Shown here: piece by piece, positions 1-64,000 of the stretch
Numbering within the stretch: position 1 is the stretch's first letter
How the letters are laid out: the number at the start of each line of letters is the position of its first letter
Virus record (IMG/VR): IMGVR_UViG_2932189381_000001
Location: 1 to 64,000 of that record
From: a virus
Taxonomy: Duplodnaviria > Caudoviricetes
DNA length: 64,000 nucleotides
Strand: one strand, 5' to 3'
Notes under the pieces: model-generated
Seen by the model: the letters and a program-made list of their open reading frames with translations, nothing else
Database searches by the model: none
Told to the model about the DNA's origin: nothing
Translations under genes and position numbers: made by a program

Positions 1-264
1 TTACGGGGCATGCCAGACCTCCTTCTGCAGGGGCATGGTGATCTGCCTCGGAACGCGGGGAGCTTTGGGCACCTCTATAGGCTCGCCGCACCAGCATGTG
101 GCGCCGACGCCCATCTGCGGGGCGCCCAGGTAGACGAGCATGGCCCGTACTTGCTGCAGCATTCCGAAGTAGTTGAGGCCGCGGCCGATGACGATTGCGA
201 CTCTGCCCCTGTCCCACCGCGGTGCGATCGGGACGAAGTCCTCCACGATCACGATTGCGCACAT
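1..264 (-). CDS. Small hypothetical protein (CWCG motif), possible antirepressor; overlaps the start of the next leftward gene
   Basis: ORF MCAIVIVED...KEVWHAP; its 3' end contains AAGGAGG-N6-ATG (ATG at 11-9) of a downstream gene, positionally the integrase. Confidence 0.55.
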   Translation of the reverse strand: MCAIVIVEDFVPIAPRWDRGRVAIVIGRGLNYFGMLQQVRAMLVYLGAPQMGVGATCWCGEPIEVPKAPRVPRQITMPLQKEVWHAP

Positions 265-323
265 ACAACCCCCATGAGCCTGTGAACGACTTGCGTTCCC
301 GGCCGCAGGTGGAGGTACGGCGG

Positions 324-346
324 AGTCTCGACGGTACAACTGACAA
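324..346 (-). promoter_or_regulatory. RecA-NDp/PafBC-like DNA-damage promoter
   Basis: TTGTCAGTT-GTACCGTC(8 nt)-GAGACT on minus strand. Confidence 0.5.
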
Positions 347-432
347 CTACCGTTCGTGAAGCTTCCATGCGAGATCAGTGAGGTTAAACCCGAACTTCAC
401 GAATGGTTGTACCTCGAACGGGTGAATTTCCG

Positions 433-786
433 TCAAGGGGTGGACTTCTGCCGCTCCCGCATCGCCTGCATCGTCGCCTCGACCACCCGGCGGTCCTTGC
501 CGTCGAGGGCGCGGTACATGTGGAGGAAGCGGCGCTCTTCCTCGTCGTCGATGGCGTCGGGTACGTGGCGGCCGGCGGCTTCGAAGACGGTGGCGACGGG
601 GAGCTCGGCGCCGGCGGCGAGCTGGCGGAGCTTGTCGGGGGAGGGGCCTCGGCTGCCGGTGGCGCGGTCGCCGTTCTTCCAGCTGTGGAGGGTGGAGGTG
701 GACAGGCTTGAGCGCCGGGCGAGAGTGGTGAGTGTCCAGCCCTTCTCGTCCATCACCCTGGTGATCAAGCGCGCGAGGTCATCCAC
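433..786 (-). CDS. Immunity repressor, XRE-family HTH (no S24 peptidase domain)
   Basis: LARLITRVMDEKGWTLTTLARRSSLSTSTLHSWKNG HTH; divergent from cro; start codon approximate. Confidence 0.85.
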   Translation of the reverse strand: MDDLARLITRVMDEKGWTLTTLARRSSLSTSTLHSWKNGDRATGSRGPSPDKLRQLAAGAELPVATVFEAAGRHVPDAIDDEEERRFLHMYRALDGKDRRVVEATMQAMRERQKSTP

Positions 787-982
787 ATGTAGAAGGATCG
801 TGCATCGCGTGCCACGGAGACAAGTCGGCTCGGCCCATCTGACCTGCTTTGATTTCCACATGCGGAAGCACTGGCATATGCGGAAGCGCTGGCCAACGCT
901 TCCTTGCACGTCAGGAGACTTGACATCAATCCACATCCAACCTTGAATGTGGAAACGAAGCCGACGGCCGAGCTTCCACATT
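782..982. promoter_or_regulatory. Lysis/lysogeny switch: rightward promoter and TCCACAT operator half-sites
   Basis: TTGACA 920-925, TTGAAT 943-948; TCCACAT/ATGTGGA at 782, 855, 930, 947(inverted), 975; another copy at 1294. Confidence 0.75.
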
Positions 983-1021
983 CGGCCACGCGCAACACTC
1001 TCGGCCACGAAAGGGCACCAC

Positions 1022-1273
1022 ATGCACAGACGGGACAACGGCCAGCCCATCCGGGACGCAATGCGGGAAGCCGGCCTGTCCATCGAGCGCCTCGCCGAGA
1101 AGACCAGGCAAGCCGACCCCCTCGGCTACGGCATCAGCCGCTCCGCAGTCGGCCACATGGTCTCCCGCGGCCCCAGCGGTCGGAACGGGTTCGAAGACCG
1201 CTCCTGCGACCTCGTGGCGCTCGCGCTCGACAAGCCCATAGGGGAACTGTTCGACACCCCCGCCCCCACGTGA
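1022..1273 (+). CDS. Cro-like XRE HTH protein
   Basis: IRDAMREAGLSIERLAEKT...ISRSAVGHM...LALDKPIGELF; first gene divergent from repressor. Confidence 0.8.
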   Translation: MHRRDNGQPIRDAMREAGLSIERLAEKTRQADPLGYGISRSAVGHMVSRGPSGRNGFEDRSCDLVALALDKPIGELFDTPAPT

Positions 1274-1339
1274 CCTTTTTCGTGCCAACAGTTTCCACAT
1301 TCACCGAAAGATCATCCACAACGAACGGAAGGAGGAGTA

Positions 1340-1612
1340 GTGGAGCAGCCCTTCACCCCCACGCAGCTGTACACCCCCCTGCTCACCAAGGCGGAGCTCC
1401 GCGAGTGGCTCAAGGTCAGCGACATGTGGATCCGCATGCGGGTCGACGACGACCCCGAGTTCAAGGCCCGCGGATGCGTCATCGACATCGCCACCCCGGA
1501 CAGCAGCCGGCGAACCCTCCGGTTCCCGGCCCGCGCGGTCGCCGAGTACCTCGGCATCCCGGACTACGCCACCCCGCAGCTCCAGCGAGAGCCGGCCCGC
1601 GCCGCCGCCTAG
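1340..1612 (+). CDS. Excisionase/AlpA-like winged-helix protein
   Basis: PLLTKAELREWLKVSDMWI...TLRFPARAVAEYL; strong GGAGGAG RBS. Confidence 0.7.
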   Translation: MEQPFTPTQLYTPLLTKAELREWLKVSDMWIRMRVDDDPEFKARGCVIDIATPDSSRRTLRFPARAVAEYLGIPDYATPQLQREPARAAA

Positions 1613-1692
1613 ACGGCAAAGAGGCCGCCCCGTGCACCCGGAACGGCCTCGCGATCCACACCACCCGAACACAGAGAACAGGAGCGTGGACC

Positions 1693-2133
1693 TTGTCCAC
1701 ATCATCACAGAACCCCAGCGCCCCGGACGACATCGTGCAGGCCGCCCGCTTCGACAGCGGCCACGCCTGGCGCACTCGGCCCGCGTTCGACCCGGAGCGC
1801 CCGCCCTTGTCCGAGACGCCGACGCCGTCCCTTGACGAGATGGCGCAGGCGCCCGGCGCGACGCAGACCCTGTACCGGGTCGTCTATGAGCGGGTCGGCC
1901 GCCGCGGTGGCCGTGACGGCTCGACGCCGCCCCCGCCGCTCACCGTGTGGGCGGTCGACGCCGACAGCCTCGCCGAGCGCATCCACAAGGACGCACGCCG
2001 CTACCTCACGTCGCGTGAGACCGAGGTGGTCGTGGACCTGGAGAACCTGCGCGGCTGCATCTTCGCCGGGTTCAACAACGGCGGCGGCTTCCAGCTGGAG
2101 GTCGTGGCGACGACGGAAGGCGGTGCGGCATGA
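1693..2133 (+). CDS. Hypothetical phage protein
   Basis: High-GC3 frame, RBS AGGAG, overlaps next gene (ATGA); start uncertain. Confidence 0.6.
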   Translation: MSTSSQNPSAPDDIVQAARFDSGHAWRTRPAFDPERPPLSETPTPSLDEMAQAPGATQTLYRVVYERVGRRGGRDGSTPPPPLTVWAVDADSLAERIHKDARRYLTSRETEVVVDLENLRGCIFAGFNNGGGFQLEVVATTEGGAA

Positions 2134-2861
2134 CCGACTTCCCCGAGATCGCCGAGCACTTCAAGAACGACTTCGCCGAGGCCACCGTCAAGGCGCAGCG
2201 CGAGGACGGCTTGTTCCGCCACATCGAGTTCTCCGCCCCGAAGTCCATGAACCGGCTCGTGCTGGTGACGTGGCCGTACAACCTGCTGGTGGCCGGCTCG
2301 CACGGCTCGTTCCACTTCGAGCGGTTCGGCCAGGACACCGAGGACATGTTCGCCTGGCTGCGCGGCAGCAGGGTCAACCCGGACTCGTGGGCGTCGAAGC
2401 TGGTCAACGGCCGCCGCTCGGTGGAGGAGTACGACCGCGCCCGCATGGAAGCCCAGATCAACGAGCGGGTCGCCGAGGCGATCCGGGACGACTGGGCGCC
2501 CGACGGCCTGGAAGCCGCAGTGCGCGAGGAGATCCTCGACAGCGACCTCCTCGACACCAAGGACACCGCGTTCCAGCTCGTCAGCGAGTTCCAGCACGGC
2601 ATGAAGTACCGGGCCGAGTGCTCGTGCGGTGCGTCCGGCAACGAGGGCTCCTACGACTCGGCTGCAAGCTGGAAGTACTTCGACCACAAGGCGGACGGCA
2701 AGAAGCACAAGGTCCGCATCCGGGAGACCGGCGGCTTCGACTTCGACGACTTCACCGAGTGGAACGTCGACAAGCTGAACTACCACTTCGTCTACCAGTG
2801 CCACGCCGCCGTATGGGCCATCGCCCAGTACGACGCCGCCCGGAAGCAGGTGGCGGCATGA
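2130..2861 (+). CDS. Hypothetical phage protein
   Basis: 243 aa, ATGA overlaps at both ends, strong codon bias. Confidence 0.8.
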   Translation: MTDFPEIAEHFKNDFAEATVKAQREDGLFRHIEFSAPKSMNRLVLVTWPYNLLVAGSHGSFHFERFGQDTEDMFAWLRGSRVNPDSWASKLVNGRRSVEEYDRARMEAQINERVAEAIRDDWAPDGLEAAVREEILDSDLLDTKDTAFQLVSEFQHGMKYRAECSCGASGNEGSYDSAASWKYFDHKADGKKHKVRIRETGGFDFDDFTEWNVDKLNYHFVYQCHAAVWAIAQYDAARKQVAA

Positions 2862-3880
2862 GCGAGCACACCGACCTCGACCCCTTCTGGGTCGAGCAGC
2901 GCGCACAGTTCCTCGCCGAGAAGAGCACCAGCGCCGACCCGTCCGCGTGCGGCACCTGCCGCAGCCTCGTCGAGGCGGGCAAGCCGGTCGAGCACGACGA
3001 GTGCGCCCAGCGCGCCACTCTCCTGCACGCCCCGGATCACCCGCACTACGAGATCCTCGCCGGCTTCTCTCTGGAGGAGAACGCAAAGCTCCCGGCCCGC
3101 TTCCACGTCCCCGTCTTCGACGACTGCGGAGTCCCGAACTCGTGGCTGTGCGCGGTCTGCCAGGAGGAGGGCGTCGTCACTGGCTGGCCGTGCGCCACCG
3201 CCACGAAGTACGGCGCGCAGGTCTTCACCCCGCTGCACGAGGCGGAGACGGCACAGGCGAAGCTGCAGGCCGCCACGACCGCGCAGCCCGCCCTGCCTGC
3301 CCCGGTCGGCGACCAGCCCCAGCCGCTCGACGACCAGCGGCTCGCGGAGATCGCGGCGCGCGTGGAGGCGGCGACGTCCGGCCCGTGGGGTGTCTACGAG
3401 TACGGCGGCGGGGGCTTGCTCGACATCGCCGCCGATTTGAAGGACACCGGCACCGGCTACCGCGCTCGCCGGACGATCGCCCGCCTTGAGGACGAGCCCC
3501 TCGACAACGACCCCACCCACCGGGAGTGGACGGCCGAGGAGGACTGGGAGCAGGTCAAGGCCGACGCCGCGTTCATCGCCCACGCCCCGACCGACGTGCG
3601 CGCTCTGCTGGCGGAGGTCAGGCACCTGCGCGACCAGCAGGCGAAGGACGACGACGAGTACGAGAAGGCCACCGCCGAACTGGCCGCCGCACGAGCCCGC
3701 ATCGCCGAGCTGGAGCACCCGGCTGTTGAGGCGAAGCGCAACGAGGTCCGCGACTCCTTCACCGAACTGGCTGCCGCCGCCCGTGAGACGCGCGACTACG
3801 AGGGCGCCTTCAAGGTCGAATGCGACCTCCGCGAGCGCGAGGAGCAGTGGAAGTGCGAAGACGAGGAGGCGGCCCGATGA
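2858..3880 (+). CDS. Mosaic protein with Ead/Ea22-like domain
   Basis: RLAEIAARVEAATSGPW...ADAAFIAHAPTDVRALLAEV motif. Confidence 0.7.
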   Translation: MSEHTDLDPFWVEQRAQFLAEKSTSADPSACGTCRSLVEAGKPVEHDECAQRATLLHAPDHPHYEILAGFSLEENAKLPARFHVPVFDDCGVPNSWLCAVCQEEGVVTGWPCATATKYGAQVFTPLHEAETAQAKLQAATTAQPALPAPVGDQPQPLDDQRLAEIAARVEAATSGPWGVYEYGGGGLLDIAADLKDTGTGYRARRTIARLEDEPLDNDPTHREWTAEEDWEQVKADAAFIAHAPTDVRALLAEVRHLRDQQAKDDDEYEKATAELAAARARIAELEHPAVEAKRNEVRDSFTELAAAARETRDYEGAFKVECDLREREEQWKCEDEEAAR

Positions 3881-4047
3881 CCCGCCCGATCTCCGACCTG
3901 GACGTGCCGCTGCCGACGTTGCGGCAGCAGGTCGCCGACCTCGTCGCCCGACAGAACGAGCAGCGAGAGCAGCGCGCGGAACAGTCCGCCGAACGACTGC
4001 GGAACTTCCTCGCCCCCACCACCAACCCCGCCAAGGAGGCGTCGTGA
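3877..4047 (+). CDS. Small hypothetical protein
   Basis: Coupled overlaps, RBS. Confidence 0.6.
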   Translation: MTRPISDLDVPLPTLRQQVADLVARQNEQREQRAEQSAERLRNFLAPTTNPAKEAS

Positions 4048-4418
4048 AGCTCGCTGACATCTACCGGAAGGCCGCCCAGGTCATCGCGGCGAACGGCCAC
4101 AACAAGGGCGACTACTACCGGGTCCCCGAGTCCGGCGTCGGGATCGAACTGTCCCGCACCGAGTGGCCGGTGTGCGCGGCAGGAGCCCTGTCCGTGGCCA
4201 TGTTCGCCGACCCGGTCCCGCCCCGCGAGGACGAGGACGGCCGCCCCGAGTTCGACGCGGTCGTCACCCGCCTGAACGCCCGCATCAACGACTTCCACCT
4301 GTACGGCTTCGAGGGCGAACCGCCGGTGCTGCGATTGGCCGGCTGGAACGACAGCGAGGACATCAGCCCCGCCGACGTCATCGCCGTCTTCGAGCGCACC
4401 GCCCGCGAGGTGGCCTGA
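4044..4418 (+). CDS. DUF6197-like protein
   Basis: IYRKAAQVIAANGHNKG...CAAGAL...WND...DVIAVFERTA. Confidence 0.65.
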   Translation: MKLADIYRKAAQVIAANGHNKGDYYRVPESGVGIELSRTEWPVCAAGALSVAMFADPVPPREDEDGRPEFDAVVTRLNARINDFHLYGFEGEPPVLRLAGWNDSEDISPADVIAVFERTAREVA

Positions 4419-4419
4419 C

Positions 4420-4596
4420 ATGGCGGCCCCGACGATGCCCGCCGACGTGATCGAGGACGCCCTCGCCCACGTCTGGGTCGACTGCCACCGCGAGTTCGGG
4501 CCCGACGAGTCGACGTGGCTGCCCGGCCAGGTCCGCGAATACCTCCTCCGCCTCGACGCCGCCCGCCTCGACCCCGGATCGGTGATGGCGTCGTGA
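4420..4596 (+). CDS. Small hypothetical protein
   Basis: 58 aa between coupled genes. Confidence 0.5.
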   Translation: MAAPTMPADVIEDALAHVWVDCHREFGPDESTWLPGQVREYLLRLDAARLDPGSVMAS

Positions 4597-4856
4597 ACAC
4601 CTACCCGCACGACGGCACCGACTTCGACCTGACCGTCACCTACACCGATGTGACCGGCGTCGAGTGGCAGTGGTCCGGCCAGTACAACGAGGCTGGCGAG
4701 CCGCTGATGGGGTCCCGGGACGAGTACAGCCACCTGGACTCGGTCCTGTACTCCCTTCCGGACCTGTATCGGTGGCACGGGCCGCTCATCCCCACCCCCC
4801 GCCGCGCGACCGCCGCCCTCTACCGGCGAGTCCTCCAACAGGAGGTCACCCGATGA
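4593..4856 (+). CDS. phiSA1p31-like phage protein
   Basis: DVTGVEWQWSG...GEPLM...SLPDLYRWHGPLIP. Confidence 0.55.
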   Translation: MNTYPHDGTDFDLTVTYTDVTGVEWQWSGQYNEAGEPLMGSRDEYSHLDSVLYSLPDLYRWHGPLIPTPRRATAALYRRVLQQEVTR

Positions 4857-5001
4857 CCGCCCCCACCCCGGAGGCCGCACCGGCCGCGGAGCCCGCCATC
4901 ACCCGCCGGCCCGTACCCCGCTGGATCACCGACCCCGAGGCGATCGAGTCCATCGCACGCGGCTTCTACGACATCGACGACGACTTCCTGGGGGGACCCA
5001 A

Positions 5002-5457
5002 GTGACCGTGACCCACACCCTGCCCCACGCCCCGTACATCAACGCCGTTGAAGGCGCGCTGACCGAGTGCGGGATGGAGCCCGAGCAGGCCGACGCGTTC
5101 GCCGAGGACTCCTACGACGTGGACTTCCTGCGCGGCGTCATCACCCTCACCCCCGAAACGTCCGGCATCCCCGCCAACCGGTTCAAGCACGGCCTGATCC
5201 TCGTCTGGGACTGGCACACCGGCCGTGACCAGTTCTACGACCGCGGCCCCATCTGGCAGTGGGCCCGCCTCAACGACGACGGATCCAACCGGGACCCGGA
5301 GCCGCTGCCCGTGCCCGGTTGGGTCATGCCCGTCATGCTCGCCGGCTCCGTCGCCACTCTCGCCCACACCGGCACGGCCACGCCGATGACCACCGGATGG
5401 CACCAGCACCTGCGCGCCCCCGTCCAGGACGCCATCGAGGCGTGGGAGACGTCGTGA
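5002..5457 (+). CDS. Hypothetical phage protein
   Basis: 151 aa, coupled overlaps. Confidence 0.7.
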   Translation: MTVTHTLPHAPYINAVEGALTECGMEPEQADAFAEDSYDVDFLRGVITLTPETSGIPANRFKHGLILVWDWHTGRDQFYDRGPIWQWARLNDDGSNRDPEPLPVPGWVMPVMLAGSVATLAHTGTATPMTTGWHQHLRAPVQDAIEAWETS

Positions 5458-5551
5458 TCGTCCTGGCGGCGTTCATCCTCGTCGCCCCCCTCTTCCTCAT
5501 CTTCTTCGGCGAACTCATCTCCGCCCGCATCCGAGCCCGCAAGGAGAGCAA

Positions 5552-6016
5552 GTGAGCATCACCACCCCGACCAAGACGACCGGCAAGCACACCCCGGCCT
5601 ATGTCGAACTCAGCGCCCGCGCCCGGCAGGTGGAGGACGACAACCGGCAGCTCACTGCCGCGAACGAGGACCTCGTGTGCGAGCTGGCCCGCAGCATCAT
5701 CCGGGGCAGCCAGGCCGCCCTCCGCGCCGCCGAACTCGAAGCCGAGAACCAGGCGCTCAAGGCCAGGGTGAAGACGCTCTCCCACAAGGTGTGCCGCAGC
5801 GCCGCCGAACAGGAACGCCTGCGACGCGCGGTCGTCAACGCCCGCCCCCGCATCCGCGAGGTGCCCACCGACCTGGTCCGCCCGTACTCGCCGGTCGTGC
5901 AACTGCCCTACGTCTCCCCGGTGCCCTACTGCGACACCAGCGCGGAGCAGACGCAGGAACTCCCGATCCTCGACCAGCCGCAGCCCTGGCCCACCTACCA
6001 GGTGACCGCCGCCTGA
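5552..6016 (+). CDS. Coiled-coil hypothetical protein
   Basis: Heptad-rich segment AAELEAENQALKARVKTL; RBS AAGGAG. Confidence 0.7.
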   Translation: MSITTPTKTTGKHTPAYVELSARARQVEDDNRQLTAANEDLVCELARSIIRGSQAALRAAELEAENQALKARVKTLSHKVCRSAAEQERLRRAVVNARPRIREVPTDLVRPYSPVVQLPYVSPVPYCDTSAEQTQELPILDQPQPWPTYQVTAA

Positions 6017-6129
6017 CCTGCCGCCCCGGCCGGATGTAACCAGGCCGGCCGGGGCGGCAACCAAGAAGAACCCCCGAGTGCGACAGACACCCGGGGATCC
6101 GACATCCAGCATCCCATGGAGGGATCACC

Positions 6130-7326
6130 TTGTCCGTCACCATCAACGCCCACCAGTTGAAGCTCCTCCTCGACCAGACGGCCGACCACATGGGCCACGA
6201 GGACATCGAGCAGCTGCACGGCATCCGCCTCGACGTCGACAGCCAGTACCTGTACGCGGTCGCCTCCGACCGGTACACCCTCGCCGCCGCCCGCTACCGC
6301 CTCAACGACGGCGACCAAAACCAGGAGCCGTGGGCACGCACCATCCCCGGCGACTTCGTTCCCTCCCTGCGTCAGTGGGTCGACTCGCTGAAGGGCGCCG
6401 CCTACATCACCATCAGCACCGCCAAGGACCGGCTCGTCTTCGACGGACCGCTCGCCGACCTCACCGTGGCCACCAACACCGCGCTGGAGTTCCCCGACTG
6501 GCGAGGCCTGCTCCGCGGCATCGCCGCCCAGAGCGTCGAGGGTGAGCCGTTCCCGGCCCTCAACACCGACTACCTGCCGCGGTGGGCCGCCATCCAGCAG
6601 AGCCTCCGCGTTCGCGTCACTGCCGACCGCAAGGCCGTCCTGCTCTTTGGCGAGAACTTCATCGGCGCCCAGATGCCCACCAACGGGGGAGGCATCGGCC
6701 CGGCCAAGGAGCAGACGTTCGAGGCCGCGCATGACCTGTGGCTGTGGGCCCTCGCAGCAGGCGCCAAGGACGTCGACATGGCCAGCCTGCCGCAGCCGGA
6801 GCCGTCCCGCTTCGAAGCCACCCGCGACATCCGCGAGACCGCCGCCAACCTGCTCCGCGGTGTCCTGGACTCCACGTCGAACGTCTTCAACTGCGACTTC
6901 GACGGGGACCGCGACGCCTGGTTCGCGCACATCCGCTCCGGTGTCTCGGACTGGATGGCCTACCGGTTCCTCGACGCCCTGCACCAGGTCGACCCGCGGG
7001 CCGCCCAGCAGGTCGTCAACGACACCGCCGAGCAGCTGGACTCCGGCGAGCTCGGCGAGTGGGCGTGGGACATGGCCGAAGAGGCCGGCTTCAACCCGAA
7101 GAAGTGGGACGAGGAGCACGAGGCGCGCGTCGCGAAGCAGATGGCGGAGGAGCCCCGCAAGTGGGCGGTCCGCTTGGCCCGCGGCCTGAACGACGCGAAG
7201 AACGCCGGGATCAACTTCCGCGTCGACGACAACGAGTTCGTCGCCTACGACGAGGAGTCTGGCGAGTGGAAGGCCGTCAAGCCGCAGCCCGCCGAGACGA
7301 CTGTCACCGCGGCGGGTGCCGAGTGA
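6130..7326 (+). CDS. Protein with N-terminal DNA pol III beta-clamp-like domain
   Basis: LHGIRLDVDSQYLYAVASDRYTLA and EFPDWRGLL resemble DnaN (L-x-G-V...VATDRYRLA, FPDY) segments. Confidence 0.6.
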   Translation: MSVTINAHQLKLLLDQTADHMGHEDIEQLHGIRLDVDSQYLYAVASDRYTLAAARYRLNDGDQNQEPWARTIPGDFVPSLRQWVDSLKGAAYITISTAKDRLVFDGPLADLTVATNTALEFPDWRGLLRGIAAQSVEGEPFPALNTDYLPRWAAIQQSLRVRVTADRKAVLLFGENFIGAQMPTNGGGIGPAKEQTFEAAHDLWLWALAAGAKDVDMASLPQPEPSRFEATRDIRETAANLLRGVLDSTSNVFNCDFDGDRDAWFAHIRSGVSDWMAYRFLDALHQVDPRAAQQVVNDTAEQLDSGELGEWAWDMAEEAGFNPKKWDEEHEARVAKQMAEEPRKWAVRLARGLNDAKNAGINFRVDDNEFVAYDEESGEWKAVKPQPAETTVTAAGAE

Positions 7327-7475
7327 GGCGCTTCCTGCTCGGCCTGATCCTCGGCGCGGCCGGCTCCGGCATCACCTGGGCGGTGACCGAGAGCCCCGCC
7401 TGGACCGCGGTCATCGGGATCACCGTCGCAGTCCTCGTCTGGTTCGGCGAGCTCATCCTCGACGACCTCCTCTGA
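7323..7475 (+). CDS. Small 2-TM membrane protein
   Basis: RRFLLGLILGAAGSGITWAVT...LVWFGELILDDLL. Confidence 0.65.
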   Translation: MRRFLLGLILGAAGSGITWAVTESPAWTAVIGITVAVLVWFGELILDDLL

Positions 7476-7597
7476 CCAACAACCCCATACCGGCCGCTGG
7501 CGCCTCGCGCTGCGGCATCCGAAGGGCCCGCTCCGCCGGAGCACCCCCCGCCCGAGCGGAGCGGGCCCCCACCACCTCACACCCTGGAGCAGGTCAC

Positions 7598-7720
7598 ATG
7601 AGCACCGAAAGCACCACAAAACCCACCGGGCCACTCGGCTGCACCCGCTGCGGCAACACCGACGGGCCCTTCACCCGCGACGGCCTCTGCGAAACCTGCG
7701 CCGACGGAGACCAGCAGTGA
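7598..7720 (+). CDS. Small zinc-finger protein
   Basis: CTRC...CETC, RBS GGAG. Confidence 0.5.
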   Translation: MSTESTTKPTGPLGCTRCGNTDGPFTRDGLCETCADGDQQ

Positions 7721-8580
7721 CCGCCGCCGTCGAGGTCGACGCCCCGCAGGTCATCGACGGACTGTCCGCCGACGCGTACCACGCGGACCGCACGTCGATC
7801 TCCTCGACCGGTCTCCGCGCCCTCCTCAACCCCGGCTGCCCCGCCCAGTTCAAGCACGACCGCGACAACCCCCAGCCGCCGAAGAAGGAGTTCGACCTCG
7901 GCAACGCCGTCCACACCGCGGTGCTGGGCGAGGGCCACGACATCGTCGTCCTCGACTACGCGGACTGGAAGAAGGCCGAAGCCCGCGTCCTGCGCGACGA
8001 GGCTTACGCCGAGGGCAAGGTGCCGCTCCTGCCGAAGGAGAAGCGCCAGGTCGACGCCATGGCCGAGGCCATCCGTCAGCACCCGCTCGCCGGCCCCCTC
8101 TTCGCCCCCGGCACGGGGATCGCGGAACGGTCGCTGTACTGGACCGATCCGGTGACCGGCGTCCGCTGCAGGGTCCGCCCGGACTGGCTGAAGCAGATGC
8201 CCGGCCTGACCCTCGCGGTCGACCTGAAGACCACGAAGGACGCCAACCCCGAAGCCGTCTCCCGGGCGATCCGCGACTACTCGTACCACCAGCAGGACGC
8301 CTTCTACGTCGACGGCATATGGGCCGCCATGCAGCCCGAAGACGTCCGCTTCGTCTTCGTCTTCATCTCCAAGCAGGCCCCGCACCTGATCACCGTGCGG
8401 GAGCTCACTCAGCAGGACCGTGACATCGGCCGCGCCCGCAACGAACGCGCACTCCGGCTGTACGCCGACTGCGTCACCAACGACTCGTGGCCCGACTGGA
8501 CCGGCCCGGTCACCGAAATCCCCCAGATCGGCATGCCGGTTTGGGAGACCCTCCGCCAGGCCGAGGAGTACTTGCCGTGA
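7717..8580 (+). CDS. RecE/exonuclease VIII-like PD-(D/E)XK nuclease
   Basis: YHAD..ISSTGL, GNAVH, RCRVRPDW, VDLKTT, YHQQDAFY motifs. Confidence 0.9.
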   Translation: MTAAVEVDAPQVIDGLSADAYHADRTSISSTGLRALLNPGCPAQFKHDRDNPQPPKKEFDLGNAVHTAVLGEGHDIVVLDYADWKKAEARVLRDEAYAEGKVPLLPKEKRQVDAMAEAIRQHPLAGPLFAPGTGIAERSLYWTDPVTGVRCRVRPDWLKQMPGLTLAVDLKTTKDANPEAVSRAIRDYSYHQQDAFYVDGIWAAMQPEDVRFVFVFISKQAPHLITVRELTQQDRDIGRARNERALRLYADCVTNDSWPDWTGPVTEIPQIGMPVWETLRQAEEYLP

Positions 8581-9080
8581 GCAGCGAGAACGTGAAGCGG
8601 ATACCGCTCACCAAGGGCTTCTACGCGCTGGTCGACGCCGAAGACTACGAGGCAATCGTGGCGAGTGGTCCGTGGCAGGTGAAGGTGCACGGAAGAACCG
8701 CGTATGCGAGGCGAGGGGTGCGCCTTCCTGGCGGACGCCGCACGACGCAGTACATGCACTCGCTGATCACCAGCCTGCCGATGGTGGATCACGTCAACGG
8801 GGATGGTCTCGACAACCGCAAGACGAATCTACGGCCGTGCACTAGAACGCAGAACGCCGCAAACCACCACATGAAGCGAACCAGCAACTCCGGCTTCAAG
8901 GGAGTCACCTGGTATCCCCGCGGCGAACGCTGGCACGCACGACTCAGAGCCGGGCGCAAGACCCGGTCTCTCGGCTACTACGCCACCCGCGAAGAAGCCG
9001 CCCGCGCCTACGACATCGCCGCGATCGCCCACTTCGGCGAATTCGCCCACACCAACTTTCCCAAGGAGAACTACGCATGA
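8577..9080 (+). CDS. HNH-AP2 homing endonuclease
   Basis: IPLTKG..ALVD; VDHVNGDGLDNRKTNLR; SGFKGV...W.ARL...LGYY.T.EEAARAYD. Confidence 0.9.
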   Translation: MSSENVKRIPLTKGFYALVDAEDYEAIVASGPWQVKVHGRTAYARRGVRLPGGRRTTQYMHSLITSLPMVDHVNGDGLDNRKTNLRPCTRTQNAANHHMKRTSNSGFKGVTWYPRGERWHARLRAGRKTRSLGYYATREEAARAYDIAAIAHFGEFAHTNFPKENYA

Positions 9081-9844
9081 CCAGCAACGAGATCGCCCAG
9101 CGCGACGAGCAGAGCACCGTCGCCACCACCGCCCCCACCCCGCAGCAGCCGGCCAACGAGCTCATGCAGTGGGTCGAGTCCGCCCGCCAAGCCCACCTCG
9201 TCGCCCAGTCCCTCGCCAAGACCCAGTTCGCCGGCGCCTACCGCGGCAAGCCCGACGAGATCGTCGCCGCGATCCTCACCGGGCAGGAACTCGGACTCCA
9301 GCCGATGACCGCCCTGAAGTCCATCGACGTCATCCAGGGGCAGCCCGCCCTGCGGGCGCACGCCATGCGCGCGATCGTCCAGAAGCAGGGCCACGAGATC
9401 GAACTCGTCGAGTCGACGGATGAGCGTTGCGTCATGCGCGGTCGGCGGAAGGGTGCCGAGACCTGGCAGACCGTCGTCTGGGACATCGGCCGCGCCCGCC
9501 AGATGGGCCTCCTCGGCAAGGACCAGTGGAAGAAGCAGCCGAAGACGATGCTGATCGCCCGCGCCACGGGCGAACTGTGCCGCCTCATCGCCTCGGACGC
9601 CCTCCACGGCCTGCCCTACGCCGCCGAGGAGACCGACGGCTACGTCCACGGCGAGATCGCCCCGGCGAAGGCACCCCTGTCCGTGGCCGCGCTCACCGCC
9701 CCGGCGCCCGCACCGCAGCAGGAGGCCCCGGCCGCCGAGCCCGCGTACACCGTCGCACGCGACGACCAGACCGCGGCCGGCGACTGGGACCAGAACGCCA
9801 TCGACGACTCCGCCGACTGGACGCCCGACACCGACCAGCCCTAA
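9077..9844 (+). CDS. RecT-like single-strand annealing protein
   Basis: AYRGKPDEIVAAILTGQELGLQPM...IDVIQGQPAL...WKKQPKTML; next to RecE. Confidence 0.75.
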   Translation: MTSNEIAQRDEQSTVATTAPTPQQPANELMQWVESARQAHLVAQSLAKTQFAGAYRGKPDEIVAAILTGQELGLQPMTALKSIDVIQGQPALRAHAMRAIVQKQGHEIELVESTDERCVMRGRRKGAETWQTVVWDIGRARQMGLLGKDQWKKQPKTMLIARATGELCRLIASDALHGLPYAAEETDGYVHGEIAPAKAPLSVAALTAPAPAPQQEAPAAEPAYTVARDDQTAAGDWDQNAIDDSADWTPDTDQP

Positions 9845-9857
9845 CCCGCAACCAGAC

Positions 9858-9892
9858 GGCCGCCCCGCCCGCCCAAATCAGGCGGGGCGGCC
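9858..9892 (+). terminator. Stem-loop, probable terminator
   Basis: GGCCGCCCCGCC...GGCGGGGCGGCC. Confidence 0.55.
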
Positions 9893-9914
9893 TCCGAAGA
9901 GGAGACCACACATC

Positions 9915-10667
9915 GTGACCACTGACCACCGCGCCGAAGCCGAGAGGCTCCTCGCCTCCGCCGACACCGCCATCGCCGCAGCACTGGAGAAGACCCTCCC
10001 GCTCGAGGACCAGCAGCACGCGGCCGTCCTCACCGGAGTCCTCACGAACCGCGCCCTCGGGCACGCCATGCTCGCCGCCGACCGCGCCGCCACGGCCGAC
10101 ATCAGCAGCCTCCGGCACGCCATCCATACCTACCGCTTCGCCCTCATCCGGCAGGTCGCCGAAGGGCTCACCCTCAGCGAGGGCGACGAGGCCCACCGGC
10201 ACGCGCTCGGCCTCGCCCGCTTCCTCGACTCCGTCGACCTCAACATCGACCGCGAAGTCGACGCCTACATCGACGAACTCGGCTGGGGCGACCCGCGCGA
10301 CGCCTGGCTCTGCCCGACAGCCCGCCGCGCCAAGTGGGACGCCGAGATGCCCGACCCCTGGGCGACTCCCGCACCGCGCGACGAGACGGCGAGCCGCCGC
10401 GACGAAGCCCTCAAGGCGGACCCGTCCGCGTGGGAAATGCTCGGCCGCGCCATCCGCAAGGAGCGCGAGCGGCAGCAGCTGAGCCGACGCGCCCTGTCCG
10501 AGCGGGCCGAGGTCTCCGAGAAGGCCATCCAGACCGCGGAAGAGGGCCGCGTCCCGGCGAGCCGCTGGCCGCAGTCCCTGAACCGCATCACGACCGCACT
10601 CGGCATGGGGCCCGGAGTCGCCGTGGACATCGTCCTCAGCGCCTACCCCGACGACCCGCCTTTCTAG
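9915..10667 (+). CDS. Protein with C-terminal XRE HTH
   Basis: LGRAIRKERERQQLSRRALSERAEVSEKAIQTAEEG. Confidence 0.75.
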   Translation: MTTDHRAEAERLLASADTAIAAALEKTLPLEDQQHAAVLTGVLTNRALGHAMLAADRAATADISSLRHAIHTYRFALIRQVAEGLTLSEGDEAHRHALGLARFLDSVDLNIDREVDAYIDELGWGDPRDAWLCPTARRAKWDAEMPDPWATPAPRDETASRRDEALKADPSAWEMLGRAIRKERERQQLSRRALSERAEVSEKAIQTAEEGRVPASRWPQSLNRITTALGMGPGVAVDIVLSAYPDDPPF

Positions 10668-10731
10668 CCCGCACACGCCGGAGGCCGGCCCGCGGGAATC
10701 GGGCCGGCCCCTCACCCCAGGAGATTACGCG

Positions 10732-11079
10732 ATGGACAACGTCCAGAAGGTGGGCCGCTGCCAGCACTGCCAGCAGATTCGGCCCGTCTGGCACTACGAC
10801 GCCAAGTACGACAACGGCGAGGACATCTGGGCCACCCCGTACCCCGCCGAGGACTGGCCGTGGCCCGGCGCCTGGCTGTGCGCCCGCGACTGGAGCGCCG
10901 CCGAGACCGCCCGCGTCAACGGCCTGACCTTCCACGTCGAGCACGACCTCGAGGTGTGGTTCTGGCGCGAGGGCCAGGTGCGCATCTTCACCCCGGACGG
11001 CGAACTGCTCAGCCAGACCGAACGGGACCTCAAGACCTGCGAGGCCATCCTCGCCACCACCGAGGAGACCACGTCGTGA
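10732..11079 (+). CDS. Hypothetical phage protein
   Basis: RBS AGGAG, codon bias. Confidence 0.65.
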   Translation: MDNVQKVGRCQHCQQIRPVWHYDAKYDNGEDIWATPYPAEDWPWPGAWLCARDWSAAETARVNGLTFHVEHDLEVWFWREGQVRIFTPDGELLSQTERDLKTCEAILATTEETTS

Positions 11080-11483
11080 GCCACATTCAGCCCGCGTTCG
11101 ACGGCACGGAGATAGCCGCCCCGGCCCCCGCGAAGTCCCGCCGGATCATCGACGACTACGAGGCGTGGGTCGACGAGGTGTGGCCGTACTACGTGGCCGC
11201 CGCCGACACCATGCAGCCGTTCACCGTGGACGAGATCTCGCGCAAGCACCAACTCCCGGACCCCCCGCATCCCAAGAGTCAGTGGGGCAGTTTGCCGGGC
11301 CGCCTGCAGAACGAGGGCATCATCCGCCACCACGGCGCCTCCACTTCGGCCCGCGCCGGACACAGCATGGTCCACGTCTGGATCGGCGTACCCGCCGCCC
11401 ACCGTGAGGCCGTCGCCCGGCGCCGCCGCGAAGACCGCGCCGCAGCCCGCGCCGCCCGCCTCGAGCAGCGGAGGGCCGCGTGA
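11076..11483 (+). CDS. Hypothetical winged-helix-like protein
   Basis: PFTVDEI...WGSLPGRLQNEGII...HVW. Confidence 0.6.
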   Translation: MSHIQPAFDGTEIAAPAPAKSRRIIDDYEAWVDEVWPYYVAAADTMQPFTVDEISRKHQLPDPPHPKSQWGSLPGRLQNEGIIRHHGASTSARAGHSMVHVWIGVPAAHREAVARRRREDRAAARAARLEQRRAA

Positions 11484-11577
11484 CCGCCGCCCTCTTCCTC
11501 GCCGCCTTCGGCTTCACGGCCGGCATCGCCGCGGTCGCCTTCGCCCTCATCACCCGCCCCGCCCGCGGGAGGCAGCA

Positions 11578-11835
11578 GTGATCTCCGAAGCGCTCGAAGC
11601 GGTCGAGATCGTCATCTGGGGTGCGGTGATCTCCTTCGGCATCCTCGCCGCCCTCACCGCCTTCCTGATCATCGCCCTCGGCTACTGGACCGGCGTGTTC
11701 GCCATCTGGGCCGGACGACGCATCGCCGGACGCATCCACCCCCAGCCGCCGGCGGACCTCGAGGCCGACGACGACCAGCTCTTCGACGCCTGCGAAGCCG
11801 CCTGGAACGCCGACACCCGGAAGGAGAAGCCGTGA
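11578..11835 (+). CDS. Membrane protein
   Basis: Long hydrophobic N-terminal stretch. Confidence 0.55.
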   Translation: MISEALEAVEIVIWGAVISFGILAALTAFLIIALGYWTGVFAIWAGRRIAGRIHPQPPADLEADDDQLFDACEAAWNADTRKEKP

Positions 11836-12692
11836 CCACCGCCGTCCGTGAAGCCCCCCACCACCGCAACCTCACCTGCGTCAAGGAATACCGCTGCCGG
11901 CGGCCCGACTGCGTCGCCCGCAGCCAGGCCTACGAACGCCGCCGCTACCGGCAGAAGGGCTACGGAACCTGGCAGCCCCTCGTCGACGCCACCCCCGCCC
12001 GACAGCACATCGCCGCGCTGCGTGAGGCCGGGCACAGCATCCCCGACATTCAGCGGCAGGCTCGCGTCGGCAGCGCCACCCTCGCCCGCATCCTGTACGA
12101 CGGCGTCAACAAGCGCGCTGAGAGGATCCGGCCCGAGGTCGCCGAACGCATCCTCGCCGTCCCGGTCGGGCCCGCACCGATCAAACCGAACACGATCATC
12201 GACGCGACCGGCACCCGCCGACGGCTGCAAGCCCTCGTCTCAATGGGTTGGACCCTGAACGCACTCGGCCCGCGCCTTAGCTTCCACCCGCGCCGACTCA
12301 CCGACCTGATGTACGCCGACCGGGTCCTCGCGTCAACCGCACGCCGGATCGCCGAGGGCTACCGCATCGCGCAAACCCTGGACCCGGTGGCCCACGGCGT
12401 GCCCAAGCGCTCCGCAAGCCTGTCCCGCAACCTCGCCGCCCGCGAAGGCTGGCACGGGCCGCTTGCCTGGGATGACATCGACGACCCCGCCGCCAAGCCT
12501 GAAGCGCTCGGCCGCAAGCGGCGGCCAGGAACAGGGGTGTCCAAGATCCGGGCCGACGTGCAGCGCGTCGCCCAACTCACCGCCGCTGGCAAGTCCGCCC
12601 AGCAGATCGCGGATGAACTCGGCTGCCACAAGAGGACCGTCGTCCGTGCCCGCGGACGCGTCACCCCCGAAGTGCTCGAGGCCGCCGCATGA
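11832..12692 (+). CDS. Multi-HTH DNA-binding phage protein
   Basis: CRRPDC motif, GTRRRLQALVSMGW, C-terminal GKSAQQIADELGCHKRTVVR. Confidence 0.75.
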   Translation: MTTAVREAPHHRNLTCVKEYRCRRPDCVARSQAYERRRYRQKGYGTWQPLVDATPARQHIAALREAGHSIPDIQRQARVGSATLARILYDGVNKRAERIRPEVAERILAVPVGPAPIKPNTIIDATGTRRRLQALVSMGWTLNALGPRLSFHPRRLTDLMYADRVLASTARRIAEGYRIAQTLDPVAHGVPKRSASLSRNLAAREGWHGPLAWDDIDDPAAKPEALGRKRRPGTGVSKIRADVQRVAQLTAAGKSAQQIADELGCHKRTVVRARGRVTPEVLEAAA

Positions 12693-12931
12693 GCCGCTAC
12701 GCGTGGATGTCCGCCGCCCTGTGCGCGCAGGCCGACCCGGACGAGTGGCTGGACAACCTCGCCGGCGGCGGAAGCCGGGCCGCCAAACGCATCTGCGGAC
12801 ACTGCCCCGTCCGGGACGCCTGCACCGCACACGCCACCGCGCTCGAGCAGCACGACGGGGCCAGCCTGCGCGGCATCTGGGGCGGACACAGCCAGAAGCA
12901 ACGACGCCAGACCCGGCAGACCGCGGCCTGA
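12689..12931 (+). CDS. WhiB-family Fe-S transcription regulator
   Basis: C-AQADP...AKRICGHCPVRDAC...GIWGG. Confidence 0.9.
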   Translation: MSRYAWMSAALCAQADPDEWLDNLAGGGSRAAKRICGHCPVRDACTAHATALEQHDGASLRGIWGGHSQKQRRQTRQTAA

Positions 12932-12943
12932 CCCGCACGACAA

Positions 12944-12966
12944 AGGCCCCGCCACACGGCGGGGCC
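12944..12966. terminator. Bidirectional terminator between convergent genes
   Basis: GGCCCCGCC-ACAC-GGCGGGGCC preceded by AAA. Confidence 0.7.
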
Positions 12967-13002
12967 ACGGAGACGGACACCTACAGGAAGGAGGGGGAGA
13001 TG

Positions 13003-13308
13003 TCAGGTCGAGTCGAGGTCGTCGACCTTCTTGAGCATGAGCTCGAGGAACTTCTGGGGCCGTTCCTCCTTCGGCAGCTCGTTCATCGCCGCGTGGAACG
13101 CAGTGACCATGCGCCGGTCAGACATGGCCTGCTCGTAGAACTCCGCCGGCACGACGTAGGCACTCCGCGCCTTGCGCTCCGTAAAGGCCGCAGACCGGCC
13201 ACCGTACCGGACGTCGCGGATGAGCTGGGTCAGGTTCGCGCGGGCGTCGGTCATCGAGACCTCTGCCACTCCGTCGTCGGCGATCTGAATGCCCTGCTCA
13301 GCAGCCAT
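13003..13308 (-). CDS. Phd/YefM-family antitoxin-like DNA-binding protein (no adjacent toxin)
   Basis: EVSMTDARANLTQLIRDVRYGG...FTER...AYVVP; TACACT -10 box 6 nt before ATG (leaderless). Confidence 0.8.
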   Translation of the reverse strand: MAAEQGIQIADDGVAEVSMTDARANLTQLIRDVRYGGRSAAFTERKARSAYVVPAEFYEQAMSDRRMVTAFHAAMNELPKEERPQKFLELMLKKVDDLDST

Positions 13309-13325
13309 GGCCAGAGTGTAAGTCA

Positions 13326-13361
13326 TTTCCAACATCTCCAATCTGTTCAGTCTTTCCAATC
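13326..13361. repeat. Four 9-nt tandem repeats (T-T/C-TCCAATC-like), probable operator
   Basis: TTTCCAACA TCTCCAATC TGTTCAGTC TTTCCAATC. Confidence 0.6.
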
Positions 13362-13440
13362 TTTAAAGTAGCATGGCGGTGCGAGATCGGCACCGCCTTC
13401 GCACCACCCACTCCTGCCCTCGCAGAAAGAAAGGCCCACC

Positions 13441-14421
13441 GTGGCGAAGTACATGAACGTCGGCCGAAGTTGGCGAACCCCCGCCAAGCACGACCTCCTC
13501 AGCAGCATGCTCGGCCAGGAGGTCGGAGCCGCAGCCAAGATCCCCGACGCCCGCGTCTTGTCCTGGATCGACCTCACGGCAGGCGATGCAGCACGCGTCG
13601 ACGGCCTCGACTGGGCGACGGCCTGCTCGCCGGGCATCCTCGCTCGCCACGCGGCCAAGTCGAGCAAGCCTGTCGAGGTCGACCTGTACGAGATCCAGGC
13701 GGCCACCTACGACCGGCTGCTCAGCAACCTCGCCACCCATCTGCCTGCCCTCGGCTACGTACAGGTGAACGAAACCAGTTGGGAGATCAGCTCGCACGTC
13801 ACGCTGCGCACCCACAACAGCAGCGGACACGCCGCGTCGATCAACCACATCACCCGCAACCACGCCGTGTTCGTCGTCAACGACCCGAACGCCATCACCG
13901 AGTGGGCCATGCGCCCTACGTTCGCCGCCGAGATAGCCCAGGCGACCTGGCTGTTCCGAACGGTCTCGACGATGGGCTGCAACGTAGCGGGCATCAAGCG
14001 ACTGCCCATCAATGAGCGGATCGACTGGTTCGACACCGTGGAATCGCAGCAGGCGGCGCTGCCAGCACACCGCGACCTCCTTCTGGCATCGATCGCCCGC
14101 GATGAGGCGCAGTGGGCGTACCTGATCGGGACGGCCCGGAAGTGGCGTTCCACCACCGAGAAGGTTGTCGGGACCGCCTTCCGGAAGATCGGCAAGGGCG
14201 CTGCCGTGAGCTGGTTCCTGGATGACGCGGACGCGTTCCAGGAAGAGAAGCTGCGCCTGTTCCTGCAGAAGCCGGAGCGACGAAAGCTCGTCGGCCGGGA
14301 GGCGGAGTGGATCGCCGCGCGGCGTGCGGCGCGGTTGGCGATGCTGCCGGCGGAAGAAGCGGCAGACCGATCGGACGTCGATCTGGACGACGGGCTCTTC
14401 GGCATCGGGGACGTCGCCTAA
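13441..14421 (+). CDS. Three-Cys-motif partner (TcmP)-like Rossmann methyltransferase-fold protein
   Basis: TPAKHDLL, WIDLTAGD, CSP, VNDPN motifs; adjacent to DUF5131. Confidence 0.65.
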   Translation: MAKYMNVGRSWRTPAKHDLLSSMLGQEVGAAAKIPDARVLSWIDLTAGDAARVDGLDWATACSPGILARHAAKSSKPVEVDLYEIQAATYDRLLSNLATHLPALGYVQVNETSWEISSHVTLRTHNSSGHAASINHITRNHAVFVVNDPNAITEWAMRPTFAAEIAQATWLFRTVSTMGCNVAGIKRLPINERIDWFDTVESQQAALPAHRDLLLASIARDEAQWAYLIGTARKWRSTTEKVVGTAFRKIGKGAAVSWFLDDADAFQEEKLRLFLQKPERRKLVGREAEWIAARRAARLAMLPAEEAADRSDVDLDDGLFGIGDVA

Positions 14422-14681
14422 TGGCCCGCCACTACCAGCCGCCCGCTCCCGGTGACGTCCCGTACCGGACGTACCGCGAATACCTGCGCCATCCGCGATT
14501 CCTCGAGGTGCGCGCCGCGGTGTTCGAGCGGGCCGGCGGTCGATGCGAACGCTGCGGACTGCGGCCTCCGACCGAGCCGCACCACTGGCGCTATCCGCCC
14601 TGGGGCGCCTTCGACATCCCAGAGAACCTCACGGCGGTGTGCCACCACTGCCACTGCGAAATCCACGGCAAGGAGAACTGA
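14421..14681 (+). CDS. Small HNH endonuclease
   Basis: YREYLRHPRF...RAGGRCERCG...HH..Y...ENLTAVCHHCHCEIH. Confidence 0.85.
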   Translation: MARHYQPPAPGDVPYRTYREYLRHPRFLEVRAAVFERAGGRCERCGLRPPTEPHHWRYPPWGAFDIPENLTAVCHHCHCEIHGKEN

Positions 14682-14682
14682 C

Positions 14683-16158
14683 ATGGCGACACTCGGCCCC
14701 TACGAGGTGCACCCGTTCGCCGACGCCTTCCCGCTCATCGACGGCGAGGAGTTCGAGGAACTGGTTCGCGACGTCAAGCGCAACGGCTTGCGCGAGCCGA
14801 TCATCCTCAACCACGACCGGACCGTCCTCATCGACGGCCGCAACCGGTGGCGGGCCTGCGACGAAGCGGGCGTAGACCAGGTCTTCGAGACACTGCCCGC
14901 CCGCTACACCGAGTCGATGATCCTCGACCTGATCGTGTCGAAGAACATGGCCCGGCGGCAGCTCAACCCCGGGCAACGAGCGCTGATGGCGCTGGAGTAC
15001 GAGCGCTACTACGCCGAGGCTGCCAAGAAAGCCGAGGCCGCCCGCAAGCTGACTAACCCCAGCAATCAACATGTCACGCAGAGTAGTGCGACTCGCGCAG
15101 ATCTGCGCACTGCGGAGGAATGGGTAGAGCCGCAGGCCAGGCGTCAACAGCGATCCGACGAGCGCGCCGCGAAGGTCGTCGGAGCCTCCGGCCGTGCGGT
15201 CCAGCAAGCGAAGGCTGTGGCGCGCGACGCCCCTGACCTGGCCGCCAAGGTGCGGACAGGAGAGATCGCACTCGACGCCGCAGACAAACAGCGTCGCGCC
15301 CGCATCGCCGCCATGCCCAAGCCGGAGCGCGTTCCGTCGAAGCCGGGCCCCGTCATGTTGACGCTCCGCACTCACGACGGTGCCGAGGTCGCCTATCCGA
15401 AGCCGTCCGGAAAGGCCACGTTCAACGAGTCCAAAGGCGACGGGATTTCGTGGGCTGCCTGGTCCTGGAACCCCGTCACCGGATGCCTGCATGGCTGCAC
15501 CTACTGCTACGCCCGCGAGATCGCCACCAACGAGCGCTTCCGCCCCGGCTTCCCGGCCGGCTTCACCCCGCTGTTCCATCACGAGCGGCTTGACGCGCCG
15601 GCTAACACCGTCATCCCGGCCGCGCACCGCGACGACCCGGCCTACCAGCGAGTGTTCGTCTGCTCTATGGCCGACCTGTACGGCCGCTGGGTCCCGCAGG
15701 AGTGGATCGATCAGGTCCACGCCTCCATGTGTGCCAACCCGGCCTGGCAGTACATCACCCTCACCAAGTTCCCCGACCGATACGTCGGACTGGAGATGCC
15801 GCCCGGGGCTTGGGTCGGCACCAGTGTTGACGAACAGAAGCGCGTCCGCATCGCCGAACGAGCCTTCCAGCAGATCGACGGGGCCGCGGTCAAGTGGCTG
15901 TCCCTTGAGCCTCTGAAGGAGCCGCTCGAGTTCACGGACCTGTCGATGTTCGACTGGGTCGTCATCGGCGCTCAGACCGAAACCCGGCAGCCCGGCGGCA
16001 CGGTTCCCGCGTTCGCCCCGAACTTCGAATGGGTCGCCCGCATCGTCGCCCAGGCCCGCGAAGCCGGCTGCCGAGTGCACCTGAAGCCGAACCTCCTCGG
16101 GCGTACCGACTCCGGGCATCCCGGCATGCAGCTGCCTGACGAGTACCCGCTGCCGTGA
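14683..16158 (+). CDS. ParB-like N-terminal domain fused to DUF5131 (Gp37/Gp68, radical-SAM-like CxxxCxxC)
   Basis: HPFADAFP..DVKRNGLREPI..IDGRNRWRAC..SKNMARRQL; then WNPVTGCLHGCTYCYA, VFVCSMADL, LTK, WVGTSV, SLEPL, DWVVIG. Confidence 0.85.
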   Translation: MATLGPYEVHPFADAFPLIDGEEFEELVRDVKRNGLREPIILNHDRTVLIDGRNRWRACDEAGVDQVFETLPARYTESMILDLIVSKNMARRQLNPGQRALMALEYERYYAEAAKKAEAARKLTNPSNQHVTQSSATRADLRTAEEWVEPQARRQQRSDERAAKVVGASGRAVQQAKAVARDAPDLAAKVRTGEIALDAADKQRRARIAAMPKPERVPSKPGPVMLTLRTHDGAEVAYPKPSGKATFNESKGDGISWAAWSWNPVTGCLHGCTYCYAREIATNERFRPGFPAGFTPLFHHERLDAPANTVIPAAHRDDPAYQRVFVCSMADLYGRWVPQEWIDQVHASMCANPAWQYITLTKFPDRYVGLEMPPGAWVGTSVDEQKRVRIAERAFQQIDGAAVKWLSLEPLKEPLEFTDLSMFDWVVIGAQTETRQPGGTVPAFAPNFEWVARIVAQAREAGCRVHLKPNLLGRTDSGHPGMQLPDEYPLP

Positions 16159-16240
16159 CCGCGGAGGCCGCCGCGCGGCGGCCTCCGCCCTGTGCCCGCG
16201 CCGAATTTCCCGACCCACATCGCTTGAAAGAAGACAGCCA

Positions 16241-17398
16241 ATGCCCCGCATCCGCACTGTGAAGCCGGAGTTCTGGGAGGACGAGCTCCTCGGCGTCATG
16301 CCGCGCGACGCCCGCCTGCTCTTCATCGCGACGTTCAACATGGCGGACGACGAGGGCATCCTGCGCTGGACGCCGGCGTACATCAAGGCGCAGGCCTTCA
16401 TGTACGACGACGACCTCACGCTCAAGGACGTCGACCAGCTCATGCGGTGCCTCACCGACACCGGCCTCGTCTTCCCCTACGTCGGTGGAGTGGCCCGCCA
16501 GCAGATGGCCGTAGTCGTCAACTTCCGCAAGCACCAGCGGATCAACCGGCCCCAGAAGGGCAAGCTGCCACCTCCGTCGGTGGGCGCCTGGCAGGTCCGG
16601 GAGATGTACGCCCGCCGGGACGGCTGGACGTGCCAGCTGTGCGGCGGCGAGATCCCTCGGCGGATCGTCGCCAACGACGACCACAACCTGGTGGTCGACC
16701 ACATCCGCCCGGTCGTCGCCGGCGGCACCGACCACCCGTCGAACGTCCGCGCCGCGCACCAGGTGTGCGAGCGGAGCCGACGGGGCGCCCCGGAGGGAGA
16801 AGAGTTCTTTCCGCCCGCAGGACTGATCGGGCTTGAAGACTCACTGAACGATTCAGTGAACCGTTCAGTGAACGACTCAGTGAATGATTCTTACGCTCCG
16901 TCCACTTCTCAGCCTTCCATGGATACCGACAGTGAGTTTTCTTCACTGAACCATTCACTGATGGAAGGGAAGGGAAGGGAAGGGAACAGGGAAGGGAAGG
17001 GAACCCCCCCTACCCCCCGGCAGTCGTCCGGCAGCCCCACCGTCGCGCAGACGGGCGAGAGGGCAATCGAAGACCGGATGACCGACGCCTTCCTCGAGCG
17101 GTACCGCGCCGGGAACGCCTACAGCCAGCGTCAGGTCCGCAAGGTCATCGCCGACACCCTCGCCAACGGCACCGACTCCGGCGAGCTGTGGAAGGCCCTC
17201 GAGCGCCTCGGCTCCCTCTCGAAGCCCGTCAGCGCCGGGACCCTCCAGTTCGCCTTCTCCGAGATCCGCCAGGCGCAGAACGCCAGCAACGTCATCGCCC
17301 TCCCCGGCCAGCAGCTCACCGGTACCGACACCACGGTCGCCGGCTGGGGCGCTGTTGCCGACTCCTTCGACTCCTTCGACACCGAGGACACCGCATGA
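16241..17398 (+). CDS. Phage replication initiator with in-frame HNH domain
   Basis: MPRIRTVKPEFW N-terminus; RDGWTCQLCG..DHIRP...GGTD..SNVRAAHQVC; EGKGREG linker. Confidence 0.8.
   Translation: MPRIRTVKPEFWEDELLGVMPRDARLLFIATFNMADDEGILRWTPAYIKAQAFMYDDDLTLKDVDQLMRCLTDTGLVFPYVGGVARQQMAVVVNFRKHQRINRPQKGKLPPPSVGAWQVREMYARRDGWTCQLCGGEIPRRIVANDDHNLVVDHIRPVVAGGTDHPSNVRAAHQVCERSRRGAPEGEEFFPPAGLIGLEDSLNDSVNRSVNDSVNDSYAPSTSQPSMDTDSEFSSLNHSLMEGKGREGNREGKGTPPTPRQSSGSPTVAQTGERAIEDRMTDAFLERYRAGNAYSQRQVRKVIADTLANGTDSGELWKALERLGSLSKPVSAGTLQFAFSEIRQAQNASNVIALPGQQLTGTDTTVAGWGAVADSFDSFDTEDTA
16841..16960. repeat. Iteron-like 12-nt repeats, probable origin inside rep
   Basis: TCACTGAACGAT TCAGTGAACCGT TCAGTGAACGAC TCAGTGAATGAT; more at 16943; locally AT-rich; followed by (GGGAA)n. 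Confidence 0.7.
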
Positions 17399-18150
17399 AC
17401 CCGCGTGAAGCAGCCCAGCTGTTGGGCCACTGCGCAGCGTTCGACAACCGCAAGCCGTCCCAGGCCGCCGCGATGGCGTGGGCCGCCGCCCTCCAGGACG
17501 TGCCCCTGGACGACGACGCGAAGAACGCTGTTGCCGCCTACTACACGACCGCCCCGAAGGACCCTGACGCGAAGCTGTGGATCCTGCCGCATCACGTCCG
17601 CACCCTCCGCACGAAGATCCGCAACAAGCGGTTGGAGAACTTCCAGTACGAGCCGCTGCCGGATGAGACGACGGCCGAGTATCTGGCCCGCTATCGCGGC
17701 CAGGTGCAGGCGATTGCTTCGGGGCGGATAGCGGCCCCGACTGGCCGGCTGGCGCTCGAGGGCGGCCCGTCGAAGGAGTTCGTGGCTGAACTCGAGGCCC
17801 GCGGCTGGGAGGGCAACCGCGCCGTCCCCGGCGACGAGGACGAGCCCGCCGCCGAGCTGATCGAGACGGTGCAGCGTTCCGGCCCGCTCGGTATCGAGTG
17901 CCCGATGTGCGCGGCGGCGATCGGCTTTCCGTGCAAGGGCAGCAAGGGGACCCGGAAGTACCCGCTCGGTAAGCCGCTCGCGAAGCCGCACACGGCCCGC
18001 ATCCGGGCCGCTTCCGGTGAGGTGCAGCAGTCGCCGGAGGAGCGGGCCGCGGAGGAAGCGCGGATCCGTGAAGCCTCCGCTCGCGCTCTCGCCCGCATGC
18101 AGGCCGAGCAGGAGATCCATGACGCCGAGATCGTCGAGGAGGCGTCGTGA
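17395..18150 (+). CDS. Helicase loader/inhibitor-like protein with zinc finger
   Basis: EAAQLLGHCAAFDNRK...AWAAAL N-terminus; CPMCAAAIGFPC...PHTAR. Confidence 0.65.
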   Translation: MNPREAAQLLGHCAAFDNRKPSQAAAMAWAAALQDVPLDDDAKNAVAAYYTTAPKDPDAKLWILPHHVRTLRTKIRNKRLENFQYEPLPDETTAEYLARYRGQVQAIASGRIAAPTGRLALEGGPSKEFVAELEARGWEGNRAVPGDEDEPAAELIETVQRSGPLGIECPMCAAAIGFPCKGSKGTRKYPLGKPLAKPHTARIRAASGEVQQSPEERAAEEARIREASARALARMQAEQEIHDAEIVEEAS

Positions 18151-18533
18151 CCGACATCGAAGCCGCGCAGATCGCGGCTGCCCGCCGGGACGGTTCGCTC
18201 AAGAGCCTGCTGCGTCAGCAGATCTCCGAGGGCAAGGCCCGTCTCGGTACTGCGGTCGTCAAGGAGTGGCCGTCCGGCCGGCGTCGGGACGTCAACGGCA
18301 TCACCTGCCCGCACTGTCATGCCGGCCCGGATCAGCGCTGTCACGTTCTGAGCCGCGACAAGACGTTGCCGAAGCCGCACCAGCAGCGGCTCGCGGTGTG
18401 GGCGCAGACCGTCGCCTGCTGCCCCGACTGTCAGGTCGTGCCCGGAGTGCGCTGCCACACCGGCGGGCTGCCGCTGCCGCCCGCCACCGTTCACGCCCGC
18501 CGCTACACCGAAGCCGAGGAGACCGCCGCATGA
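18147..18533 (+). CDS. Double zinc-finger protein
   Basis: CPHCHAGPDQRC...PHQQR and CPDCQVVPGVRC...HARR. Confidence 0.75.
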   Translation: MTDIEAAQIAAARRDGSLKSLLRQQISEGKARLGTAVVKEWPSGRRRDVNGITCPHCHAGPDQRCHVLSRDKTLPKPHQQRLAVWAQTVACCPDCQVVPGVRCHTGGLPLPPATVHARRYTEAEETAA

Positions 18534-18808
18534 AGGTCCGCGCCGACATCGCTGCCCTTCTCCGTGAGGGCCACACCAACATCTCGATCGCCAACCGGCT
18601 GGACTGTGATCCGTCCACCGTCGCCCGAGCCCGGAAGGCTCTCCGTCTCCCGCCTGCCGACCGTTTGGGCCGGCTGTACCTCGAGGCGGTCCCCACTGGC
18701 CGTGTGAAGGACTACCGGCCCGCAGACGGCTGGATGCCCGTCAGCCCCGCGCAGCAGCAAGCCAACCGGGAACGGCTCCTCGCCGCCCTCCGAGGAGAAG
18801 CCGCGTGA
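18530..18808 (+). CDS. HTH protein
   Basis: LLREGHTNISIANRLDCDPSTVARAR. Confidence 0.7.
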   Translation: MKVRADIAALLREGHTNISIANRLDCDPSTVARARKALRLPPADRLGRLYLEAVPTGRVKDYRPADGWMPVSPAQQQANRERLLAALRGEAA

Positions 18809-18905
18809 CCGCCTCTGGCCTGACTCCGCCGCCGGGTGTGTGCACCTGCGCCAAGTGCGGCGGCAACCCCAACAGCCGCACCACCCACCGAGAGGACGCT
18901 GCCTG

Positions 18906-20612
18906 ATGTACCGCAACGACGACGAGCTCACCCTCATGGACTGGTTCTGCGGGGCCGGCGGCTCCAGCCAGGGAATCCACGCCGTGCCCGGTGTCCGGGT
19001 GGAGAGGGCGGCGAACCACTGGCGCCTCGCGATCGAATCGCACGCCGCGAACTTCCCCACGACCAGCCACTACCAGGGCGACATCCGTAAGGCGCCGGTG
19101 TGGGACTGGCCGGTGACCGACATCTTCTGGGCGTCCCCGGAGTGCACCAACTGGAGCGTGGCCAAGGGGAAGCGCCGCGACTTCGTCGGCGCCATGCAGG
19201 GCAGTCTCCTCGATCTCCTCGCGAGTGTGGATGAGGAGGAGGAGCCGTCCGCCGAGGAGGAGTCCCGGGCGCTGATGGAGGAAGTCCCGCTGTACCTGCG
19301 CGGGGTGCAGGAGCGCGGCGGGCTGGTGAAGGCCGGGATCGTCGAGAACGTCGTCGACGTCCGCGCCTGGGACCAGTGGGACCGCTGGATCGGCGAGATC
19401 CACAAGCTCGGCTACCGGACCCGGATCATCGCGCTGAACTCGATGCACGCGAACCCGCGGTCGGTGCACGCGGCGCCGCAGTCGAGGGACCGGCTGTACG
19501 TCGGCTACTGGCACGAGAGCCTCGGCCGCACCCCGGACTGGGACAAGTGGCTGCGCCCGCGCGCCTGGTGCACGGGGTGCGACAGCTTCGTCCAGGCGAT
19601 GCAGGTGTTCAAGGACCCGAAGCGGGACATGGGGCGTTACCGCGCCCAGTACGTGTACCGCTGCCCGAACACCTCCTGCCGCAACCAGGTCGTCGAGCCG
19701 GAGGCGCTGCCGGCCGCCGCGGCGATCGATTGGTCTATCCCCGGTCAGCGGATCGGTGACAGGGCCAAGCCGCTCGCGGAGAAGACCCTGAAGCGCATCG
19801 AGGCAGGCTTGAAGAAGTTCGCCCGGCCGATCACCCTCGAAGCCGCGGGGAACACCTTCGAGCGACGACCTGGCGTGCGCACCTGGCCGGTCGACGCGCC
19901 TCTCACCACGCAGACCACCACGATGACCAAGGCCATGGCCTACGAGCCGTTCATGGTCCCGGCCGGCGGAACCTGGCGCAACGCCCCGTCCGGTGTCCTG
20001 GACCCCATGCCCGCGCGGACTACTCGGGAGAACGACGCGCTTGTCATACCTCCGCTGATGGTGCCGGTGGAGGGCCGGGACGGGAAGGAGGCCGCTCCCG
20101 CGACGGGGCCACTGCGGACCATGACGACCCGCAACGAGACGGGGCTGGCGTGGTTGCCGTTCATCGCCGAGCTGCGCGGCGGGGGTTCCGTCGCCCGGCC
20201 GGTGTCGGAGTCCCTCGCCACCGTGACCGCGTCCGGGAATCACCACGGGCTCGTCACGCCGAACGGGTTCGGCGAGCACATGCTCATCCCGTACTACGGC
20301 AACGGCGCCCCGCGGTCGGTGAATGAGCCGATCGGCGCGCTGACGACCCGCGACCGGTACGCCCTGGTGCGCGGCGACATCAACATCGACGACGTGATGT
20401 TCCGGATGCTCGAGCCGCACGAGATCGGCCGCGCGATGTCCTTCGCCGACGAGTACGTGGTCCTCGGGAACAAGCGGCAGAAGGTCCGCCAGTACGGGAA
20501 CGCTGTCACGCCGAACGCCGCCGAGGTGCTGGTGTGCGCGCTGGTGGAGGCCATCACCGGCGAGGAACTGTCCCGGCACGAGGAAGCCACGGGCCTCGAG
20601 GCCGCCGCCTGA
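18906..20612 (+). CDS. DNA (cytosine-5) methyltransferase
   Basis: FCGAGG (motif I), ASPEC (IV), ENV (VI), QSRDR (VIII), QYGNAV (X). Confidence 0.93.
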   Translation: MYRNDDELTLMDWFCGAGGSSQGIHAVPGVRVERAANHWRLAIESHAANFPTTSHYQGDIRKAPVWDWPVTDIFWASPECTNWSVAKGKRRDFVGAMQGSLLDLLASVDEEEEPSAEEESRALMEEVPLYLRGVQERGGLVKAGIVENVVDVRAWDQWDRWIGEIHKLGYRTRIIALNSMHANPRSVHAAPQSRDRLYVGYWHESLGRTPDWDKWLRPRAWCTGCDSFVQAMQVFKDPKRDMGRYRAQYVYRCPNTSCRNQVVEPEALPAAAAIDWSIPGQRIGDRAKPLAEKTLKRIEAGLKKFARPITLEAAGNTFERRPGVRTWPVDAPLTTQTTTMTKAMAYEPFMVPAGGTWRNAPSGVLDPMPARTTRENDALVIPPLMVPVEGRDGKEAAPATGPLRTMTTRNETGLAWLPFIAELRGGGSVARPVSESLATVTASGNHHGLVTPNGFGEHMLIPYYGNGAPRSVNEPIGALTTRDRYALVRGDINIDDVMFRMLEPHEIGRAMSFADEYVVLGNKRQKVRQYGNAVTPNAAEVLVCALVEAITGEELSRHEEATGLEAAA

Positions 20613-20809
20613 TGTCCCGCTGCCAGGCGTGTGGCCGGCCGTTGCGCCGCCCGTCGCCGTCGGGCTACGGCCCGGTGTGTGCCCGCCGTCTGTCCGCCGT
20701 CACCCGTCGCCCGCCCGCCATCCGGGCCGCCGAACCGGCGGTCGAAATCCACCCCGGGCAGACCGAACTGCCCCTCGTCGACCACCAACCAACCCTCTGG
20801 AGCCTCTGA
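20612..20809 (+). CDS. DUF6011-like zinc-finger protein
   Basis: CQACGRPL...SGYGPVC. Confidence 0.65.
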   Translation: MSRCQACGRPLRRPSPSGYGPVCARRLSAVTRRPPAIRAAEPAVEIHPGQTELPLVDHQPTLWSL

Positions 20810-21093
20810 TGACTGACCTCGACCCCCGCATCCCGACGTTCCGTTGGGCTGCGCTGGACCGCTACCGCAAGGCCCACGTCTGGCTCGGTGCTGCCACCGC
20901 GTGCGGGCTCGGCATGCGCTGGACGCTGCAGACCTGGAAGCCGGACGCCGACCAGATGTGCCCGGCCTGCCGCGGCTACGTCCAGGGCTGGCTCGACCGC
21001 CACGACCACGGCGCCAACCCGCAGCCCGGTCCCGGCATGTCCGTGCCGCTGGCCTACGGCACGGTCACCGAACAGCCCGCTCCCACCCCGTGA
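20809..21093 (+). CDS. Hypothetical protein
   Basis: H...ACG...CPAC; coupled start. Confidence 0.55.
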   Translation: MTDLDPRIPTFRWAALDRYRKAHVWLGAATACGLGMRWTLQTWKPDADQMCPACRGYVQGWLDRHDHGANPQPGPGMSVPLAYGTVTEQPAPTP

Positions 21094-21164
21094 ATGCCGC
21101 GACCCGGGGCGTCGTTACCGCCCCGGGTCTGGCCCGACCCTACCCAGACCACCCGGAGGAACCC

Positions 21165-21461
21165 ATGACCCAGCCCACCACCTACCGCATCGAGTTCGGC
21201 CCGGCCTGGCCCGTGCCGCCGGTGACCGTCGACTTCGCCGACCGCAACGCCGCCGACCGTGCCGTCGCCCAGCACGCGATCCCGTACCTGCGGCCCGTCC
21301 TCGAGGGGAAGGGCCACCCGGAGTACGCGGACTGCTTCTTCAACACCGACCGGGAGTTGAAGCGCGGCGCGTTCATGTGGATCGACCTCGCCGGCGGGAA
21401 GGGCGCCCAGTTCTGCCCCGCCCGACTCACGCCGGTCGCCGAGGAGGCCGACCGTGGCTGA
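21165..21461 (+). CDS. Hypothetical protein
   Basis: RBS GGAGGA. Confidence 0.65.
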   Translation: MTQPTTYRIEFGPAWPVPPVTVDFADRNAADRAVAQHAIPYLRPVLEGKGHPEYADCFFNTDRELKRGAFMWIDLAGGKGAQFCPARLTPVAEEADRG

Positions 21462-21693
21462 GTTCTCCTTCGAAACGGTGACCCGCACGATCCGCCGCTG
21501 GATCGTCCCCGCCGCCGACCCCTGGGGTGCCGCCGCTGCCGAGATCGGTAAGGCGTGGGCGGTCGCCGAACGCGCCTACCGGGACCACCACGGCATCCCC
21601 GACGAGCAGCCGCTCCACGACGACGCGCTCCGGTTCCACGTCCGCGACGAGGAGATCGTCATCAGCTTCGAGTACGAGCAGCCCACCCCGTGA
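21454..21693 (+). CDS. Hypothetical protein
   Basis: RBS GAGGAGG. Confidence 0.65.
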   Translation: MAEFSFETVTRTIRRWIVPAADPWGAAAAEIGKAWAVAERAYRDHHGIPDEQPLHDDALRFHVRDEEIVISFEYEQPTP

Positions 21694-21818
21694 TGCCGAC
21701 TCCTCGGGGGCGTGCTGCTACCGCGCCCCCGGGGCTCCCGGACCCCGCCCGCTACGAGGGACCGGTGTCGGGTGAACAACCCGCCACCAGGCCCCGCCAG
21801 ACCGCCCAGGAGCAGCCC

Positions 21819-22049
21819 GTGACCACACCCGCTGACGAACTCACCGCCGCCGTCCGACGCCTCCGCAGCGGCACGCTCATCACCCGCGTCGACCTCGACA
21901 TGCCGCTCGCCCTCCTGCTCGAGGGCGTTCTCTCCCAGGCCCGCGAGTCCGGTCACGAGGTGTGCGCGTCGTGGTGCAGCCCGGACACGTGCGACCTGTC
22001 CGCGGCTGTCGCTGTCGCCCGCCTGATCAACGCCGCCCCGTCCGCCTGA
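21819..22049 (+). CDS. Hypothetical protein
   Basis: RBS AGGAG. Confidence 0.55.
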   Translation: MTTPADELTAAVRRLRSGTLITRVDLDMPLALLLEGVLSQARESGHEVCASWCSPDTCDLSAAVAVARLINAAPSA

Positions 22050-22096
22050 CCCCCTCCCCGGCTGTCCTGCCCTGGGCAGCCCCCGAAAGGACCACC

Positions 22097-22816
22097 ATGA
22101 CCAACCCGACCGTCCTCGCCCTGCTGCGCGACGCCGAGTCGTACCTGTCCGCCCTGCACGGCTCCGTCGCCCGACACGACCACCTCGCCGCCAACCTCGG
22201 CTGCGCCGGGTGCGAGCTGCGGGACCGGATCACGGCCGCCCTGCCCGAGCTGGCTGCCGTGCCGGTGCCGCCCGCCGACCAGACCGCCCACCGCGACCGC
22301 ATCGCCGACGCCATCGCTGGCGTGGACGGCGGGAAGTGGGGGACCGAGGTGCCGAAGATGCACCCGTTCTGGCAGGAGGTGTACCTCGCCTACGCCGATG
22401 CGGTGCTCGCGGTGCTGCCCGAGCCCACCCCGGCCGTCGCGCTGACCGACCGCGAGAGGGCCATGCTCAGCTTCGCGCTTGAGATGGCGCAGGAAGAGAT
22501 CCACGCCCGCAGCCTGGAGTTCACCGACGACGACCGGACCGCGCTGGAGCGCCTGCGCCGCCTGGTCGACGAGACACAGACCGGCCAACCCCCAGTCGAC
22601 GAGGACCCCGCACGCATCGACCGGTTCCGCCCGGAGTTCAGCGAGCACGCCAGCGTCGAAGCGATCGACGTTCAGCTTCGGCGAGCCCGCTCGCAGCAGC
22701 GCCGCTGGCACCTGCGGGCCGAGTGGCTGATCAGTTTGCGGGCGACCCGGGTGGCACAGAAGGAGCGCGGCGAGTGGCCCGCCGTCGAGGCGCGGCAGGA
22801 CGGGGCCACGCCGTGA
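22097..22816 (+). CDS. Mosaic hypothetical phage protein
   Basis: RBS GAAAGGA; ADAVLAVL motif common in Streptomyces phage proteins. Confidence 0.7.
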   Translation: MTNPTVLALLRDAESYLSALHGSVARHDHLAANLGCAGCELRDRITAALPELAAVPVPPADQTAHRDRIADAIAGVDGGKWGTEVPKMHPFWQEVYLAYADAVLAVLPEPTPAVALTDRERAMLSFALEMAQEEIHARSLEFTDDDRTALERLRRLVDETQTGQPPVDEDPARIDRFRPEFSEHASVEAIDVQLRRARSQQRRWHLRAEWLISLRATRVAQKERGEWPAVEARQDGATP

Positions 22817-23031
22817 GTGGCCACGACTTCGCTCCCGGGGCGCGATGCCGGAAGGGCCGCCCGCGGCTCACTCCGGAGGCGCAGGCGGTCGCGGATGAGC
22901 TCTCCCGTCGGGCGGCTCAGATGTGGGCCGATAGCGACGGCGAGTTGTCGATCGCGGAGGCTGTCGAGTTGGCCGCGTTCCGTATGGGTGTCGAAGTCCC
23001 GCAAACCGTGACAGATCCGGCGGTCGAGTAG
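22813..23031 (+). CDS. Hypothetical protein
   Basis: GTGA overlap. Confidence 0.5.
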   Translation: MSGHDFAPGARCRKGRPRLTPEAQAVADELSRRAAQMWADSDGELSIAEAVELAAFRMGVEVPQTVTDPAVE

Positions 23032-23256
23032 TGGCGGCAGATCCGCACACCGCCAACTCGGCCCCAAGGAAGCCCGTGAGCGCCCCTCTGGCGCCCTTAA
23101 GCCCGTTTGGCGGTGCCTCGCGACGTTCGAGGACTCCCACGGGCCTTAGAGAGGCGCACACGGATTCCGTCACCCGCACCTGACCCTGCCGGGGGCCGCT
23201 CCCGCTCAACCTCAGGGGCGGCCCCGCACCCCACCGACTATCCGCTGGAGCATCCG

Positions 23257-23469
23257 ATGATCACCAACCCGCCCACCGCCGCCCTGATACCGCATGGCGA
23301 CCCGATCGACATCGGCTGGATCAACGGCAGCCTCGACGCCCGCCTGCACCTGACCGTCCGGTCGGGCATGGACCCGCTCGAGCGCGAGCAGCTCCTCGCC
23401 GACCTGCGGGAGGCCATCGAGATCGTCGTGCCCGTCCGCCCCGCCGACCGAAAGGACCAGACCGCGTGA
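23257..23469 (+). CDS. Hypothetical protein
   Basis: RBS GGAG. Confidence 0.5.
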   Translation: MITNPPTAALIPHGDPIDIGWINGSLDARLHLTVRSGMDPLEREQLLADLREAIEIVVPVRPADRKDQTA

Positions 23470-23705
23470 ACATCGAAGCCATCCTCATCGGACTCCTGTC
23501 GACCACCCACACGCCCGAACAGGCCGAGCACGCGGCGCGCACCGTCCTGCGGGACCACGCCCACCAGCTCGCCGAGCAGATCCGCGAGGACACCCGCGCG
23601 TCTCTCACTCGGGTGACAGCCACGAACGGCGCGAACTGGGGGCGCACCTGGGCGCAAGGCCGAGAGCGGGCCGCCGACCTGATCGACCCGGAGGTGCAGT
23701 CGTGA
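23466..23705 (+). CDS. Hypothetical protein
   Basis: HAHQLAEQIR...AADLIDP motif. Confidence 0.6.
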   Translation: MNIEAILIGLLSTTHTPEQAEHAARTVLRDHAHQLAEQIREDTRASLTRVTATNGANWGRTWAQGRERAADLIDPEVQS

Positions 23706-24205
23706 GCCCGCAGAAGCGCCCGTCCGCCCGTGAACTCCTCACCGACACGTCGGTCGAGATCCTCGCGACCGTGTTCGCGGGCCAGGTCCGGTCGGCTGTC
23801 ATCGAGCGCGCCCTCAAGCAGATGGCCGAAGCCGAGGCCGAAGCCGTTGCCCGCGGCGCAGCGCACCGGAGGCAAGCCGTGACCACGCTCTCTGACCGGC
23901 AGCTTGCGATTCTTCGCCTGCGCGCCGACGGCTACAGCGGCCCGCAGATCGCAGCGAAGCTGACCATCGCGGTCAGCACCGTCGACTACCACGAGCGGGT
24001 CATCTGCCACCGCCTCGAAGCCGTCAACATCACCAACGCCGTGGACCGGGCCTACCAGGCCGGGATCTTCCGCCGGGAGCGCCACGGCGACCACGCCGGC
24101 TACGCCGCCCACCTGTACCGCGGCGAAGACCCCTGCGACGCCTGCAAGACGGGGGAGCGCGCCTACCGGAACAACCTCCGCCAGCAACGAGAGGCAGCCG
24201 CATGA
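23702..24205 (+). CDS. LuxR-type HTH regulator
   Basis: LSDRQLAILRLRADGYSGPQIAAKLTIAVSTVDYH; C-terminal HG...CDAC. Confidence 0.8.
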   Translation: MSPQKRPSARELLTDTSVEILATVFAGQVRSAVIERALKQMAEAEAEAVARGAAHRRQAVTTLSDRQLAILRLRADGYSGPQIAAKLTIAVSTVDYHERVICHRLEAVNITNAVDRAYQAGIFRRERHGDHAGYAAHLYRGEDPCDACKTGERAYRNNLRQQREAAA

Positions 24206-24368
24206 CCGGACCCCTGTGCGGGGCGCGCCACTGGCAGCACCCCGACACCCTGTGCACCGAGCTCACCGGCCACGACCGGGCCGACGGCAGCAGCCCGCAC
24301 GCCGGGCTCCTCATCATCGACGGGCGTGAAGCCGGCGTCATCACCTGGAACGAACCGAAGGAGAAGCG

Positions 24369-25178
24369 GTGACCGACCCCCGCCCCCTGCCCGATGTCGA
24401 CTTGCTCGCGTGGGCGGTCGTCCTCGAGTACCGCGACCGGCAGTACGCCCGCGGCAGCAACATCATCCTGCTCCCGTACCCGCCGTGCCCGACCTGCGGG
24501 GAGAACGTGGACGGCGTGCACACGTACCAGCGCCGTGACCAGTTCGAGTCCCGCATCACCATGAAGCCCTGCGGGCACGGGCATGCCGTCGCCGAAGCGC
24601 AGGTCGACCGGATCCACCGTCACATTGGCGACCTGCTGGAACTCCTCGACACCGCCAGCCGGTGGCCCGCAGGCAAAGGCTGGAACACCGAGCGGATCAT
24701 CGCCGAAGCCCGCACCCGCGTCGGGCAGGAAGAGCAGGCAGCGACCGAAGCCACCGAGTTCGAATGCTGCTGTGTGTGCGGCGGCACCCCCATCGTCTAC
24801 TACCACAACCACCTAGGCTTGCCGCTTTGCCGGGCCTGCGCCGACTGCCGGTGCGGACAGAACCCGTGCGCGCGGACCGGCGTCAACGACCCCGAGGTGA
24901 GCGAGACGGCCGAGCTGGAGCGGCTGCGGCGCACCGTCCGACAGCTCATGACCGTCAACCGGCGCCACGCCGACCAGCTGGTCACCGCACACCAAGTCAC
25001 CATCGGGGACCTCCGGCGGGCGGAAGCCCAAGTCCGGGCCCGCGAGGCCGCCCTCGCCCGAGTGGAGGCTCTGGCGGCCCGGATCGCGGCCGGGCATCCC
25101 GTCCAGGACAACGCCGACGACCTGGCCGCCGCCATCCGCGACGCCGCCCGCACCGACCAGCCGAAGGAGACGCCGTGA
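24369..25178 (+). CDS. Cys-rich hypothetical protein
   Basis: Several CxxC motifs plus coiled coil. Confidence 0.65.
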   Translation: MTDPRPLPDVDLLAWAVVLEYRDRQYARGSNIILLPYPPCPTCGENVDGVHTYQRRDQFESRITMKPCGHGHAVAEAQVDRIHRHIGDLLELLDTASRWPAGKGWNTERIIAEARTRVGQEEQAATEATEFECCCVCGGTPIVYYHNHLGLPLCRACADCRCGQNPCARTGVNDPEVSETAELERLRRTVRQLMTVNRRHADQLVTAHQVTIGDLRRAEAQVRAREAALARVEALAARIAAGHPVQDNADDLAAAIRDAARTDQPKETP

Positions 25179-25411
25179 CCGAGACCCGCACCCGCATGCA
25201 CCACCACCTGCACACCGGGTGGCATGAACTTCTGCACTGGCTGTACGACCCCGCCTCTCTTGGGCGCAAGGCGTACCGCGTCCGCTACCCGTGGCTGCAC
25301 ATCCATCTCATCCCCGGCCGGTGGCTGAACCGGGCCTGTGACCGCTACGACCGGCAACTCGGCCTTACCGAAGACGAGATCCGACAGGTCCAGCCTAAGG
25401 AGCGGCCGTGA
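25175..25411 (+). CDS. Hypothetical protein
   Basis: RBS AAGGAG, GTGA overlap. Confidence 0.5.
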   Translation: MTETRTRMHHHLHTGWHELLHWLYDPASLGRKAYRVRYPWLHIHLIPGRWLNRACDRYDRQLGLTEDEIRQVQPKERP

Positions 25412-25764
25412 CGCCCGACCGGCAGGCCCTCACCTTCGACGAGCTCGCCGACCTGGGTGCCGAACTCCTCGCCGATCCTTGCGACCCCGACTGGTGGGAC
25501 CTGCGCGGCCAGGTGACCGCCGACCAGTACCACCGCATCGTCGACATCACCGTGACAGGGGAGTGGCTGTGACGTGGCAGCGGCAGGAGTCGACCAGTCG
25601 ATGCGAATCCTGCCGCGCCTACTGGGCCGTCCTGCAAGACCTCGGTGAGGACTGGGATGCAGCCGGACGGCCCGACGACCCCGACGGGTGGGGGCGGCAG
25701 ATCGGCGGCGCCCTCGGCATGTACAGCCAACACCTCGCCGAGCATCTGCCCAGCCGGCCGGCAT

Positions 25765-25811
25765 GACGATGCCCCCGCCACCTCGACTCGAGGTGGCGGG
25801 GGCATCGTCAT
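25765..25811. terminator. Long perfect hairpin, bidirectional terminator
   Basis: GACGATGCCCCCGCCACCTCGA-C-TCGAGGTGGCGGGGGCATCGTC between convergent genes. Confidence 0.8.
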
Positions 25812-25815
25812 GGTT

Positions 25816-26319
25816 TTAGGCGACAGCCTTTTCAGCGACCTTCCGCAGCCATGCGGCCCGGGACAGCCCCTCCGTCTTCGCTGCGGACTCGATCTTGTCG
25901 AGGAGGTCGCGCGGGTACGCCACATTGATCGTGGGACCAACCGCCGGCCTGCCGCCCTTGGAGTCCGGGCCAGACTCGTCCGGGGTGTCGGGGAACCACT
26001 TCTCCAGTTCCGCCTCCGCCTCCGTCCCGCCGCTCTTGACCATCCATTCGCGGGCCTCGTCGTCGGTGAGGAAGCGCCACACGTTGGGGCCGTTGAACTC
26101 GGGGCGGGAGTCCTGGTTCTCGACCCAGCGCCCGCCGCTGGTGCGGTACAGCTGCGCCCGGTTGACCTGCATGCCGGAGATGACGCCCCGCATGACCTGT
26201 CCGTCCCAGCGGGAGGACTCTTCGAGGATGTGTTCGGCGGCGTCCAGGTCGAACCAGCCGAGGCGGTCGTAGTCGCCGTCGTAGTTCATTTCGGTGCTGT
26301 AGATCGTGATGCGGTTCAT
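25816..26319 (-). CDS. Protein with C-terminal ribbon-helix-helix (CopG-like) domain
   Basis: GGRPAVGPTINVAYPRDLLDKIESAAKTEGLSRAAWLRKV. Confidence 0.8.
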   Translation of the reverse strand: MNRITIYSTEMNYDGDYDRLGWFDLDAAEHILEESSRWDGQVMRGVISGMQVNRAQLYRTSGGRWVENQDSRPEFNGPNVWRFLTDDEAREWMVKSGGTEAEAELEKWFPDTPDESGPDSKGGRPAVGPTINVAYPRDLLDKIESAAKTEGLSRAAWLRKVAEKAVA

Positions 26320-26358
26320 GGCTACTCCGGGTCAGGTAGTGGGGTGGTGTGGGGTTCG

Positions 26359-26622
26359 TCAGCGGTCGTTGTCGGCGGGCTTCTGGAGTCGGGCGAGCTG
26401 CTCGCGCAGCTTCTGGATCTCGTCGCTCTGCTCCCTGATCACCTGGTCCTGGGCGGTGATCGTGCGGTTCCGGTCGGCCACGCGGTCGTTCAGTGCGGCG
26501 ATCTGGGCGCGCTGCCTTTCGATCTTGGCGTCCTGCTTGGCGATCTGACGCTTCTGTCCTTCGATCTTGGTGAGCAGGTCTTCCTTGCTGGAGTCCTGGT
26601 TGACGCGGAAGGAGGCGGTCAT
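26359..26622 (-). CDS. Small coiled-coil protein
   Basis: Continuous heptads; RBS GAAAGG. Confidence 0.7.
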   Translation of the reverse strand: MTASFRVNQDSSKEDLLTKIEGQKRQIAKQDAKIERQRAQIAALNDRVADRNRTITAQDQVIREQSDEIQKLREQLARLQKPADNDR

Positions 26623-26673
26623 GGCGGGTGCCTTTCTGGGTTCGCGGGTGGCGGTCAGAGGGTGGTCGGGCTG

Positions 26674-27504
26674 TCAGTAGTCGCCCTTCAGGGAGGTGAT
26701 GTAGGTGGAGGCGTCGGCCTTGGACATCTCCTCGATGCCGGCGCGGTCGGTGGGGCCGTAGAAGAAACCGCCGCCCTCACCGGAGCACTCGCGGCGGGCG
26801 AGGAGGGTGAGGATGAACTCGACCTGCTTCGGGGTGGCCAGGGGGCCCTTGGTGCGGCGGGCCTCCTCGAGCTGGGCTTCGCGGGCCTCACGGACGGCAG
26901 CCTCGGCGGCTTCGATGGCGTCCTGTTCGGCCTTCTTCTGGATGCGCTCCGCGGCGCCCGCAGCGTGCTGGGTGGCCCACTGGATGAGGATGTCGGCCTT
27001 GGCGGTGGCGGTGGGGTCGGCGTCCGCGTTGATCTTCTGGTCGAGGTTGCGCGGGTCGCCTTCGGTGGAGCCGGTGACGCGCCAGTAGGTGGAGCGGTCC
27101 ATGCGGCCGGCGCGGGGGATGGTCTTCTCGATACGGAACCCGGCGGGGGTGTTCTCGTAGAACCGGGCGTAGAACTCGGCGTGGGCGCGGCTGTAGAAGG
27201 TGGCGTCGTAGATGCGGGAGTCCTTGCCGGGGCCGTAGCCGGCGGGGGTGCCGTCGGTGCGGACGATGGTCCAGGTGGTGCGCTCCTCGCCGTACTTGAC
27301 GGTGGTGCCCTGCTCGAGGCGGTAGGTGGTCTCGGTCATGCGGGCCTTCCTCTGGCCGATGGCGATGCGGTGGGTGAGGGAGGCGGTGTCGATGACCCAC
27401 TGGCCGGCGACCTTGGTGGCGGCGATGACGCCGCGGCGGCACCAGGCGCGGATGGTGCGGATGGTGACGTTGGCCTGAGTGGCGGCGGCAGTGGTGTTCA
27501 TCAT
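26674..27504 (-). CDS. HTH_17 (Xis-like) N-terminal domain protein
   Basis: MNTTAAATQANVTIRTIRAWCRRGVIAATKVAGQWVI; C-terminal ATPKQ...MSKADAS.YI. Confidence 0.8.
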   Translation of the reverse strand: MMNTTAAATQANVTIRTIRAWCRRGVIAATKVAGQWVIDTASLTHRIAIGQRKARMTETTYRLEQGTTVKYGEERTTWTIVRTDGTPAGYGPGKDSRIYDATFYSRAHAEFYARFYENTPAGFRIEKTIPRAGRMDRSTYWRVTGSTEGDPRNLDQKINADADPTATAKADILIQWATQHAAGAAERIQKKAEQDAIEAAEAAVREAREAQLEEARRTKGPLATPKQVEFILTLLARRECSGEGGGFFYGPTDRAGIEEMSKADASTYITSLKGDY

Positions 27505-27522
27505 GGTTTCCCTCCCCGTGGG

Positions 27523-27577
27523 GTTTTCGATACTGAAAACCTAGAGGAGGGGGTGAGGGGTTGTCAATACTGAAAAC
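27523..27577 (-). promoter_or_regulatory. Consensus sigma70-type promoter flanked by two 18-bp palindromic operators
   Basis: TTGACA (27567-27562)-18 nt-TAGGTT (27543-27538); boxes GTTTTCGATACTGAAAAC 27523-27540 and GTTGTCAATACTGAAAAC 27560-27577. Confidence 0.8.
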
Positions 27578-27583
27578 GCAAGG

Positions 27584-27610
27584 AGCCTCCCGGTCATCGA
27601 CCGGGAGGCT
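27584..27610 (-). terminator. Hairpin closing the mini-array transcript
   Basis: AGCCTCCCGGTC-ATC-GACCGGGAGGCT overlapping the last repeat. Confidence 0.65.
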
Positions 27611-27793
27611 CAACCCCGCGAGTGCGGGGAGCAGCTACCAACACCCCTAAGCCTGGGGCCACCCCCGCTGACGCGGGGAGCAGAACCAACTCACGCCCTA
27701 CGTAGGGCCACCCCCACATCGGCGGGGAAGAGGCCGCTTCCCAGCAACCTCCGTGTCCATCGACTGGAACACCCCCGCAGCGGCGGGGAGCAG
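27606..27793 (-). CRISPR. cas-less type I-E-like CRISPR mini-array: 4 repeats, 3 spacers (32, 20, 20 nt)
   Basis: 29-nt repeats at 27765-27793, 27704-27732, 27655-27683, 27606-27634; minus-strand consensus CTGCTCCCCGC-N4-GCGGGG(G/T)TG-N5. Confidence 0.85.
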
Positions 27794-27816
27794 CGCCGGT
27801 CTCCCGGCGGGCCACC

Positions 27817-27838
27817 ACTATGGCACGTGGCACCGACA
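27817..27838 (-). promoter_or_regulatory. RecA-NDp/PafBC-like promoter driving the mini-array
   Basis: TGTCGGTG-CCACGTGC(8 nt)-CATAGT; followed by leader hairpin CGCCGG-GAGA-CCGGCG. Confidence 0.65.
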
Positions 27839-27906
27839 GCTCGCAGGGAAACCGACAGCCCGTCAGGCCCGCGCCACCTCGAGCGGCGCGGGCACCGGCT
27901 GGGCGC

Positions 27907-28668
27907 CTACCGAGGGAACCGCGTCAGCCACGCAGGGAGCGGCTTGTCGTCGGCCCAGTAGTGCAGCAGCGCGTACTTGTACGACAAGAGGTCCACGGCC
28001 CGCACCGAGTGCAGCGCTTCCGGCTCCTCCCGACCGAGCTGCGCCAGAGCCCGCTGCCGCTTGTCCCGGTACACCTGGGGCCGCTTCCGCTCAAACTGCA
28101 GCAGCAGCCGGCGCAGCTGGTCGTCGTCGAGCTGGTTCGCCGACGCGTACAGGCCGTCGAGTTCCAACCGCATCCGCTTCTCGCGCGCGTCCTCGCCCGC
28201 GCGAGCGGCAGCGAGCGCGGAGGAATGTTGGTCGCCGGCATCTTCTTCATCCGTACTTCTTCCGTCACTACTTACTGAAGAGGTACCGCCCGCCGACGTC
28301 GCGCCGACCGACGTGCCGCCGACCGACGTGCCGCCAGCGGTACCCCGGTCCTGCGGTACGTCGTACACCTCAAGCACGGTGATGAAGCGTCCTCGAGGAC
28401 CCTTCTCCTTCCGGCGGATCATGTATCCCGCCGCCTCCAATTCGGCGAAGGCTGCGCGCAGTCCACGCCGCCCCTCGCCGACCACATCGCCGCGGTGCCG
28501 CCGTGCACGGTCCGACAGGGCGTCGGCGTTCGTCTCCCAGCCCGACGGCCGGCTCAGTAGCTCGGCCAGCACGCCGCGCGCCAAGTACGTGAGCCGGTCG
28601 TCTCGCAGCAGCGCGTTCGGCAGGATGGTGAAGTTGTCCGCTGGTCTTGAGCGGCGGATCTTCAGCAC
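27907..28668 (-). CDS. Second replication-initiator-like wHTH protein
   Basis: RRSRPADNFTILPNALLRDDRLTYLARGVLAELLSRPSGW...ELEAAGYMIR. Confidence 0.7.
   Translation of the reverse strand: MLKIRRSRPADNFTILPNALLRDDRLTYLARGVLAELLSRPSGWETNADALSDRARRHRGDVVGEGRRGLRAAFAELEAAGYMIRRKEKGPRGRFITVLEVYDVPQDRGTAGGTSVGGTSVGATSAGGTSSVSSDGRSTDEEDAGDQHSSALAAARAGEDAREKRMRLELDGLYASANQLDDDQLRRLLLQFERKRPQVYRDKRQRALAQLGREEPEALHSVRAVDLLSYKYALLHYWADDKPLPAWLTRFPR
28283..28344. repeat. 15-nt tandem repeats inside rep-like gene (iteron candidates)
   Basis: GTGCCGCCGACCGAC-like x4, encoding GGTSV repeats; next to an AT-richer patch. Confidence 0.55.
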
Positions 28669-28810
28669 TCGCCCCGTCCTATGGAGTCGGCGCAGGGTGA
28701 AGCAATCATGGAAACCCCTGGTGTTCCGCGGGCCGCACGCCCGCTGATCTGAAGAACGGCCGGACGGAAACCCGTCCGGCCGTTCCTGTGGTCTGCGTGC
28801 AGTGCCCGAG

Positions 28811-29272
28811 CTACGCGGCAGCCTCGTTCGTCAGACGGCACGTGCGCAGCGCCTGCCGGATGTCCGCGGCCATCCGCTCCAGCTCGACGGCCAACTCCTC
28901 GCCCTGCGCCTCCGTCAGGTGCGCGTCATTCGCGCTGGTGCCGTCGGCCACGACCAGGTGCGCGGCCCGCATCCGCGGGTCCTGCGACGCCGGGTCCGCG
29001 GTGAGGTTCACGTACCACTCGAGGACGGCCGTCGAGTCGTCGCTCATGTCCGGGACCTGAATGCCGCCACCCGGGCCGTAGTGCGTGATGTCCTCGACGG
29101 CGACCTCCCGCACCTCCGCGTGGTCGACGTGGCACCAGTCGGTGGGGCACTGGATCCACACGGTCTGAACGTTGCCCGGACGGCCAATCGACGCCGGCAC
29201 CAGACGAGGGGCGGCGGGGTGCGGCACCTCGACGGCGGGACGCGCGGGCGTGGTGCATGTACTCTGCTGCAT
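28811..29272 (-). CDS. DUF6907-like protein
   Basis: CPTDWCHVDH...H...LTEAQGEELAVEL. Confidence 0.6.
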   Translation of the reverse strand: MQQSTCTTPARPAVEVPHPAAPRLVPASIGRPGNVQTVWIQCPTDWCHVDHAEVREVAVEDITHYGPGGGIQVPDMSDDSTAVLEWYVNLTADPASQDPRMRAAHLVVADGTSANDAHLTEAQGEELAVELERMAADIRQALRTCRLTNEAAA

Positions 29273-29377
29273 GAGCAGTCCTTTCTTGACGGTTGGGACT
29301 CACTGATCAGCGGACTGGCATCCGCTGTGATGAACAGGCCGGGCGTTGGTAGCGCCCGGCCGTTCGCGTTTTCAGGG

Positions 29378-29866
29378 CTAGTTCGGCACCCGGAAGTGTC
29401 GGTTTCTCCAGGTGAGCAAGCCTTCGTCGACGAGCTCATGCAGGGCGAGGTGAGCTATCAGCGCCGACACGCCGAACTGCCGCCCAACCGGTGCGCCCTG
29501 CAGGCGAGTTCCACGCTTGTAGTCGCCTCGCTCCAGTGCTGCGCGCATTCCCTCTCGGACGGCTGTTCTCTCGGCCGTGGCGTCGTACTCGCGCGCCTTC
29601 TGCGGCCATCCCCTCCCGAGGTGGTGGTAGCCGTTGTACAGAGGACGCTCTTCCAGCATGGCTTTGGCTTCGGCCGCCAGAGCTTCCTCGCGGCTGTCGA
29701 GCCAACTGATCTCGTGGCGTGCAACGTGATGCCACCAGAGCTTGTCTCCCGCGTGCTCCTTGAGGCGCACGTCCGGGTAATGGCTGATGCCGACGTAGAG
29801 CAAGATGCCCGCTGAGTCGTACAGGCGGTAAAGCGCGCTCTTGCCGAGCGGGTAGGGGTTGGTCAT
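29378..29866 (-). CDS. GIY-YIG nuclease fused to a GntR-like wHTH
   Basis: LYRLYDSAGILLYVGIS...RLKEH..K.WW...E..A..EERPLYN; then GDYKRGTRL...QFGVS...ALHELVDEGLL. Confidence 0.8.
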   Translation of the reverse strand: MTNPYPLGKSALYRLYDSAGILLYVGISHYPDVRLKEHAGDKLWWHHVARHEISWLDSREEALAAEAKAMLEERPLYNGYHHLGRGWPQKAREYDATAERTAVREGMRAALERGDYKRGTRLQGAPVGRQFGVSALIAHLALHELVDEGLLTWRNRHFRVPN

Positions 29867-30025
29867 GTGCACCTTCCGCTATGGAGTGGTAGCAGACAGA
29901 ATCGTGCACCGGTATAGGACCAGTGTCAACATGTCTGAGTTGGCGGAGTTGTCAGCCGCTATAGAGCAGCTTGGTTCTCGCAGGTAGACAGGTACCTTTG
30001 ATGCACTCGACCACTTGAGGAGGGC

Positions 30026-30781
30026 ATGGTGAAGGATCCAGCGCAGGGCAAGACTCCGCGCTACGTAGTGATCGCGGATGAGCTGCGTGCGCGGATCAAG
30101 GCCGGCGAGTTCTCGGAGACGGGCAAGCTCCCGAGCGAGCGAGTGCTCACTGAGGAGTTCGACGCGGCCCGGAACACGATCAGGGATGCGCTCCAGCTGC
30201 TACGCGTCGACGACCTGATCGAATCGCGCGGCGGATCGGGTGTGTATCTGCGCAGCTTCCAGCGTATCCAGCAGGACGCCGTCGAGCGCCTGTCTCGGGA
30301 ACAGTGGGGCGCCGGCCGTGCCATCTGGGACAAGGATCTCCAGGGCCGTCCCCGCAGTGAAGACGTGAAGGTGTTCGAGGCGGACCCGCCCGAGCATGTG
30401 GCCCGGACTCTTGGTGTTCAGGGGCAGAAGGTCTGGTGTCGGGACAAGCTCTACCGGGCCGAAGGGCGCATCACCATGCACTCGGTGGCCTGGTATCCGG
30501 CTGACCTCGCCGAAGGTACGGCGATCACCGAGCAGAACACGGGTCCAGGTGGCGCCTATGCCCGGCTGGATGAGGTCGGCCATGGGCCTGCTCGGTTCAG
30601 CGAGGGGATCGAGGTGCGGCTCCCGCTATCGGCTGAGTCGAAGACGCTGGGCATCACGATGAGCACACCGATCATCCTTATCGTCCGAACGGCCTACGAC
30701 TCGGAGGATCGCCCGGTCGAGGTCAATGAGATGAAGCTCGACTCGGACAGCTACAGGCTGATCTACAACTTCCCCTCCTGA
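30026..30781 (+). CDS. KorSA/TraR-like GntR (HutC, UTRA) repressor
   Basis: PRYVVIADELRARIKAGEF...LPSERVL...RNTIRDALQLL; UTRA with RTAYDSEDRPVEV. Confidence 0.88.
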   Translation: MVKDPAQGKTPRYVVIADELRARIKAGEFSETGKLPSERVLTEEFDAARNTIRDALQLLRVDDLIESRGGSGVYLRSFQRIQQDAVERLSREQWGAGRAIWDKDLQGRPRSEDVKVFEADPPEHVARTLGVQGQKVWCRDKLYRAEGRITMHSVAWYPADLAEGTAITEQNTGPGGAYARLDEVGHGPARFSEGIEVRLPLSAESKTLGITMSTPIILIVRTAYDSEDRPVEVNEMKLDSDSYRLIYNFPS

Positions 30782-30797
30782 CCTGCCCGTTACCGCT

Positions 30798-30829
30798 TAG
30801 CCCCCGGCTTCACGGTCGGGGGCTTTCTT
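30798..30829 (+). terminator. Intrinsic terminator
   Basis: AGCCCCCGGC-TTCACG-GTCGGGGGCT-TTCTT. Confidence 0.75.
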
Positions 30830-30839
30830 GTGTCTGCGC

Positions 30840-30904
30840 AACCTGTCTAGAACCAATCCGTTGACCGGAGCTGCCTGGACTGTTTAAGTGGTCCTAGACA
30901 GGTT
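30840..30904 (+). promoter_or_regulatory. Transfer-operon promoter with inverted GntR-type boxes
   Basis: AACCTGTCTAGAACCA (30840-30855) and its near-perfect inverse TGGTCCTAGACAGGTT (30889-30904) flanking TTGACC; related boxes at ~29908 and ~29985. Confidence 0.7.
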
Positions 30905-30951
30905 CCGGCGACCGGGGCCTACCGACCGAGCTATGCCCGAAAGGAGATCCC

Positions 30952-31188
30952 ATGCGCGACACCGCCCCGGCCACCACGGAGAAGCTGCTCCCGGCCGCCG
31001 ACGTGGCGAGCGCCCTGAACCTCTCGCTCACCGCCGTGTACCGCCTCGTCCGCAGTGGCGACCTGCCGAGCCACCGCTTCGGCAAGGGCAAGATCCGCCC
31101 GCGTGGCGTCCGTATCCCGGAGTCCGCCATCGAGGCGTACCTGAACGGCTCCCTCACCGCCCCGACTGCCGCCGAGGAGGCCGCGTGA
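30952..31188 (+). CDS. Excisionase-like HTH_17 protein
   Basis: LLPAADVASALNLSLTAVYRLVRSGDLPSHRFG...VRIPESAIEAYL. Confidence 0.85.
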   Translation: MRDTAPATTEKLLPAADVASALNLSLTAVYRLVRSGDLPSHRFGKGKIRPRGVRIPESAIEAYLNGSLTAPTAAEEAA

Positions 31189-31613
31189 TGACCGCCCCCG
31201 CCCCGACCGCCCCGCTTCCCTCCGCCGCCGCCGAGGCGCTGGCCCGGTTGGAGCGTGCGTTCCTCCCGCTGGCCGTGGTGCGTGCGGTGACCCGCTACGA
31301 GACCGCGGCACTCCGGTTCGACGAGCTGTCGGCGCGCCCGGCGTCGAAGCTGTCGCCGGCGGAAGCCGACGCGCTGCGCCTGGCGCAGGAGACGATGACG
31401 GCCGAGTTCGCCGTGCTGGCGAAGGCAGGCCGGACGGATCTGCTGGCGCCGCTGGAGGTGGCCACCGCGTACCGGTACGCGGCAGCGCACTGCCGGGACC
31501 TCGCGGCGGTCGCCGACTTCGACGGTTGCCTCGCCGCGCAGGACGAGATGGCCATGTGTCGCTGCCGACTGGAGCAGGCGGGTCGGCTCGACCTGATCGA
31601 GGTCGTCCGGTGA
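31188..31613 (+). CDS. Hypothetical protein
   Basis: Internal repeat AGRTDLL/AGRLDLI; coupled start. Confidence 0.6.
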   Translation: MTAPAPTAPLPSAAAEALARLERAFLPLAVVRAVTRYETAALRFDELSARPASKLSPAEADALRLAQETMTAEFAVLAKAGRTDLLAPLEVATAYRYAAAHCRDLAAVADFDGCLAAQDEMAMCRCRLEQAGRLDLIEVVR

Positions 31614-31819
31614 GCGCCGACCTGGCCCGTCTGTCGGCGGCGCGGGAGACGGCGGACCGGATCGTCGCCCAGATCAGTGACTGGGACGGTGGGGAAGCAC
31701 CCCGTCTGCTGGTCACGGTCATCGACCCGGAGACCCGGGAGCGGCTGGGGACGGCGTTCGTCACCATCCGTCCCGAGCCGGCCGCCCGGCCCCTGCGCCT
31801 GGTGCGGGAGGCGTCGTGA
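31610..31819 (+). CDS. Hypothetical protein
   Basis: GTGA overlaps. Confidence 0.5.
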   Translation: MSADLARLSAARETADRIVAQISDWDGGEAPRLLVTVIDPETRERLGTAFVTIRPEPAARPLRLVREAS

Positions 31820-32127
31820 GCGACCACGAGAAGACGAAGGAGCCGCTGCCGCAGCGCCCGAGGGGCCCGCACCCCTACCTGTTCGGCTCCGCGCTGTGAG
31901 CCCCGCCGAGCAGGGCGCGGCTGCGAAGGCGCTCGCGGAGCAGACCCGGCAGCGGATCGCGGCTGCGAAGGCTGCCGCTGCTGCTGCTGAGGCCGCCCGT
32001 AAGGCCACCGGCCGGCGCTAACCCCCTGATCGCCGTGGGGTGGCGGATGTTTCGGCTCCCCTCCGTCCCGCCACCCCGCGGCCCCAACCCCCATCTATCC
32101 CGGCTTGACCATCCGAGGAGATCAGCC

Positions 32128-32460
32128 ATGCCTTATTCCGCCGAGATCATCGAGCCGACCGCCTGGCCCGAGGGCGTCATCGCCCGCTACCTCACCGTCG
32201 GCGGCGGCACCATCGACCTCGCCCTCAAGCAGATCCGCCACACCTTCCCCGACGGGATCTTGGGCACCCGCGGCCTGACCTCGGCAACGTGCACCGGCTG
32301 CCCGGCCACTGGCGACTTCCCGCACTGGCGCAGCCGCACGGGCGTGTGGGCCGGCACGTGGGATGAGGACATCCCCGCCGAGGAGGTCGAAGCCGACGCC
32401 CGCGCGTGGGCCCAGGCCCACGCGGAGACCTGCCGGGCCATGCCCCGACCCGCCGCCTGA
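32128..32460 (+). CDS. Hypothetical protein (CxxC...HAETC)
   Basis: RYLTVGG...CTGC...ARAWAQAHAETCRAMP, RBS GAGGAG. Confidence 0.7.
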   Translation: MPYSAEIIEPTAWPEGVIARYLTVGGGTIDLALKQIRHTFPDGILGTRGLTSATCTGCPATGDFPHWRSRTGVWAGTWDEDIPAEEVEADARAWAQAHAETCRAMPRPAA

Positions 32461-32513
32461 CCAACCCCACCCCCCTCACCCCCACCACTTCGACCCGGAA
32501 GGGCTCACCTGCC

Positions 32514-32756
32514 ATGTCTCCTTACCTGTTCTCCGCCGACCTGGGCGTCACCGACCTCGGCCAGCACGTCCGCGCCACCACGACGATCGCCGAGTTGGAC
32601 GCCGAAGCCCGAGTGCTGTCCATCAGCGACCTGTTCGCCGGCTACGCCGCCGCCGTCGCGTCCGGCGACCGGTCCCGGATGGCGCAGATCCGCCTCGCCG
32701 CCGGCCCCGACCTGCTCGCCGAACTCGACTGGGTCAAGTACCCGGCCGCCGCGTGA
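32514..32756 (+). CDS. Hypothetical protein
   Basis: RBS, codon bias. Confidence 0.6.
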   Translation: MSPYLFSADLGVTDLGQHVRATTTIAELDAEARVLSISDLFAGYAAAVASGDRSRMAQIRLAAGPDLLAELDWVKYPAAA

Positions 32757-32977
32757 TGGGCGTCGACGTGTGGGAGGGCCGGCCCCTCGAGGAGCGCCGG
32801 CCGGTGAGCAGGCCGCTCGCCGAGGAGATCCACTACCGGCTGTACGACCAGGCCGGGCGGCTTCTCAGCTTCAACTCGACGAACAGTCTCGCCTCCCTGG
32901 TCGCGGACGTCGCCGTCACAGCGCGGGAGTACCCGGCCGGCCGTATTACCGCCGTCCAGTACGACGGCCCCGCCTGA
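32756..32977 (+). CDS. Hypothetical protein
   Basis: TGATG coupling. Confidence 0.5.
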   Translation: MGVDVWEGRPLEERRPVSRPLAEEIHYRLYDQAGRLLSFNSTNSLASLVADVAVTAREYPAGRITAVQYDGPA

Positions 32978-33114
32978 CCCCCCGTTCCGCCGTCGCACGG
33001 TCCATGACCCCCCGTCTCCGTGCGGCGGCAGCCCCGGCCCGGCCACCACGGGCGTAGCCGCAAAGGCAACCGGGGCGCTGCACCACCCGACCACCAACCC
33101 GAAGGGAGCCCGTC

Positions 33115-33324
33115 ATGGGCCTGTTCAAGAAGTCCGCCGAGGAGAAGGTCGCGGTCGCCGAGATGCGCGCCGCGGACCGTCGCCTGAACGAGAACTCCGA
33201 CCGGGAGCGCCGCGCCGGTATCCGGGACGAGACGCCCGAGTACCAGCGCCTCAACGCCGCCGCGAACGAGGCCGCCGCGAAGGTGTCGTTCTGGCACGGC
33301 GGCACCCGGCGCAAGACCCGCTGA
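33115..33324 (+). CDS. Hypothetical protein
   Basis: RBS GAAGGGAG. Confidence 0.65.
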   Translation: MGLFKKSAEEKVAVAEMRAADRRLNENSDRERRAGIRDETPEYQRLNAAANEAAAKVSFWHGGTRRKTR

Positions 33325-33423
33325 CCGGCTGTCCGCGGCGCCCGGCCCGTACCGGGCGCCAAGGAGAACTGGCGCAGCACCACCCCCACCCCACCGACCA
33401 TCCACTCGAAGGGATCACCCGTC

Positions 33424-34785
33424 ATGACTGCCAGCCCGCCGAAGCTGAACGGCCAGGCCAGGCCGCCCGTGTTGGGGGACTGGCAGCCCATAGGAGCCGC
33501 CACCCCCGAGCCCGAGACCTCCGCGAGCACCGAGTCGGCGCCGCAGCAGGACAGTGAGCTCGTCGCCCAGGCGCAGGCCGAAGCGATCCGCGCGCAGGCG
33601 TGGGCGGAGTCGGAGGAGCGTCGCCTCGCCGCCGAGGCGGAGAAGGAAGCCGCGCTGAAGCGCGCCGACGCCGAAGCTGAGGCGATCCGGGTGAAGGCGG
33701 AGGAGGAGGCGCGGAAGCTGCGCCTCGCCAACGACCGGCAGGAGCGCAAGGCTGCCGAGGAGCAGGCCGCGTCCGAGGCGCGGATCGCCGAGAGCCGGCA
33801 GCGGAAGGCGGACGCCGACCGCGCCCGCGCCGACGCCGACCGTCAGGCCAAGGAGCAGCAGCAGACCGAGGCCGAGAAGGCTGAGGCTGTCGAGAAGTCC
33901 AGCGAGCGGTGGCGGAACGTGGCCCTCGGCTTCTATGGACTGTGCGCCGCGGTCGCCCTGCCGGTGCAGATGGCCGCGTTCTACGACCCGGACGCCAAGT
34001 ACCTCCTCGTCGCTCCGGTCTTCATCGAGGTGATCGCCCTGGTCGCGCTCGTGGGTGCCGCGGCTGCGGTCACGGACGGGCGCCCGCAGTGGCACTACCG
34101 GCTCGTCGCCTGGGTCGGTGCGCTCACTGCTGCGACGATCAACATCGTTCACGGCCTGGACGCCTTCGACCCCGCGACCGCGTTCGGTACCGCCCTCGCC
34201 TCCGTCGCCGGCCCCGGCATGTGGGACCTCCACGAGCACGGCCGTCTCCGGAAGCGCAACGGCAAGCCGTCGTGGCGAGAGCGCCGCGCGCAGCGGAAGG
34301 AAGCCGAGCGGATTGCCGCTGAGAAGGTCGCGGAAGAGGTGCGCGAGGCGGAGCGCCAGGCGTACCGCGAGAAGGCCGAACGCGAGGCCGTGCAGCAACT
34401 GACCGAGCGTCGCGCGAGCCTCTTCCCGAAGGTGTGGCAGCACGCCGAGAAGCTCGCCGCCGACCTCGGCGAGACGACCGTCACCCAGGCCATCTGGGAG
34501 CGCGCCAAGCTCGACGTCGAGGGCGCGAAGCCGGGCGAGTCCGCCGAGGTTCTGCGGATGCGTAACGCCGCCGAAATGAGGGTCGAAGCCGCCCGCGAAA
34601 AGCGGTGCGTAAACGGATCATCACAGCAGGTCGCATCGCAAGTGCTCGGCCCGAAGAAGACCCGCGTCTACAACCCTCCTGCGCGCCGCGGAGTGCGCAC
34701 GTCGGGCGACTCCCCGAAGCAGTCGCCGGGAGCCCGCCGACAGGCATCCATCGCCGCCAAGAACGCCCGCCAGAACGCCAACTAA
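33424..34785 (+). CDS. Pra/SpdB-like (DUF2637-type) coiled-coil membrane protein
   Basis: Long N-terminal coiled coil, about 4 TM helices (ATINIVH...ASVAGPGMWDLH), upstream of traB. Confidence 0.7.
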   Translation: MTASPPKLNGQARPPVLGDWQPIGAATPEPETSASTESAPQQDSELVAQAQAEAIRAQAWAESEERRLAAEAEKEAALKRADAEAEAIRVKAEEEARKLRLANDRQERKAAEEQAASEARIAESRQRKADADRARADADRQAKEQQQTEAEKAEAVEKSSERWRNVALGFYGLCAAVALPVQMAAFYDPDAKYLLVAPVFIEVIALVALVGAAAAVTDGRPQWHYRLVAWVGALTAATINIVHGLDAFDPATAFGTALASVAGPGMWDLHEHGRLRKRNGKPSWRERRAQRKEAERIAAEKVAEEVREAERQAYREKAEREAVQQLTERRASLFPKVWQHAEKLAADLGETTVTQAIWERAKLDVEGAKPGESAEVLRMRNAAEMRVEAAREKRCVNGSSQQVASQVLGPKKTRVYNPPARRGVRTSGDSPKQSPGARRQASIAAKNARQNAN

Positions 34786-34808
34786 CTCACCCCTGGAGTG
34801 ATCAAACT

Positions 34809-35270
34809 ATGAACGCCTCTCTTCGCCGCATCGCCGTCTCGACCACCGCCACCGTCGCCCTCCTCGGAGGGGCCGCCGCGACCGCCACCGCCGCCGCTCC
34901 GGAGCACGAGGCGACCGTCGTCGCGATCGCCCGCACCGACATCCAGCCCGGCCTCACCAACGGGGTCGCTCCCGCCAACGGTGGCAGCGGCGCACCGCTG
35001 AACGGCCCGCAGCAGCAGATGCCCGCCGGCTACCCGCAGCAGATCCAGACCCAGGCGTCCGGAGCGGCGATCGGCACGGGTGTTGCCGCCATCGCGATCC
35101 TCGGCCTCGTCGTCTTCTTCCGGGTCAAGGGCGGCCACCTGAAGGTCGGTGACGCGGTCGTCGTCACGATCCTCGGTGTCGCGCTCGCCGGAACCGTGAT
35201 CGGCGGCATGGCCGATCAGCTCACGGACACCGGTGTCGCTTCGCTCAGCAACATCCTCGGCGGCCTCTGA
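34809..35270 (+). CDS. Spd-like signal-peptide/membrane protein
   Basis: Signal-like N-terminus plus two TM segments. Confidence 0.6.
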   Translation: MNASLRRIAVSTTATVALLGGAAATATAAAPEHEATVVAIARTDIQPGLTNGVAPANGGSGAPLNGPQQQMPAGYPQQIQTQASGAAIGTGVAAIAILGLVVFFRVKGGHLKVGDAVVVTILGVALAGTVIGGMADQLTDTGVASLSNILGGL

Positions 35271-35331
35271 TCCACCCCTCGTGCGGGGCCCGGACCGGGC
35301 CCCGCCCCTGACCCCTGGAAGGACAGGCCCC

Positions 35332-37596
35332 GTGGCCACCGAAACCGAGTACCAGCCCTACGAGCCGTTCGAGCCGGTCGACTGGCTCGCCGAGGAGCCG
35401 GCCAAGCCCGCAGAGCCGTCCCGCGCCGACCGCGCCAAGGTGGCGTTCAAGGAGCAGCGCGGCCACGCCGCCACCCGCACGAAGGACTGGCTCGCGGGTG
35501 GCGACCTCGACCAGGTCACCGTCTTCGAACTCGCCGCCAAGAAGAAGCAGCGCAAATACGACAGCGGGCTGACCCAGCAGGAGCGGACTGCTGCCGAAGC
35601 TCGCGCCCGCTTCGAAGTCGCCAAAACCCAAGCCGAAGCCAGCGAGAAGGGCGGTAACGCCAGCAGCCTGGCCGGCTACGCCGGGAGGACCGCCGCGGCA
35701 GAAGCCAAGCTCGAGCAGTTGCGAGCCCGGCCTGTCCTCCCGCCGACCGACTGGGAGATCGCCGCCGCCCGCACCAGTAAGAAGGCAACCCGTGCCGCGA
35801 TCGTCGCCGGGGGCGGACTGGGTGCCATGTCCGTCCTGGGCGGGGCGATAGAGCAGGCCGCGACCGGGCAGCCGATGCTCCTTGCCGTGGTCACCACCGC
35901 CGCCGGGTACGGCTGGTACCTGATCTCCCGCCCGTTCGTCCGCGGTCAGGCTGGTGAGGCCCCTTTCGGGATGGCCCCGGCGAGCCTGCCCGCCACGTTC
36001 CAGGCGGAGCCGACCGGGGGAGCGATGGGCGTCGGATCGCACGTCGTCATGAACGTCGAGCAGCTCGCCGACGACGCCAAGCCCTTCCCGCTGCGGGGCG
36101 CGTCCACGCCTGAGCGGCTCGCCGAATGCGTCCTCCTCGCCGCCCGCGCCGAGAACGTGCCGATCGTCGAGGTGTCGGACGTGACCCGTCAGCCCTGGGG
36201 CTGGCAGTGCACGGTACGCGTCGGCGAAGGCACTCCCGAGGCGATCATTTCGAAGGCGGGTGACCTCGAGACCCGGTTCGATCTGAAGACGAACGGTGTC
36301 CGCCCGCAGCCCCTCAGGGCGCGTCGCGCCTGCGCGATCCTGCGCTTGGTCGAGGGCGACCCGTTCGCCACCGCCCCCGGCCTGCCCTACCGGGCCCCCA
36401 AGTCCCTGTCGATCACCGACGCGTTCCGTATCGGCACCAGTGTCGGCGGCGACCCGCTCGAGCTGTCCCTGGCCGGCGTCATGGGCCTGTGGGTGGCGGC
36501 GTCCGGCGGCGGCAAGACCGGCATCCTGCAGGCGCTCGCCGAAGGAGTGACGGCCTGCCGGGACAACATCACCATCGACCTGGATCCGTTCGGGGACGGC
36601 CTGGAGGACCTCGGTGACGCCGTCCGGATCACCGCGCGCAGCAACGAGCAGATCGAAGCGGTCCTGCTGTTCTTCCTGGTCATGGCCAAGGGCCGGGCCC
36701 GGCTGCGGGCGAAGCTCGGCATGGGCAAGAAGTGGAAGCCCAGCCCGAAGCACCCCGCCGTCACGATCTTCTTCGACGAACTGCCGAAGGCCAGCACCCT
36801 GGCCAAGCGCCTGTACAACGACCTGCTGCTCGTCGGCCGCAAGGAGCTGATCGTCGTGGAGGCCGCGTCGCAGGGCGGCCAGAGCTCCTACCTCGGAGCG
36901 AACATCGCCCAGATGGTCGCCCTCAAGGCAGTCGGCCCCTGCAAGGTCGAGGACACCAGGTCGGTCCTCGGGGACGGCTCCGTGAAGGAGGGCTACCTCC
37001 CGCACAAGCTGTCCCCGGCGACCCAGACCGACCCCAAGGACGCCGGGCACATCTTCATCCAGGGCGTGCCCGGGATGGCGGACGAGCCGATCGAGTACGC
37101 CGTCCATGAGGTGCCGTCCGCGGTACTGCGGCAGCTCGGGCAGGAGCGGCTTGAGGCCGGCCTGCTGGACCCGGACCAGGACAGCCTCGACGCGATGCGC
37201 GGCGTGGACCTGCCCGAGTACGTCGAGCCGGAGTACGACAAGGACGGCGACCTGAAGAAGCCGGCGCCGGTCGAGCTCCTCACGTGGGAGCAGCTGCTGC
37301 GCCTGTGCGATGCCGAGCCGCCCGCGGGTGCCGAGCTGTCGGACGGCCCAGCGCGGGCTGCGGTCGAGGACGCGGTGACCGTCATGGAGAAGGCGGGCGT
37401 CGACCGGATGAAGACCGAGGTGCTCCTTGCCGCACTCCAGGAGTACGACCCGGACGCCTACGGGGAGTTGGGTGTCGACGAGTTCAAGGCGCTGCTGAAG
37501 AAGGCGGGCGCCGGGGCGCCGCTGACGCTCGGTCCGATCGGTGAGGAGAAGAATCCGCGCGGCTTCAAGCGTGATCGCCTCCGTCACCTCCTGTGA
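35332..37596 (+). CDS. traB: TraB-like FtsK/SpoIIIE conjugative DNA translocase
   Basis: Two N-terminal TMs, Walker A AASGGGKT, Walker B IFFDE, GRK.LI...ASQ, C-terminal wHTH ending NPRGFKR. Confidence 0.85.
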   Translation: MATETEYQPYEPFEPVDWLAEEPAKPAEPSRADRAKVAFKEQRGHAATRTKDWLAGGDLDQVTVFELAAKKKQRKYDSGLTQQERTAAEARARFEVAKTQAEASEKGGNASSLAGYAGRTAAAEAKLEQLRARPVLPPTDWEIAAARTSKKATRAAIVAGGGLGAMSVLGGAIEQAATGQPMLLAVVTTAAGYGWYLISRPFVRGQAGEAPFGMAPASLPATFQAEPTGGAMGVGSHVVMNVEQLADDAKPFPLRGASTPERLAECVLLAARAENVPIVEVSDVTRQPWGWQCTVRVGEGTPEAIISKAGDLETRFDLKTNGVRPQPLRARRACAILRLVEGDPFATAPGLPYRAPKSLSITDAFRIGTSVGGDPLELSLAGVMGLWVAASGGGKTGILQALAEGVTACRDNITIDLDPFGDGLEDLGDAVRITARSNEQIEAVLLFFLVMAKGRARLRAKLGMGKKWKPSPKHPAVTIFFDELPKASTLAKRLYNDLLLVGRKELIVVEAASQGGQSSYLGANIAQMVALKAVGPCKVEDTRSVLGDGSVKEGYLPHKLSPATQTDPKDAGHIFIQGVPGMADEPIEYAVHEVPSAVLRQLGQERLEAGLLDPDQDSLDAMRGVDLPEYVEPEYDKDGDLKKPAPVELLTWEQLLRLCDAEPPAGAELSDGPARAAVEDAVTVMEKAGVDRMKTEVLLAALQEYDPDAYGELGVDEFKALLKKAGAGAPLTLGPIGEEKNPRGFKRDRLRHLL

Positions 37597-37616
37597 CCGA
37601 TACGCGAACTATGTAC

Positions 37617-37780
37617 CCCTGATCAGGGCTCGCTCAGCCCTGATCAGGCTGCAAACCCGCAGGTCGCAGTCGCTCAGCCTGCTGCTCACCGTCTGCTCAA
37701 CCTCTGCTCTGAGCAGCCCGTGAGCAGATCCCAGAGCAGCCCTGACCTGCACCTTTCCCCACCGAGCAGCCCTGATCAGC
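37617..37780. repeat. clt-like locus (cis-acting locus of transfer)
   Basis: Directly after traB: CTGCTC x3 then GAGCAG x4 at ~11-12 bp spacing around CTGCTCTGAGCAG; CCCTGATCAG x3; CGCTCAGCC x2. Confidence 0.7.
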
Positions 37781-37820
37781 AGGAACAAACCATCACAAAC
37801 CAGAAACGGAGATCATCGCC

Positions 37821-38222
37821 ATGCCGAAGTCCTGGGACCCCTCGAAGGCGAAGAAGTTCGCCAAGGAGGCCCGCCTCAACGTGCCCTACTACGTCGTCTA
37901 CGACATCGCCCAGAACCGGGCCCCTTACGAGGACGCCCAGCTGTACTCGGAGTTCACCTTCACCCGGAGGGCGCCGCTCACCGGCAACCCGATGACGGAC
38001 GGCGGCACCAGCGCCGAAGGGCTCTGCCTGCGCTTCGGGCCCGTCTACGACCAGCCCCCGGCCGGCATGCGCAACGTCGCCGGACCCGGCCCGCAGGTCG
38101 GTGCGCCGCTCGGCGAGGACCACTCCGCCTACCTGGACGAGGCCGAACTGCGCGGCATGGAGAAGCTCGCCGCCCAGGGGGCCGACCCGCGCGCCCGCCG
38201 CATCCGCGGCCGACGTGTCTGA
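37821..38222 (+). CDS. Hypothetical protein
   Basis: RBS GGAG, codon bias. Confidence 0.7.
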   Translation: MPKSWDPSKAKKFAKEARLNVPYYVVYDIAQNRAPYEDAQLYSEFTFTRRAPLTGNPMTDGGTSAEGLCLRFGPVYDQPPAGMRNVAGPGPQVGAPLGEDHSAYLDEAELRGMEKLAAQGADPRARRIRGRRV

Positions 38223-38257
38223 CCAGCAACCCGCCCACCCACCGCAAGGAGACACAG

Positions 38258-38467
38258 ATGAGCCTCACCAGTTGGTACGCCCACGTCCGGATCGAGAAGA
38301 ACGGCAAGTACGTCGAGCACAAGGGGACGTTCGACGCCGAGACGGTCGGGGGCCGCGTGCCCACGGAGCGAATGATGGCCGAGCAGGTAGCGGAGATGCT
38401 CCTCCACCAAGCCCCCCACCTCAGGGGCGGACGGATCACCGCCTGCGAAGTCCGCAAGCTCGCCTAG
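38258..38467 (+). CDS. Hypothetical protein
   Basis: RBS AAGGAG. Confidence 0.65.
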   Translation: MSLTSWYAHVRIEKNGKYVEHKGTFDAETVGGRVPTERMMAEQVAEMLLHQAPHLRGGRITACEVRKLA

Positions 38468-38784
38468 CCAAGACCGGGGCGCCTGACGCGCCCGAACCCC
38501 ACCCGCCACACCTAAGAGAAGGGGCCACTCATGGCCACCAAGCAGGAACTGCTCGCCCTCGCCGCGAACACGGAGAACTTGATCGCGCGGACCGCCAGCC
38601 CGGACGACTTCCAGCTCGAGCAGCGTGACCGGATCATCGCCGCCGCCCACGCAGCCGGGATCACTGACGAAGAGATCAATGCAGCGCGCTAGCTGAGCCG
38701 GGGCGCCCCTCGAATGCCTGGAAGCGACCAGGGGCGCCCCTTCCCTCCCCATCCGATTCAAGACCCGACGAGGAGACCCTCATC

Positions 38785-38970
38785 ATGCCCCACCGAATGG
38801 CCGACCAGCAGTGGGAGGCCCAGAACGGCAGCCTCTCCCCGGACGAAGCCCGAGCCCGCGGCCTGTGCTGGTGCTGCAGCGGCAACGGCGCCCTCTACAG
38901 CGCCCATGGCGGAGAGCGGATCACGGCGCCGTGCCCCGAGCGCTGCGACAACGGCAAGGCCCGCCGATGA
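38785..38970 (+). CDS. Small Cys-rich (DnaJ-like zinc finger) protein
   Basis: CWCCSGNG...CPERCDNG. Confidence 0.6.
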   Translation: MPHRMADQQWEAQNGSLSPDEARARGLCWCCSGNGALYSAHGGERITAPCPERCDNGKARR

Positions 38971-39455
38971 CCATCACCGCCCTCCGGCCGTCCGTCAACA
39001 CCACCCTCAACCTCGAGACCCGGCTCGCCCTGGTCGACGCCGCCATGTCGGTCCGCCTCGACGAGGCCGCGGTCGCCTTCGAGGTCAACACCGCGCACCT
39101 GCCCGGCGCTGACCCGATTCCGCTGCGCCTCACCCCGACCGCGGCACCCAACCCGTACCGGACGCCGATCGCCGGCCTCCTCCACCGGGCCCGAATCCGG
39201 CTCGAGACCAGCGGCTGGTGCCGCGATGCCCTCTACGACGAGTCCGGTGCCGTCTGCCCGATCCGTGCGATCCGCCTCGAAGCAGCCGGCCGCGACCAGG
39301 CGCACGACGCCTGCGTGCTCCTCCTCGACGCCATTCAGGCCGACTTCCCGGGCGCGGAAACCATCCCGTCCTGGAACGCCGACCAGACCAGCCCGACACC
39401 CGTCCTGCACGCCTTCGACCGCGCAGCCAACCACGCCCACAACCGCGGCCTCTGA
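38967..39455 (+). CDS. DUF6197-like protein (second copy)
   Basis: LLHRARIRLETSGWC...CPIRAI...IPSWN...VLHAFDRAA. Confidence 0.65.
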   Translation: MTITALRPSVNTTLNLETRLALVDAAMSVRLDEAAVAFEVNTAHLPGADPIPLRLTPTAAPNPYRTPIAGLLHRARIRLETSGWCRDALYDESGAVCPIRAIRLEAAGRDQAHDACVLLLDAIQADFPGAETIPSWNADQTSPTPVLHAFDRAANHAHNRGL

Positions 39456-39474
39456 GCCGCCGAAAGGAACCGCA

Positions 39475-39690
39475 ATGACCATCAAGCTCGAGCCGAACCA
39501 CCGGTGGGAGACCGCCCAGACCTTCGGCCGCATGCCCGACAACCTGTCCGACGACTATGCCGCCCCCGAGAAGACGTGGATGGCCGCCATCGTCGACAAC
39601 GTCAGCGGCCGGTTCGTCGTCAAGGCCGGCCCGCACGCCACCGAAGCCGACGCCATCGCCGACGCCGCCCGCAAGTACACCCGCCGATAG
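39475..39690 (+). CDS. Hypothetical protein
   Basis: RBS GAAAGGA. Confidence 0.6.
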   Translation: MTIKLEPNHRWETAQTFGRMPDNLSDDYAAPEKTWMAAIVDNVSGRFVVKAGPHATEADAIADAARKYTRR

Positions 39691-39707
39691 GTAGAAAGGG
39701 CCACACC

Positions 39708-39905
39708 ATGGGCAAGCCCACCCCCGAACAGATCCGTGAAGCCGGCCGCAAACTCCAGCGCGGCGGACTCCTCGGCACCGGCAGCAGCAAGAAGGCCGAC
39801 AAGCTCGTCGCCGAAGCCGTCGCCGCCGGCATGGACGAGCAGGAGATCGCCTTCGAGATTCTCGGCGCGTCCGCCGACTACGAGCCCCGCCCCTGGGCGA
39901 GGTAG
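39708..39905 (+). CDS. Hypothetical protein
   Basis: RBS GAAAGG. Confidence 0.6.
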   Translation: MGKPTPEQIREAGRKLQRGGLLGTGSSKKADKLVAEAVAAGMDEQEIAFEILGASADYEPRPWAR

Positions 39906-39924
39906 ATCAGCCCGCTACGCCGAG

Positions 39925-39958
39925 GCCCCGACCGTCATCCGTGACGGTCGGGGCTTTT
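39925..39958 (+). terminator. Intrinsic terminator
   Basis: GCCCCGACCGTCA-TCCG-TGACGGTCGGGGC-TTTT. Confidence 0.8.
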
Positions 39959-40171
39959 GGTGTGGGGACGGCGCGGGCTACCCAGCCGCGGCCGGTGCCG
40001 TCGGACGGCGGGTTCGTGGGGACGGCTCCGAGGAGTCTGCAGATGCGGTCCAACTCCCGCTGGCAGACCGCTTGGGTCCTGCCTCGCACCATGTACACCA
40101 CATCGTCCATAGACGGCAGTCTGCCCCGCACCGGGGACGGAACGGGGCAGAACACGGGAAGACGCTACGGC

Positions 40172-40408
40172 TTACAGGGGGCACGCCTCGTCGATCTCGG
40201 CGATCGCCCGGTTCAGTAGTTCCGTCGCCTCGGCGGTCGTGCCCGAGGCGAGAGCCTGCTCGGCTTCAGCGAGGAGACGTTGGGCGGTCTCGTAGTCGGG
40301 GTCGTCGCCGATCGCGTCGAGCGTCTCGGTGATCGCGTCGTTGATCCTCACGGCGGAACGGTCCTCATGGCCCTGGGCGCGCAGCCAGTCGGTGATGCTG
40401 TCCGTCAC
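40172..40408 (-). CDS. Hypothetical protein
   Basis: RBS GAGGAG, coupled to upstream HTH gene. Confidence 0.6.
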   Translation of the reverse strand: MTDSITDWLRAQGHEDRSAVRINDAITETLDAIGDDPDYETAQRLLAEAEQALASGTTAEATELLNRAIAEIDEACPL

Positions 40409-40689
40409 GACGACTCCTCGGGGCCCTTGGCGCGCTTGGCTTCGACTTCGCGGCCGACGGTGGGTTCCCGCTTGCGTTCGACGCCTTCAGCGCGGGCGAT
40501 CCGCCGGAAGACCTCGGGCGTCATCCCGGTCAGCTTGGCGAGCTGGGTGACGGACGCGCCGGACTTGAGGTCGAGGGCGGCTTGCTCGCGGACTGGGTCC
40601 TTGAGTTCGCGTTCGGTTTCGAGGGCGCGCTTGTAGCGGCCGTAGAGGCGTTCTGCCTCGTCATCGGGTGTCCAGGTGGCGGGGGTCAT
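40405..40689 (-). CDS. HTH regulator
   Basis: GASVTQLAKLTGMTPEVFRRIAR; divergent promoter region has GTAGCCCTA repeats (40723, 40759). Confidence 0.7.
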   Translation of the reverse strand: MTPATWTPDDEAERLYGRYKRALETERELKDPVREQAALDLKSGASVTQLAKLTGMTPEVFRRIARAEGVERKREPTVGREVEAKRAKGPEESS

Positions 40690-40832
40690 ACGGGGATTGT
40701 CGCACAAGGGGTTGGCCACCGTGTAGCCCTACTCTTCCGATTCCTTGAGCGACTATGAGTAGCCCTATTGCGTGGACTACGCGTAGGTGTCATAGTGGAG
40801 TCATCGACACGGAGAACAGCAGGGGAGACACC

Positions 40833-41081
40833 ATGACGGCCCAACTGATCAGCACGGACAGGCTCCAGCCCGGCGACGAGGTCGAGCACCGCCGCATCGA
40901 GGGCCGCTTCACCGTCGACTCGGTGAACCCCGCCCGCGTCGATTGGCGCTTCCATTCCCCCGGTGCTGCGCCGTCGGAGACCGGTATGGAGATCGTCGGC
41001 CACGACGTCGACGGCGTGACGGTGTACTTCACCGCCGCCCAGTCCTGCCAGTGGTGGGTCATCGAACTCGCCGCCCGCTAG
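40833..41081 (+). CDS. Hypothetical protein
   Basis: RBS GGGGAG. Confidence 0.65.
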   Translation: MTAQLISTDRLQPGDEVEHRRIEGRFTVDSVNPARVDWRFHSPGAAPSETGMEIVGHDVDGVTVYFTAAQSCQWWVIELAAR

Positions 41082-41165
41082 CCCACCCAGGGCCCGGCCT
41101 CCCTGGCCGGGCCCATCGCATGACCCGCACCACCACCGCACGCCGCACCAAGGGGGACCCGCACG

Positions 41166-41507
41166 ATGCTCAGCTCGAACCGCACCCGCCACGCCGAACT
41201 CCGCGCCCGCGCCCGCACCACCCGCGCCGCCGCCCGGATCCGCCGCAACGGTGTCGGCACTCTCGCCTCCCACTGCATGGCCGCCGGCCTCGCCCCGAAG
41301 GAAGCCCGCTCCGTCGCCGGCACCCTCCGCAAGACCGCGAAGACGCTCGGCATCACCGGTATCCCCGCCCGCATCCACGCCGGCCGGAAGATGCGCGGCG
41401 ACTGCCGCCGCTACACCCCCGCCCAGGTCGCCCGCATCGCCGTGAAGTACCGGCCGCGCAAGCCCGCCTACAAGCTCGCCGCCGCCAAGCTCGCCCTCGC
41501 CGCCTAG
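41166..41507 (+). CDS. Basic hypothetical protein
   Basis: RRYTPAQV...YRPRKPAYK; ends LALAA. Confidence 0.65.
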   Translation: MLSSNRTRHAELRARARTTRAAARIRRNGVGTLASHCMAAGLAPKEARSVAGTLRKTAKTLGITGIPARIHAGRKMRGDCRRYTPAQVARIAVKYRPRKPAYKLAAAKLALAA

Positions 41508-41516
41508 GAGCCCCGC

Positions 41517-41726
41517 ATGCTGAACCCGTTGATCGCCTGGGAGCCGGGCACGCTGGTCCGCTACCACGGCAGCCTCACCGACCTGCACGGCGTCCACCAC
41601 GCCCACCCGTGCACGTGCTTGCGCTGCGACGACCCGATCATCGGGACGGCCCGCTTCCAGCTCGCCGACAGCACCGGCACCGTCGTGGCGACCTGCGTCC
41701 GCGCCCGCTCCCTCACCCCCGCCTGA
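41517..41726 (+). CDS. Hypothetical protein
   Basis: VRYHGSL...CTCLRC. Confidence 0.6.
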   Translation: MLNPLIAWEPGTLVRYHGSLTDLHGVHHAHPCTCLRCDDPIIGTARFQLADSTGTVVATCVRARSLTPA

Positions 41727-41743
41727 CCCCGGAAGGCCAGCCC

Positions 41744-42412
41744 GTGACCACGCACACCCGCACCAGTGCCGCCAGGACCAGAGAGTGGCTTGTCTCAGCG
41801 ATACTCCCGCCCAACTGGTGGTCCGACCTACTGCACTGCATCGAGGCCCTGTGCCCGTGCGGCAGCACGACGAGGGTCCGCGACGACCGGCTGACCACAC
41901 ACGAGCCGAAATCGACGTGGGACCTGGACGGCCAGCGCCGTCCGGCGATCCGCGACGCGACCGGCATCGGGTGGACCTGCCGCTACAGCGGCCGGACCGT
42001 CACCCTGGACGCCGCCCTGGCGCGCGACAACGCCCTCACCCCGGCCGAGAAGCACGCCCGTGACGTCACGACGCGCCGGCTGGAGGCGGGCATCACGGAC
42101 ACCGCCCCGAAGGGTTACGCGCTGCCCAAGCCGGTCGCCGGCCTGTTCGCGCTCGCCGAGGCCAACGGCTGGACCGCGCAGCAGGCGTGGGCGCCGCGAG
42201 ACGACGGCTTCGTCCTGAACGCCCGGGTGGGCCGGGCCGCCGACGAGGGCAGGCGTTGGCAGTACGACCTGAGCTACTTCGTCGCCCCGGGCGTCGCCCG
42301 CCGGACCCCGTTCGGGACGTCCGTCACCCCGGACCGCCCGGCCCCGCACGACACCCCGCCGCTCAAGGCGATCCGCGCAGCCATCACAGGCCACCCGGTG
42401 ATCGCCAAGTGA
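41744..42412 (+). CDS. Hypothetical protein
   Basis: RBS GGAAGG, codon bias. Confidence 0.6.
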   Translation: MTTHTRTSAARTREWLVSAILPPNWWSDLLHCIEALCPCGSTTRVRDDRLTTHEPKSTWDLDGQRRPAIRDATGIGWTCRYSGRTVTLDAALARDNALTPAEKHARDVTTRRLEAGITDTAPKGYALPKPVAGLFALAEANGWTAQQAWAPRDDGFVLNARVGRAADEGRRWQYDLSYFVAPGVARRTPFGTSVTPDRPAPHDTPPLKAIRAAITGHPVIAK

Positions 42413-42450
42413 ACGCCAGTACCTCCGCCCATCCCCGAAAGGGACAGCCC

Positions 42451-42741
42451 ATGACGCACGCCATCCTCGACCGCATCGCCACCACGGGCGGCGGCCACCT
42501 GATCACCCTCGCCGACGGACACCACATCACCGTCCACGGCCAGGCCGGCGCCGACCTGATCGACGAGGTGTACCTGCACCCCGGCCTCGACGTCGACTGG
42601 GACCACGACGAGGACTCGGCCGAACTGTTCCTGTCCGGCGACCCGGAGCTCGCGAAGGGCCGCCTGTTCCTGGAGGTGCCCGTGGCCGACGTCCGCGCGC
42701 TGATCGACGAGCGCGGCGGATACGGCCAGGAGCCGTCCTGA
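42451..42741 (+). CDS. Hypothetical protein
   Basis: RBS GAAAGGGA. Confidence 0.65.
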   Translation: MTHAILDRIATTGGGHLITLADGHHITVHGQAGADLIDEVYLHPGLDVDWDHDEDSAELFLSGDPELAKGRLFLEVPVADVRALIDERGGYGQEPS

Positions 42742-42792
42742 CCGCCGCAGGCCCCACTCGCACCACATCCCGACCGCAGTAAGGAGTCTCAG

Positions 42793-43026
42793 ATGGCCAG
42801 CAAGTTCCGCATCGTTGCCGAGGTGTACGCGGACGACCGCGGTGACGCCGTGTACGCCGAGGGCCGGGTCGAGTCGGTGTTGGAGGAGTACGGCTACGAG
42901 GCGGTCGTGTGGCTCGACGAGAGCAACGCCCAGGTCGAGGTGGCCCGGCTGCGGGCTGCGCTGCGGGACGCGGAGGCCCGGATTGCCGAACTGGAGGCCC
43001 GGACCGCCGTAGGCGCGGCGGCCTGA
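42793..43026 (+). CDS. Hypothetical protein
   Basis: RBS TAAGGAG. Confidence 0.65.
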   Translation: MASKFRIVAEVYADDRGDAVYAEGRVESVLEEYGYEAVVWLDESNAQVEVARLRAALRDAEARIAELEARTAVGAAA

Positions 43027-43380
43027 CCGCCCATCCGGCCGCGCGAATGGTCGCGCGGCCGGCCCCCGCCGGGCTGTCCTGCCCGGCCTGAACCGATAGG
43101 AGGCCGACTGTGGTCACGATCGACTTTGAGCGCCGGTTCGCCCGCTGCTCCCAGCTCTGGGACGCCGCGCGCTGCCGCCGCAACTTCCGCACCCACTGGC
43201 AGGACGAGGCTGACAGGCGGTTCATGACCCGCGTCCGTTCCCTCTTCCAGACGCGGAAGCCCGCGTGACCGCCAAGCCCCCGCCGCCGGTCCCGTGGTGG
43301 GAGGAGACTCCCGCCGAAGCCGCCGCCTGGGACCGGCGATGGGACGACCGCGACACCGACTACGAACGAAACGAGGACTC

Positions 43381-43692
43381 ATGAAGACCACCGCCCAGGC
43401 CGCGATCGTCGCCGCCGGTGCCGCTGTCGTGCTCGCCCCCGTCGACCCGCAGGCGATCCGCGACCTCAACACCCCCGAGCCCGAGCCCGCCGTCGTCGCC
43501 CACTACACGATCAACGGCACCTGCTGGGGCCACGACACCACCACCGGCACCGAGGAGATGCTCGCCAGGGCACACAACGACGGCCTCGTCGTCCACGAGT
43601 GGCACGTCACCGACCGCGACGGCTGGCCGCTCCGCATCACCCGCATCGTCGACCCGTCCGGCTTCGACACCATCTCCGTCATCCCCGCTTGA
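43381..43692 (+). CDS. Hypothetical protein
   Basis: RBS GAGGA. Confidence 0.6.
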   Translation: MKTTAQAAIVAAGAAVVLAPVDPQAIRDLNTPEPEPAVVAHYTINGTCWGHDTTTGTEEMLARAHNDGLVVHEWHVTDRDGWPLRITRIVDPSGFDTISVIPA

Positions 43693-43760
43693 CCACTCCG
43701 CGGGCCCGGCCCACCGGCCGGGCCCGCCGCCCACGCCCTCCCCACCGAAAGGACCCGCCC

Positions 43761-44168
43761 GTGAGAGCCCTGACCGTGAAGTACCCGTGGAGTGCGGCCA
43801 TCGCCCATGGCCCGAAGCGCATCGAGAACCGCACCCGCCCCATCCCGGCCGCCCACCTCAGGGCCACGGTCCTCATCCACGCCGGCGCCGCCGAAGACGA
43901 GGGCGCCCTCCCTGTCGACATGGTCCGCCAGTGGCCCCGCTACTTCCGCGCCGTCGTCGCCGTCGCCACCCTCGCCGGCTGCCATCAGGACGACGGCTGC
44001 TGCCGCCCGTGGGGGTTCCCCGGCACCTGGCACTGGCAGTTGGAGGATGTCCGGCCGCTGCCGCATCCGCCGCGTCCGGTCCGTGGGCAGCTCGGCTTGT
44101 GGACGGTCCCCGACGACGTCCTCGCCGCCGTCCAGCGGCAGGTCAACCTGGAGAGGGCCGCCCCGTGA
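43761..44168 (+). CDS. ASCH-domain protein
   Basis: ALTVKYPWSAAIAHGPKRIENRT...VLIHAG...VRGQLGLW. Confidence 0.85.
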   Translation: MRALTVKYPWSAAIAHGPKRIENRTRPIPAAHLRATVLIHAGAAEDEGALPVDMVRQWPRYFRAVVAVATLAGCHQDDGCCRPWGFPGTWHWQLEDVRPLPHPPRPVRGQLGLWTVPDDVLAAVQRQVNLERAAP

Positions 44169-44313
44169 CCGACCCGTCCGGCTGTCGCTGGTGCGGCGTC
44201 ACCAAGCGCGAGCACGCACAGCGCTGGAAGCCCCCGGCTGGCTGGCACCAGTGGGAGCAGCCCACCCAGCAGCAGATCAAAACCCGCATGCACGCCCGAC
44301 GAGACGAGGACCG

Positions 44314-44781
44314 ATGACCGCCGAACTTCCCGAGCCCCTGCTCGCCTACTTCGCCCAGCGGGAGCAGCAGCGTGCCGCTGCTGTCGAGGGCTTCCTTGCC
44401 AGCCTCACCGACTACGAGCGCGGCCTCTTCTACGACGCCGCCGTCATGGGCTACGTCCGAGGCAGCATGTACCCGCAGGGCGAGGAGATCCCCCTGAACG
44501 CGGCGATCGTCGCGGACGTCGTCAACGCCTGCTTCGCCCACAGCGACCTGTACCCGGCCGTCAACGCCGAGTTCGAGGACCGCCGCGTGGCCGTCGACTA
44601 CTTCCTCCAGTGCCAGCAGGACGACGACACCTGGGAGACCGCCAGCAGCTACATGGACACCCTCGACTGGGCGACCGAGCGGCTCGCGGGGAAGCGCGCA
44701 AAGTTCCCGGACTTCACATGGCGACTCGCGCGCCGCACCACCTCGGTCGTCGTCGAGGCCCATCGGAACGAGCAGACGTGA
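44314..44781 (+). CDS. Hypothetical protein
   Basis: ATGA coupling. Confidence 0.65.
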   Translation: MTAELPEPLLAYFAQREQQRAAAVEGFLASLTDYERGLFYDAAVMGYVRGSMYPQGEEIPLNAAIVADVVNACFAHSDLYPAVNAEFEDRRVAVDYFLQCQQDDDTWETASSYMDTLDWATERLAGKRAKFPDFTWRLARRTTSVVVEAHRNEQT

Positions 44782-45056
44782 CTCGCCCCTTGTCTGCCCG
44801 CCCGGCTCGCGCGGTCGTGGAGGCCGCGCGGCTGGTGAAAGCCCCGGACTGGCCGGAGACCCGCGCGTGGCATGTCGTCGCCGACGGGCAGGTGCTGGTC
44901 GTGGTCGAGCCGTCCTACGGCATCGGCCAGCGCCACCGATGGACCTGGCGGCTCCCCACCGGAGGCGCCTCCCGCCAGACCGAAACCACCCGCGAGAAAG
45001 CCGCCGTTGCCGGGCTTGCAGCCTGGGAGCGGTGGGCCACCAACAACGAGAAGTGA
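44778..45056 (+). CDS. Hypothetical protein
   Basis: GTGA coupling. Confidence 0.55.
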   Translation: MTRPLSARPARAVVEAARLVKAPDWPETRAWHVVADGQVLVVVEPSYGIGQRHRWTWRLPTGGASRQTETTREKAAVAGLAAWERWATNNEK

Positions 45057-45068
45057 GGAGAACTGACC

Positions 45069-45548
45069 ATGGGACAGTCCACGAACGGCATGCTCGCCTA
45101 CGGCTACGACCTTGGCGGCGAGGAGGAATGGAAGATCCGCGAGGCTGGCGAGTACGGAGAGCTGCCGGAACTCGACTGGTTCAACCCCGACAACGAGGAC
45201 GGCGACGGCTTCCAAGAGGCCGCTGAACGCCACATCCTCGCCCAGCTCGCAGACTTCACCGAGACCGACTGGCGTGCCGACGGCTACTTCGACCGCGAGC
45301 GCGAGGCGAAGGCGCGACTGGGTGTCGAGTTCGACACCTACTGCTCCGGCGACTACCCGATGTACCTCCTCGCCGCCAAGGTCATCACCGTCTACCGGGG
45401 CTCCGTCGAACACATCGACATGGAGGCCCTGGCCGTCGAGCCCGAGATGAACGGCTGGGACGAGAAGCTCCACGCCGCCGTCCAGGCGCTCGGCATCACG
45501 CCGGCGCAGGACAAACCGAAGTGGGTCCTCTGCTCCTACTGGGGATGA
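45069..45548 (+). CDS. Acidic hypothetical protein
   Basis: RBS GAGGAG. Confidence 0.75.
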   Translation: MGQSTNGMLAYGYDLGGEEEWKIREAGEYGELPELDWFNPDNEDGDGFQEAAERHILAQLADFTETDWRADGYFDREREAKARLGVEFDTYCSGDYPMYLLAAKVITVYRGSVEHIDMEALAVEPEMNGWDEKLHAAVQALGITPAQDKPKWVLCSYWG

Positions 45549-45624
45549 CCACCCCACCCCGCCCCTGTGGGCCCGTGCCGTCTGGTGCGGGCCCACAGGC
45601 GTGTCTGGGGTCATCGGCCCGGCG

Positions 45625-45647
45625 TTGTCAACGGCGTGCCGCATCAT
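45625..45647 (+). promoter_or_regulatory. RecA-NDp/PafBC-like promoter
   Basis: TTGTCAACG-GCGTGCCG(8 nt)-CATCAT, just after a hairpin at 45560-45601. Confidence 0.45.
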
Positions 45648-45692
45648 TGGCCACAGCGTCACCCGCTTCCCGCACCACACGAGGAGCCGAAC

Positions 45693-46346
45693 GTGCACGA
45701 CCACCCCACCAGCCCGGACCAGTACGAGTGGCCGACCTGTGGCCCCTGCGGGCGGCAGCTCCGTCAGGACGAACTCGGGCGTGTCGCCTGCCGCCTCTGC
45801 CAGGAGCGCGCCGACACCACCCTGCGGCAACTCCCCGGCCCTGGCGGGCTCTACGCCCAGCTCGCCACCCGGCTCACCCCCGGGCGAGGAAGTGACGCCC
45901 CCGTCGTCACCATGTCCCGCACCGCCCCGCTCCCTGTTCGCCTCGAACCGCTCTCCCTCATGGCCCGCGGTGGGGTCGTCACCATCCTGCAGACGTGGCT
46001 CGTCGACTGGCACGAGACCCTCGGCTGGCGGCATCCCCGCTGGGAAGGCAACCTTCAGCAGCAGTGCGACCAGGCCGTCAAGGCGCTGCGGATCAACCTG
46101 GAATGGGCTGCCGGCGAGCATTCGGCGTTCGGCGACTTCCTGCACGAGGTGACGAGCGTGGTGCGGCAGTGTGAGCGGCAGATAACCGGGGAGCGCCCCG
46201 AGCGGCCGATCGCCGTCGCCTGCCCGTGCGGGACCACGCTTCGCGTCACCGTGTCCACGCCGGGCATCCGCTGCCGTGGCTGCGCCACCCAATACGCACG
46301 CAGCGAAGTCCTTGACCTGCCCCTCGCCGACCGAGCCGCCGCCTAA
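45693..46346 (+). CDS. Zinc-ribbon protein, candidate late-gene regulator
   Basis: CGPC..CRLC at N-terminus, CPC..CRGC at C-terminus; sits at the early/late boundary. Confidence 0.6.
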   Translation: MHDHPTSPDQYEWPTCGPCGRQLRQDELGRVACRLCQERADTTLRQLPGPGGLYAQLATRLTPGRGSDAPVVTMSRTAPLPVRLEPLSLMARGGVVTILQTWLVDWHETLGWRHPRWEGNLQQQCDQAVKALRINLEWAAGEHSAFGDFLHEVTSVVRQCERQITGERPERPIAVACPCGTTLRVTVSTPGIRCRGCATQYARSEVLDLPLADRAAA

Positions 46347-46364
46347 CGAGCACCCAACGATCAC

Positions 46365-46460
46365 TTGCGTGACCGATCGGTTGTATGTCACAGTGCCATC
46401 GACGGAACACAAGTGTGTCCGCAGACCTCTGAGCCCCCAGCTTCCGCCGGGGGCTTTCTG
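46365..46460 (+). promoter_or_regulatory. Late promoter followed by a terminator
   Basis: TTGCGT-18 nt-CACAGT, then AGCCCCC...GGGGGCT-TTCT at 46432-46460. Confidence 0.5.
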
Positions 46461-46480
46461 CATGCTTGGGGGTGGGCGCG

Positions 46481-46726
46481 ATGCACGTCACCGAGCTGTA
46501 CCCGGAAGACCTCGTCTTCGAGCATGAAGCGACCGAAGCAACCGGCGTCCCGGGCACCGTCATCCGACAGTGGGCGCGACGCGGCAGGATCCGCCGCTTC
46601 AAAGGCCGGCCTGACGAGTACTCCGGCCAAGGGCACGAGTACAAGACGATGTACGCGCTCCCCGAAGTGCAGGCGTGTGCTGCCACCTACCGGCCGATGC
46701 CGCAGCGCGCACCTCGCGCCGCCTGA
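46481..46726 (+). CDS. MerR/HTH-like small DNA-binding protein
   Basis: EATEATGVPGTVIRQWARRGRI. Confidence 0.7.
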   Translation: MHVTELYPEDLVFEHEATEATGVPGTVIRQWARRGRIRRFKGRPDEYSGQGHEYKTMYALPEVQACAATYRPMPQRAPRAA

Positions 46727-46905
46727 TCTCCCTGCGTGTGGCTCCCGCAGGGCCGGGCCTGGTAGCGCCTCGCGCTCGGCCCCTTTGTCCGCCCGGTCCT
46801 TGCGGGGGGCCGGGCGGACACAACCCCTCGACGGGCGGTCCGGTCGCCGCCTGGTCCCGCCGCCCGAGCAACCCCCGCCAGGGCGGCGGGACACCCAAGA
46901 CGAGG

Positions 46906-46972
46906 ACGCCGTCGGCAGACGAGGGCTGTCGTCCCATGCTGGCCAGTACCGGTTCGACTCCGGAACGGCGGC
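46906..46972 (+). ncRNA. Degenerate tRNA-like structure
   Basis: CGCCGT/ACGGCG acceptor-like stem, GCAG/CTGT D-like stem, CCGG-TTCGACT-CCGG T-arm; anticodon arm poor, no CCA. Confidence 0.4.
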
Positions 46973-47026
46973 GCTCCTTGATAACCAACCCAGCGCCACG
47001 CGGCGCCCCAGCTTGAAGGAGGCCGC

Positions 47027-47413
47027 GTGGCCGACAACCTGACCAACACCGCCGAGAACTTGGCCCTCGACTGGATCCTCGGCGTCGGCACCCCGACCCG
47101 GCCCACCACACCGCTCAAGGTGGCTCTGGTCACCGCGACCGGCACCGACACCACTGCGGGCACTGAGGTGGCCGGCGGCTCCTACGCACGCCAGAACCTG
47201 TCCGTGGCCGCCGCGGTCAACGGGGCCACCAGCAACAGCGCCGACCTGGCGTGGACCGGACTGCCCGCCGCGACCGTGGTCGGTGTCGAGATCTGGGACT
47301 CGTCGGGCACGCCGGTCCGTCTCTGGTACGGGCCGCTGTCCGCGTCCCGCACCGTCGCCGCCGGGGACGAACTCAAGCTCACCGCCGGGTCGCTCTCCCT
47401 GTCTTTGGCATAG
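47027..47413 (+). CDS. Virion structural (fibre/decoration) protein
   Basis: LKVALVTA...GTEVAGGSYARQ...G.L.ASRTV..GD. Confidence 0.7.
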   Translation: MADNLTNTAENLALDWILGVGTPTRPTTPLKVALVTATGTDTTAGTEVAGGSYARQNLSVAAAVNGATSNSADLAWTGLPAATVVGVEIWDSSGTPVRLWYGPLSASRTVAAGDELKLTAGSLSLSLA

Positions 47414-47423
47414 GGAGGGCCGC

Positions 47424-48539
47424 ATGCCGTCCCTGTCCACGCTCGTCGACAACTTCAACGCGGCCACGCTCGGCCCCGTCTGGGGTAACTCCTACGGCGG
47501 GACCGCGGTTGTCGGCGGCCGGGCGCGCGTGCCGTGCACCCTCGACTACGCCGGCTGCCAGACCGCCTACGCGTGGACTCTCGCCGGGGCCAGCTTCTTC
47601 GTGCAGGTGCCCGTCGTGCCGAACCCGGGCGGGGCCACGGCGGAGGCGTACTGCGCGGTCACCGTTCAAGGCTCGGTCGAGGGCACCCGCGTCGGGTTCA
47701 TCATCAACACCGTGTCCGGGCTGATCCGCTGCGTATCCGAGACCGGCTACTGGGACGATGCGGCGGTCGAGCTCACCTATGCCCCGGTCGCCCACCTCTT
47801 CCTGCGGCTACGGGAGGACGGCACCAACCTCTACTGGGACACGTCCCCGGACGGCACGACGTGGACCAACCGGCGCACGCTCGCCACCCCCGCCTGGATT
47901 CCTACCGAAGTCGATACGTGCGCGCTCGACATGAGCGCCCACCGGGATGGCGGCGTCGGCGACTACGTCGAGTTCGACCTGTTCAACACGCTGTCCAACG
48001 GGGCCGTACTCACCGCGTCCGCGGCTTTGTCCGCTGAGACGACCCTCGGCGCTGTGGCCCGCGTCACCGCACGCGCGACGGCGGAGCTCACCGCGGACAC
48101 GACCCTCGCCGCCGCCCCGACCCTGGCCGCGCACGCCACAGCCGTCCTCGCCGGTCAGGCGACGCTTGCCGCGGACGCGGACAGTGCAGAGATCCCGGAG
48201 GTGGCAGGGTTGGCAGCCGGAATCTTCGATCTGCGTTTGGAGCAGGGCGCCACGTTCGTGCAGAACTACCGGGTCGCGGATGTGCCGGGCTTCTCCTGGG
48301 ACGGGTGGGCGGTGCGCTCACAGATCCGGTCGGCGCCCGCTTCCGAGCACGGCGAACTCCTCCTCGACCTGGGCGACTACCTGACCATCATCGGGGACAC
48401 GATCCGGCTTGCTATCCCCGCCGCGGTCACTGAAACCCTCACCCGGAACGGGGTCTGGGACCTCGAGGTCTTCAAGGCGGGCACCGTCGTCAGGCTGCTG
48501 CAGGGCCGTGCGGTCGTCTCGCTGGAGGTGACCCGGTGA
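47424..48539 (+). CDS. Virion protein with lectin-like N-terminus and LtfC/BppU-like C-terminal domain
   Basis: LFLRLREDGTNLYWDTSPDG; DLRLEQGATF...SQIR...WDLEV...RLLQG. Confidence 0.6.
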   Translation: MPSLSTLVDNFNAATLGPVWGNSYGGTAVVGGRARVPCTLDYAGCQTAYAWTLAGASFFVQVPVVPNPGGATAEAYCAVTVQGSVEGTRVGFIINTVSGLIRCVSETGYWDDAAVELTYAPVAHLFLRLREDGTNLYWDTSPDGTTWTNRRTLATPAWIPTEVDTCALDMSAHRDGGVGDYVEFDLFNTLSNGAVLTASAALSAETTLGAVARVTARATAELTADTTLAAAPTLAAHATAVLAGQATLAADADSAEIPEVAGLAAGIFDLRLEQGATFVQNYRVADVPGFSWDGWAVRSQIRSAPASEHGELLLDLGDYLTIIGDTIRLAIPAAVTETLTRNGVWDLEVFKAGTVVRLLQGRAVVSLEVTR

Positions 48540-49336
48540 GGATCCAGGTCACGGGCGAGGCGTTCACTGACGAGATCGAAGTGACCACCGGACAGCAGGC
48601 CCGCACCGTCGTGGTGTCCGCCGGCCTCGTGTCCTCCGTCAATGGGCAGACCGGCGACGTCGTCGGCCTGGCCACCGTCGACGGTGTCGAGGCTGCGGCT
48701 CAGGGCGTGGTCGATGAGCATGTGGCCGCCGTGGACCCGCACGGGGACCGGGTGTACGCCGAGGAGGCGCTGCAGGCGCACGTCGTGGCTCCGGATCCGC
48801 ACGGCGATCGGGCGGCAGCCGCAGCAGATGCGACAGCGAAGGTCGCCGCGCACCTCGCGGCCACGGACCCGCACGCCGACCGGGCTTACGCCGACGGGAA
48901 GTTCCTGCCGAAGGCGGGCGGCACGTTCACCGGTCCACTCAACGGGCCCGGCGGGTTCGCGGTCGCCTCCGACGGCGGGGTCACCGCGCCGAGCCTGACC
49001 TTGCCGGCTGCGGCCACCTCGCTCAGCAAGAGTCTCGTCATCACCGCCCCGGCCGGCGCGGTCTCCTACGTGGTGTGGCGCGCTCCGAAAGCGTGCACCG
49101 TGACCGCGGTCCGCGGGTATCGGGTGGGTGGCACCGGGGTGACGATCAACGCGGTCAAGAACGCGGTCGATCTCCTCGCCACGAACCTGTCCCTGTCGAC
49201 GGCGTCCACGTGGATGTCCGGGCCGTCCGTGCAGAACGCCGCCTTTGCCGCGGGCGACAGTCTCACCGTCGCGATCCGCTCCGTCACCGGGGCGCCGACG
49301 GCGGTCACGATTCAGGTCGACCTGCAAGGGGTGTGA
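48536..49336 (+). CDS. Fibre-like virion protein
   Basis: VSSVNGQTGDV; three H-x-A-x-x-DPH repeats; LPKAGGTFTGPL. Confidence 0.7.
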   Translation: MRIQVTGEAFTDEIEVTTGQQARTVVVSAGLVSSVNGQTGDVVGLATVDGVEAAAQGVVDEHVAAVDPHGDRVYAEEALQAHVVAPDPHGDRAAAAADATAKVAAHLAATDPHADRAYADGKFLPKAGGTFTGPLNGPGGFAVASDGGVTAPSLTLPAAATSLSKSLVITAPAGAVSYVVWRAPKACTVTAVRGYRVGGTGVTINAVKNAVDLLATNLSLSTASTWMSGPSVQNAAFAAGDSLTVAIRSVTGAPTAVTIQVDLQGV

Positions 49337-49339
49337 GCG

Positions 49340-50884
49340 ATGGCGGTGTTCACCGTCGATGACGGGCAGATGCTGTATCAGCCGCCGCCCGCCGCCCTCA
49401 CCACCCAGACCCTCACCGGCCCGAACCGGCTGCAAGTGTCCGACGGCCAGGGCGTGCTGGCCACGCTCACGGTCGGTGCGCGGACTGTCGCGATGCGGGG
49501 GCCGGTCCGGACGTTCGTCGAGGACAAGAGGCCATTCACCGACCAGTTCACGAGGACGGCGAGCAACGGGTTCGGCGCGAGTCCCGGTGGCGGTAACTGG
49601 TCTCAGTCCGGTACCGCCGCCCTCTACAGCGTGACCGGCGGCGTCGGGCAGATCTCGTGCGACGTCGCCAACACTTCGCGGCATGCCACCGTCATCGACA
49701 CGCTCACGGACGTTGACGTCACCGCCAAGGTGACCGTCACCACCGTCCCCGCGGGGGCCGCATCGTCGATCGGTCTCTCCTTCGGTTACACGGCCACGAG
49801 CGACGCGAACCGTGCCCGGCTGATCGTCAACACGACCGGTGTCGTGCAGCTGACCTTGGAGAAGGAAGTCGGTGGCACCGTCACCGCGCTCGGTGCAGCC
49901 ACGCAGGTTGGGACCGGTTTCACGGCTGGCCAGTGGTGGCGGATCCGCGCCCAGCGCACCGGTTCTACGATCCGCTGTCGGGCGTGGCGTGACGGGACCG
50001 CCGAGCCGGAGACGTGGCTGCACTCCGTCGCCGACACCGCGAACCCGGCGGGCCGGGTCGGGTTCCGGGCGCTCGCGTCCACCGGCTCCACCGGCCTGCC
50101 GCGCATCTTTCAGGTCGACGACCTGCAAGTCGTCTCCGGTAGCTGGGACGTCGTTCCGACTGTCACTCACAGCACGTGGGTGCGGGTCCTCGATCAGCCG
50201 TTCACCGGCACGTGGACGCCGCAGCTCGCCGACCAGATCCGCGCGTGGGCGGTCGACTCCAGTCCGGACGTTCTGGCCTACGCGATGATGTACGTGACCG
50301 GCGCCCCGGCCGTGACCAGCCCCGCCCTCGCCGGAGCGCAGGTCGCCGGCCAGTCCGACTATGGGCCCCTCGACGCCGCGGGTGCGCCCATCGAGGGTGC
50401 CGACTTCCACGACTACATGGGCCGCAGCTGGACGTTCCCGAACGGGGAGACACAGTCGGCGGGCGCGGGGGAGCAGGGGTGCATGGACTGCTCCGGTTTT
50501 ACTCGCATGATCTACGGCTTCCACATGGGCATCCCGATGGTGCGCACGGAGAACATCGACGGGCTGAACCTGCCGCGGATGACGAAGGACATCGGTCCGA
50601 ACGGTCCGGGTGTCATCGTCGCGCAGTCGGCGAGTAGCGCACCCCCGCTCACCGCGATCCAGCCCGGCGACGTCCCGCACTTCGACGCCGACACCGGTGA
50701 CCCTATAGCCGGGCAGATGGACCACAACGGGATCTACCTCGGAGTCGACAGCCTCGGCCAGCCGCGGTTCGTGAACTCGCGGAAGACGCCGAACGGGCCC
50801 ACCTTCGCCGACCTCGGCGGCGCCTCCCGGCTGGACGGTGTCGGCCTGTACGCGACCAGCCTTCGCTTGATCAGACGCTTCTAG
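49340..50884 (+). CDS. Beta-rich protein with C-terminal NlpC/P60 peptidase
   Basis: MDCSGFTRMIYG...QPGDV.HF...DHNGIYLG. Confidence 0.8.
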   Translation: MAVFTVDDGQMLYQPPPAALTTQTLTGPNRLQVSDGQGVLATLTVGARTVAMRGPVRTFVEDKRPFTDQFTRTASNGFGASPGGGNWSQSGTAALYSVTGGVGQISCDVANTSRHATVIDTLTDVDVTAKVTVTTVPAGAASSIGLSFGYTATSDANRARLIVNTTGVVQLTLEKEVGGTVTALGAATQVGTGFTAGQWWRIRAQRTGSTIRCRAWRDGTAEPETWLHSVADTANPAGRVGFRALASTGSTGLPRIFQVDDLQVVSGSWDVVPTVTHSTWVRVLDQPFTGTWTPQLADQIRAWAVDSSPDVLAYAMMYVTGAPAVTSPALAGAQVAGQSDYGPLDAAGAPIEGADFHDYMGRSWTFPNGETQSAGAGEQGCMDCSGFTRMIYGFHMGIPMVRTENIDGLNLPRMTKDIGPNGPGVIVAQSASSAPPLTAIQPGDVPHFDADTGDPIAGQMDHNGIYLGVDSLGQPRFVNSRKTPNGPTFADLGGASRLDGVGLYATSLRLIRRF

Positions 50885-50893
50885 GAGACCGTC

Positions 50894-51457
50894 ATGCCCA
50901 CCAGTGATGCCGAGGGCAAGGACTGGTCCCTCGAGAAGTTCAAGCGCCACCTGCCGAAGACCGTGTGCGACATCGGCCCCGGCGAAGGCACCTACGCGAA
51001 GCTGTTCCGGCCGCACGAGCCCGACGAGCCCGGCGTGTGGTGGACCGGCATCGAGGTGCACGCGCCCTACGTGAAGCGGTTCCGGCTGAAGAGCACGAAG
51101 ACGCGCCGGATGTACGACGAGATCCACGTCATGGACGTGCGCGAGGCCCCGGCCCACCTGTTTCACCGGGACGCAGTACTGCTCGGCGACGTACTGGAGC
51201 ACCTGCCTCGCGAGGACGCGGTCGCCCTGCTGCACCGCATCGTCGAGGGCCCGGACGACGCGACCGGGGCCCATCACATCCTCGTGTCCGTGCCGATCGT
51301 CGAGTCCATCCAGGGTGAGGTGGACGGCAATCCGCACGAGGCGCACCTGCATCAGTGGGATGCGGACGACATGGATCATGTGCTCGCCGGACTCGGCGGG
51401 AAGGTCGAGACGTTTCGTGGTGGAACGCTCGGGTGCTGGTGGTGGACGCGGACGTGA
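50894..51457 (+). CDS. Class I SAM-dependent methyltransferase
   Basis: VCDIGPGEG, GIEV, GDVLEHL, NPHEAH. Confidence 0.85.
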   Translation: MPTSDAEGKDWSLEKFKRHLPKTVCDIGPGEGTYAKLFRPHEPDEPGVWWTGIEVHAPYVKRFRLKSTKTRRMYDEIHVMDVREAPAHLFHRDAVLLGDVLEHLPREDAVALLHRIVEGPDDATGAHHILVSVPIVESIQGEVDGNPHEAHLHQWDADDMDHVLAGLGGKVETFRGGTLGCWWWTRT

Positions 51458-51651
51458 CCGGAGCTGAAGCGTTCGACGGCTACCGGGTCTGCGCTGACGA
51501 ACCGTCCGCCGATGCGCCCATCGTCGCCCTCACCTGTGACCAGTGCTCGCAGACCGCTGGTCGGGGCGACGTCCGCTGGTGGCCCAAGGACTACAGCCCA
51601 TCCCTGCCCGAGCTGATCGCTGAAGCCGAACGGCACCAGCAACAGCACTGA
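51454..51651 (+). CDS. Hypothetical protein
   Basis: GTGA coupling; CDQC...H. Confidence 0.5.
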   Translation: MTGAEAFDGYRVCADEPSADAPIVALTCDQCSQTAGRGDVRWWPKDYSPSLPELIAEAERHQQQH

Positions 51652-51670
51652 CCCACGGAAGGCCCGCGCC

Positions 51671-51952
51671 ATGGCTACCGTCCCGGATCTGCCCCTGTGG
51701 GGCTGGAATCTGATCATCGCGATGCAGCGACACGAGGAACTGCACGGCAAGTCCGACACCTGCCTCGACGGGGTCCTCAAGGCCGTCCCCGACGAGGTGC
51801 TCGCCCAAGCCGAGGCGATCAGTGCCTACGTGCAGAAAGCGTCCGGGCACCAGCTCGCCGACCAGGCCACCAAGACCTGGGACCAGATGATCGGCAGATT
51901 CTCCCAGATCTTCAGCTCCGACGAGCAGCCGCAGGAAGCTGAGACGGCGTGA
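51671..51952 (+). CDS. Hypothetical protein
   Basis: Preceded by GGCCCGCGCC-ATG motif. Confidence 0.65.
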   Translation: MATVPDLPLWGWNLIIAMQRHEELHGKSDTCLDGVLKAVPDEVLAQAEAISAYVQKASGHQLADQATKTWDQMIGRFSQIFSSDEQPQEAETA

Positions 51953-52197
51953 CCGACACCCGTGTCGAACTCCAGGTCAACCCCGAGCTCGAAGCCGACT
52001 TCAACAAGCACCAGCATCTGCTGCCCGGTCGTGAACTGTCCCGGCGGCGCGAAGGCGAGCATGTCGTCCTCACCTGGCTCGCCCCAGACGCACCGCCCGA
52101 AGCCGCGACCATGAGCCCCTGGTTCACGCTCGTCGACGACCGCATCGAACTTGGCGGCATCGACTACTACGACGCCGCCGGATACCTGATCACCTAA
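51949..52197 (+). CDS. Hypothetical protein
   Basis: GTGA coupling. Confidence 0.6.
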   Translation: MTDTRVELQVNPELEADFNKHQHLLPGRELSRRREGEHVVLTWLAPDAPPEAATMSPWFTLVDDRIELGGIDYYDAAGYLIT

Positions 52198-52218
52198 CCC
52201 CACCCTGGAGCCCGCGCC

Positions 52219-52506
52219 ATGACCGATCTCACCCACGAGTTCGGGCGGCTCTTCGGTAGCATCCCCGAACCCGAGAGTGCCTACGACGACCTCGTCACCC
52301 GCATGAGCGTCGCCGAAGGCGGCTTCCTCTGGACCCGGGAAGAAGCCACCGCGCTCGTCGATGCGGTCCTTCACGAAGCCGCCGAGAAAATCCGCACCGA
52401 AGAAGCGCCCGCCGAGCACGACGACACCTTCGATGCAGGCGCCGTATGGGCATCCGAACTCATCCGCCCGGCAACCGCCGCACAGCATCAGTCAGACAAG
52501 AGCTGA
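52219..52506 (+). CDS. Hypothetical protein
   Basis: Preceded by GGAGCCCGCGCC-ATG; EAAEKIR...ASELIRP. Confidence 0.65.
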   Translation: MTDLTHEFGRLFGSIPEPESAYDDLVTRMSVAEGGFLWTREEATALVDAVLHEAAEKIRTEEAPAEHDDTFDAGAVWASELIRPATAAQHQSDKS

Positions 52507-52526
52507 CCACCACAGGAGCCCGCGCC

Positions 52527-52682
52527 ATGCCTGTCTTCATCCTCGGCCTACTCCTCGGAGCGGTCTCCGGAGGCGTCACCTACGGTCTGACCGCTGACCC
52601 CCAGCTCTCAGGGATCGTCGGGGCGATCTCTGCCGTCCTCACCTGGCTCGGCCTCGCCACGCTGATCTTCGCCGATGACTGA
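52527..52682 (+). CDS. Small 2-TM membrane protein (similar to 7323-7475)
   Basis: FILGLLLGAVSGGVTYGLT...AVLTWLG..LIFADD. Confidence 0.7.
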   Translation: MPVFILGLLLGAVSGGVTYGLTADPQLSGIVGAISAVLTWLGLATLIFADD

Positions 52683-52693
52683 GGGGGCGCGCC

Positions 52694-53146
52694 ATGGATC
52701 TCCACGCCTGGATCACCCAGCAAGTCGACGAGACCGAGCGGCTCCTCGAAGAGGGCGAGTGGCCGCCCAGCCAGGAAGACGGCGTCCGACTGCGTTGTGA
52801 GGCGGACCGCCGCATCCTCGCCCGGCACCGGCTCGACCCCGACATGGCGCACAGCACCGCCTACGCGGCAGCCTGCGAAGGCTGCGGCATCGACGACAAG
52901 TGGGGCCTGCCGTACATCGACAACCTCAACGACTGCCCCGAACTCCTCGACCTCGCGCACGCCCACGGGCTGACAGGCGAGATCCTCGCCGGACTCGACC
53001 GGCCCGAGGCGGCCAAGCCCAAGAGCCGCATGCAGGCAGCCCCAGCACAATCCGGCATCCGACAGCTAGCCCAAACCCTCGGCATCCGACCCATCACCAC
53101 CGCCGACGTGCCCGCCGCGCTACGCGGCCCCAACTGGAAGCACTGA
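52694..53146 (+). CDS. DUF6221-like protein
   Basis: DLHAWI...LRCEADRRILARH...CEGC...CPELLDLA. Confidence 0.65.
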   Translation: MDLHAWITQQVDETERLLEEGEWPPSQEDGVRLRCEADRRILARHRLDPDMAHSTAYAAACEGCGIDDKWGLPYIDNLNDCPELLDLAHAHGLTGEILAGLDRPEAAKPKSRMQAAPAQSGIRQLAQTLGIRPITTADVPAALRGPNWKH

Positions 53147-53165
53147 CCCCACAGGAGCCCGCGCC

Positions 53166-53354
53166 ATGGCCCGATACGAGATCAACTACCTCACCGGCAA
53201 CACCGAGTACGTCACCGCCGATGGTGTCGAGTACGACGCCGATGCCCGCGACTACGTCTTCACCGGAACCAACGGCATGGGCGTCATCGCTCTCGTTCCG
53301 ACCAGCAACGTCCGCAGCGTCCACCGCCAGGACCCCGAGGCGGTGACCGGCTGA
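53166..53354 (+). CDS. Hypothetical protein
   Basis: Preceded by GGAGCCCGCGCC-ATG. Confidence 0.65.
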   Translation: MARYEINYLTGNTEYVTADGVEYDADARDYVFTGTNGMGVIALVPTSNVRSVHRQDPEAVTG

Positions 53355-54028
53355 TGGCCCGCTTGCAGATTCTCGAACTCCCCGAAGGCAGCAGCGACGA
53401 CCGGCCGCCGTTCGTCCTCGTCGTCGACCAGGTCCCCACCGACGAAGCCCGCTTCGATGTGATCCGCCGCGACCTCCTCACCGATGGAGACCTCGCCGAA
53501 CGCCTCGGCGCCCGCGCGGTCCTCGTCTTCGAAGACACCGTCGACATCCCCGCCAACGACACCACCGCCTACCTCGGCGGCAGCCTCCCGCCCGACGCCC
53601 ACTACGAGGTCACCATCGGCGGGCAGCCCGTCACCTGGACCCCCAGTGACGAGACACAGGCTCGCGCAGCCGAAGAGGGACAGCGGCTCGCCAACGAGCG
53701 GACCGACATCGCCCGCGACATGGACCGGCTCGCCAACCACAAGGCCGCCATCACCGACGCACTCGGTATCAACCCGCTCAACGGCTGGGACCGCATCATC
53801 GAAGCCGCCGCCACACTCCGGCAGGATCGCGCCGAGCAGGCCGCCGCCCTCGCCCGCGTCCGCAACCTGCACCGGCCCGTCGAACACAACGGGCAGACCA
53901 TCTGCTGGGAATGCTCCGCCTACGACTTCGAGTGCCTGACCACCGACAACTCGCCCGTCGCCCACGACCAATGCGGCACCCACCGGGCACTCGTCGGCGA
54001 ACAGACGCACACTCAGGAGCAGACGTGA
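53354..54028 (+). CDS. Hypothetical protein
   Basis: MARLQILELP; ALARVRNLHRP...CWEC. Confidence 0.7.
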   Translation: MARLQILELPEGSSDDRPPFVLVVDQVPTDEARFDVIRRDLLTDGDLAERLGARAVLVFEDTVDIPANDTTAYLGGSLPPDAHYEVTIGGQPVTWTPSDETQARAAEEGQRLANERTDIARDMDRLANHKAAITDALGINPLNGWDRIIEAAATLRQDRAEQAAALARVRNLHRPVEHNGQTICWECSAYDFECLTTDNSPVAHDQCGTHRALVGEQTHTQEQT

Positions 54029-54342
54029 GCGGCGGCTCGTACAACTACCTGTGCACCGCCATGGACCTCGAAGACCTGCACTCCCGCCGCCACGACCTCG
54101 ACGACATGGCCAAGCGACTCGCCGGACTCGGCTACGCCCAGGACGCCGCACGCGAGACCGAGGAGCTTCTTTTGCTGCTCCGCCAGTGGGAGACCCGAGC
54201 CGAAGTCCGTATGCGGCGGCTCACCGACGTCTGGAAGGCCGTCGAGTGGTGGGACTCCAACGACAGCAGCGAGACCCGCGTCCACGAAGCCCTCGCCAAA
54301 TACCGGGGCGACCACGACGACGCGGGAGAGGTTCGTGCCTGA
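54025..54342 (+). CDS. Hypothetical protein
   Basis: SGGSYNYL...VWKAVEWWDS. Confidence 0.7.
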   Translation: MSGGSYNYLCTAMDLEDLHSRRHDLDDMAKRLAGLGYAQDAARETEELLLLLRQWETRAEVRMRRLTDVWKAVEWWDSNDSSETRVHEALAKYRGDHDDAGEVRA

Positions 54343-54538
54343 CGTGACGGTGAAGCTGTCCGACGGCGTCCGCGAGATCACCGTCGAATACGGCGGCGCC
54401 GACGACGACCCGCTCGCACGCGCCGAAGACACCGCCGTCCGGCTCTACAGCGTCGTCGCCAACACGCCGCACGACCGGCGCGCCGGGTTCGGCGGATGGG
54501 CCATCAGCAGCGACACCGAACGCAGCCCCGAGGAGTAG
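54335..54538 (+). CDS. Hypothetical protein
   Basis: RBS GGAGAGG. Confidence 0.55.
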   Translation: MPDVTVKLSDGVREITVEYGGADDDPLARAEDTAVRLYSVVANTPHDRRAGFGGWAISSDTERSPEE

Positions 54539-54671
54539 GGCCGAACTCACTTGCAGCTTGGGTGACTTGACCCACCAAATGCCGGTTGAGCAGGTAAAAT
54601 GAACATCGAAAACCCCGGCGAGCGTTGGAGCGCTCCCGGGGCCGTGGACGACGCTTTGAAGGAGCGCCGAC

Positions 54672-55448
54672 ATGACCAAGCGTATCTGCATGCTCGACGA
54701 CTGCGACAGACCCCACCGAGGTCTCGGGTACTGCAATCGCCACTACCTGAAGTTCAAGCGGTTTGGTGACCCGCTCTATGCAACTCAGCGGCCTGATCGA
54801 CCCTTCTGCGCCATCGAGGGGTGCCGAGGAGAATCGCGCGCCCGAGGCTGGTGCATCAAGCATTACGGTCGCTGGCGGGCGACAGGCGATCCGACCGGAA
54901 GCAAGCCGCGCCGAGAACGGCCGCTTTGTAGCTATGAGGGTTGCGACAAGCCTCATGCAGCCAATGGCTATTGCGGAACGCACGCTAGCCGGGTGAGGCG
55001 CACCGGGACGGTGAAGGCCCGAGGCGGGCGAACCGACTGCGTCGTGCAGGACTGCGTTCGTGTTCACTGGTCCGGCGGCTACTGCTCGATGCACGGACAG
55101 CGCGTCCGAAAGTACGGCGAGCCGGGTCCCGCCTTCAGCTTCATCGGGGACGGGAGTGCTCGTCGGCAGGGCAATGGCGGTTACGTAATGATGACGATCA
55201 ACGGGCGGCGTGTATCTGAGCACCGGTACGTCATGGAACGTGCACTTGGGCGCCCGCTGACCTCGGACGAGAATGTGCATCACATCAACGGTGACAGGCA
55301 GGACAACCGCCTCGCCAACCTGGAGCTGTGGAACACGTCTCAGCCTGCTGGACAGCGGATCGATGACAAGGTCAAGTGGGCAGCCGACCTGCTTCGGCTG
55401 TACGCACCCGAGCTGCTGTCGCCGCCAGGCTTGGACGCGGCTTCCTGA
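54672..55448 (+). CDS. HNH homing endonuclease with four CxxxxC...GxCxxH zinc fingers
   Basis: EHRYVMERALGRPL..DENVHHINGDRQDNRLANLELW; lower GC3; own TAAAAT -10 box. Confidence 0.9.
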   Translation: MTKRICMLDDCDRPHRGLGYCNRHYLKFKRFGDPLYATQRPDRPFCAIEGCRGESRARGWCIKHYGRWRATGDPTGSKPRRERPLCSYEGCDKPHAANGYCGTHASRVRRTGTVKARGGRTDCVVQDCVRVHWSGGYCSMHGQRVRKYGEPGPAFSFIGDGSARRQGNGGYVMMTINGRRVSEHRYVMERALGRPLTSDENVHHINGDRQDNRLANLELWNTSQPAGQRIDDKVKWAADLLRLYAPELLSPPGLDAAS

Positions 55449-55454
55449 GGGAGG

Positions 55455-55754
55455 GTGACCATGTCAGGTGGGTGGCGAGGGTCCGACAGGCGGTCCAGGC
55501 TTCCAAGGAACTGGGCTGCGATCCGGGCCGAAGTACTGGCCAGGGATAGCACTTGCGTGCTGTGTTCCGTTCGCCCGGCCACCCACTGTGACCACATAAA
55601 ACCCAAGACTGATGATCACCGGCCTGAGGGGCTCCAGGGAGTTTGCGGACCCTGCCATGATCAGAAAAGTAGTGCGGAAGGGAACGCCGCCCAGCGCGCC
55701 AACCCGCGGCCCGGACGGCGACGCCCGGAGGAAGACCACCCAGGTCTCCGCTGA
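55455..55754 (+). CDS. Terminase-associated HNH endonuclease
   Basis: GWRGSDRRSRLP.NW..IR..VLARD..CVLC..DHI...LQGVCGPCHDQKS. Confidence 0.85.
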   Translation: MTMSGGWRGSDRRSRLPRNWAAIRAEVLARDSTCVLCSVRPATHCDHIKPKTDDHRPEGLQGVCGPCHDQKSSAEGNAAQRANPRPGRRRPEEDHPGLR

Positions 55755-55770
55755 ACGAGAGGCCCGCGCT

Positions 55771-55971
55771 ATGAACGCAGCCCTGCAGCTCTGCTACCAG
55801 TACATCCCCAGCTTCAAGCGCGAGTCTGGTGGCATCTACCAGATCTACACCGCCATCTACTCGCGGATCTACGCCAAGCGCATGCGGCACCTGCACCGAC
55901 ACGGGCGGCATGCCGTACAGCATGGACTCGACCCGCGCTGCTCATGGTGCGGCGCCACACCGGAGAGGTGA
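55771..55971 (+). CDS. Hypothetical protein
   Basis: Preceded by GGCCCGCGCT-ATG; RCSWCG. Confidence 0.5.
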   Translation: MNAALQLCYQYIPSFKRESGGIYQIYTAIYSRIYAKRMRHLHRHGRHAVQHGLDPRCSWCGATPER

Positions 55972-56189
55972 TCGTGCCCGCCTACCTGATCGTTCACCCG
56001 CGTGAGCAGCGGCGTGAAGACGTCCTCGTTGAAGACCCCGCCCTCACCCTCACCGTCACCGACGGATGGGCCGTCTTCTCCGACCAGCACGGCATCTGCC
56101 TCGCCATCCCCGCCGGACTTGGAGCACAGATCCAGCGGGTAGACGAAGAACAAGCCCCCGACCAGGAGCCCGCGCCGCAGAAGGAGTGA
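55968..56189 (+). CDS. Hypothetical protein
   Basis: RBS GGAGAGG. Confidence 0.55.
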   Translation: MIVPAYLIVHPREQRREDVLVEDPALTLTVTDGWAVFSDQHGICLAIPAGLGAQIQRVDEEQAPDQEPAPQKE

Positions 56190-56195
56190 GAACTG

Positions 56196-56434
56196 TGGCA
56201 AGCAAGGGACGAGGAAGCCGGGGCAACGCAGCCTCGCTGCGCGCCTACTGGACGACCGGGCGAGGCGGGACAACCAAGGTGCGCTGGAATCAGGCAGGCG
56301 ACCACCGAAGGTGCACACGCGCCCTGCGCAAGTACCTCGGCAGCCGGGCGCCGGCCTACTGCGCATCCCTGCACCGGCAGATGACTGGAGTCTGGCCCGG
56401 CGACCGCCGCAACGTCGGCCGGCGCAGCAGGTGA
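56196..56434 (+). CDS. Basic hypothetical protein
   Basis: LRAYWTTG.G..KVRW..GD..RC...L.KY....YCA.LH...TG.WPG. Confidence 0.6.
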
Positions 56435-56607
56435 CCCACACGCTTCACGTCACCCCGGTCGGCGACCTGGTCAGCCACGACACCAGCACCGCCGAACCCG
56501 ACTGCGTGTGCGGACCAGAGGTCAGGCCAACCACTCGCGATGATGGGTCGATCGGCTGGCTGCTGCTACACCACTCCCTCGACGGCAGGGAGCAGGCAGG
56601 AGGGTAG
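56431..56607 (+). CDS. Hypothetical protein
   Basis: HVTPVGD...CVCGP...HHSLDGRE. Confidence 0.6.
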   Translation: MTHTLHVTPVGDLVSHDTSTAEPDCVCGPEVRPTTRDDGSIGWLLLHHSLDGREQAGG

Positions 56608-57061
56608 GCGCCAGCCGTGCCTGCCCATGCCGCCCGACCCAGGGTGCGCGGCCGGGCGCGGCACGGCAGGCAGGCGCGGCGAGGCTGGTCATGTGGTCAT
56701 GGTCGATGTCGTGACTGTCGACTTGATCGATGTGATGCTCGAACCGAATGAATCGATCTTGTTCGGTTCGGTCGAGCCGGCTGAGCGAGGAGCCAGGGCT
56801 GGCCGGCTCCGGGATCACCCCGATGATCAAGGCCTGAGTGATCATCCCGACCAAGATCACCCTGGGGGGTTACCCCATGATCCACTTCGTTGGGGGATCG
56901 GGGCCGTATAGCACCTGACCCCGTGTACGGGTTCCCAAGGCTCCTGACCTGCGGAGATGTCGAGACGCTCGATGGCCGGCCTGTCGTACTGACTGTCGCG
57001 GATCGGTAACAGTGCTGGTCAGGCCGCTATAGCCGTGACCGGTAGTCGCTAGACTAGTCGC

Positions 57062-57700
57062 ATGACGTCGACCGCCGTAGCCCGCTGCAAGGAGTGCGAG
57101 CAGTGCGCCGGCCCGATGCCGCTGATGGCGCGGGCTGATGCACGCTTCTGCGGTGCGACCTGCAGGAAGCGTGCGAGTCGAACCCGGATCGCGCAGCGAC
57201 AGCAGCAGGTGACGTCCGAGCAAGCGGCCCGCATTCCCGCCGAGTTGACGTCTCGTCCTCGCTGGGTGCGGCACAAGGACAAGGTGCCGATGCGCACCGA
57301 CGGCCGTTTCGCCTCGGTGAACGACCCGTCGTCCTGGTCGGACTTTGCCGCGGCGTCCTCGTCGCAGACTGGCGACGGTGTCGGCTTCGTCTTGACGGCC
57401 GGCGACGGCATCGTCGTCATCGACTTGGACCACGCTGTCGAGGACGGCCGGGTCCTGCCGTGGGCGCAGGCCATCGTCGACCAGCTGCCGCCGACGTACA
57501 TGGAGCGGGGCCGGTCCGGCACCGGCCTGCATCTGTGGTTCCGCGGTGCGGTCCCAGCTGGCCGGCGTATCCGGCGGGGGGAGTTGGCGGTCGAGGTGTA
57601 CTCGGATCGCCGCTACATGATTGTGGGCGACCGGGTTTCTGGTACGCCGCTTGAGCTTGCCGTGCTGCCTGACGTAGCCGGTTTGATCGCTTCGCTCTGA
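57062..57700 (+). CDS. Stand-alone primase-polymerase (NrS-1-like prim-pol) domain with N-terminal zinc finger
   Basis: CEQC...ARFCGATCR; IPAEL..RPRWV..KVP...ASVNDPSSW..F; GVGFVL, IDLDH, E.GRSGTGLHLW, EVY..RY. Confidence 0.75.
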   Translation: MTSTAVARCKECEQCAGPMPLMARADARFCGATCRKRASRTRIAQRQQQVTSEQAARIPAELTSRPRWVRHKDKVPMRTDGRFASVNDPSSWSDFAAASSSQTGDGVGFVLTAGDGIVVIDLDHAVEDGRVLPWAQAIVDQLPPTYMERGRSGTGLHLWFRGAVPAGRRIRRGELAVEVYSDRRYMIVGDRVSGTPLELAVLPDVAGLIASL

Positions 57701-57783
57701 CGCCCTGGCGGCGTCCTGGGCGGGCGTTGTTGTTTTCAGCCCTCTATGCGCCCTGGTGGCGTGCTCTGACCCTGGAGGTCGTC

Positions 57784-58221
57784 ATGGGCGTGCATGGACC
57801 GATCCCGAAGCGCAGTGAGGAGCGTCGTCGTCGGAACAAGGACGACGGACCCGAGCTGGTGCAGGCCCCTTCGGGGGCGCCTGAGGATCTTCCGGAGCTC
57901 CCCGAGCCCGATCCACTGTGGCATCCGATTGCCGCCGACTGGTACCTGTCCCTGCGGGAGTCGGGTCAGGCTGCGTTCTATCAGCCGTCGGACTGGGCTG
58001 TTGCCCGGTACGTGGCGGAGTTGATGTCCCGCGGCCTGTCGTCGGACCGGCCGCCGAACGGTCAGTACGTGGCCGCCCTCAACAGCGCTATGTCGTCGCT
58101 GCTGACGACGGAGGGCGACCGCCGCCGGGCCCGTATGGAACTGGAGCGGAAGAAGCCTGCCGGAACGAGGCTGGCGTCGGTGAGCCCGCTGGACTCCTAC
58201 CGTGACATCGCAGGCGGCTGA
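57784..58221 (+). CDS. terS: Terminase small subunit
   Basis: GPIPKRSEERRRRNK...WHPIA..WY.SL.ESGQ..FYQPSDW...LLTTEGDRRR. Confidence 0.85.
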   Translation: MGVHGPIPKRSEERRRRNKDDGPELVQAPSGAPEDLPELPEPDPLWHPIAADWYLSLRESGQAAFYQPSDWAVARYVAELMSRGLSSDRPPNGQYVAALNSAMSSLLTTEGDRRRARMELERKKPAGTRLASVSPLDSYRDIAGG

Positions 58222-58260
58222 TCCGCTTCTACACGTAGCTAACGCGGGTTCCGATAGACT

Positions 58261-58758
58261 GTGCCTGTGTTGGTAACGTGTGAAGTGGATGACTGTCAGG
58301 GGGCCGTGGTCGCCCGCAAGATGTGCCGCAAGCACTACGTGGCCTGGTATCGGCGTCGGGATGACGGACCGCGCTGCAACGCCTCCGACTGCAGTCAGCC
58401 GACTTACTCGAATGGCTACTGCGCCAAGCACTGGAACCGGATAAGGCGGCACGGGTCGCCGGACATTACTCTGCGTCGGCATGGGCTGCAGCGCCGTATC
58501 AACGCATACGGGTACGCGTTGATACGGCGGTCGGATCACCCAGAGCAGGTGCGCGGTTGGGTGCCTGAGCACCGACTGGTGATGGAGGAGAAGCTCGGCC
58601 GCCCGCTGCTCCCCGGGGAGAACGTCCATCACCGCAATGGTGTGAAAGACGACAACCGGCCTGAGAACCTCGAACTCTGGGTGACCGCGCAACCCGCCGG
58701 TCAGCGACCGGAGGATCTTGTCGAATGGGCAAAGGAGATCCTTCGCCGATACGGATGA
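58261..58758 (+). CDS. HNH homing endonuclease between terS and terL
   Basis: [38 protein letters not shown]; start may be GTG 58267 (TAGACT -10 box). Confidence 0.88.
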
Positions 58759-58773
58759 GCGGCTGGGGGTGCG

Positions 58774-60525
58774 ATGCCTGTCGCCACCGCCGAGCCCGAA
58801 GTCCCAGAGAAGGTAGAGCCGTTCACGTTGGGGCCCACCTGGAAGAGGGGGCAAGACGGTCGGTTCATTCTTCCCGAGTACACCCTCGGTTGGCACGCTC
58901 TTGCTTGGACGTCGACGTACCTGCAGCACTACGCAGGAAGCCCCTGGCGATACACCCCTGAACAAGCGCGTTTGACCCTTTGGTGGTACGCGATGGACCC
59001 GGAGACGAACCGGTTCCTGTGGCGTGACGGTGTGATCCAACGCTTGAAGGGCTGGGGCAAGGACCCGGTCGTGGCGTCGTGGGGAGCGTTCGAGTTTGTC
59101 GGCCCGTGCCGGTTCGGCGAGGTCGCCGACGAGGGCAATGAGTGGGGGGTCCCTGCCGGTCAGCCTCTGGGTGTGCAGCATCCGGCGGCGTGGGTGCAGA
59201 TGGCGGCGGTCAGCCAGGACCAGACCCGCAACACGATGACCATTTTCCCGAGCTTGCTGAGTAAGCGGGCGATCGAGGAGTACCGCATCGACCTCGGCAA
59301 GGAGATCATCTATGCCGACAAGGGGCGGGCCCGGATCGAAGCCGTGACGTCGTCACCACGCGCTCTGGAGGGTGGCCGGCCGACGGCCACCTACCCCAAC
59401 GAGACGCACCACTGGCTGGAGTCGAACCAGGGCCACGAGATGGACGCCGTGATCGAGCGCAATGCAACGAAGTCGGCGGACGGTCAGTCCCGCACGCTAG
59501 CGATCACGAATGCGTTCGAGCCGGGCGAGGACTCGGTGGCAGAGCGCGCCCGTGACGCCTATGAAGCGATGGAAGCCGGTCGGGTCGCGGACACGGGCCT
59601 GTTCTACGACACGCTGGAGGCTCCGCCTGAGGCGAAGCTGACGGAGGCGTGGATCGAGCCGACGCTCAGGGCGGTACGCGGGGACTCGACGTGGCTGGAC
59701 ATCAGCCGGCTGAAGGCGTCGATTCTGGACCCGCGGAACCCTCCGAGCCGCAGTCGGCGCTTCTGGTACAACCAGATCGTCGCTGCTGAGGACGCGTGGA
59801 TGGCCCGCTACGAGTGGGACGCCTGCAAGCGCGAAGGCGTGCAGTTGGCCGACAGTGACGAGGTCGTCCTGTTCTTCGACGGCTCCAAGTCCGACGACGC
59901 GACAGGGCTGTGCGCCTGCCGTATGTCGGACGGTCTCGTGACCGCTCTGGGTGTGTGGCAGAAGCCTGCGAACTGGCCAGCGCCGAACACGCCGGGGTTC
60001 GTGCCGTACCAGATCCCGCGGGATGAGGTGCACGGCATGGTGGAGAATGCGTTCGCCCGGTACCGGGTGCTGGCGTTCTTCGCGGACCCGGGCTCGGGCC
60101 AGGGCGATGACGGCGAGATGTACTGGGATTCCTTCATCGACCTGTGGGGTCAGACGTGGGGGGCGAAGTTGGCTCTCCGGTCGGTGCTGGCGGGTCCGAA
60201 GGCGCATGCGGTGCGTTGGGACATGCGTGACTCGCGGAATCAGGAGACGTTCACGGAGGCCGTGAAGCGCACCCACGCGGACGTGCTGGAGCGGACGCTC
60301 ATCCATGACGGGCACAAGGTGCTCCGCACCCACGTGATCAACGCGCGCCGCCGGACGAATCGTTGGGGGATCACGATCGGCAAGGAGCACCGTGAGTCCG
60401 CCCGAAAGATCGACCTCGCCATCTGCATGGTCGGGGCGCGGATGCTGCGCCGGATGATCCTCAACTCACCGAAGCGACCCAAGAAGCGCACGCCGGGCAA
60501 GGGGAGGGTGGTGGTGCTGCGATGA
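58774..60525 (+). CDS. terL: Terminase large subunit
   Basis: QRLKGWGKDP Walker A, AAVSQDQT, NETHHW, FFDGSKSDDAT nuclease, KID. Confidence 0.95.
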   Translation: MPVATAEPEVPEKVEPFTLGPTWKRGQDGRFILPEYTLGWHALAWTSTYLQHYAGSPWRYTPEQARLTLWWYAMDPETNRFLWRDGVIQRLKGWGKDPVVASWGAFEFVGPCRFGEVADEGNEWGVPAGQPLGVQHPAAWVQMAAVSQDQTRNTMTIFPSLLSKRAIEEYRIDLGKEIIYADKGRARIEAVTSSPRALEGGRPTATYPNETHHWLESNQGHEMDAVIERNATKSADGQSRTLAITNAFEPGEDSVAERARDAYEAMEAGRVADTGLFYDTLEAPPEAKLTEAWIEPTLRAVRGDSTWLDISRLKASILDPRNPPSRSRRFWYNQIVAAEDAWMARYEWDACKREGVQLADSDEVVLFFDGSKSDDATGLCACRMSDGLVTALGVWQKPANWPAPNTPGFVPYQIPRDEVHGMVENAFARYRVLAFFADPGSGQGDDGEMYWDSFIDLWGQTWGAKLALRSVLAGPKAHAVRWDMRDSRNQETFTEAVKRTHADVLERTLIHDGHKVLRTHVINARRRTNRWGITIGKEHRESARKIDLAICMVGARMLRRMILNSPKRPKKRTPGKGRVVVLR

Positions 60526-61988
60526 CCCTGTCCATCCCTGAGCTGCCGCTGGTGACGCTGTCGGATGACGAGCTGGCCCTGGTGCAGATGCTGCGGGCGG
60601 ACATGCTGCGGGACCGGTGGGCGCTCCAACTGCGGGACGCCTACTTCAACGGCGAACAGTTGGTCCGCGACCTCGGCATATCGATCCCGCCGCAGCTCAA
60701 GGGCTTGCACACGGTCATCGGCTGGCCGCGCGTGGGCATCGAAAGCCTGGAGGAGCGCCTCGACCTGGAGGCGTTCCGGTGGGCGGACGGCGCGGACTCT
60801 GCGGAGCTGTCGGAGATCGCCGAGGCGAACGACCTCTTCGACGAGTCGAGCCTCGCCCACTTGGATGCGCTGGTGTACGGCCGGGAGTATCTGGCGGTCG
60901 GCTCGGGGGATTGCGATGGGGAGTGCCCACCGCTGATCTCTGCCGAGTCGCCGCTGGACATGACCCTCATGTGGGACGCCCGCTTGCGGATGGGTACGGC
61001 GGCCCTCCGGGAGTGCGCGGCAGACAGCTACATCGAGTCCGGTCCCGAGGAGCGGATGCTGGTCCTGTATCTGCCGGATCAGACGGTGATGTGCCTGCCG
61101 TCGGAGGGCGGCGGGTGGGAGGTCGTCGACCGCGACATGCACAACCTCGGGGTCGTGCCGGTCGTCAGGATGGCGAACCGCCAGCGCACCGCGGACCGGG
61201 TCGGAAAGTCGGAGATCACCCCGGAGGTCATGTCCATCACGGACGCTGCATGCCGGCGCTTGATGGGCATGGAGGTCGCCGCGGAGTTCTTCGGCGCTCC
61301 GCAGCGGTACATCCTCGGCGCCTCCGAGTCGGCGTTCCAGGACGCGGACGGTACGGCGAAGTCGGCGTGGGAGACGTACATCGGGCGTGTCCTGGCGTTG
61401 GAGCGGGACGAGGACGGCCAGGTCCCGTCGGTGGGCCAGTTCGCGGCTCATGACCCGACCGGCATGACGAAGATCATTGACCTGTATGCGCGGATCATGT
61501 CCAGCCAGTTTGGTCTGCCGCCGCACATGCTCGGCTACACCACCGACAACCCTGCCTCCGCAGATGCCATCCGGTCCACCGAGGCGAAGCTCGTCAAACG
61601 CTCCGAGCGGCGGATCCGCCGCTTCGGCAAGGCCTGGCAGGACGCTATGCGTCTCGCCCTGTGGGTGCGGGACGGCGAACCTCCGGACAAGACGCGGCGG
61701 ATCGAGACGGTGTGGCGGAACCCGGCGACACCGACGGTGGCCGCCCAGGTGGACGCCACGGTCAAGCTAGTCCAGGCCGGTGTCCTGCCTGCCGACTCGG
61801 ACGTCACGCTGGAGATGGCCGGCTTCACCGAGGCGCAGCGGCAGAGGATCGCCGTGGATCGGCGCCGCACCGCTGGCCGGGCCGGGAGCAGTGCGCTGAT
61901 GGATCGCCTCGCCGAGATCGGCGCGGGCGCCGACAGTGCGAGCACGGAGCCGTCGGAGGCCAGCCTTGGCATCGACGACCTCGGATAG
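60522..61988 (+). CDS. Portal protein (SPP1 Gp6-like)
   Basis: Follows terL; VIGWPR, ALVYG, GVVPVV, G.SEI, AEFFGAPQR, NPASADAI. Confidence 0.92.
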   Translation: MTLSIPELPLVTLSDDELALVQMLRADMLRDRWALQLRDAYFNGEQLVRDLGISIPPQLKGLHTVIGWPRVGIESLEERLDLEAFRWADGADSAELSEIAEANDLFDESSLAHLDALVYGREYLAVGSGDCDGECPPLISAESPLDMTLMWDARLRMGTAALRECAADSYIESGPEERMLVLYLPDQTVMCLPSEGGGWEVVDRDMHNLGVVPVVRMANRQRTADRVGKSEITPEVMSITDAACRRLMGMEVAAEFFGAPQRYILGASESAFQDADGTAKSAWETYIGRVLALERDEDGQVPSVGQFAAHDPTGMTKIIDLYARIMSSQFGLPPHMLGYTTDNPASADAIRSTEAKLVKRSERRIRRFGKAWQDAMRLALWVRDGEPPDKTRRIETVWRNPATPTVAAQVDATVKLVQAGVLPADSDVTLEMAGFTEAQRQRIAVDRRRTAGRAGSSALMDRLAEIGAGADSASTEPSEASLGIDDLG

Positions 61989-62781
61989 CTCGGCTGGTGC
62001 AGCACGCTGGCGGGCCGCGCAACTGGGCCTGACCACACTGCTGCTGCGTGACCTTCGAGGGTTCCGGCGCCTGATCAGCCCTGGCCGTCTGCAGGCGACG
62101 GTGCCGTCGTGGGTCGAGGCGGTGGCCGAGCTGGTGGGCCGCTACTCGGAGGTGTCCGCGACGCTCGCCGCGGACTTCTACGACGGTGAGCGGGAGGCGG
62201 CCGAGGTGCCGGGGACATTTACGGTGCCTCTGGCGGATCCGCCGCCGGAGGAGCAGGTCGACGCGTCGCTGCAGTGGGCCACGAAGGACGCGTGGGACCG
62301 TGACGCGGAGGCGGCGACGGCCGTGCAGTTGGAGCCGCTCGACGTCCGTTTGGATGCCGCGTTCGTCAAGGCGGACATGGCGACGCAGAAGCTCGTGGCT
62401 GATGTGGGCCGTGAGACGGTGCGGCAGGCGGTCCGGCAGGATCGGCAGGCTGTGGCGTATGCCCGGGTGGCAGCGCTCGGAGCCTGCTTCTTCTGCAAGC
62501 TCATGGCTTCCCGCGGTTCGGTTTATGCCACGGCAGAGACTGCTGGTCGGGATGCGAATGACCGGTTCTCCGGTGATGCGTCGGTGGTGAAGTTCCACAA
62601 CAACTGCCACTGCGGGATCCTCCCGGTGTTCCGGGGGCAGCGGTTTGAGCTGTCGCCGCATGCGGCGGAGTGGGATCGCATCTACCGCGAGTACGCCCAA
62701 GGCCATCCGGGAGACCAGCTCCGCCTCTTCCGGCGGGCACTGGCCGAGCACGATCAGAACCCTCTCCCCGGATCCAACTGA
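61966..62781 (+). CDS. MuF/VG15-like minor head or capsid maturation protein
   Basis: YARV...ACFFCKLMASRG.VY...FHNNCHC. Confidence 0.8.
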   Translation: MASTTSDSSAGAARWRAAQLGLTTLLLRDLRGFRRLISPGRLQATVPSWVEAVAELVGRYSEVSATLAADFYDGEREAAEVPGTFTVPLADPPPEEQVDASLQWATKDAWDRDAEAATAVQLEPLDVRLDAAFVKADMATQKLVADVGRETVRQAVRQDRQAVAYARVAALGACFFCKLMASRGSVYATAETAGRDANDRFSGDASVVKFHNNCHCGILPVFRGQRFELSPHAAEWDRIYREYAQGHPGDQLRLFRRALAEHDQNPLPGSN

Positions 62782-62843
62782 TCAACGGGCCGCCCTGGTG
62801 GCGGCCTTCCTCATTTCGACAGCCCCTGGAGGGCCGATTCGTC

Positions 62844-63479
62844 ATGCCCGAAGAGACCGAGACGACCGAGCAGCAGGACACCGGTACCGAGGGAGTCGTC
62901 GAGGAGACGGCGACCGAGGAGAACGGCACCGAGCAGCAGGACGACACCCAGGCGGCGGAGTCCGGCGGCAAGCAGGAGGAGCCGTTCGACCGGAAGAAGT
63001 TCGAGGCCGAGCTGCGTAAGAAGAACAGCGAGGCCGCGAACCTCCGTAAGCGTCTGAAGGAGTTGGAGCCGGCGGCTGCCGAGCTGCAGCGCATCAAGGA
63101 CGCGGAGAAGTCAGAGTCCGAGCGTCTCAACGACCAGTTGGAACGCGCTCAGGAGCAGGTGGCCAAGACGCGTCAACGGCTGGTGCGCACACAGGTGCAG
63201 GCGCTGGCCATGACCGGGTTCGCGGACCCGGAGGACGCGGTCGGCGCTCTGGAACTCGACTCGTACATCGACTCTGACGGCGACATCGACGAGGCGGCCA
63301 TCAAGGCGGACCTCGAAGCGCTCTTGGAGCGCAAGCCGCACTGGGCGAAATCCCAGCCCCAGGAGGGCCCGCGGCGTCCCGCACCGGATCGCACTCAGGC
63401 GTCCGGCGCCAACAAGACAAGGCCCCCCGCCCCGGGCGACGAATTCGCCGGGTGGCTGACACCGCAGCTCAAGCAGTAG
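62844..63479 (+). CDS. Head scaffolding protein
   Basis: Acidic N-terminus, coiled coil, FADPEDA, LLERKPH, P.PD..Q.SG. Confidence 0.85.
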   Translation: MPEETETTEQQDTGTEGVVEETATEENGTEQQDDTQAAESGGKQEEPFDRKKFEAELRKKNSEAANLRKRLKELEPAAAELQRIKDAEKSESERLNDQLERAQEQVAKTRQRLVRTQVQALAMTGFADPEDAVGALELDSYIDSDGDIDEAAIKADLEALLERKPHWAKSQPQEGPRRPAPDRTQASGANKTRPPAPGDEFAGWLTPQLKQ

Positions 63480-63500
63480 CTGCGGAGAAGGAAGGACCCC

Positions 63501-64000
63501 ATGGCTACGGCCCCGATCAAGCTGTCCGATGTCAACGCTTCGCTGCTCCCGCGGACCCTCGCGGGACCGATCTTCGAGAAGAGCGTGGAGCAGTCCGCGG
63601 TGATGGCGCTGGCGCGCCGTGCGCCGCTGGCGATCGACGCCACCACGTCGGTGCCGATCCCGATGGACGTGCCGACCGCGGACTGGGTCGGGCAGGCGGC
63701 GCGTAAGCCGCTGTCGTCCGGGAGCGTCGGCGTCAAGGAGATGACGGCGAAGAAGCTCGCCGTCCTGATCCCGGTCGCCGAGGAGGTCGTCATGACCAAC
63801 GCGGGCGGCCTGTGGACGCAGCTGCAGACCGACCTGCCGACCGCGTTCGCGAGGGCGTTCGACCATGCGGCGATCCACGGCAAGACGATGAAGGGCGCGG
63901 TCGGCCCCTTCGCCGATTACATGGCGATGACCAGCAACGCGGTGGCGCTGGGCACGAAGACGCAGGCGCAGGGCGGCATCTGGGCCGACCTGGTGACCGG
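63501..64000 (+). CDS. Major capsid protein (5' part, runs off window)
   Basis: LLPRTLAGPIFEKSVEQSAVMALAR...ADWVGQ...KKLAVLIPVAEE, HK97-type N-terminus. Confidence 0.88.
   Translation, partial: MATAPIKLSDVNASLLPRTLAGPIFEKSVEQSAVMALARRAPLAIDATTSVPIPMDVPTADWVGQAARKPLSSGSVGVKEMTAKKLAVLIPVAEEVVMTNAGGLWTQLQTDLPTAFARAFDHAAIHGKTMKGAVGPFADYMAMTSNAVALGTKTQAQGGIWADLVT

What the first reader, a model, noticed from the sequence alone, without database searches (positions are those of the whole stretch)
27584..27838. Prophage-encoded, cas-less type I-E CRISPR mini-array with spacers shortened by exactly two Cas7 steps, under its own DNA-damage-type promoter
Seen (minus strand): promoter, a short leader hairpin, then R CTGCTCCCCGCCGCTGCGGGGGTGTTCCA, spacer GTCGATGGACACGGAGGTTGCTGGGAAGCGGC (32 nt), R CTCTTCCCCGCCGATGTGGGGGTGGCCCT, spacer ACGTAGGGCGTGAGTTGGTT (20 nt), R CTGCTCCCCGCGTCAGCGGGGGTGGCCCC, spacer AGGCTTAGGGGTGTTGGTAG (20 nt), R CTGCTCCCCGCACTCGCGGGGTTGAGCCT, then a terminator hairpin. 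All repeats are 29 nt and keep the CCCCGC/GCGGGG stem (one G-U pair), while all four loops differ. That pattern points to selection on structure rather than decay. No cas genes are in the window. Known: I-E repeats are 29 nt with 32-nt spacers, Cas6e reads the hairpin, and each Cas7 covers 6 nt, so 20 = 32 - 12 would build a Cascade two Cas7 shorter. Shortened guides can bind without efficient Cas3 cleavage. Inference: the phage uses host Cascade. The 32-nt guide could attack a competing element. The two related 20-nt guides (both TAGGG..GTG..TTGGT) could repress transcription (CreA/CreR-like) or act as RNA anti-CRISPR (Racr-like) decoys.
Basis: partly seen in the sequence, partly recalled or inferred. 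Interest (0 to 1): 0.95.

Follow-up and report, generated by a model that had tools for sequence, protein, structure and literature searches.

The report
Phage RNA array that silences CRISPR
A Streptomyces phage-plasmid carries a small, cas-less imitation of a CRISPR array whose guides copy the host's own cas-gene-silencing RNAs, so it most likely turns two kinds of host CRISPR machinery against their own promoters; this trick was described recently, so it is a detailed new example.

Summary
Four 29-nt type I-E-like repeats (spacers 32/20/20 nt) lie on the minus strand at 27793-27606. A promoter and leader hairpin precede them and an intrinsic terminator follows. The 88-kb viral record has no Cas6e, Cas7 or Cse1.

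It is not a decayed or offensive CRISPR array.
- Unit 1 (R1-S1-R2) aligns without gaps to host "CreR" regulator elements found between cas3 and casA of one Streptomyces I-E class. S1 matches that class's AAG-flanked casA-promoter site.
- Unit 3 (S3) copies the 20-nt CreR of a second I-E class. It matches that class's AAC-flanked casA-promoter site at 15 of 17 pairing positions.
- Both target loci occur in one sampled Streptomyces genome.
- Unit 2 (S2) has no target found.

Dozens of related promoter-to-terminator mini-arrays occur in actinobacterial proviruses and genomes. Their spacer lengths cluster at 14, 20-21 and 32-33 nt.

The closest known kind is the viral Cracr array (Liu et al., bioRxiv 2024-2026), so this is a new member of a known kind. 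The scan has filed similar arrays from other genomes before. The DNA-damage-type promoter is supported by motif only. Expression and processing are untested.

The parts
27817..27838 (-). Promoter with RecA-NDp/PafBC-like geometry: TGTCGGTG, 8 nt, CATAGT
   Evidence: It is one of two exact matches to the pattern in the window. The same geometry (TTGTCAGTG-N8-TAGCGT) lies 86 nt upstream of the RecA-domain match in 4 of 4 Streptomyces genomes checked. It is present in 7 of 59 mini-array leaders, against 17 of 3000 background windows. It is conserved in the syntenic relative L073. Activity was not tested.
27794..27809 (-). Leader hairpin CGCCGG-GAGA-CCGGCG directly 5' of R1
   Evidence: Read directly. 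Similar short hairpins with GNRA-like loops precede the first repeat in L093, L020 and L073 (read by eye; no statistics were run).
27765..27793 (-). R1, a pseudo-repeat of I-E class 1 (handle GTGTTCCA)
   Evidence: 24/29 identical to the L011 array repeat (direct reading). 23/29 identical to psiR1 of the host CreR in L143.
27733..27764 (-). S1, a 32-nt pseudo-spacer that mimics the class-1 host CreR guide
   Evidence: 20/32 identical to the CreR pseudo-spacer of L143. It matches that locus's casA-upstream site, next to AAG, at 13 of 15 pairing positions in the first 17 nt, against 0.2 hits per shuffle. Mismatches to the L226 site are at positions 6, 8, 9 and 12.
27704..27732 (-). R2, a pseudo-repeat with a G-U pair in the stem
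   Evidence: A 21-nt core, including the G-U pair, is identical to psiR2 of the host CreR elements in L011 and L142. R2 also supplies the 5' handle for S2.
27684..27703 (-). S2, a 20-nt pseudo-spacer with no target identified
   Evidence: The best AAC- or AAG-flanked matches in 107 cas loci are 11-12 of 15, which is at control level. It matches the three class-2 target sites at only 4-6 of 17 positions. It has no self-target. One chance-level hit was found in viral contigs.
27655..27683 (-). R3, a pseudo-repeat with a class-2-like handle (GTGGCCCC)
   Evidence: The host class-2 array repeat CTGCTCCCCGCACCCGCGGGGATGGTCCC is seen in G003 and G005. In a natural variant contig (X2), all six listed changes in R3 fall in the loop (3), the handle (2) or the first base (1), and none in the stem.
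27635..27654 (-). S3, a 20-nt pseudo-spacer that mimics the class-2 host CreR guide
   Evidence: It matches AAC-flanked sites 280-340 nt upstream of class-2 casA: 15/17 pairing positions in L137, 14/17 in L245 and 14/17 in L246. L137 and L246 carry their own CreR with a family-A 20-21-nt pseudo-spacer.
27606..27634 (-). R4, the terminal pseudo-repeat; its 3' end is part of the terminator stem
27573..27611 (-). Intrinsic terminator: 13-bp stem, 3-nt loop, T-run
   Evidence: In the X2 variant, the three listed changes here (27596-27598) all fall in the loop.

Best explanation
The locus is a viral crRNA-like anti-CRISPR array of the Cracr kind, carried by a Streptomyces phage-plasmid.

Proposed mechanism:
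1. One transcript runs from the promoter at 27838-27817 to the terminator at 27611-27573.
2. Host Cas6e is expected to cut it at the four repeat hairpins (inferred).
3. The pieces load into host Cascade (inferred).
4. Unit 1 is a copy-like homologue of the CreR autorepressor RNA that one class of Streptomyces I-E systems encodes between cas3 and casA. Its guide pairs only partially with the AAG-flanked site in the casA promoter region. It should therefore bind and repress rather than trigger Cas3 cleavage.
5. Unit 3 does the same for a second I-E class. That class's own CreR has a 20-nt guide and an AAC-flanked target.
6. Unit 2 is a related 20-nt unit whose target is unknown.

Net effect (inferred): less cas expression in both I-E classes, and competition with immune crRNAs for Cas proteins. 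The promoter motif suggests this may be timed to DNA damage and induction.

Shown here: the anatomy, the homology to host CreR, the guide-target matches with PAMs, and the conservation pattern.
Not shown: transcription, processing, Cascade loading, repression.
For: Anatomy and absence of cas genes.

Host class-1 CreR:
- 31 class-1 casA-upstream loci were examined. 12 carry a two-pseudo-repeat element antisense to casA.
- In 11 of those 12, the pseudo-spacer's first ~17 nt match an AAG-flanked site between the element and casA.
- Window R1-S1-R2 aligns to these elements over 90 columns without gaps. Identity to L143 is 66/90.
- S1 hits exactly the L143 CreR target, 13/15 plus AAG.

Host class-2 CreR:
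- L137 carries psiR, a 20-nt pseudo-spacer and psiR antisense upstream of casA. Its target is AAC-flanked.
- L246 has the same layout. L245 has the target.
- S3 matches these targets at 14-15 of 17 pairing positions.
- Its mismatches to L137 are at positions 3, 6, 12, 18 and 19. Three of these five are every-sixth positions, which do not pair in Cascade (established for I-E; recalled).
- A natural variant in a soil metagenome changes position 3 to the target's base.
- Putative targets of six class-2 host elements all carry AAC: L137, L245, L246, L192, L179 by script, and L055 by eye.

One genome, G226, holds both the S1-type and the S3-type target loci.

Selection on the RNA: in the 94%-identical X2 contig, listed changes fall in the R3 loop, the handle, spacer positions and the terminator loop. 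None is listed in a repeat stem.

Family:
- 18 viral loci and about 30 of 79 genomic loci, picked by eye, hold mini-arrays. Many have a promoter, a mix of 32-33-nt and 18-22-nt units, and a terminator.
- Other arrays' guides hit host sites too: the long guide of L017 hits the L143 site, that of L028 hits the L159 site, and the family-A guides of L017, L087 and L096 hit the L137 site.

Known class: Liu et al., bioRxiv 10.1101/2024.10.29.618823 (abstract, passages, sections 7 and 14).
Against: - There is no expression or processing evidence. No RNA run holds the stretch.
- The host genome of this provirus is not available, so I could not check whether its own host has I-E systems. The closest syntenic relative's genome (G001) has no Cse1 match.
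- S2 has no target or host counterpart.
- S1 has two pairing-position mismatches (8 and 9) in the seed-proximal region against the sampled targets. The host's own CreR mismatches at those same positions.
- Matching targets are rare in the sample. S1-type CreR was found at 0-1 mismatch in 3 of 401 genomes, and one of these (G194) I did not inspect properly. S3-type target next to casA was found in 3 of 381 genomes.
- Genome-wide counts are no higher than the reversed-pattern control. Only position relative to casA singles out the three hits.
- Summed over all short guides, AAC/AAG-flanked matches at 11 or more of 15 are at control level: 85 vs 86.7 and 79 vs 75.
- AAC as the class-2 PAM is inferred from six sites and has not been tested.
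Confidence: 0.72

Rival explanations
1. Pure decoy (Racr-like). The repeat hairpins only soak up Cas6e and other Cascade subunits, and the 'guides' have no targets that matter.
For: - S2 has no target.
- Across 78 short units, the 5' handle pairs with its own pseudo-spacer better than with permuted partners (0 of 5000 permutations reach the observed value). In within-array swaps the cognate pairing is better in 24 pairs, worse in 8 and tied in 1, of 33. Such pairing could hinder Cas5 binding.
- RNAalifold predicts this second hairpin in 16 family-A units.
- Racrs against I-E systems are validated in Pseudomonas (PMC10651486, passages).
Against: - S1 and S3 match host CreR guides and PAM-flanked casA-promoter sites far better than chance.
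- S3's mismatches include the every-sixth positions 6, 12 and 18.
- The handle-spacer pairing is also present in the host's own CreR (L137).
- For the two window units, this pairing is no better than in dinucleotide shuffles: z = -0.95 and -0.02.
- Only 1 pair in the alignment shows a change on both sides.
Confidence: 0.12
2. Offensive mini-CRISPR array. The element borrows host Cascade-Cas3 to destroy competing phages or plasmids, as proposed for virus-borne mini-arrays.
For: S1 has the canonical 32-nt length. Mini-arrays for inter-virus conflict are described in the literature (PMC7099407, search listing only).
Against: - S1 gives only chance-level hits (E about 1-9) in 50,697 phage and 72,556 plasmid records.
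- Patterns with wildcards at every sixth position for S1, S2 and S3 find 2, 1 and 3 viral contigs. All hits lie in unrelated DNA that reads as protein-coding and lack an AAG or AAC PAM.
- The same guides recur in many different elements instead of being unique acquisitions.
- The repeats are all different from one another.
Confidence: 0.05
3. Non-functional remnant of a host CRISPR array or CreR picked up by recombination and now decaying.
For: The repeats are degenerate. S2 and S3 are related to each other, as after a tandem duplication. Array content differs even in the syntenic relative L073.
Against: - It has its own promoter and terminator.
- Stems are kept while loops vary.
- Spacer lengths are sharply peaked at 20-21 nt in mini-arrays. 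In long arrays, short spacers are flat across 17-23 nt.
- The same modules are conserved across many elements.
Confidence: 0.05
4. Not CRISPR-related: iterons or an origin for the adjacent initiator-like gene (27907-28668).
For: The upstream gene matches phage replication-initiator or DNA-binding families.
Against: - The units align to host CreR elements and I-E repeats.
- They lie in a promoter-to-terminator unit.
- In other elements the same units are not next to such a gene. Only L073 is syntenic, and there the conserved neighbour is the downstream HTH gene.
Confidence: 0.02

Closest known systems
[quoted passage not shown]
   Same: - A cas-less, multi-unit, crRNA-like transcription unit on a phage or plasmid.
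- Degenerate repeats that keep the Cas6 hairpin.
- Guides that copy host CreR guides and partially match a casA promoter.
- Different units aimed at different CRISPR-Cas variants.
- Shortened guides.
   Different: - The host is Streptomyces. That word does not occur in the paper's main text, and its Table S2 could not be read.
- The two matched units address two I-E classes with different repeats, handles and PAMs (AAG and AAC). Both classes co-occur in one sampled genome.
- The promoter is of RecA-NDp type.
- One unit has no match.
- Nothing here is tested experimentally.
Host CreR autoregulatory crRNA-like RNAs of type I-E loci
   Same: Window unit 1 aligns without gaps to the class-1 elements. 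Unit 3 shares its handle, guide length and first 11 guide positions (10 of 11) with the class-2 element of L137.
   Different: The window units lie on a mobile element with no cas genes. They are stacked in one array under a different promoter. S3 matches the target further along (positions 13-17) than the host's own CreR does.
Racr, RNA anti-CRISPRs made of solitary repeat units (Camara-Wilpert et al. 2023, PMC10651486)
   Same: Phage-encoded repeat mimicry that competes for Cas proteins.
   Different: Racrs are solitary repeats without target-matched guides. Here there are four repeats with CreR-like guides.
Virus-borne mini-CRISPR arrays for inter-virus conflict (Sulfolobus viruses; recalled, and listing of PMC7099407)
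   Same: A small cas-less array on a virus that depends on host Cas proteins.
   Different: Those carry spacers against rival viruses. Here no rival protospacer was found, and the guides match host cas promoters.

Membership tests
Cracr array (Liu et al.) | Encoded on a virus or plasmid, outside any CRISPR-cas locus | tested here: met
   The record holds terminase, portal and FtsK/TraB-like genes. Its relatives are 86-99-kb circular Streptomyces plasmids. There is no Cas6e, Cas7e or Cse1 match in the 88-kb record.
Cracr array (Liu et al.) | Pseudo-repeats that resemble host repeats and keep the Cas6 hairpin | tested here: met
   R1 is 24/29 identical to the L011 repeat. R3 and R4 resemble the class-2 repeat. 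Stems are kept in all four repeats.
Cracr array (Liu et al.) | [quoted passage not shown] | tested here: met
   S1 vs the L143 CreR: 9 of the first 11 positions and 18 of the first 21 are identical. S3 vs the L137 CreR: 10 of the first 11 are identical. S2 has no counterpart. The matches are not strictly contiguous.
Cracr array (Liu et al.) | Guide partially complementary to a cas (or creT) promoter next to a PAM | tested here: met
   S1: AAG plus 13/15 at the L143 site. S3: AAC plus 15/17, 14/17 and 14/17 at L137, L245 and L246, each 280-340 nt upstream of casA. For S2 this is not met.
Cracr array (Liu et al.) | Cas-dependent maturation, repression of cas transcription and anti-CRISPR activity | not testable with these tools
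   No RNA run was listed. This needs experiments.
Racr (solitary repeat unit) | Solitary repeat without an adjacent repeat or spacer | tested here: not met
   Four repeats lie at 61/49/49 spacing.
Canonical CRISPR array | Near-identical repeats, unique spacers acquired from invaders, usually beside cas genes | tested here: not met
   All four repeats differ. S2 and S3 are related to each other, and S3-like guides recur in other elements. There are no cas genes and no protospacers.
RecA-NDp / PafBC-dependent promoter | Octamer TGTCRGTG, 8 nt, then a -10-like hexamer (consensus letters recalled) | tested here: met
   There is an exact pattern match at 27838-27817. The same geometry lies upstream of recA in 4 of 4 Streptomyces genomes checked.
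RecA-NDp / PafBC-dependent promoter | Induction by DNA damage through PafBC | not testable with these tools
   No expression data are available.

The most novel reading that the evidence does not exclude
The array is a damage-timed, multiplexed device. On induction, a PafBC-type promoter fires a single transcript that shuts down two co-resident I-E systems of different classes at once. The unmatched 20-nt units (S2 here, and the 'CGTTA.GGGC' and 'TGTGGGGAC' families elsewhere) are guides that redirect host Cascade to promoters outside the cas loci, such as other defence genes or rival elements. On this reading, Streptomyces phage-plasmids would use host Cascade as a general programmable repressor. 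The statistically detectable pairing between the 5' handle and the guide would be a built-in control of loading.
Probability: 0.2. Interest if true: 0.7.

Novelty: new member of a known kind. Interest (0 to 1): 0.55.

Why it matters
It extends the recently described viral hijacking of CRISPR autoregulation to Streptomyces. About 41% of sampled Streptomyces genomes carry type I-E systems (165 of 401).

It also gives concrete, testable guide-target pairs:
- S1 with AAG-flanked class-1 casA sites.
- S3 with AAC-flanked class-2 casA sites.

As a by-product it maps host CreR-like autorepressors in two Streptomyces I-E classes, and it suggests AAC as the class-2 PAM.

For people who engineer Streptomyces or use actinophages, such arrays could explain silent endogenous I-E systems. 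They could also serve as compact natural switches to turn these systems off.

Tried and rejected
1. Rfam at permissive threshold on 27000-28500: only two weak, unrelated matches.

2. Self-targeting: no match in the 88-kb record with up to 9 mismatches for S1 or up to 5 for S2 and S3.

3. Protospacers: S1 against phage and plasmid records gave chance-level hits only. Every-sixth-wildcard patterns for S1, S2 and S3 in viral contigs found 2, 1 and 3 contigs. All hits are in unrelated DNA that reads as protein-coding, without AAG or AAC.

4. Relatives by protein in viral contigs: none confirmed. Phage records by DNA: none.

5. Handle-spacer hairpin as the reason for the conserved 'AGGGGC'.
   - Supported at family level.
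   - Not significant for the two window units.
   - Better explained by the conserved host target and host CreR.
   - Kept only as an unexplained side observation.

6. First target scan with the AAG PAM only: nothing for the short guides (3 hits vs 6.4 in controls). This was a false negative for S3, because class-2 sites carry AAC.

7. Family-A motif in 42 stretches upstream of class-2 cas3: only L184. The targets lie upstream of casA in loci where cas3 and casA are separate. Among 32 class-2 casA-upstream loci, only L137 has such an element.

8. Own cas3 promoters of two array-carrying genomes (G003, G005): no match by eye.

9. Expression: no RNA holder was listed. Laid runs were DNA contigs only.

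10. Host of the provirus: relatives cannot be drawn for a virus record, so the host's cas content is unknown.

11; of 22 genomes with a match at up to 3 mismatches, only 3 had 0-1 mismatch. I inspected 5 of the 20 loci, and my locating pattern landed elsewhere in some of them. L228 and L233 read as coding. L226 showed the target site. The G194 hit was not verified.

12. Supplementary Table S2 of Liu et al. could not be read. It may already list this family.
Full report
**What is there**

On the minus strand of the window lie four 29-nt repeats: R1 27793-27765, R2 27732-27704, R3 27683-27655 and R4 27634-27606. The repeat finder recovers the copies at spacings 61/49/49.

In the whole 88,037-bp record the exact stem CCCCGC-N4-GCGGGG occurs at three places, all in this array. 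R2 matches with one mismatch, a G-U pair.

The flanking signals are these.
- A 13-bp terminator hairpin with a T-run follows. One such site was found in the 700-nt stretch, against 0.2 expected.
- A promoter-like TGTCGGTG-N8-CATAGT precedes at 27838-27817.
- A short hairpin (27809-27794) lies between the promoter and R1.

The ORF that overlaps the array has GC3 0.64, against 0.82-0.95 for its neighbours, so it is not coding.

**Context**

The window is the first 64 kb of an IMG/VR provirus. It encodes a large terminase, a portal, an FtsK/TraB-like protein, a GntR/UTRA regulator and initiator-like proteins. At the DNA level it is related to 86-99-kb circular Streptomyces plasmids. It is therefore a phage-plasmid-like element. 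Cas6e, Cas7e and Cse1 families have no match in the record.

**The repeats are type I-E repeats of two classes**

- Class 1. A plasmid-borne Streptomyces locus (L011) has cas3, casA and a 52-copy array with repeat GTCCTCCCCGCCGACGCGGGGGTGTTCCG. R1 is 24/29 identical to this repeat.
- Class 2. This class has cas3 fused to or abutting casA and uses the repeat CTGCTCCCCGCACCCGCGGGGATGGTCCC. R3 and R4 and their handles resemble this one.

Cse1 is found in 165 of 401 sampled Streptomyces genomes.

**Unit 1 copies a host regulator**

I examined 31 class-1 casA-upstream stretches. Twelve carry two pseudo-repeats 61-67 nt apart on the strand antisense to casA. In 11 of those 12, the first ~17 nt of the pseudo-spacer match a site flanked by AAG between the element and casA. 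This is the CreR autorepressor layout described in the literature (Liu et al., sections 7 and 14).

Window R1-S1-R2 aligns to these elements over 90 columns without a gap. It shares the unusual G-U stem of the second pseudo-repeat. Identity to L143 is 66/90.

In a scan of 67 cas loci, S1 has one AAG-flanked hit at 12 or more of 15 pairing positions. That hit is exactly the CreR target of L143, at 13/15. Shuffled guides gave 0.2 hits. Against the equivalent site of L226, the mismatches are at positions 6, 8, 9 and 12. Positions 6 and 12 are flipped out in Cascade (established knowledge for I-E; recalled). The host's own CreR also mismatches at 8 and 9.

**Unit 3 copies the regulator of the second class**

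Host class-2 elements (L192, L179 and, by eye, L055) have putative targets flanked by AAC, not AAG.

Rescanning 107 cas loci with AAC gave a 14/15 hit for S3 in L137. Family-A guides of three other arrays hit the same site.

L137 carries, antisense between cas3 and casA, a pseudo-repeat, a 20-nt pseudo-spacer (AGCCTTAGGGGCGTACATAA) and a second pseudo-repeat. The AAC-flanked target lies about 300 nt upstream of casA.

A pattern search of 381 genomes returned 31 places, no more than the reversed-pattern control. Three of them lie 280-340 nt upstream of a class-2 casA: G226, G033 and G129. L246 (G129) has its own family-A CreR, and L245 (G033) has the target.

S3 matches these three targets at 15/17, 14/17 and 14/17 pairing positions. 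Against L137 its mismatches are at positions 3, 6, 12, 18 and 19.

A 94%-identical natural variant of the whole array is present in a soil metagenome contig. It changes S3 position 3 to the target's base.

G226 contains both the S1-type locus (L143) and the S3-type locus (L137).

**Unit 2**

S2 is related to S3 by sequence, but in a shifted register. It has no host counterpart or target in what I searched.

**Selection and family**

In the variant contig (28 differences over 494 nt, no gaps), 24 of the 28 differences are listed. The listed changes in the array fall in these places:
- the R3 loop (3);
- the R3 handle (2);
- the first bases of R3 and R4;
- S1 positions 3, 8 and 9;
- S3 position 3;
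- the terminator loop (3).

None is listed in a repeat stem or the terminator stem. The four unlisted differences are unknown.

A second contig in the same metagenome replaces 27458-27858 by 159 other letters. Loose ends in another metagenome show the same repeats joined to other known short guides. The units therefore behave as shuffled modules.

Pattern scans found 18 viral loci and 79 genomic loci with I-E stems 47-51 nt apart. About 30 of the genomic loci, picked by eye, are mini-arrays and not long arrays with one short spacer.

In 41 distinct mini-arrays the spacer lengths are:

| Length (nt) | 14 | 17 | 18 | 19 | 20 | 21 | 22 | 23 | 24-29 | 30 | 31 | 32 | 33 | 37 |
|---|---|---|---|---|---|---|---|---|---|---|---|---|---|---|
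| Count | 4 | 1 | 5 | 4 | 27 | 15 | 3 | 2 | 0 | 1 | 2 | 23 | 9 | 1 |

The loci were selected for having one spacer of 17-23 nt, so only the shape within and outside that band counts. In long arrays, short spacers are flat across 17-23 nt. Host class-2 CreRs already have 20-21-nt guides.

The nearest syntenic relative (L073) has the same promoter and leader and a 72%-identical downstream HTH gene. Its array holds different units, 20/19/14.

**Promoter**

The RecA-NDp consensus letters are recalled. The papers I opened name the promoter type but do not print it (passages only).

As a check, 4 of 4 Streptomyces genomes have TTGTCAGTG-N8-TAGCGT 86 nt upstream of the RecA-domain match. The same geometry is present in 7 of 59 mini-array leaders, against 17 of 3000 background windows. 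Induction is not shown.

**A side observation that I do not rely on**

Across 78 short units, the 5' handle pairs with its own guide better than with permuted guides (0 of 5000 permutations reach the observed value). In within-array swaps the cognate pairing wins 24, loses 8 and ties 1. RNAalifold predicts the hairpin.

For the two window units, however, the fold is no better than in shuffles (z = -0.95 and -0.02). The host CreR has the same pairing. The conserved 'AGGGG' is explained by the target.

By contrast, the S1 unit is unusually structured (z = -3.5).

**Comparison with what is known**

The closest kind is the viral Cracr array, including I-E arrays with two or three guides and shortened guides (Liu et al., bioRxiv 10.1101/2024.10.29.618823; abstract, passages, sections 7 and 14). 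Racrs are solitary repeats (PMC10651486, abstract and passages).

'Streptomyces' does not occur in the main text of either paper.

Earlier follow-ups in this scan filed similar arrays from Propionibacteriaceae, Salinispora, Kutzneria and other phages under the same kind.

**Verdict**

This is a well-resolved new member of a known kind, with two guide-target pairs ready for experiment.

Noticed in passing
L011, L142-L144, L149, L151, L154, L155, L159-L161, L171 (host loci): Streptomyces class-1 I-E loci commonly carry a CreR-like two-pseudo-repeat element antisense between cas3 and casA. 12 of 31 loci examined have it, and 11 of those 12 have an AAG-flanked partial target upstream of casA.
   Followed up: yes
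L137, L245, L246, L192, L179, L055: Class-2 I-E host regulator elements have 20-21-nt guides (one has 32 nt). Their putative targets are all flanked by AAC (six of six), which suggests AAC as the PAM of this class.
   Followed up: partly
window 25816-27577 (minus strand): Directly downstream of the array lies a three-gene operon: an HTH_17 protein of 276 aa, an 87-aa coiled coil, and a 167-aa protein with a repressor-like C-terminus. Its promoter region holds two 21-nt direct repeats (27520-27540 and 27557-27577). It could be an aca/acr-like module.
   Followed up: no
window 30026-37596 and 58774-61988: A GntR/UTRA regulator and an FtsK/TraB-like protein lie in the same element as a large terminase and a portal. 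The element's DNA relatives are 86-99-kb circular Streptomyces plasmids. This points to a phage-plasmid or conjugative phage.
   Followed up: partly
window 28280-28335: Three 15-nt-spaced direct repeats lie inside the initiator-like gene 27907-28668 (family D1).
   Followed up: no
window 27712-27772 (minus strand): The predicted processed S1 unit is unusually structured (z = -3.5; 1 of 200 shuffles folds as well). The 3' half of S1 pairs with the start of R2, and the handle pairs with the 5' part of S1.
   Followed up: no
L067, L085, L070 (Streptomyces genomes): These are two-repeat units with a 20-nt guide whose 3' part is complementary to a stretch of the unit's own leader next to a TTGACA box. 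In L067 the unit lies downstream of the cas operon. They are a different kind of crRNA-like element.
   Followed up: no
L016, L018, L021, L015 (viral contigs): A second family of mini-arrays has 20-21-nt guides that all begin TAGTA or TAGAA and a TACAAT-type promoter. Targets were not sought.
   Followed up: no
window 27458-27858, seen in run X2: A related element in a soil metagenome has 159 other letters in place of the whole array and promoter, so the array is a replaceable cassette at a conserved position.
   Followed up: no
L184 (G268), upstream of class-2 cas3: A family-A-like guide sequence lies behind a badly degraded pseudo-repeat just upstream of cas3. It may be a decayed host regulator.
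   Followed up: no

Follow-up and report, generated by a model that had tools for sequence, protein, structure and literature searches.

How a TraB ring gets onto a covalently closed circle of double-stranded DNA, and how it moves that circle, is a question that bears on a short stretch of a phage genome in which a mirrored series of 8-bp words follows a traB-like gene. We asked what kind of site this array is and which protein would read it. The DNA analyzed, referred to below as the window, comprises 64,000 nucleotides (positions 1 to 64,000 of the IMG/VR virus record IMGVR_UViG_2932189381_000001). A sequence-only reading had described the repeats as a clt-like cluster adjoining traB, with an inverted layout that could load TraB in both directions.

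The repeat array and its surroundings

The 225-bp spacer between the stop codon of the traB-like gene and a downstream gene for a 133-aa protein (37597-37821 region) holds the array, which spans 165 bp (37617-37781) and begins 21 bp past the stop codon. The repeat unit is the 8-mer CTG[A/C]TCAG, present in forward (CTGCTCAG), reverse (CTGAGCAG) and palindromic (CTGATCAG) forms. Twelve copies are found, seven forward (starting at 37619, 37630, 37640, 37670, 37682, 37693 and 37704) and then five reverse (37709, 37720, 37732, 37762 and 37772). Neighbouring units mostly lie 10-12 bp apart, with one 30-bp gap on each side (spacings of 11, 10, 30, 12, 11 and 11 bp on the left and of 11, 12, 30 and 10 bp on the right). 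The switch of polarity is centred at 37710, and from this point outward the halves mirror each other, the left half having an extra unit in the core and another at its end.

The outermost units on the left are U1-U3 (CTGATCAG, TCGCTCAG and CTGATCAG, 11 and 10 bp apart; 37619-37647, annotated without strand). Each of the two 30-bp gaps contains one bracket word, both annotated without strand. The left bracket is GCAGGTCG (37659-37666), which most relatives have as GCAGGTCA, with GCAAACC ahead of it at 37651-37657, and the right bracket is its reverse complement, TGACCTGC (37743-37750). On both sides 4 bp separate the bracket from the core and 12 bp separate it from the outer units. Between the brackets, the core forward units U4-U7 (TCGCTCAG, CTGCTCAC, CTGCTCAA and CTGCTCTG, spaced 12, 11 and 11 bp; 37670-37711, plus strand) are followed by the core reverse units U8-U10 (CTGAGCAG, GTGAGCAG and CAGAGCAG, spaced 11 and 12 bp; 37709-37739, minus strand). 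The array closes with the outer-right pair U11-U12 on the minus strand (CCGAGCAG and CTGATCAG; 37762-37779), whose units are spaced by 10 bp. A conserved leader on the plus strand (37785-37811; consensus GAACAAACCACCACAAACC) leads to the ATG of the 133-aa gene at 37821; it consists of ACAAACC-N3-ACAAACC followed by GGAG at 37808-37811.

The hexamer positions given by the sequence-only reading are exact, both for CTGCTC (37682, 37693 and 37704; spacings 11 and 11) and for GAGCAG (37711, 37722, 37734 and 37764; spacings 11, 12 and 30). It had also placed palindromic units, CCCTGATCAG, around the cluster as brackets. These are indeed located at 37617, 37638 and 37770, but because the 8-mer has the palindromic form CTGATCAG in the same register they belong to the repeat motif itself and do not constitute a separate bracketing element. 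Flanking words do exist, but they are GCAGGTCG and TGACCTGC rather than CCCTGATCAG.

The full record of 88,037 bases contains 134 copies of GAGCAG/CTGCTC (1.52 per kb), and its densest 100-bp window, with seven copies, is the array. The strict core CTG[AC]TC/GA[GT]CAG occurs 221 times in the record; 13 of these copies fall into the best 165-bp window (start 37616), while no 165-bp window elsewhere holds more than three. The Poisson probability of a 13-copy window is 1.2e-15, or 6e-13 after multiplication by the number of windows. A chance origin of the array is excluded. Further copies of CTGATCAG, at 29303 and 40845, look isolated.

The gene preceding the array (35332..37596, plus strand) encodes 754 aa from a GTG at 35332 and is a putative membrane-anchored dsDNA translocase of the FtsK/SpoIIIE type. 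The window protein alone had no Pfam or NCBIfam match, but it matched phrog_12531 ('FtsK/SpoIIIE-like') with an E-value of 8.4e-65, and a profile built from 59 diverse relatives found the FtsK motor 2ius in the PDB (E 1.5e-15). Among these 59 relatives, PF01580 was detected in 13 and Pfam FtsK_gamma in four; neither was detected in the window protein. An AF2 model of the protein (pLDDT 89.2) had the FtsK motor 2iut_A as its best Foldseek match (E 2.4e-13, TM(target) 0.66). The codons for Walker A (GGGKTG) are located at 36505-36522 and those for a Walker B-like TIFFDELP start at about 36769, both on the plus strand. By Kyte-Doolittle hydropathy, an N-terminal hydrophobic segment covers approximately residues 155-197: a single 19-residue window, which begins at residue 155, scores above 1.5, and another hydrophobic stretch extends over about residues 181-197.

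The last ~80 residues (37348..37590, plus strand) are predicted from AF2 secondary structure to form a winged-helix-like domain of helix-strand-helix-helix-wing topology (domain pLDDT 87.6). The model places a putative recognition helix, VDEFKALLKK, at 37474-37503 (plus strand). In a VIA alignment of this tail the best match, an ORC/Cdc6 winged helix, reached a Z of 7.0, which is below the tool's caution line of 8, and the matches listed were mostly winged-helix domains. Foldseek returned nothing for the tail at E<=0.001 (best E 0.1). Because the VIA score stays below the caution line and no Foldseek match reached this threshold, we term the tail winged-helix-like and do not regard a winged helix as proven. 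The tail recurs in a modular fashion, joined to other motors or forming a small protein by itself. Altogether, the upstream product has an FtsK-type motor, a hydrophobic N-terminal segment and a putative C-terminal winged-helix-like domain. The protein has 48 plasmid matches, including pFP1 (33% identity over ~450 aa). At the BLAST level, the classic small plasmids pSVH1, pIJ101 and pJV1 are not named among these 48 matches. To our knowledge, pFP1 is the only named plasmid among them that has been studied.

Several neighbouring genes, all on the plus strand, recur with traB. A gene for a GntR/UTRA regulator (30026..30781; Pfam GntR 1.6e-15, UTRA 1.6e-20) sits where regulators of the TraR/KorA type sit on plasmids. 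Two genes 5' of traB lies a 453-aa gene (33424..34785), which is syntenic with DUF2637-annotated genes of pFP1 and NZ_CP108056.1 and 14 of the 21 related loci have a homolog of it 5' of traB. Directly 5' of traB a 153-aa gene was called on the basis of GC3 (34809..35270); its product has no Pfam or PHROG match, and homologs were found in 12 of the 21 loci. The 133-aa gene 3' of traB and the array (37821..38222), whose product likewise has no Pfam or PHROG match, accompanies traB in all 21 loci. In L008/L009, L010 and L012 the array and the 133-aa gene are kept apart by an ORF of 61-67 aa, and the array retains its place next to the stop codon of traB. A replacement of the 133-aa gene in L008, L010 and L012 was considered and rejected, as the gene is present and displaced by ~220-250 bp by the small inserted ORF. 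A DUF6197 gene is among the genes of the operon downstream of the array.

The record is flagged as viral and contains terminase, portal, tape-measure, tail and early genes. In three other Streptomyces genomes, 19, 43 and 43 of its 103 proteins are collinear with the surroundings of the traB homolog. These matches extend from the early genes via terminase, portal and tape measure to the tail genes, with the TraB module within them, and the relatives in the three genomes are chromosomally integrated. Collinearity across the phage genome implies that the module is not an inserted plasmid-like element; the insertion of an AICE into a phage was rejected on the same grounds. By gene content and order, the TraB module is thus a conserved part of a family of temperate siphoviruses (prophages) of ~88 kb. 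A portal 85% identical to that of the record is found on two plasmids, a circular one of 88,191 bp and a linear one of 92,397 bp. As carriers of the same TraB lineage they were rejected, their FtsK-like genes being only 26-32% identical over the P-loop region. TraB relatives are encoded by 89 Streptomyces phage records, with identities of up to ~38% among the best 25 of the 89. The presence of the module in a prophage family suggests that some temperate Streptomyces phages may also move as DNA via TraB. If phages do spread in this way, the line between phage and conjugative element would be blurred.

Conservation of the array across loci

The same architecture and unit register follow the homologous stop codon in all 20 distinct Streptomyces genome loci (21 were fetched, L009 being a duplicate of L008). 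The position of the array at the 3' end of traB is identical in these 20 loci and in 18 viral loci. Both brackets are present in 16 of the 18 viral contigs, and 13 of the 18 have at least three forward and at least two reverse oriented cores, none of them out of order. In most loci the two brackets span exactly 92 nt, and L001 is short by exactly one 11-bp unit.

Order was scored in two ways. With the oriented core YGCTC/GAGCR, all forward copies precede all reverse copies in 21 of 25 rows (L032 duplicates L003); the exceptions are L016 and L018, in both of which 3 of 28 pairs break the order, and L002 and L021, whose motif is a different one. When each locus was scored by its own top hexamer, 27 of 39 rows were free of out-of-order pairs and one had no reverse copy. 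The other 11 rows do contain such pairs, and in seven of them the hexamer lies inside the palindromic form.

In some loci the word has changed in concert across the units. L016 and L018 share CTGCTCGG, L014 has CTGATCGG and L021 has CTGCTA[GC]; in L002 the left units read CTGGTC and the right units ATAGCRG. In pFP1 and NZ_CP108056.1, with TraB proteins 33-34% identical to that of the window, the same brackets surround CTCTAC/GTAGAG units. More distant TraB relatives, obtained by a tail-only search of 401 Streptomycetaceae genomes in which 17 genomes matched, have CCCGGTCG/CGACCACC, CCCGGT/ACCGGG or CCCGTCC/GGACGGG, again forward and then reverse. No comparable array was seen after the gene in L024, a linear plasmid of S. 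nojiriensis (TraB 42% identical), nor after the gene in L043 and L046, which have a GC-rich hairpin only. A search for DNA similarity between 37400-38000 and plasmids gave no match. The repeat motifs are thus specific to clades within one forward-then-reverse design across the loci compared. Brackets and phased repeats together offer a simple means of recognising sites of this type in genome sequences.

Which protein reads the repeats

We consider it likely that the array is a clt-type cis site, the putative docking or loading site of the TraB-like translocase encoded upstream. The anatomy of the array, the extent to which it is conserved, its link with traB and the way it co-varies with the TraB tail are observed, and from these we infer binding, stoichiometry and direction. 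Three features of clt sites can be compared directly. The array lies just past the 3' end of a tra gene, as clt loci lie at or just past it; it contains several short repeats (clt repeats have 7-9 bp), here twelve 8-mers; and the element-specific word matches the cognate TraB tail, with L007, L014 and L020 as exceptions. The claim of clt-like repeats adjoining traB is therefore well supported computationally, by the motor, the N-terminal hydrophobic segment and the winged-helix-like tail of the upstream product, by the conserved 3' position and by the co-variation with the tail.

The co-variation was measured in two sets of loci. Over 38 loci, the Spearman correlation of repeat 6-mer similarity is 0.66 with tail identity (C-terminal 70 aa) and 0.54 with motor identity; the partial correlations are 0.47 for the tail and 0.13 for the motor. 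Among 21 close loci, repeat content follows the TraB C-terminal tail (rho 0.35, Mantel p 0.02), whereas neither the motor (rho 0.05, p 0.28) nor the downstream 133-aa protein (rho -0.05, p 0.66) shows a comparable relationship. Two loci behave like natural domain swaps: in L002 the motor is 91% identical to that of the window, the tail only 66%, and the motif differs; in L034 the motor is only 38% identical and the motif is kept. In the exceptions L007, L014 and L020 the tail is 81-87% identical to that of the window, yet the repeat spectra differ (cosine 0.18-0.37), with the core YG[AC]TC kept. Apart from these three, repeat content appears to track the TraB tail and not the motor or the 133-aa gene. 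Since the tail codons physically adjoin the array, recombination could pass both on together and so give the appearance of co-variation. This concern is limited, because the equally adjacent 133-aa gene shows no co-variation.

If the array is a docking site, each CTG[A/C]TCAG would be read by one TraB C-terminal winged-helix domain. Units 10-12 bp apart would lie on roughly one face of the helix, so that several tails of a membrane-bound hexamer could bind together, and this joint binding would nucleate assembly of the ring on the element's own double-stranded DNA. The left units point one way and the right units the other, and the site therefore offers both polarities. These might serve two opposed hexamers or an orientation-independent capture, and with both polarities on offer, pumping could draw on either arm of the DNA. 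Loading in both directions, as proposed from the switch of orientation, is hence plausible on the layout of the units. Several points count against the docking-site reading. The TraB of the window has no Pfam match of its own and no BLAST-level match to the classic small plasmids, its winged-helix assignment is weak, and L007, L014 and L020 depart from the co-variation. A reader domain that varies does not account for bracket words that are invariant. Moreover, a ring that encircles DNA is expected to prefer direct over inverted repeats, and the mirrored layout thus needs the extra assumption of two rings.

A more far-reaching version, which we put forward tentatively and hold to be rather unlikely, takes the mirrored array as a bipolar site on which two opposed TraB rings assemble. 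These would pump both arms of the phage genome and thereby push a dsDNA loop out into the adjacent compartment or cell. The brackets would fix the geometry, with either a conserved portion of TraB or a host factor as their reader. If this were true, a family of temperate Streptomyces phages would gain a capsid-free, plasmid-like way to spread, and the integrated prophage would mobilise the flanking chromosome on two sides.

Among the alternatives to a docking site, an operator survives best, although we regard it as quite improbable. Here the array would be the regulatory region of the downstream operon, bound by the 133-aa product, the GntR regulator or the 153-aa product, and would control read-out from traB. 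Such a role would suit the location of the array within the 5' leader of the 133-aa gene, ahead of the conserved leader and ribosome-binding site, as well as the constant company of this gene and traB (21/21 loci). A precedent is SpdA2, which according to the accessible passages of PMC4170104 binds palindromic repeats in or upstream of spdA. However, the repeats co-vary with the TraB tail and not with the 133-aa protein, and the 61-67-aa ORF of L008/L009, L010 and L012 separates the array from its supposed target. The upstream region of the GntR gene itself (29873-30025) contains neither the array nor the motif. The 12-bp sps palindrome CGTCACGTGACG had no match in the window at up to one mismatch, and a consensus scan, which covers the sigma-70 type only, found no sigma-70-like promoter in 37300-38100.

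Spacings of about 11 bp are typical of iterons, and the array might be an iteron-type replication origin, with a Rep protein bound to the forward and reverse iterons of a long discontinuous inverted repeat, as on pWTY27. In the available portion of PMC3583192, the RepA-bound iteron of that plasmid comprises five 8-bp repeats and five complement copies in an inverted repeat of ~105 bp, a layout very similar to the one seen here. We nevertheless judge this reading very improbable. The pWTY27 iteron adjoins repA/repB and serves replication, whereas the array abuts traB and not a rep gene in every locus, and on pFP1 the same array also follows traB. The flanking genes have no match to a Rep, primase or helicase family, a primase-polymerase-like gene is 20 kb away (57266-57700), and the co-variation of the repeats is with the TraB tail.

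Least probable of all is a single-strand structure, either an interrupted RNA hairpin (attenuator, terminator or processing site) or a single-strand origin in ssDNA: the ssDNA of 37650-37760 does fold as a four-helix interrupted hairpin (-23.7 kcal/mol, z -3.4 against shuffles) and the brackets pair in 98.6% of cells, but pairing (88.1% versus 87.5% with shuffled partners, reached by 82 of 500 shuffles; 21 sequences) and covariation (0.097 versus 0.089 shuffled, 86 of 500) stay at the level of the shuffles, in 9 of the 21 sequences U6 and U9 do not pair at their central base, there is no complementarity between the spacers that separate the units, the motif recurs outside any stem in U1-U3 and U11-U12, the left and right core units of L002 are different, non-pairing words, a consensus scan found no terminator-like site, and no Rfam family reached threshold (best Scr5676, 23.4 bits against a gathering score of 56).

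Comparison with known systems

A clt-type docking site thus being the preferred reading, the array can be set beside published clt loci. In the passages of PMC3583192, PMC4447253 and PMC4170104 that were accessible, these lie at the 3' end of a tra gene and consist of 7-9-bp direct repeats and inverted repeats with an element-specific word, bound by TraA or TraB via helix alpha-3 of a C-terminal wHTH. The array differs from them by its strict mirror layout with fixed brackets, conserved across plasmids, prophages and viral contigs, and by its phage host. For pWTY27, the available part of PMC3583192 describes a clt of 16 bp inside traA and 159 bp after it, containing several 7-bp repeats and inverted repeats; TraA, a protein with N-terminal membrane segments, binds it at two footprints. 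Common to both systems are an array at the 3' end of a tra gene, short repeats and a translocase with a membrane segment. Unlike the pWTY27 site, the array has twelve mirrored 8-mers, fixed brackets and another motif, it resides in a prophage, and its function is predicted from sequence. TraB of pSVH1 is, in the excerpts citing it (PMC4170104, PMC4447253, PMC3583192), an FtsK-like hexamer in which helix alpha-3 of the C-terminal wHTH reads 8-bp TRS repeats in clt. Those excerpts describe the TRS repeats as direct, whereas the array here switches polarity half-way.

Another counterpart in layout is on pFP1 (NC_006912.1, Streptomyces sp. FQ1), with the same order of GntR gene, DUF2637 gene, traB and array, the same brackets and the same succession of forward and reverse units. 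It differs in its unit, CTCTAC/GTAGAG, in brackets that extend to a 13-nt inverted pair, and in being a circular plasmid of 39 kb. The traB gene of pFP1 is reportedly functional, a finding attributed to Zhang and colleagues (2008).

FtsK with KOPS and SpoIIIE with SRS are members of the same motor superfamily in which a C-terminal winged-helix (gamma) domain reads a polar 8-bp word. KOPS are spread over the whole chromosome and their polarity switches at one point, dif. By contrast, the words here are packed into 165 bp, and FtsK_gamma is not matched by the TraB of the window. Outside the array, the 7-mer of the repeats showed no clear skew in the 88 kb, the counts being small (4 forward and 4 reverse upstream, 2 and 5 downstream).

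As an element, the phage resembles the Streptomyces plasmid-phage pZL12 and its relative pSLE1. In the available passages on these (PMC4487206) each is an element of ~90 kb with genes for phage particles and plasmid-type functions, and the accessible text of PMC3583192 cites pZL12 as needing a major tra gene for transfer. Unlike pZL12, the relatives of the window in the three genomes examined are integrated into the chromosome. In the literature searched, which did not extend to the primary clt and pZL12 papers that may bear on orientation, we found no description of a phage-borne TraB with a clt. One- versus two-sided mobilisation of the chromosome by an integrated element is raised as an open point in the part of PMC11571958 that was available. 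Judged by sequence comparison, the array most likely represents a site of a known kind whose layout and host element are unusual. Its fixed and deeply conserved two-polarity design makes the questions of ring loading and of one- or two-sided mobilisation testable.

Gene content of the phage record

The whole 88,037-base record, of which the window forms positions 1-64,000, is a temperate siphovirus-like genome. Among the early genes are those for a PDDEXK nuclease, a C5 methylase, WhiB and HNH proteins, together with a DNA polymerase III beta-like gene. The late genes include the terminase (58972), the portal (60522) and a 1606-aa ORF (69068-73888), the putative tape measure gene by its size and position. 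No match to an integrase family was obtained among the ORFs scanned within the first 64 kb. Two DUF6197 genes are present in the record, the first located in the early region (4044-4418) and the second positioned two genes after traB (38967-39455). A ParB N-terminal domain is fused to DUF5131 in a 491-aa protein (14683-16158), and a GIY-YIG nuclease domain is combined with a GntR-type HTH in a single 164-aa protein encoded on the minus strand (29378-29872), its gene being divergent from a GntR/UTRA regulator gene at 30026.

Plasmid relatives and the transfer module

Close relatives of the window phage exist as plasmids, since a portal 85% identical to that of the window was found in both NZ_CP108705.1, a circular plasmid of 88,191 bp, and NZ_CP109578.1, a linear plasmid of 92,397 bp. 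The FtsK-like gene of these plasmids, however, matched the window TraB at only 26-32%, over the P-loop region. This low similarity suggests that the transfer module is exchangeable.

Related traB loci

In Streptomyces acidicola the same traB locus occurs twice on one contig of 207 kb (L008, 55949-66207; L009, 145830-156088), the two being approximately 90 kb apart and identical in their downstream sequence; they may represent two prophage copies or an assembly duplication. In these loci, as well as in the related loci L010 and L012, an ORF of 61-67 aa sits between the repeat array and the 133-aa gene (37821-38222 in the window). The inserted ORF follows the conserved leader (window 37785-37811) and differs by lineage.

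Sequence elements at the repeat array

A weak Rfam match to the Streptomyces sRNA Scr5676 was detected on the minus strand (37533-37679; 23.4 bits, E 0.025), where it overlaps both the stop codon of traB and the left portion of the mirrored array (37617-37781). Its score falls below the Rfam gathering score of 56, and the match is probably due to chance. Beside the array, (G/A)CAAACC words are repeated at 37651-37657, 37785-37791 and 37795-37801. In the distant relatives L035-L044, GGTTTG and CAAACC words stand, as judged by eye, where the inverted 8-nt words bracketing the array core (37659-37666 and 37743-37750 in the window) would be. The array has been proposed to be a clt, the cis site at the 3' end of plasmid tra genes; the clt of pIJ101, as quoted in the discussion of PMC3583192, contains three G(C/A)AAC direct repeats.
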